NCBI GenBank assembly: GCA_051362555.1 | Contig: CM120647.1 | Coordinates: forward strand, 1,860,001 to 1,924,000 | Direction: 5' to 3' | Source of the DNA: Lingula anatina | Lineage: Eukaryota > Animalia > Brachiopoda | DNA: 64,000 nucleotides | Shown here: positions 1-64,000 of the stretch, one piece after another | Numbering within the stretch: position 1 is the first letter of the stretch | Layout of the letters: the number at the start of each line of letters is the position of its first letter | Program-made: the position numbers and the translations under genes | Notes under the pieces: generated by a model | Databases searched by the model: none | The model's input: the letters and a program-made list of their open reading frames with translations, nothing else | What the model was told of the DNA's origin: nothing

Positions 1-1283
1 AATAATTTTGTCATGCTTTTTCCTTCTTTACTAACAGAGTTGTTTCCATCCACAGTAATCACGTATTGCTCAGCTACGGCCAGCCCAGTTACAAACGTAT
101 CACTTTTATCATCAATCAGTCTTGCTTTGAAGGAATGCACACATTTTGCCTTTTCTAAAAAAACAGAATGTGGTACTGATCTTGGACTCAGAAGATTGTG
201 CAGAAAGTTCATAACACCCAGTCTAGATCTAGGACGCTGTGACTGTACTATCGCCTGTCCTGCCATGGCTTCAAGCCCGGGAGAGTGCACTGCTGATTTT
301 GGAATTGTTTCCTCTTCAGCGATTGGAGGTTTGAACTGCACTCCAACCTCTCCTAACATGGCTTCCAGGCCAGCAGCAGATATCTTACCAGGTCTGTAGG
401 ATATCTGTGCTGGTGTGTCTGGAGTTGACAATGGCATTTTCTCCATTGCTGTCAGTCTCTCTGTCAGAGCCTTAGTGTGAAGCATGATGTCAGAATCAGA
501 ACCATTTGTTATAAGTTCCTGGGCAAATCTGCAGGCACTTTGTAAAGAGGCATGGTGAAGTTCGAAGGTGTCCTTGTTTGCCTCCTGCATTTTTCTTATA
601 TCACAAGCAAAATTTACTTCTGATATCAGTCTTTGTGCTCTCTGCTCAACCAGTCTTTGAATAGATCGAGCCTGTCCTTTAATTATGTTGATGGTATCTT
701 CCGTATTGAACTCCTCCAATTCATTGGTCCTGTTCTTTGCAACTGCTTCTTTAAACATGTCCAGTTTTGTTTCACTTTTCTTAAGGACAGCTTTAATCTT
801 TTTTCGATTGCTATTCGCCACAAGCTCAACGGGCACGATACCATGCCTGTAATGCTCTTTAGGTACACAGTCACCACAAACAACGGCATCATCGTCTTCA
901 CAGTAGTATTTCAATTCATTTGTAGGATGCTTCTCACACGTACTTATCATTTCTGCAATGGCTTGTGTCACACCATGCACATCATTGTCTTTGATTGGGG
1001 ATGAGACTTCATGCTGCTGACGCTGACTGAGAAGATCTTTTGCCTTCTGAATCATATGATTCTTTTTCAGTGATAGTCCTTCTCTTGGAAATAGTAACTC
1101 TTCTCTACAAAGGGGACACAAAAATGTCCTGTCCTGAGAAACAGTACGCGTAGCATAGTCCCATATACAACCATAGCAAAATGTATGGTAGCAAGGCAGC
1201 ACACGAGGGTCGTCATACTCTCCCAGGCAGATGCTACATGTCAAAAGATTATCCGTGAAAGCTGCTGCCAATGCCTCGGCCAT
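1..1283 (-). CDS. TRIM-type E3 ligase (RING - B-box - coiled coil - probable beta-propeller), intronless within window, 3' end off the left edge
   Basis: Open frame from ATG at 1283 to the window edge (427 codons, no stop, so missing from the ORF track): MAEALAAAFTDNLLTCSICLGEYDDPRVLPCYHTFCYGCIW...FLCPLCRE (C3HC4 RING); CEKHPTNELKYYCEDDDAVVCGDCVPKEHYRH (B-box); helical segment; then ...FVTGLAVAEQYVITVD (NHL/propeller-like start, inferred). Confidence 0.9.
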   Translation of the reverse strand, partial: MAEALAAAFTDNLLTCSICLGEYDDPRVLPCYHTFCYGCIWDYATRTVSQDRTFLCPLCREELLFPREGLSLKKNHMIQKAKDLLSQRQQHEVSSPIKDNDVHGVTQAIAEMISTCEKHPTNELKYYCEDDDAVVCGDCVPKEHYRHGIVPVELVANSNRKKIKAVLKKSETKLDMFKEAVAKNRTNELEEFNTEDTINIIKGQARSIQRLVEQRAQRLISEVNFACDIRKMQEANKDTFELHHASLQSACRFAQELITNGSDSDIMLHTKALTERLTAMEKMPLSTPDTPAQISYRPGKISAAGLEAMLGEVGVQFKPPIAEEETIPKSAVHSPGLEAMAGQAIVQSQRPRSRLGVMNFLHNLLSPRSVPHSVFLEKAKCVHSFKARLIDDKSDTFVTGLAVAEQYVITVDGNNSVSKEGKSMTKL

Positions 1284-1356
1284 ATTGTCACATCAGAGTA
1301 CAATGCAATAATTCGCGATCTTTGAATAGTCCAATAGCCAAATGTATATGGCTTTC

Positions 1357-1390
1357 TTTATAGTGTGGTAGCATATGATCACGTGATTGG
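1357..1390 (-). promoter_or_regulatory. Putative TRIM core promoter: TATAAA, E-box and CCAAT
   Basis: tttata at 1357-1362 reads TATAAA on minus, ~75 bp upstream of the ATG; CACGTG at 1380-1385 next to attgg (CCAAT on minus) at 1386-1390. Confidence 0.45.
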
Positions 1391-1811
1391 GGCTTTGAAA
1401 TATTTGTGAAAACTGTACCATGTCACTAGAGATAGCATGCACTATATTTGATACGATTGTTAGTCTAAGTGGCCCTGTGCCTTGTACGTACTAGTACATA
1501 TGTACACGACGCAATGCAGGGGGCAACAGTTACTACTGCTTAGGTGATCGATAAACTTGTTGCCCCTCCTTGACATAGATCTGTCAAATCTCGGCCATTA
1601 TTTGTAATCATATGACATGTTTACATATATCTGGACAGTGATAAAACTCGTCTATTGTTTATAACCCCATGATGTGTTTGTCAGGTGAAGAGTCCAAAGA
1701 AATGCAGCACTTGTTACAGTAGGATTATTAATTAAAAATGTAATTTGTGTTGTATTCCGCTTCATAACATTTGAATTAGAGTGTAATCTTCAAATGGTAC
1801 ACGGAATATAC

Positions 1812-1814
<3 letters not shown>

Positions 1815-1875
<61 letters not shown>
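1815..1875. repeat. (TA)n microsatellite
   Basis: Perfect TA run of ~60 bp. Confidence 0.95.
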
Positions 1876-1877
<2 letters not shown>

Positions 1878-2995
1878 AAAGTTCTAGTCTAAATCTTCAA
1901 ATAATGACATATTGGCAAGGAATGTGAAGTTAACAGACCCAAAAGAAATTACTTGGGGCATCTGTAGTTAATGACAAGTACACTCCCAATATTTCACACT
2001 CACTCATTTCATTTTACCCTCACTCAAACTGAATACTGTCACACCGTATGGACTAGTTTGTTAACGTTATCAGGACACTATATTGTCAAACGATTATCAT
2101 GCTATAAGGCAGTATTACAAATAACAATAGCATCTAAATTAAGTTATACATTTTTGAAATAATTAACTTCACAACTGGCCTTTTGAAACGTACGTGCAGT
2201 GTATTTCATATTGAGGTGATTAGATTTATTTGGTCTAATTTCCGGAAATAATGTGCATAACCAAATTTTTATTGCTAGTGATCTTGATATTGGGTAATTA
2301 AAAAAAAAAATTAATCAGTTTCAGAAAGTTCCCTATGTTATCAGGTGTGTTACGAGTGTGGTATTAATCTTAACTGAAACTGATATTTATATTGACTGAT
2401 ATCTTAAATTCCTTTTACTAGAACATGTAAGAATTACACAAATTACCAAAATACGATTTTATTAGTCAAGTTGAAAGCAAATGAAGTTTTACATTACGAA
2501 GATGTGGTCAACTGTCAGAATATTCATTTCAGTGTGTCACTTTCACTACCACTGCAATTTTATTCTGACCATTAATTTTATTAGATCAAATTTATAAAGC
2601 AATTGTACATTTTGACGTATTACTGCAAATACAATATCTTTATTAATTCCTTCATATATTCTTAGATGACACTGATTTAATCTTTATGAATGGCATCTTC
2701 TGGAGTCCCCGAAACTAATGCGAACATAGAATGCTGATAAGTTAAGAATATTTAGCTGGAAACGCAAACTGAACCACAAGACCACAGCGTATCAAATAAA
2801 AAACACGTCTTTCTTCGCGCTAAGAACACTATAAAGAGTCTGCAGTCATCTGGTTATTCTCACTGTATCAAACTGCAGCTGTTGATTGAGTAAACTGTGA
2901 GTTAAAGAACCAAAATATTTGGGTTACACCTTATTAGTGCCCTCTGTATATCTTTTTACTAAGCAATTTTACATTACTCTGATGAAATGCATTAA

Positions 2996-3558
2996 AGGTC
3001 AGCCCCCACCTACCGCTACAATGAAATGTTTTGAATAACATTTTAACATATTTTGTTCTAAGATATATATACAAATATACAGACAGCATACGGGAAACAA
3101 GGCAGCAAAGCTGTTAAATTTTTAGACACGCAGAAAAAAGTGCAGGAAACAATGATTTGGCCTATTTTGATGCATTTTTACATAATGCTTTAAAACAGGA
3201 TAATCACTCATACTCTTTTAAATTATGAACAGACAACATGGACATTGAACTAGCAAGTGATTTATTTTCATTGGATATAAAAGCCACTACAAATGCTTAT
3301 GTGTGGAAAATAAAGTTTTCACAAAAAATAATAATTACTGTAAATGCACACTGATCATGCTGATTTTGGAAAGCAATCTGCCTCTTTACCAAACAAAGCT
3401 AATCAGCAATTTTAAAGTAAAACAAAAATACGGTTTTAGCAGTTATCACTCATCAGTCACTGTCTATTCTCTGATTTTTCATGTCAGTAGGGAGTTGTCC
3501 AATCCTCTTTGATGCTGTCAGGAAGTACTCTAAAGCTATCCTAATAATTGGGTAACCT
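2996..3558. mobile_element. Non-autonomous DNA transposon, Kolobok-like
   Basis: ttaa|aggtcagccc ... gggtaacct|ttaa: short imperfect TIRs flanked by TTAA on both sides; no coding capacity. Confidence 0.45.
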
Positions 3559-4509
3559 TTAACAAAGCAAGTGAGAAAATTAATGAAAAAATCATCAATA
3601 TTTCACAGTAAAACGATATAGCTATGCAGTATTCCACAGCAAAATGTTCTATGAACTCCCTTTTTAAACATGGTTTAACTCCACACAGTGCTTAAAATGT
3701 AAAATTTTGAAAATGTTGTACCTAAGAAATCTAGGTAGAAAAAAGTACCAAAAAGCAAAAACATTAAAGTCAAGCGCTTGTTAGCCATAACCCAAAGCCA
3801 CTCATGGCAGCAGGTTGGGCTTACTAGAGTCTGTCTTAACATACAACAACCATATTTTAACTCACCAGTTAACATTTCCTAATTGATAAAGTAATATTTA
3901 TCATGAAAGGTCCACACTGCTATTCTTCTCCATCTTTCTGAGAAGGTAGACATGTTTTTCACTTTGAGGAATCCAATATTTTTGCACAGTATTGAATACC
4001 ATCTACCTTGTAAAGGTTTGGTGGAATCTTCTTCACATATTTGTCAATTTGTCCTATTCCTAACTTTCCACACAACTCCGTAGTACTTCTACACCCTTTG
4101 GGGTTCATTGTATCTAATGTTTTTTTCCTTCATCAGACCAGACTGAAAACAATTATCTAGTATTCCACTGATAGCCATGATGGCGTTTCAAATCACAAGC
4201 AATGCAAAGCGATTTAAAAGGAGTCGTACATTTCTTTTGGTTTTGTATTAAATCATTCACTTTTTTATGAATGCAGTATCTGGCCTGCAATCCATACGTA
4301 CAGTAGGTAAGCCTTAACTAATCTATAACTATTCTCCCTACTGATATCTTGTGCATCAGCCATTAAGTTATCAACAACTTTTACAATCATTTCATGATCA
4401 GATTAACGCATTATACTACATCGACATGTAATAGTGATCTGATACCTCAATGCTTCTTAAATAATTCTGCCTGTTCTGTAATATAGGGACCATTCCCACA
4501 GATATTTGG

Positions 4510-4660
4510 ATCGATCTATCTCCCTGGGGATTATCACTAAATTGCTGTCAACTTGACCGGATTAAATGCCTGCCACGCCTAGTAAAGCTGTAAGGGGGCA
4601 ATAATCTTTACACCCTAGCTTATTCGTTAGGCTTGGCAGATATTTAAGCCGGTTAATAAA
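4510..4660. mobile_element. Palindromic MITE-like repeat, related to 8663-8845
   Basis: tcgatctatctc...cacgccta...taggcttggcagatatttaagccggttaa aligns with the 8663-8845 copy; internal inverted arms. Confidence 0.55.
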
Positions 4661-5327
4661 TAGACATATAGCTTAATTTTTATCAACAACACGACAGAAA
4701 TGGCTGTCGTACACATGTATAAATGCTTATGGGATGCCGAACAACCGTATCTTATCGTATCTTCAAGTTAAGGACGCAAACAACCAAACTATGACCTACT
4801 TGAAACTGTACTTTGTGTAGCAGACACTATAAAAATAGCAGCTGCAATGAACAAGTAACAATGACTCTTTGGTGATAGCAGACGGAGAAATTGCTTGTAG
4901 CGGAATAAGTTCCCTATATAAACGTACTGGTAGCTTTCAAGACCCCCGGGTAAGTTACATGATATATGTTTGTACAATGTATTGTGTCACGATCGAACAA
5001 AAATATACTTGTTAATTATCTTTGAAGTATCTTTGAAATGCCACTCCACTTCCCCCTTATCATAAGCAGTCCTGATAGCTTGCGTCTGGTTCTTACTGCT
5101 TGTGAGGACAGTAAAAAAGTCCTTGACACCCGTTAAAAGGGTATTTAACAAAAACGTTATACCCAACTACATAAAGACTATTTCCTGTATAATTTGCACT
5201 GTGTGTACATTGTATGGAGGAGACATTATATCACCTTCCGTGTCCGTGTCATAGTACATGTAGGTCATTTCATATATATGTCTGTACACTATAAAAACGT
5301 TTCCAATTCTAGTGCCTATTATAAAAA

Positions 5328-23296
<17,969 letters not shown>

Positions 23297-23457
23297 TAAC
23301 AGACAGGATATATTATTTGTAGATCTATGCAATTGAATCCAGATCACTTTTGGACCGTGATTTTCAATAAGTTTTGACGATGACAATGCTGCTTTTGTAT
23401 TTGCCTGCCAAGCATGTCAAATAATTTTATAATTAAATATATCATTCTGTTTAACAA

Positions 23458-23463
23458 AATAAA
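23458..23463 (+). terminator. Candidate polyadenylation signal of RTK1
   Basis: AATAAA ~160 nt after the stop codon. Confidence 0.4.
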
Positions 23464-24383
23464 TACTTCCATTCCTACCTCCCTCTAATTTGGATATTGG
23501 AGGCGGTCACCTAATTTTACCAAATATTTGCTGTCTCAACGCATGTGGCGCACAGTGTTCTTTAGGATCTGTATTATCACATGATGTGCATAGCATGTAA
23601 GAACAAAGTTGGCCCAAAGGGTGCGTGAAATCATGGACAAAGTAAATCATTTAATGATATTGAATATTTAATAATTGATGAGCATATTGTGAATCCAGTT
23701 AATTCTGCCAATAGGGAATTTAATAAAATAATGTCACATGGTGTACGTTTTCCGGCTTAGATACAAAACCCCAGACATTACTTGTGGCAATCTATTGGCG
23801 CTCCAGTAATGTCTTATGGACTGAATGCCTTACGTACTATGTCCAAGCGTCTAAAGATTATCGGTAAACTTCAAAACAGACAAATACCATTTAATGGGCC
23901 TAAGCCCTAGATCTCATGCCTCTCACCATTTACATATCCATAAGTTTCAAAAGCAATGGGTGAAAAGGCTGTCGGTTTAAAGTATTTAGTTCGTGTTTAT
24001 GTAGTGTGATATATTTAAATAAACATTGAAACTGGAATCAGATTTTCTCCCACATACTGTAGCATACTGTTGCCATTTTTGCCATTTCGACTGCATCGGT
24101 TTCCAAAATGCGATAGCTACATAGGAATAAATATAATACTGAAAAATGATGGTATTTATCAGTGTTATTTTCTGTTTTAACCTCTTCTGTGTATCGTGTA
24201 TTTTCAGCCTCTTGATGTCAAATATGTATCACTTTTTTCCGCATTGCTAAAGGGTTAAGATTTTAAACGTCTTAAATGAGATTGAAGGCTAAATAAACAA
24301 AGCAATTGGTCATTATTAAAATGAGTATTTAAAAAATAACTGCTTAAATCCCGTCGGCTTATCAAAATTCTTTAAAGTATTTG

Positions 24384-24671
24384 GGGCCATTTAGAATAAA
24401 TTATCCGAGTGCTTACAGATTCGTTAACTAAATATGGCTGGCCACAGTTCAAAAGCGATACCGCTAATTCCATGGTGGTCTCCCCGCCCCCACTCTCGCC
24501 GTCGCGGCAGGGGCCTAGCAATTAAACTTCGGAGCCAAGGTTTAATCCGTTAACGGCGCGTGTGGAGGCAGGGAGACCATCAGGAATCAGTGGCCTCGCT
24601 TTTTAAGTTTGGTCGGCCATATTTAGTCGGCGGATCAGTAAGTACTCGGATCATCTATTCTGAATGACACC
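24384..24671. mobile_element. MITE with ~120-bp imperfect inverted arms; partial relatives at 24770-24850, 30500-30590, 37200-37290 and 44300-44355
   Basis: Left arm ggggccatttagaataaattatccgagtgcttac...ggtctccccgccccca matches the reverse complement of right arm tggaggcagggagacc...gtaagtactcggatcatctattctgaatgacacc. Confidence 0.75.
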
Positions 24672-25203
24672 TTTGTCACAACTTGAGCGCATTCTGAACA
24701 AGTTGATCTGATTCTAATCGAACCATATACAGCCAAATTAATGTCGATTACTTAATGTGTACTATTCCGCCGATGGTCCCCCCGCCCTCACACGCGCCGT
24801 CCCTGAAGGGGCCTAGCAACTGCATATCAGAGCCGAGATTTAATCCGTTTTACATTTAAGCTTTTCGACAGCAGCCAAAACTGAACGCGTAAAAGATCCC
24901 CTACAAAAGGCTGAATCTGGTGCCACCTGCTCAAAGTTCCGGTTGCTGATGACGCTGTGCAAACGAAATTTTAATAGATTTTATTGCAAATTTACAGTTT
25001 TGTAATTCACACTTCTTGACGTATTGTCCTATTTCAAATTATTTTACTCCGAATATCCAAACTAAAATCCTCCTCGCCTGAATCTCGCCATAACTCTGAC
25101 AATCTGGGGAATTTTAAGAGGACTTAACCCATCTTTAGCGCTGGGTGTTTAAATTCAGCCATCCCCAAGAGCTACTGATTTGCCAGGAGGTCTAAAATGT
25201 GTT

Positions 25204-25243
25204 AATAATAATAATAATAATAATAATATTAATAATAATAATA

Positions 25244-25294
<51 letters not shown>

Positions 25295-25295
25295 T
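25204..25295. repeat. Inverted (AAT)n/(ATT)n triplet repeat
   Basis: aataat... switches to ...attatt at ~25246, giving a near-perfect palindrome. Confidence 0.9.
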
Positions 25296-25691
25296 TATAT
25301 TTTTTCGGCAATTATCTGATGAAATTTGATAAATGCTTTACTTTTCCTCAGATTAGAAAAATGAATTTATGAATAAAAAAGAAATCAAAAATTCAATTTT
25401 AATACCCTTTATTGCGTTTGTTGTTCATCAAGCCCTCGTCCACAAAAGCAATGTGAATTAAATTAAGCAAAGGGGAGGATAACACGTCTGATTGCTGATC
25501 TTAACTTTTTCCGAGTATGGATTCTTAAGATAAAATGCGTTTTCGATAAAGCTATACATAAGTTTATCTTTGTTACGTAAATGTGTGGGGTTTACTTTTT
25601 TTAGCTAGCGATGAAGCTCCTTAGAATCCAAATTATCTTCTTTGTTCCAAGTCATGATGGTGGATTCAGCTAGAACGATTTGTTTTCTTCT

Positions 25692-27849
25692 TTACACAGC
25701 CATTACGACATCTGTAAACTCCTCCTCGGAAATTTGATCAACCCTGAAACATAAGTTTAACTTCTATGTCATAAGTTAAAATACTGATGGATCTTTGAAG
25801 ATCTACTATAAAGATCTAATATGTAAACCAGGCATCCTGTTGTGGCGGCACATTGTGTAACTACCTATATATAATATGGAAATGAAAGATGAGACTGTGT
25901 TATTTAGTTTGAGTACAGATTTTCAAGAAAAGGCGTGCCCTTAAAGGAAAAGCCTAATTAATTGATATAGCCTGCATGGATACTTACATAATTACATGAT
26001 TATTTGAATGCAGTTTATCCATAAAATCTGTTATGGCGGCACAATGTTTCAATAAAATTTTATTTTGTAACCTTAAAGTATTATATTTGATCAAATGTCA
26101 TATTGAACCATGTTTCAACAAATACACACCCATATCAAATGTCCATTCTCCAGCCATTTTGTACCTTTTTGCTGTTTTTATAATATGTTTTCTGGGTGAC
26201 ATGTGATTCGGTTTCTACTTCAGATCATTTCAAACATTTTTAATGCAGCTGTAGCTTTGAAATTGCCAAAATTGAGAAATGCATTTTTTTAGATAGTTCA
26301 GTGGATCACTTGACTTTAACTGTACTGAAGAAAGTTACCCATACAGTGTTCACTTTGTAGATGCGTGTGAGTAAACGATATAAACATTTGAGATAGAGAC
26401 CCGTACATTGTGAACAGTTTCAGGGGTAATCCTAGAGAGGGGTAAGAAACGTCCATTGTTCTCGTCAGTGAGGCTAACCAAATTCAGGGTATGTACGCAC
26501 AGACAGAAAACTTAAGTATTGTGGGAACGTTACTAATGAAGCCACTGGTAGTACTAGTAGATATCAGTCTGTAGTCTTGAACAAGCACCTCCTTGACGAG
26601 TGAACAGTTGTCAAAAACAAAAGACCCAGGTGTGGTAGATCGACTACTGTTCGTGCGTGCCGCAAAGACCAAGCCTAATAGCCCCTCAAGATCACAAACT
26701 AATATCCGGTGCTGACGGTTAGGCTCGTCATAATCATATAAGTAGCGCGTTTCCACCCCCTGACAGTTTGAACAGATAGTGCCATCATACCTTTTTCTGT
26801 CCATGTCACTGAATACAGCTCTGGCATATGACACGTTGTCAACTGCTCTCTTTTTGTCACACGTGCAATAGGAGTACCTGTAATTAAATAGTACCGAAAG
26901 CAATGAGTCAGAAATGTCATTAGCGTTTTTTGAAGGATCTAAGCAGTACGTCTGCTAGGTAGTAACACACGGATTACTTTGTTCCATCAAGGATATTGTT
27001 GTCTAGAAAATTTTACCTTATTTTGAAACAACTGGCCAATAGATTTTGATACTCAAGAATCAATATGATCCAAATCGATGTGTTTCACTCTGCATTTTCA
27101 AGCAAGACCCAATACTTACAGAGAATCATATCTGTATACAGTGTTAACACAGTCCTCACTCTTTCTACAGCCACCTTGACAAGCACAACCGAAGATGTTA
27201 CACGATCCAACACCACAGTACGGAGTCCCCTGCAATAGGGTAAGTGAACTGTATGAGCGCTTTCCATCTCATTTACACGCGTAGAATCGATTATATAACA
27301 CGCGTTTAAATGTAGAGCTATGCTGTTGTTCACATCACACTCGGAAAGATTTTGAATTTATTGAATTTCTCATGACGAACGGAACAGCCAATGTCATTGG
27401 AAAAGCAGATTTCGATTCGCGTGCTTCAGATTTTGAAAACTTAGAGCAGACGAACGGCACTAAAAGCAGTACGTTCATGTTTGATGCAGTGCATCTGACA
27501 CTATTTTGGGATCAAACCAAGACTGTCGTCATAAGCAAGTTGCGCGAAAACCGCGTTAAACTAATGCACTTTCAGGATATCAGATACAGGATTATATAAG
27601 ATGCTTCCAATGTGACACACACAAATACACTCAACTTCTCAGGTTTTGTCTCAGTATACATGAAATTGTTTTAGTGACGTTTAATCTATGGTGAAAAATT
27701 AATATCACATTATGCGTTCATTGACGTACCATTTTGCAGTCGGCACAGTAATCGGAACGTACGATAATACAACAGACTGCCTGCCCAACTTCTACCATGC
27801 TTGCTGCAACAAAGACAGCAACTAGCAAAATGGCACTACAGCTCACCAT
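25692..27849 (-). CDS. Diedel-like secreted cysteine-rich protein, copy 1 (122 aa)
   Basis: Exons 27849-27730, 27229-27120, 26877-26791, 25743-25692 (369 nt, phases 0/2/2, GT-AG): MVSCSAILLVAVFVAASMVEVGQA-VCCIIVRSDYCADCKMGTPYCGVGSCNIFGCACQGGCRKSEDCVNTVYRYDSLYSYCTCD-KKR-AVDNVSYARAVFSDMDRKRVDQISEEEFTDVVMAV*. Upstream non-coding exon donor (gtgagt) near 27946; AATAAA on minus at 25408-25413. Confidence 0.85.
26421..26762. mobile_element. Non-autonomous TIR element (hAT/P-like ends) in the last intron of Diedel-like copy 1
   Basis: acagttt|caggggt...ccccctg|acagttt: CAGGGG TIRs and a 7-bp target duplication; the empty site (gaacagtttgaa) is present in copy 2. Confidence 0.8.
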
Positions 27850-28027
27850 GGCCTGAGATAGCTGAAAGAGTAATAGGAAATCAACAAGATGAAATTGTGC
27901 AACGACAAAATGACGTTTGTTCACTTCAAGACACTGTAATAACTCACCAGCTGAGTTGTTTGAGATTGGTTTGGTGAAACCGTGGCAACTCTATTTACAG
28001 CCTCTATAAATGTGCCTCTAGTCTCAG

Positions 28028-28034
28028 TGAGTCA
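28028..28034. promoter_or_regulatory. AP-1 site conserved in the proximal promoters of the Diedel-like genes
   Basis: TGAGTCA at 28028, 40142 and 46931, at the same position just upstream of the non-coding first exon; TTAGTCA at 33354 in the startless copy 2. Confidence 0.45.
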
Positions 28035-31000
28035 GCGGTACCCTATGTTCAAGAGCAACGTAATGCATTGTGTTAAATCCTTAATTTCTATGAGCTCTAC
28101 CATCAGCTGCCCCATAGTATGAGCAGCAGAGCAAAGATAAAACAAGGATTAGTCGAACTCCCTAGATATTAAGGGTGGACTGCGTCGTGCTGGCTGTCCT
28201 TTCAGTAGGTTCACCGCGTTGACAGGGACTACTTTTATTTTTTTACAATACATTTAATGTGGTTGGTGTGTTATTCCCAACTTTGACGAACGTACCTATA
28301 TTAGCACATCAACCAGTTTAAGCGGCAACACACGTCATGCTACACGTTTACATGTAGTGCCATGCTAGTGTTCACATCACAATCGGAAAGATTTCGAATT
28401 TATTGAATTTTCAACAGACCTCATGCTACACGTCCTTTTTATTTTTAAAAATACAAAGGAAATGATGACATAGTTTATTTAAAAATATTGAATATTGATC
28501 AAATGTGCATTGGGTGGCAAACATGGACATTAACCCAATATTCATTAAAAATTGGTGTAGCACAGTCTATAGATGAGTTTGTACTAGTACATTAAGGTAT
28601 ACAATTGAAAAAAAAAAAAAGCAAAAACAAGCTTATTTTGTTTTGTACTACCACCAGATTTTAAATACAAAATACGAATGTGTCTATATAATACAATGTA
28701 GTTGTATAAATAAATTCTATAGTGATACGAATAGGCTTTTCATTATACTAAGGTATCAAAAAAGATGTATCTTTAAATATTTTTAATGCAAAGCTCTTTG
28801 ACAGCAATGTGGTAAACATTCTTTAAATGAGCTCGAGTATTATTGATCTAGCGCGCAATTCAATCGATAGTAGTTTTCTTTTCCTTCAAGAAATGACAAC
28901 TTTTCAGCTAAGGATTGTTAAACTTTCTGTGATCTTTTGTATTTCAATCACTTACCGTACCTTTGATTAACGCTGCTAACCTTCTTTGTTTGAATTTGTC
29001 ACAGTTCTACATAATTTGATGTTTAAATATGAATAAGTCGTTGAGGGTATTGGACCTAAAAGTTTTAACAAGTTAGTCTCCGATAGTCGCAATTTAACCT
29101 GTGTAACAGTATATGAGCCGGATTCTACTGATATTTTGTCCTACTGGTTCTAAATAGATGACGACTGCTCTTAATGAATTTTGACACGTCCCATGTTTCT
29201 AGTTTCAAGAAAAACAAGCACGTTGTTACCGTGTCTTTAGCTAAGCTATTAAGATTTGCATTCAGTTAATTATGGAATAGAATTTTTTGGTTTGATAAAT
29301 CAGATAACATGTATCCAAAAGGTTTACTGGACTGTCTACTCACGTCCTATAAAAAAGGATCTGCCATATAAAGCAAATTAGATATCTACTACACATGTGA
29401 AACCAAGACGAAAGAGAATGATAACCCAATATGTTTCGTGGTGGAGGGGATCGTTTTTAAAGGATGTGCTTTAAATTGTGCGATATAACTATAGAGTGTT
29501 TTTTTAATAGAAAGTAGAAATTCCCATCAACCTTTTCATACCCACCGCCACTAAAACAAAATTTAGAGCGAAAGAGAAGGTAAGTCTGAGTGGCGCCCTT
29601 AACTTTAATAAAATTGCCCTCAAACATATAAAAGGGGGCATTCCTAATATAGGATACCTACCAGCCGTGTGGTTTGCTATTGGCTTGATGAAATCTGAAA
29701 CTGAACTAATTTTACTCGCAAATTGGATAATATGCGGCTTGTCAGTCCATCATTCCCTGCATTACAACATAAAAGATGTTTTAAATACTCGTTTCTGTGA
29801 CCTCTAATAGCAGCTTAAATGTGGTTGTAATAGCATTTTAACATTCTGTCGAAATTCAGCACTATGCGGTTGCCCTTTTAGAAGTGACACGCTATAAAGG
29901 GTCTTCTTAGTTTTAAGTGATGTACTAAATTTGATATATTTAAAATTAAGAGTAATTTCTCACAATTTGAACGAGGATTCATGTTATCATTATTATTCAA
30001 AACTTCAAGGTTGGTATTGAAAAGCCCGGTGAAACACACACCCAGTATTGAGTTGATATGATATGAAAATTAAAAATAGAATCAGATTTTCTCTCACATA
30101 CTGTAACATATTTTTGTCGTTTTGACTGCATCGGTTTACAAAATATAATTTCTACATCGAAATAAATATGATACTGAAAGTTGATGGTATTTCTCAATGA
30201 TATTTTCTGCACCAGCCTTCCCCGTGCATCGTGTATTTTCAGCGTCTTGATGACAAACGTGTCTCACTTTGGTTCCGCATTGCTAAAGGGTCAGGTTTTC
30301 ATCGTCTTAAATCAGATTTTAGGCTAACCAAAGCAAGGGGTCCTTATTGGAAAATGAATATTTTTTTAAAAAATAACTGCGTAAATCCCGTCGTCTTATC
30401 AAAATCTGCAAAGTATTTGCCACAATTTGAGCGCATACAGAACAAGTTGAACTGCAGACTAACAAATTAGCGAATCAAATACGGCCAAATTAAAAACAAT
30501 GCCGACTGATCTGCTGATGGTCCCCCGCCCCCACACCCGCTGCCCCTGCAGGGGACTAGCAATTAAATCCCGGAGCCAAGATCTAAGCCCTTTAATAAAC
30601 ATTTATGCTTTTTGACAGCCACTGAATGCGCGAATGACTCCTTACAAAAGGCTGGATCTAGTGATGTTACGCCGCTGTACAACCTGAGTTTATTTTAGAT
30701 TTTATTGCAATTTTACAGTTTTTTTTAATTTACACTACTTGACGTATTTTTCATTTTAAACTATTTTACTTCGACAAACCAAACTTAAATCCCCCTTACC
30801 TGACTCTCGACATACCTTTGACAATCTAGAAAATTTAAAGAGCACTTGACCCATGCTTATTAGCGCTTGGTGTTTAAATTCAGCCATCCCCTTGAGCTCC
30901 TGGTTTGCCAGGAGGTTTAAAATATGATTATTTAATTTTGGTAGTAATTTAACAATTAAGCAACTATCTGTTGAAGTATGATAAAATGAATTAATGGATA

Positions 31001-31300
31001 AAAAAGAAATCAAAAATTCAATTTTAATACCGTTTATTGCGTTTGTTGTTCATCAAGCAATATGAATTAAGCAAAGGGGAGAATAACACAGTCTGAATGC
31101 TAATCTGAACTTTTTCAGAGTAAGGATTCTTAAAATAAATGCGTTTTCGATAAAGCTATATGCTGTAAGGTATCTTTGCTGCCTAAATATGTAGGGTGTA
31201 CCTTCTCAACAAGCGCTGAAATCCCTAATAGTCCATACCGTCTTCTTTGTTCCAAGTCATGATGGTGGATTCAGAATAAAGAATAAAGTTTATTTCTTCC

Positions 31301-33181
31301 CTACAGAGCCATAACGACATCTGTTAACTGATCCTTGGAGATTTGATCAACCCTGAAAGATACGTTTAACTTCTATTTTATAAAACTTCTTTCTCATCTA
31401 AATTCATCTCCCGTATAACACATTTGATAAAAATACAATAATTCAACTGTTTTCCTTTCTGACTGTTTTCCTTTTTTAGGTCAGACCAATTTCATAAACT
31501 TCCAATGGAAATGCGAAGAGAATCCTTCGCTTCACCATATGTATCACATTGTATATCTACCTATACATAATATGGGAATGAAAGACAAGAATGTGTTATT
31601 ATTTTGAGTACAGATTTTCAAGAAAAGACTTCGCCTTAAAGAAAAAGACTATTCAAATGTTAAAGCCTGCATGGATACTCAAGATATGTTGAGATAGTCT
31701 GGACAGAATTGCATGATTATGTGCACGTAGATTATCCAGAAAATCTGTTATGGCGGCACAATGTTTCAATGAAATTTTATTTTGTGACCTTAAAGTATTA
31801 TAGTTAATCAAGTGTCATATTATTCCATGTTTTAACAAATGCACGCCCTTATCGAAGGTCCATTTTCTAACCATTTGAACATTTTTTTTCTTTTTGTATA
31901 TAATGTTTACTGGATGATATGTGACTCAGTTTCCACTTCTGTTCATTTCAAACAGTTTTAATGCAGCTGTATACTATAGCTTTGCAATTGCCAAAACTGA
32001 GAAGTGCATTTTTCAAGTTTATCAAATACTTCAGTGGATTACTTCTGTATTTAACTGTTCCAAAGAACGTTGCCCATACAGCGTGAACTTTTTAGATGCG
32101 TATGAGTAAACGATATGAACATTTGAAATAGAGACCTGCACATTGTGAACAGTTTGAATAGATAGAGCCATCATACCTTTTTCTGTCCATGTCACTGAAT
32201 ACAGCTCTGGCATATGGCACGTTGTCAACTGCTCTCTTTTTGTCACACGTGCATTCGGTGTAGCTGTAATTAAATAGTACCTCATACAATGAGTCAGTCA
32301 TGTCATTAGCGTTTTTGAAGGATCTAAGCGGCACGTCTGATAGGTAATAACACACGGATGATTTTGTTCCATAAGGATATTACATGTCTACAAATTTAAC
32401 CTTATTTGTAGACAACTAACCAATAGATTCTGATGCTTAAGAATCAATATGATCCAAATCGAAGTGTTTCACTCTGCGTTTTCGAGCAAGACCCAATACT
32501 TACAGAGAACCATTTCTGTATACAGTGTCAACACAGTCCTCGCTCTTTCTACAGCCACCTTGACAAGCACAACCAAAGATGTTACATGATCCAACACCAC
32601 AGTGAGGGGTTTTCTGTAAAAGGGCAAGTGAATCGTATGAATGTATACCATCTTATTTAAGGCTGGGTCACACTGCACTTGCTACCTTTTGGCAACGTTT
32701 TGGCAACCACAAAATCTGGCGGTCGCTTGCGATCGCTTTGCAAGCTAATTTTAAAATGTGGCCAATTTTGATAGGCAACCGGTAGCAAGCCGATTTCGAT
32801 TCCTTCATCCGAAGATTTTGAAAGCGTACTAGTAGAGCAAACGAAAGGCATTCAAAGCAGTCCGTTAATGTTTAATGCGAAACTAATTTGAAACTATTTT
32901 GGAATCAAACCATAACGCAAAAACCACGGTAAACTAAAGCACTTTCAAGATATTAGATACAGGATTATATAAGATGCTTTCAATAAGACACACACGAATA
33001 CACTCTCATGTTTTGTCTTAATAAACATGTAAAATCTCGCCTCACACGTTAATTGACGTACCTTTTTGCAGTCGGCGCAGTAAGCGGCATTTAAGACGAT
33101 ACAACAGACAGCCTGCCCAACTTCTACCAAGCTTGCTGCAACAAAGACAGCAACTAGCAGAATAGCACTTCTGCTAAATTT
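31301..33181 (-). pseudogene. Diedel-like copy 2: start codon and exon-2 acceptor lost, rest of the frame open
   Basis: gccATG of the other copies reads gccAAA (33179-33181) and acceptor ctttcag reads ctttcaa; downstream exons still encode VCCIVLNAAYCADCKK-KTPHCGVGSCNIFGCACQGGCRKSEDCVDTVYRNGSLYTECTCDKKR...RVDQISKDQLTDVVMAL*. Confidence 0.75.
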
Positions 33182-33737
33182 GGCTTGAAATAATTGAAAG
33201 AGTGATAGAAAATCAACACGATGAAATTGCGCAACGACAAAATGCCGTTTGTTCACTTCAAGACACTGTAATAACTCACGAGTCGAGTTGAGTTTGGCTT
33301 TATGAAACTGTGACAACTCTATTTACAACCTCTATAAATATCCCTATAGTCAGTTAGTCATTGGTACCCTGTGTTCAAGAGCAACGCAATAGATATATGT
33401 TAAATCCTTAATTTATATGGGCTCTACTATCACCTGTCTTATATTAAGAGTAGCGAAGCAAATATAAAACAAGGATTAGTCGAACTCCCTAGAAATTTAG
33501 GGTGGACTGCGTGGTCCTGGTTGTCCTTTTCAGCAGGTCCATCGTTTGATTGGCACTACTTAAAAAATTTTAACAATACATTTAGTGTGGTTGGTGTTAT
33601 TTCCAACTTTGAAGAACGTAATTATATTGGCACATCAACCAGTTTAAGCGGCGACAGACGTCATGCTACACTTAATAATTATTTTTAAAAATACAAAGGA
33701 AATAATGACGTAGTTTATTAAAAATACTCAATTGTAA

Positions 33738-33950
33738 AGCCCCCTTTACACTAGTCGACGTCATTTCTACGTCCCGTAGTACGGCCCCGTTTTAGAGTGA
33801 AAAAAACGTATAATACTTCACGTGCCGATCATTGAAAATTCCTTCTTCAACCAAAGCGATGCTTGAGTATCCTTTTTACGAACACAGCGCTGACAGTTTC
33901 CTGGTCGCTCAAAGGACGCAGAAAGGACGCCGTCCAGTGTAAAGGGGGTT
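33738..33950. mobile_element. Harbinger-type MITE
   Basis: taa|agccccctttacact ... agtgtaaagggggtt|taa; absent from the homologous region near 28490. Confidence 0.75.
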
Positions 33951-33963
33951 TAAGCAATTGTGT

Positions 33964-35095
33964 CATGGCCAGAAATGTGCAGCATTCACGCGATACGCGA
34001 GGGCGAAACAGTAGGGCTTCACGTAACTCAACTAACCAATCACAGCACAAGAATGGCATCGCACACAGACTCTGTGATAAGTGCTCAGCCCATTATCAAG
34101 TAGTGTTAGTTCATGGTAACAAGCGTCTGATATGTGCAGAGAAGTTTATTATTATAATATATATTGTTTTTATTGTTACATTATTAAATCTAACTCTGTA
34201 TCCAAGTAGTAACTATACTGTACCAAGCCAGGTACTGATGATGTGCAGAGGTCATATATTCATTACCACTGATTTATAACTTTTATTTTTGTTTAATATG
34301 TTATTCGTGAAAGAGTTCATGAAATATTATTTTAATTTGTTAAATCGTGATCTTATTCTTTTTATATTCAAATAATTGAATAATGTGGGTAAAATTGATC
34401 TTCCACTTCTTTTTTGCATTTTTCCTTTACTACAAGATTATTTTGGAACAGTTGCAGTATAAAAATTTAAATAAATAGCAATCTGAAAGAAGAATTTTGC
34501 ATAATTATTAAATGATGATATGAATTTTGGATTAAGAGATTAGTTAAATACTGAGTATAGTGATATGGTCAGTCAATTTATGTAGAATCTGTTAATATGA
34601 TTGAAAATACTGATTGAATTCTTGGCCTTGCACTGAGCAGTTTCACATTTGTGGCAAGTGCTCTTTTTGGACTCCATTGTACAGTGGTAAAAAATCTTCA
34701 ATTGCCATAAAAGTTTTTCATCAGACTCTGCATGGTGCTGCTATCTGCTGGTGCTATCGGCAACGAATTAATTTGCCTATGTTTCTGAGTGAATTTACCG
34801 TCAAAAATCACTATTACTGAAAATATTTGCGTTTTGCTGAGGGTAGGCTAGGCAATATACGGCAAACTTCTTAGTAAGTGTGTACAACAGATTAAAAAAA
34901 ACCCTAGCGATTTTTGGTCAGGGGTTGCTTGAAGCATAGCACAGCGTTTCTGTCTATCGGCATCAGGCTGTTAGTTTGTCAATTCTCACGAATTACCCAC
35001 CCATTCATTTTCCTATGGCAATCTAGCAACTCATTAAAAATGCACGCATGCGCAGTGGGCTAGACGTTACGTCATGCAGTGCATTTCTGGGGATG
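33964..35095. mobile_element. Non-autonomous DNA transposon with CAT... termini (P-element-like)
   Basis: TIRs catggccagaaatgtgcagcat / atgcagtgcatttctggggatg; degenerate 8-bp flanks aattgtgt / cattgggt; interrupts sequence that is contiguous at ~28500 in unit 1. Confidence 0.6.
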
Positions 35096-36091
35096 CATTG
35101 GGTGGCAAACATGGACATTAACCCAATATTCATTAAAGATGGATTAAGTACAGTCTTTAGATGAGTTTGTACTAGAACATTAAGGTATACAATTGAAATC
35201 AAGCAAAAACAAACTTATTTTGTTTTGTACTACCACCAGATTTTTTTATTTGAAATACGAATGTGACTGTAGAATACAATGTAGCTGTATAAATAAAATC
35301 TATAGTGATACAAAATGCTTTATACTGAGGTATCAAAAAAAGATGCATCTTTACATATTTTTATTACAAAGCTCTATGACGGCAATGTGATTTACAATGT
35401 TTAAATGAGCTCAAGTATTACTGATCTAGCGAGCAATCCAATCGATAGTAGTTTTCTTTTCCTTCAAGAAAAGGCAACTTTTCAGCTAAGGATTGTTAGC
35501 CTTCTTGCGATCTATTGTTTTTCCAATCACTTGCCGTATCTTTGATTAACGTTGCTAACTTTCTTTGTTTTAATATGTCACAGATATACATAATTTGACG
35601 TACATTCAATCAATTATCGAATAATTTTTGTTTTTTTTTTTTTTGGGGGGGGGGGTGATAAATCAGATAACATATATCCAAAAGGTTAACAGGACTGTCT
35701 ACTCACGTCCTATGAAAAAGGATCTGCTATATAAAAGCAAAATAGATATCTACTACACATGTGAAACCAGGACGAAAGAGAATGATAACCCATTATGTTT
35801 CGTGGCGGAGGGGATCGTCTTAAAAGATGTGCTTTTCAAAGTGCAATTTAAAAATTGTGTGATATAACTGTAGAGTGTTTTTTTTATAGAAAGTAGACAT
35901 TTCCATCAACCTTTTCATATCCAACGCCACTAAAACAAAATTTAGAGCAAAAGAAAAGGTCAGTCGGAGTGTCGCCCTCAACTTTAATAAAGTTACCCTC
36001 AAACATAAAAAGCAAAGTAGGCATTCATAATATAGGGTATCTACCAGCGGTGCGGTTTGCTATTGGCTTGATGAAATCTGACTAACTTTAC

Positions 36092-36210
36092 TTCGCTATG
36101 TTGCGCACGTGCCATGGACGTGCACAAGTGTCTCGATTCCATGGCCCCGTATCTCGAAATAGAATCGGTTATGGAATCGAGACACTAACACGCGTGCGCA
36201 ACATAGCGAA
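36092..36210. mobile_element. Small hairpin MITE
   Basis: ttcgctatgttgcgcacg / cgtgcgcaacatagcgaa with inner gtgtctcgattccat / atggaatcgagacac arms. Confidence 0.75.
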
Positions 36211-36224
36211 CCTACGGAGCCCAG

Positions 36225-37168
36225 GCCCCCGTTTCACAAAAATCTTAAATCCGTTGTTGACTAGCTCGAGCTGACAGGCCTAGCTCGGTCGACTACGCTG
36301 TAGTCGACTAGGACTGTTTCACAAAGAATCTAAAGTCGTAGCTTGGTGTGCTCACCGTAGTCGACGCGCACAAGAAACTCTTCAAGAAAAGGGGGTGTAA
36401 AATTCGAAGACTTTCACAAGAAATGACGTTTCATGGTCTCTTTCGGCCGAGAAAGATCGTTTATCTACAAAAATCGACCAAAACACAGACAAAGTTTGTT
36501 TTTCAAGTTTATTGATTAGTTTAACTTCAATGCAACTTCAAAGTAACACTTAAACATTAGCTTGTCGTGGAACACTGCTGACGGACGTTTAGAGGTCAAA
36601 AACAAACAAACACTCGATCGGCTGGGTGAAGTGGCATTTTATTTTTTTTTTCAATATTCCATAAATGTCAGTGCTATTCAAGGATATTATAATACAAAAT
36701 CTTGATGGAGGTATGTTTTTTCTAATTTTTTGTTGTTTATGCTCTCATTTAGCGAGTTTTAGTTGAGCTGGCCGACTTAAGTCTCCTCCCGAGGAGGCTA
36801 GACATCGTCGACTAGCAGCTAAGAAAAAACGACGTACCTTGTAGATTATTGTATGGTTGTGACCAATTGTGTTAAATTGTGTTAGAGGTGACTATGCAGT
36901 GGGTCCCTCTAGTGGTAAAAAAAAAGAGAAAAGTGAGGGTGAAGTTGTGAAGTTGTGGCAAGTTTGTCGGTTACACGTGTTTTTCCATGTTGGAAAGAGT
37001 GTTGACTCCATGCGGAGTGAAGTTGTGACATGTTTGTTGGTCACACGTGGTTCGAATGTAATGTAAAACTGTAAAATGAAAAACAAAATTGAACTAGCGC
37101 AAGTTTTTATTTACTTTTAACTTCAACAGTCAGGGAAACCGACTTAAGTTTTATCGTGAAACGGGGAC
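36225..37168. mobile_element. Non-autonomous PIF/Harbinger element
   Basis: cag|gcccccgtttcac ... gtgaaacggggac|cag: TIRs with a 3-bp CAG duplication; sits at the junction between array units 2 and 3. Confidence 0.75.
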
Positions 37169-38009
37169 CAGCGAATCAAATACGGTCAAATTAAAAGCAG
37201 TGCCGACTAATACGCTGATGGTCCCCCGCCCCTGCTGCCCCTGCAGGGGACTAGCAATTAAAGCCTGGAGCCAAGATCTAAGCCCTTTAATAAACATTTA
37301 TGCTTTTTGACAGCCACCCATACTGAATGCTCGAATGACTCCTTACAAAAGGCTGGATCTAGTGATGTTACGCCGCTGTACAACCTGAGTTCATTTTAGA
37401 TTTTATTGCAATTTTACAGTTTTTTTTTTTTTTTTAATTTACACTACTTGACGTATTTACCATTTTAAACTATTTTACTCCAACAAACCAAACTTAAAGC
37501 CCCCTCACCTGACTCTCGACATACCTTTGACAATCTAGAAAATTTAAAGTGCACTTGACCCATGCTTATTAGTGCTTGGTGTTTAAATTCAGCCATCCCC
37601 TTGAGCTCCTGGTTTGCCAGGAGGTTTAAAATTTCATTATTTGTTTTTGGTATTAATTAAATAATTAAGCAATTATCTGTTGAAGTATGATAAAATGAAT
37701 TAATGAATAAAAAAGAAATCAAAAATTCAATTTTAATACCGTTTATTGCGTTTGTTGTTCATCAAGCAATATGAATTAAGCAAAGGGGAGAATAACACAG
37801 TCTGAATGCTAATCTGAACTTTTTTAGAGTAAGGATTCTTAAAATAAACGCGTTTTCGATAAAGCTGTATGCTGTAAGGTATCTTTGCTGCCTAAATATG
37901 TAGGGTTTACTTTTTCAACTAGCGCTGAAATTCCTAAGAGTCCATACCGTCTTCTTTGTTCCAAGTCATGATGGTGGATTCAGAATAAAGAATAAAGTTT
38001 ATTTCTTCC

Positions 38010-39958
38010 CTACAGAGCCATAACGACATCTGTCAACTGCTCCTTGGACATTTTATCAACCCTGAAACATACGTTTAACTTCTATTTTATAAAACTTCTT
38101 TCTCATCTAAATTCATCTCCCGTATAACACATTTGATAAAAATGCAATAATTCAACTGTTTTCCTTTCTGACTGTTTTCCTTTTTTAGGTCAGACCAATT
38201 TTATAAACTCCCAATGGAAATGCGAAGAGAATCCTTTGCTTCACCATATGTATCACATTGTATATCTACCTATACATAATATGGGAATGAAAGACAAGAA
38301 TGTGTTATTATTTTGAGTACAGATTTTCAAGAAAAGACTTCGCCTTAAAGAAAAAGACTATTCAAATGTTAAGCCTGCATGGATACTCAAGATAGGTTGA
38401 GATAGTCTGGACAGAATTACATGATTATTTGCATGTAGTTTATCCAGAAAATCTGTTATGGCGGCACAATGTTTCAATGAAATTTTATTTTGTGACCTAA
38501 GAGTATTATATTTAATCAAATGCCATATTATGCCATGTTTTCACAAAAAACACGCCCTTATTGAATGTCCGTTTTATAACCATTAGGACTTTTTTCTTTT
38601 CGTATATAATGATTTCTGGATGATATGTGACTCGGTTTCCACTACAGATCATTTCAAACAGTTTTAATACAGCTGTAGCTTTGCAATTGCCAAAATTGAG
38701 AAGTGCGTTTTTCAAGTTAATCAAATACTTCAGCGGATCACTTCTGTTTTTAACTGTTCCAAGGAACGTTGCCCATACAGTGTTAATTTTTTAGATACGT
38801 ATGAGTAAACGATATTAATATTTGAGGTATAGATCCATACATTGTGAATAGTGTGAATAGATAGTGGCATCCTACCTTTTTCTGTCCATGTCACTGTATA
38901 CAGCCTGAGTATTGGTTCTGGCATATGGCGCATTGTCAACTGCTCTCTTTTTGTCACACCTGCATACGGTGTACCTGTAATTAAATAGTACCGCATACAA
39001 TGAGTCAGTTTTGTCATTAGCTTGGCGTTTTTTTTTTTTTTTTTTTTTTCTGAAGAATCTAAGCGGCACGTCTGATAGATAGTAACACACTGATAACTTT
39101 GTTCCGTCAAGGCTATTGTTGTCTAGAAAATTTTACCTTAATTATTTTAAAACAACTGGTCAATAGATTCTGATACTCAAGAATCAGTATGATTCAAATC
39201 GAAGTGTTTACAAGCAAGATCTAATACTTACAGAGAACCATATCTGTATACAGTGTTAACACAGTCCTCGCTCTTTCTACAGCCACCTTGACAAGCACAA
39301 CCGAAGATGTTACATGACCCAACACCACAGTGAGGAGTCACCTGCAATAGGAGTAGTGAACTGTATGAGCGTTTTCCCTATTATTTACACGCGTACAATC
39401 GTTTATATAACACGTGTTTAAATGTAGTGCTATGCTAGTGTTCATATCACACTCGGAAACATTTCGAATATATTGAATTTTCTCATAACGGACGGAACAG
39501 CCAATGTCATTGGAAGAGTCGATTTCAGTTCCTTCATCCGCACGCTTCAGATATTGAAAGCGTGGAGAATTAATGTTTAATGTGGTGCACTTGAAACTAT
39601 TTTGGAATCAAACTAAGACTGTCGTCATAATCAAATTTCGCGAAATCCACAGTAAACTAATGCATTTGCAAGATATTAGATACAGGATCATATAAGATGC
39701 TTTCAATGTGATACAAAAAAAAATACTCAACTTCTCCAGTTTTGTCTCAGTGTACAGGTACATGAAATTGCTTCAGTAACGTTGAATTTATGGTGAAAAA
39801 ACTAATCTCTTCTTATACGTTCATTGACATACCTTTTTGCAGTCGGCACAGTAAGCGGAATGTAAGTCAATACAACATACAGCCTGTCCAACTTCTACCA
39901 AGCTCGCTGCAACAAAGACAGCAACTAGCAGAATAGCATTACTGCTAGGCCTAACCAT
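38010..39958 (-). CDS. Diedel-like secreted cysteine-rich protein, copy 3 (128 aa)
   Basis: Exons 39958-39833, 39341-39232, 38974-38876, 38061-38010 (387 nt): MVRPSSNAILLVAVFVAASLVEVGQA-VCCIDLHSAYCADCKKVTPHCGVGSCNIFGCACQGGCRKSEDCVNTVYRYGSLYTVCRCD-KKR-AVDNAPYARTNTQAVYSDMDRKRVDKMSKEQLTDVVMAL*. Confidence 0.85.
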
Positions 39959-41029
39959 GGCTTGAAATAGCTGAGAGAGTAATACAAAGTCAACAAAATG
40001 AAATATCGTAACGACAAATTTATGTCGTTTGTTCACTTCAAGACACTGCCTGTAATAACTCACCAGTTGAGTTGTTTGAGATTGGTTAGGTGAAACTGTG
40101 GCAACTCTATTTACAGCCTCTATAAATATGCCTCCAGTCAGTGAGTCATTGGCACCCTATGTTCAAGAGCAACGTAATGCATTGTGTTACATCCTTAACT
40201 TCTATGGGCTCTACCATCAGCTGTCCCATAGTATGAGCAGCAGAGCAACGATAAAACAAGGATTAGTCGAACTCCCTAGATATTCAGGGTGGACTGCGTG
40301 GTGCTGGTTGTCCTTTTCAGTAGGTTCGCCACGTTGACAAGGGCTACTTTTATTTTTTAACAATAAATTGAATGTGGTCGGTGCCTTATTTATAACTTTG
40401 ACGAAACAAAAACAAGATTATTTTGTTTTGTTCTACCACCAGCTTTTTGAATACAAAATACAAATGTGTTTGTATAATACAATGCAGCTGTAAAAACAAA
40501 TACTGCTGATACGTTTGAGCTTTTCATTATACTGAGGTACCAAAAATGTATCTTTAAATATTTTTTATCCAAAGATCTTTGACGACAATGTGATATGCAT
40601 TCTTTAAATGAGGTCGAGTATTGTTGATCTAGCGTGCAATCCAATCGATGGTAGTTTTATTTTCCTTCAAGGAACAATAACTTTTCAGCTAGGGATTGTA
40701 AACCTTTCTGTGATCTGTTGTATTCAATCACTTATCGTGACTTCGATTAACGCTGCTAGGCTTCTTTGTTTTAATTTGTCACAGTTCTACATAATTTGAT
40801 GTCTAAATATAAATGACTCGTTAAGGGTTTTGATCCTGAAAGTTTTAACAAGTCAGTCTACGATAATCGCAATTTAATCTGTGTAATAGTATATGAGCCG
40901 GGTTCTACTTATATTTTGTCCTACTGGTTCTAAATAGAGGACGACTGCTCGTAATGTTTTTTTTAACACGTCCCATGTTTCTAGTCTAAGAAAAACAATC
41001 ACGTTGTTACCGTGTCTGTAGCTGAGCTA

Positions 41030-41370
41030 CACTGTAAAAACAGTGTTTAGCTCCTACACACATTTCTAAGCGCCTATTTTGTCTCATTTTTTAGACGCGT
41101 TTAGCTCCTAACATGCTTAGCTCCTTGACATATTACACGCTTTTAGACCGAATGTGTTTAGCAGTATGACGCGTTTGACGTCTAATAAATGTAGGGTGTA
41201 TTGTTTAACTTTTAGGTGCTAAGGGTTTCAACTGTTTAAGTCGCACACACACACACACACACACACACACGAACTCACGGTCACCTTTAACTGCTATAGT
41301 TATCTTTTTCTATAACAGGGTACCGTGAACTGTCAACATCGCTGACTTCACAACATCATCTTTACAGCTG
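41030..41370. mobile_element. Probable truncated EnSpm/CACTA-like insertion end, containing (CA)n
   Basis: Homology to unit 1 breaks at tagctgagcta|cactgtaaaaa; CACTGTAAAAA-type terminus followed by tttagctcc subrepeats; no clean right TIR found. Confidence 0.35.
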
Positions 41371-43267
41371 GACTTATTGTATTTCTGAAGAGCAAGTTAG
41401 GAAAATTCACTAGTTCTCTACAGGCACGAAACAACTATCACTTTTACTTTAAAACACCTTTCTTCATATTTTGATAAAATGCGTTACGGTATTGATATCT
41501 ATTTATTTTTTCCGGAAATATTGAACAATAGAACATCAGGATAATGGTGGGGTATTCATTATAATACTTTATTTAAGCTTTCATCACATGCTGGTTATTT
41601 CGTTACCGATAGTCCGAATATTCTACAATTCCCACCGCTCTAGTCGCCGACTAACCCCAAGCCCATTTTGGAATTAACCGTTAACTGTAGTTCAAACAAC
41701 ATAAGACGTGTTTTGGTTATTTATATTAAAAAAAGGTTATCAAAACATTATATAATGTTTTTCCAGAATGTTATAAACACGCTGATAAAACTCCACAAAA
41801 TGGTGTTATCATAAAATTTTGTAGAAACGGATCTTTTTTACAAAGTATAACGTTACTATACATCATTTTGCATGAGTTAAAACACCCATAACGTTACCAT
41901 AATGTTATTGTTTACCATTACCAGTATGTAACCATCTGACAACGTCGTAAAAATGTTATTTGTTATTTGGATTATTACTTAAAGGTACATATGAACCGAG
42001 CATCGGTGGAGCGTGGGTTTCCAGTAACACATATAAACCACTTCCACTAGATACGTCGACATGCCAAATGACAAACTGAATAAATCACTCGATCAGCCAT
42101 AAAAGAGCTTAAGACTGCTCTTTAAATTTTTGGTAAAAAATTTAACCTACTTATGTGACCTACTTTTCTGCCCCATGTATATCATGTACAGGATAGTAAC
42201 AGGCCTACCCAACTACCAGACTCGGCACCGAATGATCCAGAATTCACCGGTAAATCGGACCACACTACCCGTTTTCAGATCTTATCTCTAGAAATGGGGT
42301 CTTAGTTTTAAGTGATGCACTAGATTTGATATATTTATAATTAAGAGTAATTTCTAACAATTTGAACGAGGATTCATGTTATCATTATTATTCAAAACTA
42401 CAAGGTTGGTATTGAAAAGCGCGATCACGCATCCAGTATTGAAACACACTTTTTTTACTAAAAATATAAGAACGCAGACAATCTGAACGAATCATATACT
42501 GAACCTCTCTATATATCTTGTGGTGGAAATGATTGTTTATATTATTTTTCCCTTTCACTCATTCAAACAATGGATAACTATCACTTATGAAGTGCAATTA
42601 TATCAAAAATGAAAATTTGAAAGCGCATATAAAAAAACAACCGTTTGATTTAATCTGTTTTTGTACCACCGCTGTAAAATACAGGATGTACCTGCATGCA
42701 AACGCAGTGTAAGCACCGATAGAGAGAAAAACTAAAAGTTATACTTAGTCACTTGAAAATGATTTTTACAGATTCCTCTTTTTCTAAATGTCAGCAACGG
42801 AGTCTAAGGTTAAAAAAAAACTTGAAATTGGGCAGCGGTGCATCTGATCAATAGCAATGCTCAATTTTTACAAAATGAAACATGATTGGTAATGAAATGG
42901 TGCCATTTGGTACGGTTTAGATTATCAGAGATTAGATTTCCAGAGGGGACCATTGGTGTGACTTTTTTTTCAGAAATCGAAGGGGGGGTTCAGGACTCCT
43001 CTTACACCCTCGGATCCCCTAAACCCTCCACTGCAAGCCTGTATTTGTAAGCTACACTGTATTTTCACAGCCTTTTCCAAAAACCGCTATAGTTTTGATG
43101 ATTAACGGGTGACCCCAACTCCTAAACCCTTCATGGGTCAACGTTTAACTAAATTTTTTGAATTGAATATATTCATTTTATTCATTTTTAATACTCTGTG
43201 CAATATTTTAACATGGATGCATTTGAATTCTTTACCTATTTTAGCACAGAATATACCCAGTCCGTTA

Positions 43268-43433
43268 TTAGTCCATTTCAGTATATGCGTCGTAATCATC
43301 CTCCCCTGTGTCCCAAGGTTCTCCACCAAATTCCGTGTTGATTTTCACTGTCTCCTCTATTTGTGTTACAATAGAGGTGAAGTCTGGTCGCTCCTCTGGC
43401 TCCCACGACCAGCACTTCAACATCAGCTGGTAC
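43268..43433 (-). pseudogene. Orphan duplicate of the RTK2 terminal kinase exon, with ~0.9 kb of upstream intron
   Basis: 43250-44300 aligns with 51670-52745; acceptor ttccag intact; encodes the same YQLMLKCWSWEPEERPDFTSIVTQIEETVKINTEFGGEPWDTGEDDYDAYTEMD*; no other kinase exons next to it. Confidence 0.8.
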
Positions 43434-45111
43434 CTGGAATAGTACCAGACGACAGGGTAGGCACAAAATGGATACAAGCAAGAGAACAAAGGCGGCATCA
43501 AAATATAATGTTATTATCAACCTAGCCCATATATCAGTACATGAAACATAGAGGCAGATTCAGGATTATTTAAAGAAAGCTTCCAGTTGTAGGACTGACA
43601 GGCCGCAGATTTGAAGCCGATCCCCCCCCCCCCCCTTCTTCCCCTATCGGCGTGGGGTCCCGGAAATTTTGGGTATTTTGGAGAGCGAACGGTGCCATTT
43701 GGTACGGTTAAAAACTATGATTCAACTAGTCAAAATTCGTATTTCAACAGGGGACCATTGGTGTGTTCTTTTTTCCAGAAAGCGAAAGGGGGGGGGGGGG
43801 GGGTCAGGACCACCTGACTTCCCTAAATCCGCCACTGCCAGCATTTATTTGTAAGCAACAGTGTATTTTCACAGCTTTTTCTATAAACCGTTATGGTGTT
43901 GATGGTTAACGGGTGACCCCAACTCCTAAACCCGTCCATACATGCAGTGTATATGGATTTTGCCTGCCTACATGTATGTGTATATACAGGTACACGAACA
44001 TACAGCTGATACAAGGAGGCGCGGACTCAGCAGGCAGAAATATACAAAGCACCAAATACGAGAACTTAAATAATTTAAAACCTGCTATAACAACATGTTA
44101 TATAATACTGAAAAATTAAGTTTTCACTCTCACAGAAATACAGAAATAGAAGATTATATATAGGCCCTATAAATTATCAAGACTGATGTCAGGGGAGACA
44201 TATCTCTTTGCTATGAACACTGAATGTAGTTGTATATACTCGTGGACTGACTGGTGTCTTAGCCATGTCCCAGTTCCACTATGAAAAATTTAAGTCAGTT
44301 TTCGCACGCGCCGTCCCCAAAAGGGCCTAGCAGAGCCGAAATTTAATCCGTTTAATATACATTTAAGCTTTTCGACAGCAGCCCAAACTAAACGCACAAA
44401 ATAAAATTTAAAAAGTTTGGATCTGGTGCCACATGCTCAAAGTTCCGATTGCTGGTGATGTTACTAATCTGTGTAAACGAAGTTTATTTTAGATTTTATT
44501 GCAAATAAACTGTTTGTTTAAATTCACCGTACCTGACGTATTTTCCCTTTTTAAACTATTCAACTCTGGCCAACCAAACTAAAATCCTCTTTGCCTGACT
44601 CTCGCCATAACTCGATTAATCTGGGGAATTTAAAGAGTACTTAATCCATGCTTAGCGCTGGGTGTTAAAAATTCAGCCATCCACTTGAGTTCTAACATCT
44701 GAATATTTGTTTTTGTTATTTTTTAAAATCTATGGCAATTATCTGTTGAAATATGATAAAATGCATTACTTGTGTCCTCAGATAAGAATAATGAATTTAT
44801 GAATAAAAGAGAAATCAAAAATTCAATTTTAATACCCTTTATTGCGTTTGTTGTTCATCAAACCCATGTCCACAAAAGCAATGTGATTTAAATTAAGCAA
44901 AGGGGAAGATAGCACAGTCTGAATGCTGATCTTAACTTTTTCCGAGTAAGGATTCTTTTCGAAAAAGCTATATGCATGAGTTTGCTATCTTTGCTGCTTG
45001 AATATGTAGGGTTTACTTTTTCAGCTAGCGATGAAATTCCTAAGAATCCATATTATCTTCTTTGTTCCAAGTCATAAAGCTGGATTCAGCTAGAATAAAG
45101 TTTGTTCTTCT

Positions 45112-46745
45112 CTACACAGCCATTACGCCATCGGTTAACTGCTCCTTGGAGATTTGATCGACCCTGAAACATACGTTTAACTTCTATTTCATAAAACTTC
45201 TTTCTCATCTAAATCCATCTCCCGTATAACACATTTGATATAAAAAAAGTTAGTTTATCCAGAAAATCTGTTATGGCGGCACAATGTTTCAATGAAATTT
45301 TATTTTGAGACCTAAAAGTATTATATTTAATCAAATGTCATATATGCCATGTTTTAACAAATGCACACGCTTATCGAATGCCCATTTTCTAACCATTTGA
45401 ACATTTTTTTCTTTTTGTATATAATGTTTTCTGGATGATGTGTGACTCAGTTTCCACTTCAGATCATTTCAAACAGTTTTAATGCAGTTGAAGCTTTGCA
45501 ATTGCCAAAATTGAGAAGTAAATTTTTCCGGTTTATCAAATACTTCAGTGGATCAATCCTGTCTTTAACTGTTCCAAAGAACGTTGCACATACAGTGTGA
45601 ACTTTGTAGATGCGTATGAGTAAACGATATGAACATTTGAGATAGAGACCCGTACACTGTGAATACTTTGAATAGATAGTGCCGCCATACCTTTTTCTGT
45701 CCATGTCACTGTATACTGCTCTGGCATTGGCTCTGGCATATGGCACATTGTCAACTGCTCTCTTTTTGTCACACCTGCATACGGTGTAGCTGTAATTAAA
45801 TAGTATCTTCTGCAATAAGTAAGTCATGTCATTAGCGTTTTTTAAGGATCTCAGCGGCAAGTCTGATAGTTAGTAACACACTGATTACTTTGTTCCATCA
45901 AGGATATTGTTGTCTAGAAAATTTTACCTTATTTTAAAACAACTGGTCAATAGATTCTGATACTCAAGAATCAATATGATCCAAATCGAAGTGTTTCACT
46001 CTGTGTTTTAGAGCAAGATTCAATACTTACATTAAACCATATCTGAATATAGTATCAACACAGTCCTCGCTCTTTCTACAGCCACCTTCACAAGCACAAC
46101 CGAAGATGTTACATGACCCAACACCACAGTGCGGAGTCACCTGCAATAGGAGTAGTGAACTGTATGAGCGTTTTCCCTCTTATTTACACGCGTTCAATCG
46201 TTTATATAACAGTACGTGTTTCAATGTAGTGCTATGCTAGTGTTCACATCACACTCGGAAACATTTCGAATTTATTGAATTTTCTCATGACGGACGGAAC
46301 AGCCAATGTCATTGGAAGAGTCGATTTCAGTTCCTTCATCCGTGCCCTTCAGAGTTGAAAGCGTAGAGAATTAATGTTTAACGCGGTGCACTTGAAACTA
46401 TTTTGGAATCAAACTAAGACTGTCGTCATAATCAAATTTCGCAAAATCCACAGTAAACTAATGCATTTGCAAGATATTAGATACAGGATCATATAAGATG
46501 CTTTCAATGTGATACAAAAAAAAACTCAATTTCTCAAATTTTGTTTTAATACACATGTAATTGCTTTAGTAACGTTGAATCTATGATTGTGAAAAAAATT
46601 ACCTCTTCTTATACGTTAATTGACGTACCTTTTTGCAGTCGGCGCAGTAAGTCGAACCGTCAATACAACAAACAGCCTGGCCAACTTCTACCAAGCTTGC
46701 TGCAACAAAGACAGCAACTAACAGAATAGCACTACAGCTCACCAT
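45112..46745 (-). CDS. Diedel-like secreted cysteine-rich protein, copy 4 (125 aa)
   Basis: Exons 46745-46629, 46140-46031, 45789-45691, 45163-45112 (378 nt): MVSCSAILLVAVFVAASLVEVGQA-VCCIDGSTYCADCKKVTPHCGVGSCNIFGCACEGGCRKSEDCVDTIFRYGLIYTVCRCD-KKR-AVDNVPYARANARAVYSDMDRKRVDQISKEQLTDGVMAV*. Confidence 0.85.
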
Positions 46746-48125
46746 GGTCTGAAACAGCTGAAAGAGTCATACAAAATCAACAAAATGAAATATCGTAACG
46801 GCAAATTTGTGTCGTCTGTTCACTCCAAGACACTGACTGTAATAACTCACCAGTTGAGTTGTTTGAGATTGGTTCGATGAAATTGTGGCATCTCTATTTA
46901 CAGCCTTTATAAATATGCTTCTAGTCTCAGTGAGTCATTGGTACCCTATGTTCAAGAGCAACGTAATGAATATATGTTAAATCCTTAATTTCTATGAGCT
47001 CTACTATCAGCTGTCCCATATTATGAGCAGCAGAGCAAAGATAAAACAAGGATTAGTCGAACTCCCTAGAAATTCAGGGTGGACTGCGTGTTGCTGGTTG
47101 TCATTTCAGTAGATTTACCTCGTTGACAGGGACTACTTATATTTTCTAACAATACATTTAATGTGGTAGGTTTGTTATGTGCAACTTATATACCTATATT
47201 TGCACATCAAGCAGTACGAGCGGCAACAGACGTCATGCTACACGTCCCATTGATCAAAATGCAAAGAAAATACTAACTGCATTTTATGTATATTTTATGT
47301 TTATAACTTTATTTAGAAATATTGAATAGTGGTCAAATATACAACCCCTGTGCCGAAAAACATTTGATACCCTGTATTACAGCATGCAGGATGTTTTTAA
47401 ATACGCGTTTCTATGACCTCTAACAGCACCTTAAATGTGGTTGTAATAGCAATGATAAACCAAGAGTCAACAACAGTCTGTCGAAATTTATCACTATAAG
47501 GAAGTCATTTCAGAAGCGTCACGTTATAAAGGGGGTTCTTTATTTTTAAGTGATGCACTTAATTTAAAGACGTACAATTAAGAGTAATTTCTAACAGTTT
47601 GAACGAGGCTTCGTGTTATCATTATTATTCAAAACGGCAAGGTTGGTATTAAAAATAAGAAAGCTGACAATCTGAACGATGTATGTATGAATTTATCTAT
47701 CTATTTCGTGGTGGGAATTATTGTTTATATTATTTCTTTCACTCATTCACACATTGGATAACTATCGCCTGTAAATTGCAATTATATCATGAATGTTTCA
47801 ATGAAAATATGAAAGCGTGAAAAAACACCGTTTGATTTCATATCTTTTTGAACTACCGCTGTAAAATACAAAATGTACCAGCATGTAAACGCTGTATAAA
47901 CACCGACAGAGAGAAAAACTAAAAAAATATACTTTGTCACTAATAAATGACGGTGGGTTTTTACAGCTTCCTCTTTCTCTAAATGTCAGCAACGTAGTCT
48001 AAGGTTAAAACCTTGAAATTGAGCGGCTGTGCATCCGATCAATAGCAATGTTCAATTTTTTTCAAAAGAAAGACTTGACAATTGTAGTTAGCATACAGTG
48101 AATACCAGCTCTTCTTGTGAAAAGC

Positions 48126-48126
<1 letters not shown>

Positions 48127-48165
<39 letters not shown>
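48127..48165. repeat. (TAA)n microsatellite
   Basis: Perfect triplet run. Confidence 0.9.
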
Positions 48166-48374
48166 TACAGACTTGACATTTAATATGGAGTTTTTTTTTT
48201 CAAATCATTTTTCATCAGTTTTTTTTCTGTCCAATTTGGTCCAGGTTTGTTGTTGGACTTGTATGCCATTGATTCGGTGAGTAATGGTCTACCCACATAT
48301 TGCCTATGTGGTTAAAATATGGCGATTTTGATGACCAAGGGAGCTGCTCATAGTATTGTGAATTATCTGCTATT

Positions 48375-50105
48375 AAAGGTGCTCTGTGTGAACCGGTGTG
48401 AACGGAATGGTAGTCCTAGTAACGCAAGTCTGACCGGACACTAAGTCCTGGGAATGCAAGTCCTAGGTCTAGCGTTTCTAGGAATGGATGTCCTAGGACA
48501 TACGTTACTAGGATTTAACGTCCTTGGGACAACAGTTACCAAGGAATGTAAGTCCCATTGCAAGAAATGCAAGTCCGGATGGGACCTGTTTTCCTGATTT
48601 ATACTAGGACTACATGTCCGATTTGACTTTTTCTCTTACACTTAAATGGAAGTTACATATAATAAATAATAATATGTGTGTATTAAAATGATCGGTATGA
48701 TTACCTTTATTATTTTGATATTCACAAACTGAATGAAAAAAATTAATTATGAAAAATAACACGTAAGAAGTTGTGATAAATTTATTTTAATTTTAGTAGA
48801 CCTATTCATTTGTCAGATAAATTTTCAAATTGGAGCCGTTGACGTTGTTTTATTTTCATGCTGTTATAATAATCCTTGCATGATAATAGTCATTTTTTAA
48901 ATATTTTTTCTTTTGTGTATTTAACATGGATATAGATATTAAATAACACTGTGATAAAGTAAAGGTTTTAAAACATGGTTGAATTAGATGGTGCTATTAT
49001 ATAGGTTTTACCGGAATACAGTAGAATGGAAATGGTTCTCAGGAGTGAACTTTCATCTTTTTAGATTAGATTTTTATTTTATTGATCAGTTGGTGCAGGA
49101 TTCAAGTGCAATTTGTAGGGCCTATATATTTTATGTATTTAGCAGTGCAATGGATATTTAATTACATTGTGATATAGTGATGTTTTTAATTATAACTTGG
49201 TTTCAGATAATGGTGCGTAGGTTGGTTTTATTTTACTCGGGTGTTAATGTGCAGCTTTTTTAGATTAATTTTAATTGGAAGATGGCACGATGCTAGTGCA
49301 TTTACTAGCACAGTAATTTATTTGCAAACTTGGACATGCAACAGCTCAGCAGTGAACAAATCGAATATGTCTTTGTGATAATATTTTTGTACGCAGTTTT
49401 ACTTTTCTAAATAAAACGATGAAAGAAAGTAAATTTGCTGTGATTAGCTTCTTCAATATAATTTTTCTAGTCCTACTCTCCGCCGCTTCGACCCATGTCG
49501 CACTTGAAATACTGTTTAGCTGTTTTGTGTGACTTTGGTAAATCAGCTGATGGTACTGCATCAATAGACATACTATCTTTCCTGTTTGGCTTCCCGGATT
49601 GGAAGTGACAGCCACAGACTTTGAAGTTGTCAGTTATATCTTTCAATGAAATGTTCGCACGACCAGCAGCACTAATCCATAGCAATGTCGAACGTCTGTC
49701 CTTTGGAAATACAAAAAAAAAAAAAATAATAAAAAAAAAAAAATACAAACATTGTCTTTTCTACCTCTTCGGTGGCTGCAGTTATACACACAGCAGTTGT
49801 CGTGGCCGATAAATGCAAAGAGCGGGAGATCTACTTTACATCGAGACAGCCGTCCATGAAGGCCCCTTCTACTCTTGCCCCCTGAGAAACAGTCCCGCAT
49901 AAAATGGCGCGAACTGCGCATGCTCACGATTTCGTGGAAAACACTCTATTCCACTTGCTAGTTCTTTTCTGGGTATATAGGGTTGCATGGTTAGTTGCCG
50001 TTGATAGGGCTCACCTTGGGAACAATTGCAGGTCCGCCAGGAATAGAAGTCCTATCCATATTTATGACAGGAATACAGGTCCCATTAGGACTATTAATCC
50101 TAGTT
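48375..50105 (-). mobile_element. DNA-transposon relic with a frameshifted THAP zinc finger (49490-49810) and arrays of short gtcctagga-like subterminal repeats
   Basis: Minus strand GHDNCCVYNCSHRRGRKDNVCIF-[poly-T break]-FPKDRRSTLLWISAAGR...FKVCGCHFQSGKP...IDAVPS = THAP C2CH signature with W, HF and AVP box; repeated agtcctagg/aggact motifs at 48410-48620 and 50020-50105. Element limits approximate. Confidence 0.7.
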
Positions 50106-50266
50106 CATTTATGTGGTATCAGAATATGAACGTATTTATAGTAGTGCAAGCAAGCCCGTGACATCTGTAACCAGTCTAAATTATCCGACGCGGCAAAGTA
50201 AAATGACCAGCAAACACGACAAAGACATAAAAATCACACAAAAGTTAAAAACGCAACTTCAGTTTT

Positions 50267-50345
50267 ATAGGATTCGAACTCCCATCACATTACTTTCAGA
50301 TACCGTTCTGGATGCACTTTGTTGCACTGCCTTACCACTACGCCA
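50267..50345 (-). mobile_element. tRNA-derived SINE head / Pol III type-2 promoter
   Basis: Minus strand TGGCGTAGTGG (A box) ... GTTCGAATCC (B box); spacer too long and no convincing cloverleaf for a tRNA. Confidence 0.6.
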
Positions 50346-51164
50346 GAGAGACGAAGCGGCAAATCGGCGATTTTACGGAATAATTATATATGCTCACTAA
50401 AGCATACCATTCATGTCACTGGCCTTTACCTAGTAGTAATATAAAGGGACGGATATAAAAATAGGGCGGACCTCCAAATGTAAAGCTATTCGTTGCAGTT
50501 TATAGCGGTCAAGAACTGTACTGATATTTTAGTAAGTATATAAAAGCTAATAGTGATAAATCACTTACTTAATAATATCGTTATTAACATAGTAGCTTGC
50601 AGAAGTATATAGACATAACATGTGTTAAGGCAGATTATTTAGAAAAAATATTTATAGCAGTAATAATTACGCTTTTATACCAGTTAAGTTTCTGTTCTAA
50701 CCACTCAAAACTGTTTCAGTTTTATCTATCAAAAGAATGTATGAGTGTAGTACATATTCGTACTCCATCACGTGATTGGTTGTTGAGACGATAGAACTGT
50801 ATTTGAGTACATACTCATATATCAGACTGTCAGATTTGACTACAAAGAGGATGCATATACTCATAACAATGATCAAGTAAGCATATATTAATACACTGCT
50901 AAGGTTCATGTCCAGTACCACATATACCGAATGTCGACAGTATCTTAAATAAACGAAGAGCATCTACCTTCACAAGGCGTATGATACAATACAAACGCCT
51001 CACCACATATGATATCTAAAAAAAAATTAATCTCCATTAAAACCAGGTATGCTGCAAAATAATACCACAATTAAAATTTGTCAACTAGAAAGGGACTAAC
51101 CAGAATGCGGTCCATGCAACTAGTCTAGATCTCTCTCTGATCATTTCCCTGCTGCTATATGTAA

Positions 51165-51370
51165 CTGATCACCTCAGCAGTAGTACAGTGTAACTGTTGC
51201 CCCCCGGCCCCCTCCCTCCCCCTACACCTTGTAACAATTGTTACATGGCCGCTTATACTGACAACCATATCAAATATAGTACATGCTATCTCTACTGACA
51301 CGGTACAGTTTACGCAAATATTTCAAGGACCAAATCACCTGATCATCTGCTACCACACCATAAAGATAGT
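51165..51370 (+). repeat. Inverted copy of the TRIM upstream region (1345-1550)
   Basis: caaatatagtacatgctatctctactgacacggtacagtttacgcaaatatttcaaggaccaaatcacctgatcatctgctaccacac is the diverged reverse complement of gtgtggtagcatatgatcacgtgattggggctttgaaatatttgtgaaaactgtaccatgtcactagagatagcatgcactatatttg. Confidence 0.85.
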
Positions 51371-51688
51371 GATAATACAGAACCTAAAGAACAATGCGCT
51401 CCAGAATCGTTGAGGCAAAATTAGGTGACCGCCTTCAATATCCAAATTGGGAGGAGGTAAAAATGGAAATATGCAGCGTCTAGTTTATTTGTAGTTTTTG
51501 TCCGCAGTTTAATTCTTTTTCGTAAAAACAGTGAAACATGAAAATTATAAAGTTATTTGACATTTTAAAATACAACAAGTTCTAGTGAAGAAGAATCAAC
51601 ATCGTCATCGTCAAAACTTATTGAAAATCACAGTCCAAAAATAGATTGGTCTTAATAGGCAGATTTACAGAATATACCCAGTCCGTTA

Positions 51689-64000
<12,312 letters not shown>

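What the first reader, a model, noticed from the sequence alone, without database searches (positions are those of the whole stretch)
25692..46745. Hidden tandem array of four Diedel-like secreted cysteine-rich genes
Seen: four homologous units, each with four short coding exons (52-126 nt) that splice in phase to a 122-128-aa precursor with a hydrophobic signal peptide and the motif CC-x5-7-C-x-DC...TP[YH]CGVGSCNIFGCAC[QE]GGCR. The ORF track never shows this motif because the key exon has no start codon of its own. Knowledge: TPYCG.G.CNIFGC.C.GGCR is the hallmark of Diedel (PF13164), a Drosophila infection-induced cytokine that dampens IMD signalling and has homologs in insect DNA viruses. 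Inference: this is a lineage-specific expansion of Diedel-family immune effectors or cytokines in an animal that also has MET-type kinases, which Drosophila lacks.
Basis: partly seen in the sequence, partly recalled or inferred. Interest (0 to 1): 0.9.

Follow-up and report, generated by a model that had tools for sequence, protein, structure and literature searches.

The report
Brachiopod mytimycin-like defence peptide array
These are four side-by-side copies (one has lost its start codon) of a lamp-shell gene for a small, likely secreted, 12-cysteine peptide built like the mussel antifungal peptide mytimycin, which was thought to be mussel-only; the peptide shares its core loop with the fly immune protein Diedel, so the two families are likely related.

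Summary
The four units are real and the splice coordinates are exact. Copy A equals Lingula anatina RefSeq LOC106160243 from residue 17. Copy B lacks the ATG. Exon 2 passes Pfam Diedel (30-33 bits, cut-off 21.3), but only Diedel's small SD2 loop is shared: there is no room for its ferredoxin-like half and no RGD. The whole precursor instead follows mussel mytimycin: signal peptide, type-II 12-Cys array, KKR site, EF-hand-derived tail. Here the first EF-hand loop is degenerate, and the second lies decayed beyond a stop at the same position in all copies. RNA reads from a diverged homologue span all three coding joints. At least 13 further Lingula paralogues exist, and the module occurs, often with EF-hands, in mites, a springtail, a nematode and fungi. 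Best reading: a lineage-specific expansion of mytimycin-like defence peptides, function untested. It contradicts the published restriction to Mytilida and gives mytimycins a structural template (PDB 3ZZO); I found no paper linking the two names. The scan noted a similar knot-plus-EF-hand gene in a sea squirt before.

The parts
27730..27849 (-). Copy A coding exon 1: ATG, signal peptide, CC..CxDC
   Evidence: matches P0001
27120..27229 (-). Copy A coding exon 2: Diedel-SD2/mytimycin core
   Evidence: Pfam Diedel E 1e-7; PDB 3zzo E 2.3e-5
26791..26877 (-). Copy A coding exon 3: CxC, KKR site, first half of degenerate EF-hand 1
25692..25743 (-). Copy A coding exon 4 to the stop: second half of EF-hand 1
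25596..25691 (-). Copy A: decayed second EF-hand beyond the stop codon (now 3' UTR)
   Evidence: tblastn of paralogue P0052 runs through the stop, E 6e-4 within the window
26421..26762 (.). 342-bp MITE-like insertion in intron 3 of copy A only (CAGGGG ends, 7-bp target duplication)
   Evidence: carried in many unrelated transcripts
27948..28034 (-). Copy A putative promoter and non-coding first exon: AP-1-type TGACTCA at 28034, TATA-like at 28010, donor after 27948
   Evidence: same layout in all four copies; function inferred, not tested
33062..33181 (-). Copy B exon 1 equivalent; ATG and upstream acceptor AG lost
32504..32613 (-). Copy B exon 2 (core)
   Evidence: Pfam Diedel E 4.1e-7
32177..32263 (-). 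Copy B exon 3
31301..31352 (-). Copy B exon 4 to the stop
39833..39958 (-). Copy C coding exon 1
   Evidence: homologous RNA reads
39232..39341 (-). Copy C coding exon 2 (core)
   Evidence: Pfam Diedel E 5.5e-7
38876..38974 (-). Copy C coding exon 3
38010..38061 (-). Copy C coding exon 4 to the stop
   Evidence: EF-hand 2 remnant at 37984-37910 is weak alone (E 1.5)
46629..46745 (-). Copy D coding exon 1
46031..46140 (-). Copy D coding exon 2 (core)
   Evidence: Pfam Diedel E 2.8e-7
45691..45789 (-). Copy D coding exon 3
   Evidence: spliced reads over the 527-nt intron 3
45112..45163 (-). Copy D coding exon 4 to the stop; EF-hand 2 remnant continues to 45016
43246..44303 (-). Orphan copy of the last kinase exon of the right-hand receptor tyrosine kinase gene, lying between copies C and D
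   Evidence: 88% identical to 51667-52751; Pfam PK_Tyr_Ser-Thr E 1.2e-4

Best explanation
Copies A, C and D encode mytimycin-type precursors that are predicted to be secreted and cut at KKR, likely releasing a 59-60-residue, 12-cysteine host-defence peptide that likely acts on microbes, most plausibly fungi; copy B lacks its start codon and is likely a recent pseudogene. Shown: gene anatomy, the 12-Cys array, the KKR site, purifying selection on the cysteines and core, the EF-hand remnant, and splicing of a close homologue. Inferred: a 24-26-aa signal peptide leads the chain into the ER, six disulfides form, and a furin-type convertase removes the tail. The free 6.3-6.6 kDa peptide would bind its target through the exposed Asn-Ile-Phe loop, which Diedel presents as a hydrophobic patch. 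The EF-hand tail has likely lost calcium binding and serves at most as a neutral-to-acidic propiece. The array arose by tandem duplication after EF-hand 2 was lost, in the order A,(B,(C,D)); the last event likely carried along an exon of the neighbouring kinase gene.
For: Cys spacing in the window is 0,6-7,2,6,4,4,1,3,5,13,1. Read by eye from the mytimycin supplement, Modiolus philippinarum Mphi_1 gives 0,6,2,6,4,4,1,3,5,7,1 and Perumytilus Perpur_2 gives 0,6,2,6,4,4,1,3,8,6,1, both followed by a dibasic site and an EF-hand pair. A pattern for this type-II array fits all 4 copies but only 10 of 145 homologous representatives, and 9 of those 10 are named Lingula proteins. The precursor plan of signal, 54-aa 12-Cys peptide, dibasic site and EF-hand extension defines mytimycin (PMC8004829). 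The top ESM Atlas cluster is a 144-aa molluscan EF-hand protein (score 0.90, a lead only). The tail is 44% identical to Lingula P0052, which has intact EF-hands. The AlphaFold tail is helix-loop-helix, and EF-hand chains rank next after Diedel. Selection: pairwise dN/dS is 0.29-0.48 overall and 0-0.28 in the core; all 12 Cys survived in only 4-18 of 4000 neutral simulations. Run X5 has spliced reads on the expected strand over all three coding joints (13, 6 and 10 reads). Mytimycin inhibited Neurospora and Fusarium (PMC3210125 passages).
Against: No activity was tested. No named Mytilus protein came back, so the mussel comparison is by eye and by pattern, with no alignment score or tree. The mature peptides are near neutral (K+R-D-E of -1 to +1), while mussel mytimycins are reported as usually cationic. 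The intact EF-hand domain is missing. The RNA reads carry fixed differences and join pieces of different copies, so they come from a diverged homologue; at 95% likeness, 0 of 4 runs put reads on exons of A or B. A spliced joint was listed in only 1 of the 4 runs (13 joint rows were not shown). Introns are as alike between copies as exons (87-91% versus 84-94%), so the array is young and the selection counts are small. The same module occurs in fungi and an alga, so an antifungal role cannot be general to the family.
Confidence: 0.55

Rival explanations
1. The peptides are Diedel-like cytokines that dampen immune signalling or cell death through a host receptor.
For: Pfam Diedel above cut-off. 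Diedel is the top structural hit (Foldseek E 0.19, probability 0.93, rmsd 1.6 A over 32 columns; VIA Z 3.0, rmsd 3.4 A over 51 residues). The conserved N-I-F loop was proposed as an interaction site (PMC3307722). A near-neutral charge suits a receptor ligand better than a membrane-lytic peptide.
Against: Only SD2 is shared. About 15 residues lie between the CC pair and the core, where Diedel has the 31-residue first half of SD1. There is no RGD, which Diedel needs to bind integrin (PMC9116668 passages). The CxDC pair, KKR site and EF-hand tail are mytimycin features.
Confidence: 0.22
2. The peptides are secreted recognition or matrix proteins (mucus, mantle, shell or opsonin) that bind a microbial or matrix glycan through the N-I-F loop without killing.
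For: Near-neutral charge; an invariant core with variable flanking loops; wide use of the module, also fused to other domains, among the hits.
Against: No binding data. A processing site plus propiece is the usual plan of mussel antimicrobial peptides.
Confidence: 0.13
3. The whole array is decaying: EF-hand loss began pseudogenisation and none of the copies now makes a useful product.
For: B has lost its ATG; the EF-hands have decayed in all copies; no reads at 95% likeness on A or B; a transposon sits in an intron of A.
Against: No frameshift or internal stop in any copy; all 12 Cys kept (4-18 of 4000 under neutrality); low core dN/dS; a homologue is spliced and expressed. Several other Lingula paralogues also lack EF-hands, and one mussel mytimycin does too.
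Confidence: 0.07
4. The peptides are ligands of the two flanking Sema/PSI/IPT receptor tyrosine kinases, forming a linked ligand-receptor cluster.
For: Position only: the array sits between the two convergent kinase genes.
Against: At least 13 other Lingula paralogues lie on other contigs, most of different lengths; their neighbours were not seen. MET-type ligands are kringle/protease-like proteins (recalled). No binding test was run.
Confidence: 0.03

Closest known systems
Mytimycins of Mytilida, type II array (Mytilus clusters A/I/J/K; Modiolus, Perna, Perumytilus; PMC8004829)
   Same: Signal peptide, 12 Cys in the same order and nearly the same spacing, CxDC..TPxCG..CNIFGCxC core (followed by GGCR in the non-Mytilus mussels), dibasic site, EF-hand-derived extension, non-coding first exon, multigene family with pseudogenes.
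   Different: Brachiopod host; longer loop between Cys10 and Cys11 (13 versus 6-7 residues); near-neutral mature peptide; EF-hand 1 loop degenerate and EF-hand 2 lost behind a stop; four coding exons (public MytM gene sequences are described as 3 exons and 2 introns); activity unknown.
Drosophila Diedel / CG11501 (Pfam PF13164, PDB 3ZZO/3ZZR) and viral homologues (Xestia c-nigrum granulovirus ORF106)
   Same: N-terminal CC pair plus the disulfide-rich SD2 loop with the exposed Asn-Ile-Phe motif; signal peptide.
   Different: No ferredoxin-like SD1, 12 Cys instead of 10, no RGD; has a KKR site and an EF-hand-derived tail that Diedel lacks.
Uncharacterised Lingula paralogues (e.g. LOC106158650, LOC106165319, LOC106161196, 'calcium-binding protein 4-like' XP_013380547)
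   Same: Same 12-Cys plus dibasic plan (XP_013380547 holds only the tail part, twice).
   Different: These keep one or more canonical EF-hand loops and are mostly cationic (-3 to +8 across the paralogues scored); the window's four copies form their own clade (100/99).
Unnamed Diedel-core plus EF-hand proteins of mites (Oppia, Medioppia, Sarcoptes), springtail Allacma, nematode Acrobeloides and fungi (Sistotremastrum, Infundibulicybe)
   Same: Secreted-type Cys core, often followed by an EF-hand pair (53 of 145 representatives have a canonical loop).
   Different: Mostly fewer core cysteines and CxDG instead of CxDC (69 versus 26 of 145); none has a known function in what I read.

Membership tests
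Mytimycin | N-terminal signal peptide of about 23 aa | tested here: met
   24-26-aa hydrophobic leader ending GQA in A, C, D, helical in the model. No signal-peptide predictor was run. B lacks the ATG.
Mytimycin | 10 backbone Cys plus the optional C-terminal pair (type II, 12 Cys) | tested here: met
   Spacing against sequences read by eye in the supplement; pattern test.
Mytimycin | Conserved central block under purifying selection | tested here: met
   2 variable sites in 20; core dN/dS 0-0.28; 6-85 of 4000 neutral runs were as conserved.
Mytimycin | Dibasic cleavage site after the last Cys | tested here: met
   KKR in all four copies. Cleavage itself not shown.
Mytimycin | C-terminal extension with an intact EF-hand domain | tested here: not met
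   No Pfam EF-hand hit and no canonical loop. A homologous remnant is present. The family paper accepts one member without the region. Filed as mytimycin-like, not as a mytimycin proper.
Mytimycin | Cationic mature peptide (pI 7-9) | tested here: inconclusive
   pI 5.0, 6.7, 7.6 and 5.6 for A-D, net -1 to +1. Mussel cluster J is about +2 by the same count, by eye. The paper's values use another method and include the basic cleavage residues.
Mytimycin | Antifungal activity; haemocyte expression induced by fungi | not testable with these tools
   The RNA runs are coded and give no tissue or treatment.
Diedel (PF13164) | Pfam score above the gathering cut-off | tested here: met
   30.4-32.7 bits for exon 2 and 26.7 for the full protein, against 21.3; covers profile 35-69 of 76 only.
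Diedel (PF13164) | SD2 disulfide loop with exposed Asn-Ile-Phe | tested here: met
   Sequence match; rmsd 1.6 A over 32 columns in a predicted model, Foldseek E 0.19, not significant alone.
Diedel (PF13164) | SD1 ferredoxin-like subdomain (residues 29-59 and 90-117) | tested here: not met
   Only about 15 residues between CC and the core against 31 in Diedel; the model shows one beta-hairpin in the mature part.
Diedel (PF13164) | 10 Cys / 5 disulfides | tested here: not met
   12 Cys in the mature peptide.
Diedel (PF13164) | RGD integrin-binding motif of D. melanogaster Diedel | tested here: not met
   Absent from all four copies; motif described in PMC9116668.
Diedel (PF13164) | Suppression of IMD, JAK/STAT or apoptosis | not testable with these tools
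   Needs cell or animal assays.
Canonical EF-hand | 12-residue loop with ligands at positions 1, 3, 5, 9, 12, Gly at 6, and a paired second hand | tested here: not met
   Positions 3 and 5 are Lys and Val in all copies, position 12 is Glu only in A; the second hand lies beyond the stop.

The most novel reading that the evidence does not exclude
Mytimycin and Diedel are two branches of one unnamed, eukaryote-wide family of secreted 'Cys-knot plus EF-hand' defence proteins. The knot plus EF-hand precursor predates the mollusc-brachiopod split, and Lingula holds a large expansion (17 or more genes) that has shed the EF-hands repeatedly. The shared N-I-F loop is the active surface, so an insect cytokine, its viral mimics and a mussel antifungal peptide use one binding principle, and the Diedel crystal structure gives the unknown fold and core disulfide pairing of mytimycins.
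Probability: 0.55. Interest if true: 0.68.

Novelty: new variant of a known kind. Interest (0 to 1): 0.5.

Why it matters
The 2021 family survey says mytimycins are restricted to Mytilida, that their EF-hand was likely acquired from another gene, and that their fold and disulfide pairing are unknown (PMC8004829). A brachiopod family with the same 12-Cys, dibasic, EF-hand plan moves the origin back to at least the mollusc-brachiopod ancestor, unless horizontal transfer or convergence is invoked. The match to Diedel SD2 offers a solved template for the conserved 'functional core' and names a testable surface, the N-I-F loop. The array is also a natural experiment on whether the EF-hand propiece matters: here it has decayed while the cysteines stay under selection. 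The genes themselves are a modest tandem duplication, and the Diedel domain label is already in RefSeq and Pfam.

Tried and rejected
No whole genome is held for this window, so paralogue count, synteny and the annotation of B-D could not be checked in DNA. Word-indexed searches with exon 2 and with P0001 returned only P0001 (2 and 4 candidates), which is weak evidence that B-D are unannotated. No RNA holder was listed by the index; 8 of the 9 raw-read runs were laid (X6 was not), and no run was laid on all four copies. The ESM Atlas gave no usable feature hit for the mature part alone, and its structure rows were all under TM 0.4 by query. Big-defensin (E 0.01-0.46) and Kelch/Keap1 hits (E 0.06 and weaker) fall below cut-off and were rejected as chance. 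The profile search of PDB was filled by calmodulins through the paralogues' EF-hands, 499 matches. The wide VIA search was not run; only the second look at 90 Foldseek chains was. Stop-codon read-through into EF-hand 2 was rejected: B and C are frameshifted right after the stop, and every remnant has a further stop. The tree (46 rows, 84 columns) does not resolve deep branches and does not unite all Lingula paralogues; it holds no named mussel sequence. The 16 extra N-terminal residues of RefSeq P0001 were rejected as a likely model artefact: the first 12 match exon 3 of B (or A) in another frame, ending one base short of the GT donor. No kB consensus site was found within 800 bp upstream of any copy. 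Literature: 'Diedel' plus 'mytimycin' 0 papers; 'Diedel', 'homolog', 'lophotrochozoa' 0; 'Lingula' plus 'mytimycin' 3 listings, none read for this point; 'Diedel' plus 'EF-hand' 3 listings, one checked by passages and unrelated. Three papers were not held: a 2018 Lingula immune-gene survey (recalled; it could already mention these genes), Sonthi 2011 on mytimycin gene structure, and Lamiable 2016 on Diedel. The 'full gene' cells of the mytimycin supplement are cut at 400 characters and Figure S1 is an image, so intron positions could not be compared. No complex prediction was run.


Full report
Observation. A six-frame scan found the core motif four times on the minus strand, and self-BLAST showed four units of about 6-7 kb. 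Each has four coding exons with GT..AG introns that splice in phase: A 27849-25692 (122 aa), B 33181-31301, C 39958-38010 (128 aa) and D 46745-45112 (125 aa). The core motif occurred 0 times in 30 shuffled windows. Copy B has no ATG at the orthologous site, has lost the acceptor AG there and has a changed AP-1-type site; its frame is otherwise intact. All copies have a TATA-like box and a GT donor about 100 nt upstream of the start, which suggests a non-coding first exon (inferred).

Organism and annotation. Exon 2 retrieved one protein, Lingula anatina LOC106160243, whose residues 17-138 equal the spliced copy A. Its 16 extra N-terminal residues look like a model artefact drawn from exon 3 of the upstream copy in another frame. 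The flanks are two convergent Sema/PSI/IPT receptor tyrosine kinase genes. An orphan last kinase exon lies between C and D. This fits the tree A,(B,(C,D)), with the four copies as one clade at 100/99.

Diedel link. Exon 2 of every copy passes Pfam PF13164 (30.4-32.7 bits, cut-off 21.3) and matches PDB 3ZZO (E 2.3e-5). An AlphaFold model from 116 sequences (pLDDT 83, pTM 0.49) has Diedel as its top Foldseek hit, but at E 0.19 over 32 columns (rmsd 1.6 A). VIA gave Z 3.0, and the top viral hit was granulovirus ORF106 (E 0.23). These structural scores are weak alone and agree with sharing one small loop. The structure paper (PMC3307722; I read parts 1-2 of 4) divides Diedel into a ferredoxin-like SD1 and a disulfide-rich SD2 with an exposed Asn-Ile-Phe loop. 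The window peptides have SD2 and that loop but no room for the first half of SD1. They also lack the RGD that Diedel uses to bind integrin (PMC9116668, passages). PMC6072105 (passages) describes Diedel as an anti-apoptotic cytokine with viral homologues.

Mytimycin link. I recalled the mytimycin plan and then checked it. PMC8004829 (parts 1-3 of 5; supplement parts 1, 6 and 8 of 9) defines a precursor of signal peptide, 54-aa 12-Cys peptide, dibasic site and EF-hand extension. It states that the family is restricted to Mytilida and that its structure is unsolved. The window peptides have 59-60 residues and 12 Cys spaced 0,6-7,2,6,4,4,1,3,5,13,1, followed by KKR. By eye, Modiolus Mphi_1 is spaced 0,6,2,6,4,4,1,3,5,7,1, differing from copy D in one loop, and the non-Mytilus mussels carry the same GGCR ending. 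A pattern for this array fits all 4 copies and 10 of 145 representatives (P0039 was dropped as unrelated); 9 of the 10 are named Lingula proteins. No named mussel protein was returned by my searches, so there is no score for this comparison. An unnamed hit, P0029, resembles the mytilid sequences by eye and is 45% identical over 58 residues.

The tail. After KKR come 35-39 residues that are 44% identical to Lingula P0052, which has intact EF-hands. The loop has lost ligands at positions 3 and 5. P0052 aligns through the stop codon into the 3' UTR of A and D (E 6e-4 and 1e-3 within the window), where a decayed second EF-hand remains; C gives a weak match (E 1.5), and B shows the same stretch in translation. 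The stop is at the same position in all copies, so the loss predates the duplications. Other Lingula paralogues keep two, one or no canonical loops.

Family range. HMMER found 146 representatives at E up to 0.001; 53 of 145 have a canonical EF-hand loop. Named members include 15 further Lingula proteins (P0052 among them, tail only), mites, a springtail, a nematode, fungi, Chlorella and Drosophila serrata; most hits are unnamed. An earlier scan note on a sea-squirt gene describes a similar knot plus two EF-hands; I did not test it.

Function and expression. Copies are 81-86% identical in protein, dN/dS is 0.29-0.48 overall and 0-0.28 in the core, and all 12 Cys survived in 4-18 of 4000 neutral simulations. 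Introns are as alike as exons, so the array is young and the counts are small. At 95% likeness, none of 4 RNA runs covered exons of A or B. At 85%, run X5 showed spliced reads on the expected strand over intron 3 of D (13 reads) and over the exon 2/3 and exon 1/2 joints (6 and 10 reads, laid on C and D pieces), with fixed differences. Most laid reads in those runs were under 95% alike and the kinase controls were spliced, so these animals differ from the reference. The gene model is therefore supported through a close homologue, while expression of each exact copy is open.

Verdict. The best-supported reading is a Lingula-specific tandem expansion of mytimycin-like precursors with a decayed EF-hand tail, likely releasing a disulfide-knotted host-defence peptide (0.55). 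The Diedel-type cytokine reading is the main rival (0.22). They are not filed as mytimycins proper (no intact EF-hand) nor as Diedels (no SD1, no RGD). The value lies in linking two separately studied immune families and in contradicting a published taxonomic limit. I found no paper holding both names, but the library omits most subscription journals and three relevant papers could not be read.

Noticed in passing
window 5325-23300 (+) and 64000-51690 (-): Two convergent paralogous receptor tyrosine kinase genes with Sema, PSI and IPT domains (MET/RON-like), 79-93% alike in DNA. Spliced reads support joints 51851/52899 and 53038/53542 of the right-hand gene.
   Followed up: partly
window 11159-12897 and 14877-16481: Internal duplication of about 1.7 kb in the left kinase gene, including a PSI-like Cys-rich exon (79-90% alike); could be an extra or alternative exon.
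   Followed up: no
window 43246-44303: Orphan duplicate of the last kinase exon between copies C and D, 88% like 51667-52751.
   Followed up: partly
window 26421-26762: MITE-like element with CAGGGG ends and a 7-bp target duplication, only in copy A; abundant in unrelated transcripts.
   Followed up: partly
window 13200-14130 (-): Open frames of 164 and 117 codons inside an intron of the left kinase gene; the 164-codon frame has no Pfam hit, the other was not scanned. Possibly a transposon remnant.
   Followed up: partly
window 33914-33953, 41980-42280, 48190-48430, 49350-49950: Further repeats that attract many RNA reads from other loci.
   Followed up: no
window 10218-10623: Tandem repeat of about 82-84 bp overlapping a PSI-domain exon of the left kinase gene.
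   Followed up: no
P0052 (XP_013380547): A Lingula model named 'calcium-binding protein 4-like' is two tandem tails of this family, probably a fused annotation of two neighbouring mytimycin-like genes missing their first exons; it is the best guide found to the ancestral tail.
   Followed up: partly
P0016, P0047, P0048, P0085, P0119, P0128, P0139: The same Cys core is fused to other C-terminal domains in unnamed hits (by eye: crystallin-like, PAN/apple-like, ricin-B-like, PI-PLC-like; not scanned).
   Followed up: no

What the first reader, a model, noticed from the sequence alone, without database searches (positions are those of the whole stretch)
25692..27849. Precursor design: 12-Cys Diedel-like domain, KKR convertase site, EF-hand-like tail
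Seen in all four copies: 12 cysteines in the predicted mature region, including a C-terminal extension (EDC...YxxCxCD), followed directly by KKR. The tail AVFSDM-DRKRVDQISEEE-F has EF-hand loop spacing (D1, I8, S9, E12, then F) in copy 1, degraded to ..KEQL/..KDQL in copies 2-4. Knowledge: Drosophila Diedel has 10 Cys and no such tail; dibasic sites are cut by prohormone convertases. Inference: these are processed pro-proteins releasing a ~6-disulfide, ~60-aa peptide from a vestigial Ca2+-sensing propiece that is losing its ligands (loop positions 3 and 5 are non-canonical even in copy 1).
Basis: partly seen in the sequence, partly recalled or inferred. Interest (0 to 1): 0.7.

Follow-up and report, generated by a model that had tools for sequence, protein, structure and literature searches.

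The report
Brachiopod cousins of mussel antifungal mytimycin
Four neighbouring gene copies in a brachiopod (lamp shell) genome, one lacking its start codon, are relatives of the mussel antifungal peptide mytimycin; they likely make a small disulfide-rich defence peptide that is cut free from a worn-down calcium-binding tail, and their sequence links mytimycin to the fly immune protein Diedel.

Summary
There are four tandem minus-strand copies, each with four GT-AG coding exons, 12 cysteines, KKR and a 35-39 aa tail. Copy 1 equals RefSeq Lingula anatina LOC106160243. RNA reads from a diverged allele or paralog show all three junctions. Copy 2 has lost its ATG. The design is not new. It is the mussel mytimycin precursor: signal peptide, 12-Cys type II array, dibasic site, EF-hand propiece (PMC8004829). 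Seven consecutive Cys spacings match, and 15 of 24 core residues are identical. The tail is a lone, degenerate EF-hand. Lingula paralogs have one or two canonical loops in the same register, but the tail alone scores only marginally. Unlike mytimycins, these peptides are near-neutral. Two points were not found in the paper searches: mytimycins outside mussels (published as Mytilida-restricted), and mytimycin sharing Diedel's core. The core-plus-EF-hand layout also occurs in amphioxus, mites and fungi. Likely mechanism: secretion, convertase cleavage after KR, and release of a ~60-aa six-disulfide defence peptide. Cleavage, activity and Ca2+ binding are untested. Verdict: new variant of a known kind; interest 0.5.

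The parts
27948..28010 (-). Copy 1 predicted TATA box (28010) and short non-coding first exon ending at a GT donor (27947); the acceptor lets the next exon start at 27861
   Evidence: Same TATA-donor layout in 4 of 4 copies; inferred, no RNA junction seen
27730..27849 (-). Copy 1 coding exon 1: signal peptide (24 aa, predicted cut after Ala before VCC) and Cys1-4
   Evidence: hydropathy 3.15, G/A at -3/-1; SignalP not run; P0001
27120..27229 (-). Copy 1 coding exon 2: Diedel/mytimycin core (CNIFGC motif), Cys5-10
   Evidence: Pfam PF13164 E 1.1e-7
26791..26877 (-). Copy 1 coding exon 3: terminal CxC, KKR site, linker, entering helix and loop positions 1-4 of the EF-like motif
26421..26762 (.). 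342-bp insertion in intron 3 of copy 1 only; CAGGGG ends, 7-bp target-site duplication (likely a non-autonomous DNA transposon)
   Evidence: Absent from copies 2-4; its left end is common in RNA reads with unrelated flanks
25692..25743 (-). Copy 1 coding exon 4: rest of the EF-like loop, exiting helix, stop; AATAAA 278 nt downstream
   Evidence: P0001 ends at the same stop
31301..33181 (-). Copy 2 (exons ~33181-33062, 32613-32504, 32263-32177, 31352-31301): frame and splice sites intact, but ATG replaced by AAA (33181-33179); probable pseudogene
38010..39958 (-). Copy 3 (39958-39833, 39341-39232, 38974-38876, 38061-38010), 128 aa, intact
45112..46745 (-). Copy 4 (46745-46629, 46140-46031, 45789-45691, 45163-45112), 125 aa, intact

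Best explanation
These are tandemly duplicated brachiopod genes of the mytimycin/Diedel family whose precursors are likely secreted and cut by a prohormone convertase after KKR, releasing a ~60-aa peptide predicted to hold six disulfides and likely to act in host defence, while the degenerate EF-hand tail is likely a discarded propiece that no longer binds Ca2+. Shown here: gene structure, splicing of a close allele or paralog, homology to mytimycin and Diedel, loss of loop ligands relative to paralogs. Inferred steps: (1) the signal peptide is cut before VCC; (2) eight Cys fold the Diedel SD2 knot, and the other four add a Cys10-Cys12 hairpin bond and, by elimination, Cys4-Cys11; (3) cleavage after KR and trimming of basic residues leave a peptide ending CxCD; (4) the peptide acts through the exposed Ile-Phe loop on a specific target rather than by cationic membrane lysis, since its net charge is -1.7 to +0.4; (5) in intact family members the EF-hand pair would bind Ca2+ in the secretory pathway and aid folding, sorting or masking, whereas here the partner hand and three or four key loop residues are gone.
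For: A profile of four relatives finds Mytilus edulis mytimycin precursor at E 2.5e-11. Pairwise P0001 vs P0039 is E 1e-10 over 120 residues, running through the basic site into the tail. The first seven Cys spacings and the terminal CxC are identical, and 15 of 24 core residues are identical. A profile of the four window peptides scores both mytimycins above 500 of 500 Cys-fixed shuffles, as does a profile of six Drosophila Diedels. The 12-Cys array with terminal CxC occurs in 12 of the 120 listed hits (11 Lingula plus mytimycin), and 11 of these 12 have KR/RR within five residues. PMC8004829 gives signal 23 aa, mature 54 aa with 12 Cys, a dibasic site under negative selection and an EF-hand extension. 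Lingula paralogs with two (P0015) or one (P0017, P0018) canonical loop align in register with the copy 1 tail (1 and 6 of 2000 shuffles). The AlphaFold model shows helix 108-118, loop, helix 128-137, and its best PDB matches are Diedel, then EF-hand proteins. Run X5 has 10, 6 and 10 reads across the three junction types, all on the expected strand.
Against: No cleavage, activity or Ca2+ data exist for these genes. The peptides are neutral to acidic (pI 5.0-7.6), whereas mytimycins are usually cationic and 9 of 10 other Lingula paralogs are positively charged, so antifungal activity may not carry over. The KKR site has Asp at P4, so it is not a furin consensus (recalled rule). Only 20 of 52 EF-bearing relatives have KR/RR in the linker. 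Tail vs mytimycin tail is not significant (118-583 of 2000 shuffles), and only 4 of 20 tail comparisons reach 1%. Structural matches are weak (Foldseek E 0.046, Z 3.2), and the model's tail shape is steered by EF-hand rows in the alignment. The tree did not group the Lingula and mussel sequences. Expression is low: no exon reads on copies 1-2 in 4 of 4 runs at 95% likeness; junction reads at 82% in X5 and a trace in X3, 2 of 4 runs. The mussel gene is reported with 3 exons against 4 coding exons here; intron positions were not compared.
Confidence: 0.68

Rival explanations
1. The released peptide is a Diedel-like signalling or matrix ligand that binds a host receptor, not an antimicrobial.
For: Near-neutral charge. 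The Asn-Ile-Phe loop proposed as Diedel's interaction surface (PMC3307722) is invariant in all four copies, while variation clusters in the segment after the CC. The window peptides score higher against Drosophila Diedels than against mytimycins (36-39 vs 24-28 bits).
Against: No RGD motif in 4 of 4 copies, whereas Diedel's integrin binding needs RGD (PMC9116668 section 7). Diedel's SD1 helix-and-sheet subdomain is absent. The precursor layout and Cys array match mytimycin, not Diedel. Tandem expansion with pseudogenes is typical of the mussel peptides.
Confidence: 0.2
2. The protein is not cleaved, and the tail stays attached as a folded dimerisation or mineral/matrix-binding module.
For: The tail is as constrained as the mature part among the copies (dN/dS 0.43 vs 0.50). 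It is predicted as helix-loop-helix at pLDDT about 87-92. 32 of 52 EF-bearing relatives lack a KR/RR linker site.
Against: KR follows the last CxC in 10 of 11 Lingula members at 33-45% identity. Native mytimycin is a 6.2 kDa cleaved peptide. Tail length and sequence vary freely among paralogs. The low pTM of 0.49 gives no support for a fixed contact between the two parts.
Confidence: 0.07
3. The cluster is a decaying set of recent duplicates with little or no current function.
For: Copy 2 has lost its ATG, copy 1 carries a transposon-like insert, the EF ligands are lost, and expression is low.
Against: Three copies have intact frames, splice sites, TATA boxes and polyA signals. All 12 Cys are kept at 87-92% nucleotide identity, dN/dS is below 1 in every region, and spliced transcripts exist.
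Confidence: 0.05

Closest known systems
Mytimycin precursor, type II array (Mytilus; AET85056.1 = P0039; PMC8004829)
   Same: Signal of about 23-24 aa, 12-Cys array with Cys spacings 0,7,2,6,4,4,1 and a terminal CxC, basic cleavage site, acidic or neutral EF-hand propiece, multi-copy family with pseudogenes.
   Different: Brachiopod rather than mussel. One degenerate loop in a 35-39 aa tail versus two canonical loops in about 75 aa. Mature peptide near-neutral rather than cationic. Longer hairpin before the CxC. GG insert before Cys9, absent in Mytilus but present in Modiolus, Perna and Perumytilus rows of the paper's alignment. Four coding exons versus three exons reported.
Drosophila Diedel (CG11501; PF13164; PDB 3ZZO/3ZZR)
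   Same: Eight-Cys core (SD2) with the exposed Ile-Phe loop; secreted; Pfam Diedel above cut-off; family profile matches 3ZZO at E 4e-14.
   Different: Diedel has 10 Cys, an SD1 subdomain and an RGD motif, and has no dibasic site or EF-hand tail.
Lingula paralogs LOC106165319 (two EF loops), LOC106176957 and LOC106165317 (one loop), and seven further RefSeq models
   Same: Same 12-Cys array and KR site; loops in the same register.
   Different: Canonical D-x-N-x-D-G loops; mostly cationic mature parts; 33-45% identity to the window copies.
Unstudied Diedel-core + EF-hand-pair proteins of amphioxus, house-dust mites and basidiomycete fungi (P0060, P0145, P0020)
   Same: Signal + Diedel core + EF-hand tail.
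   Different: Different accessory Cys, no terminal CxC, and a basic site often absent.

Membership tests
Mytimycin | N-terminal signal peptide of about 23 aa | tested here: met
   24-26 aa with a hydrophobic core and G/A at -3/-1 in copies 1, 3, 4 (hydropathy only, SignalP not run); copy 2 lacks the ATG
Mytimycin | 10 backbone Cys plus accessory pairs; type II = 12 Cys | tested here: met
   12 Cys in 4 of 4 copies; spacing matches P0039 over the first seven intervals and the final CxC
Mytimycin | Conserved central core sequence | tested here: met
   15 of 24 identical, ungapped; 0 of 500 Cys-fixed shuffles reach the score
Mytimycin | Dibasic site after the mature peptide | tested here: met
   KKR in 4 of 4 copies; motif only, cleavage not shown
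Mytimycin | C-terminal extension with an EF-hand domain (two canonical loops in mussels) | tested here: inconclusive
   One degenerate loop in register with paralogs; no Pfam hit; second loop absent. Intact in other Lingula paralogs
Mytimycin | Usually cationic mature peptide (pI 7-9) | tested here: not met
   pI 4.99, 6.71, 7.63, 5.63; charge -1.7 to +0.4. A usual property rather than a strict one: a few mussel variants are at -0.2 to -1
Mytimycin | Orthology (one clade with the mussel genes; shared intron positions) | tested here: inconclusive
   Quick tree of 54 rows and 90 columns left deep forks open; mussel introns not compared
Mytimycin | Antifungal activity, haemocyte expression | not testable with these tools
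   No assay; tissues of the RNA runs are not given
Diedel (PF13164) | Pfam Diedel score above the gathering cut-off | tested here: met
   Exon 2 of 4 of 4 copies, 30.3-32.6 bits; whole P0001 26.7 bits vs 21.3
Diedel (PF13164) | SD2 four-disulfide fold | tested here: inconclusive
   Eight Cys invariant in a 23-row alignment; model's top matches are 3ZZR/3ZZO, but E 0.046 and Z 3.2
Diedel (Drosophila protein sensu stricto) | RGD integrin-binding motif and uncleaved two-subdomain body | tested here: not met
   No RGD in 4 of 4 copies; the region after the core is a beta-hairpin, then KKR and the tail
Canonical Ca2+-binding EF-hand | D/N at loop positions 1, 3, 5; Gly6; Glu12; paired hands | tested here: not met
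   K3, V5, D6 in all copies, Q12 in copies 2-4, single hand; the consensus positions are recalled and match the family frequencies

The most novel reading that the evidence does not exclude
Mussel mytimycins and fly/viral Diedel are two ends of one old, eukaryote-wide family of secreted Diedel-core peptides whose ancestral precursor carried a Ca2+-binding EF-hand pair. The Lingula genes are the sequence bridge that Pfam misses. They give mytimycin its unsolved disulfide map from the Diedel crystal structure, and they record step-wise loss of the EF-hand propiece (two hands, one hand, a dead hand) within one genome.
Probability: 0.55. Interest if true: 0.65.

Novelty: new variant of a known kind. 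Interest (0 to 1): 0.5.

Why it matters
PMC8004829 states that mytimycins are restricted to Mytilida, that their fold and disulfide connectivity are unknown, and that the EF-hand was probably acquired in mussels. A brachiopod family of at least 11 RefSeq members with the same array, site and tail contradicts the first and third points. The link to Diedel, which has a solved structure, makes the second directly testable. Mytimycin itself misses the Pfam Diedel model, which may be why the link is absent from the papers searched. The paralog series offers a natural test of what the EF-hand propiece does. The precursor design itself is not new.

Tried and rejected
No whole genome is held, so other Lingula loci and their introns could not be read. 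The deep search of protein representatives was never run, so the family range rests on word-seeded searches: 120 of 277 hits listed. The look-up of sequencing runs listed no RNA holder; raw runs of the same species label were laid instead. Four runs at 95% likeness gave no exon reads on copies 1-2. In one search the junctions hop between copies; I read this as a diverged allele or paralog whose exons each map to their nearest copy, not as splicing between copies, and it does not show which copy is expressed (11 further joints were not shown). The 16 extra N-terminal residues of RefSeq P0001 match another frame of an exon 3 plus the 5' UTR and are treated as a gene-model artefact. A canonical EF-loop pattern found no second-hand exon in any of the six frames of the window. 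KEAP1/Kelch hits were rejected as chance. The ESM Atlas top cluster (144 aa, EF-hand, mostly Mollusca, score 0.90) is a lead only, and its structure rows were uninformative. The Foldseek search of the mytimycin model returned only EF-hand proteins in the listed rows, so it does not test the core fold. The careful tree did not finish and the quick tree is unresolved at depth. A second dibasic site inside the loop (RKR) was considered as a new processing site and left as a weak lead, because its last Arg sits on the splice junction. No complex was folded. Paper searches: mytimycin+Diedel 0 papers; mytimycin-like 0; mytimycin+Lingula 3 and mytimycin+brachiopod 2, of which only PMC7653742 was checked, and it makes no link; Diedel+EF-hand 3 listings, none read; some searches were seen as listings only. 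A 2018 survey of Lingula immunity (recalled, subscription journal) is not held and could already mention these genes. The scan's own index held nothing by place or sequence.

Full report
OBSERVATION. The window is animal DNA (GC about 36%) with a four-unit tandem array between about 25 and 47 kb. Each unit holds a minus-strand gene of four coding exons with GT-AG introns in phases 0, 2, 2. Copy 1 (27849-25692) gives 122 aa, copy 3 gives 128 aa and copy 4 gives 125 aa. Copy 2 is intact except that AAA replaces the ATG, with no in-frame ATG upstream. All four have 12 Cys followed by D-KKR and a 35-39 aa tail. With the predicted cut before VCC the mature part is 60 aa (59 in copy 4); one search counted one residue more. 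The copies are 87-92% identical in DNA and 81-87% in protein. The exon 2 search returned one protein, RefSeq LOC106160243 of Lingula anatina; its residues 17-138 are identical to my copy 1 model.

EXPRESSION. At 95% likeness, four RNA runs (6-25% of each read) gave no reads on the exons of copies 1-2. At 82%, over 27000-46990 and with four other runs, X5 showed 10, 6 and 10 reads across the exon 1-2, 2-3 and 3-4 junction types, all in the direction expected for a minus-strand RNA, and X3 showed 2 reads; X6 and X8 showed none in the listed rows. The exons map to different copies, so the reads come from a diverged allele or paralog. They confirm the intron positions and the use of exon 4, not which copy is active.

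WHAT IT IS. The layout is that of mussel mytimycin. PMC8004829 (read: parts 1-3 and 5 of 5 of the text, supplement parts 1 and 8 of 9; Figure S1 unreadable) describes a 23-aa signal, a 54-aa mature peptide with 12 Cys, a dibasic site under negative selection and a 75-aa extension with an EF-hand. It lists a 12-Cys type II array and calls the family restricted to Mytilida, with fold and connectivity unknown. A profile of P0001 and three relatives found 277 proteins among 1223 candidates, of which 120 were listed. They include ten more Lingula proteins, the M. edulis mytimycin precursor (E 2.5e-11), Drosophila and aphid Diedels, amphioxus, mite, Daphnia, green-alga and fungal proteins, and many unnamed ones. 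P0001 and mytimycin align at 28% over 120 residues, share Cys spacings 0,7,2,6,4,4,1 and the terminal CxC, and are identical at 15 of 24 core positions. Profiles from the four window peptides, from 14 Lingula peptides and from six Drosophila Diedels each score both mytimycins above 500 of 500 shuffles with the Cys held fixed (13.6-36.9 bits). Mytimycin has no Pfam Diedel hit at E 0.1 and meets the Diedel structure only at E 0.028. The window proteins pass the Pfam cut-off, and the 89-row family profile meets 3ZZO at E 4e-14. The Lingula sequences therefore bridge the two. Among the 120 listed hits the 12-Cys array with terminal CxC occurs in 12 (11 Lingula plus mytimycin), and 11 of these 12 have KR or RR within five residues.

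THE TAIL. 52 of the 120 listed hits carry at least one canonical-type EF loop after the core and 26 carry two; 20 of the 52 have KR/RR in the linker. In Lingula, P0015 has two canonical loops and P0017 and P0018 have one. Several other RefSeq models stop near the loop and may be truncated. The copy 1 tail aligns without gaps to P0017/P0018 (1 and 6 of 2000 shuffles), but only 4 of 20 tail comparisons reach 1%, and none with mytimycin does. Against a profile of 74 loops from non-Lingula relatives the window tails are marginal or not significant (45-277 of 1000 shuffles), while the canonical paralogs are clear (0 of 1000); that profile was built from loops picked by the canonical pattern, which penalises degenerate ones. 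Positions 3, 5 and 6 are K, V, D instead of N/D, D, G in all copies, position 12 is Q in copies 2-4, and no partner hand exists. Copy 1 branches first in the tree, which fits E12/F13 as the older state. Ca2+ binding is therefore unlikely (inference from recalled EF-hand rules). dN/dS is 0.25, 0.50 and 0.43 for signal, mature part and tail, from six non-independent pairs and about 25 synonymous sites in the tail: there is no sign that the tail is decaying faster now. Whether the remnant is the first or second hand is unresolved.

STRUCTURE. AlphaFold2 on P0001 with 89 rows gives mean pLDDT 83 and pTM 0.49: a loop-rich Cys knot, a hairpin at 83-90/92-99 and helix-loop-helix at 108-137. The top Foldseek rows are the two Diedel crystals (E 0.046, 0.13), then EF-hand proteins at non-significant E; VIA gives Z 3.2 over 51 residues to 3ZZO. 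These are weak and alignment-steered. In both this model and the mytimycin model the hairpin register puts Cys10 opposite Cys12. Eight Cys are invariant down to Diedel, and Diedel's SD2 has four disulfides (PMC3307722, parts 1-2 of 4 read). That leaves Cys4-Cys11. This map is inferred. It fits the 10-Cys mussel forms in the paper's alignment, which keep one of the last three Cys (by eye), and it differs from a literal CxC bond.

MECHANISM. Most likely: ER entry and oxidative folding, convertase cleavage after KR, trimming of the basic residues (recalled pathway), and release of a ~6.5 kDa peptide. Native mytimycin is a 6.2 kDa peptide that inhibits Neurospora and Fusarium (PMC3210125, passages). 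The window peptides have net charge -1.7 to +0.4, unlike the mytimycins tested (+2.4, +4.3) and 9 of 10 other Lingula paralogs. A specific target reached through the conserved Ile-Phe loop is therefore more likely than membrane lysis, and a Diedel-like signalling role is the main rival. Diedel's integrin role needs RGD (PMC9116668, abstract and section 7), which is absent here.

COMPARISON AND NOVELTY. It works like a mytimycin precursor and is homologous to it. Strict membership is left open: the cationic charge is not met, the EF-hand is degenerate and orthology is unresolved (quick tree, 54 rows, 90 columns). I file it as a variant within the wider mytimycin/Diedel family. The precursor design is known. 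RefSeq already auto-names some Lingula paralogs 'protein Diedel'. No paper in the library holds both 'mytimycin' and 'Diedel' or 'mytimycin-like', and the one Lingula/brachiopod co-mention checked makes no link. Subscription papers, including a recalled 2018 survey of Lingula immunity (not held), were not seen. PMC3039611 and PMC7653742 were seen as passages only. The wide range of the core-plus-EF layout could reflect one ancestral gene, repeated fusion or horizontal transfer; these data do not decide.

VERDICT. A real feature with a known design, plus a probably unreported range extension and family link. New variant of a known kind; interest 0.5.

Noticed in passing
window 26421-26762: 342-bp insertion in intron 3 of copy 1 only, with CAGGGG ends and a 7-bp target-site duplication; its left end appears in hundreds of RNA reads with unrelated flanks, so it is likely an abundant non-autonomous DNA transposon.
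   Followed up: partly
window 33181-33179: Copy 2 has lost its start codon and one upstream splice acceptor, while the rest of the frame is intact.
   Followed up: yes
window 26791-26800 and equivalents in copies 2-4: The dead EF loop reads RKR at positions 2-4, a possible second dibasic site that would release two short tail peptides; the last Arg codon spans the splice junction, which may explain it without selection.
   Followed up: partly
window 5325-23296 (+) and about 51700-64000 (-): Two inverted, closely related receptor tyrosine kinase genes with Sema and kinase exons (MET/RON-like by recalled architecture) flank the array; arms are 83-99% complementary.
   Followed up: no
window 43106-43545: A duplicated terminal exon of the kinase gene lies between copies 3 and 4 (98% identical to 51667-51966).
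   Followed up: no
window 13202-13976 (-): Two overlapping open frames of 117 and 164 aa inside a kinase-gene intron; the longer has no Pfam hit. Possibly a retroelement remnant.
   Followed up: no
about 90 nt upstream of the TATA region of copies 1, 3, 4: A TGACTCA (AP-1-like, recalled) site is kept in the three intact copies and altered in copy 2; no NF-kB-like site was found in 1 kb.
   Followed up: no
P0001 residues 1-16: The RefSeq model of copy 1 starts with residues read from an exon 3 in another frame; probably a chimeric gene model.
   Followed up: partly
P0075, P0090, P0092, P0113: Aphid-type proteins fuse the Diedel domain to an LRAT domain (PF04970); a Daphnia protein is named as having an Apple domain.
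   Followed up: no
window 24383-24870: Imperfect inverted repeats and related GC-rich motifs; a related repeat near 37233-37291 is transcribed in run X3.
   Followed up: no
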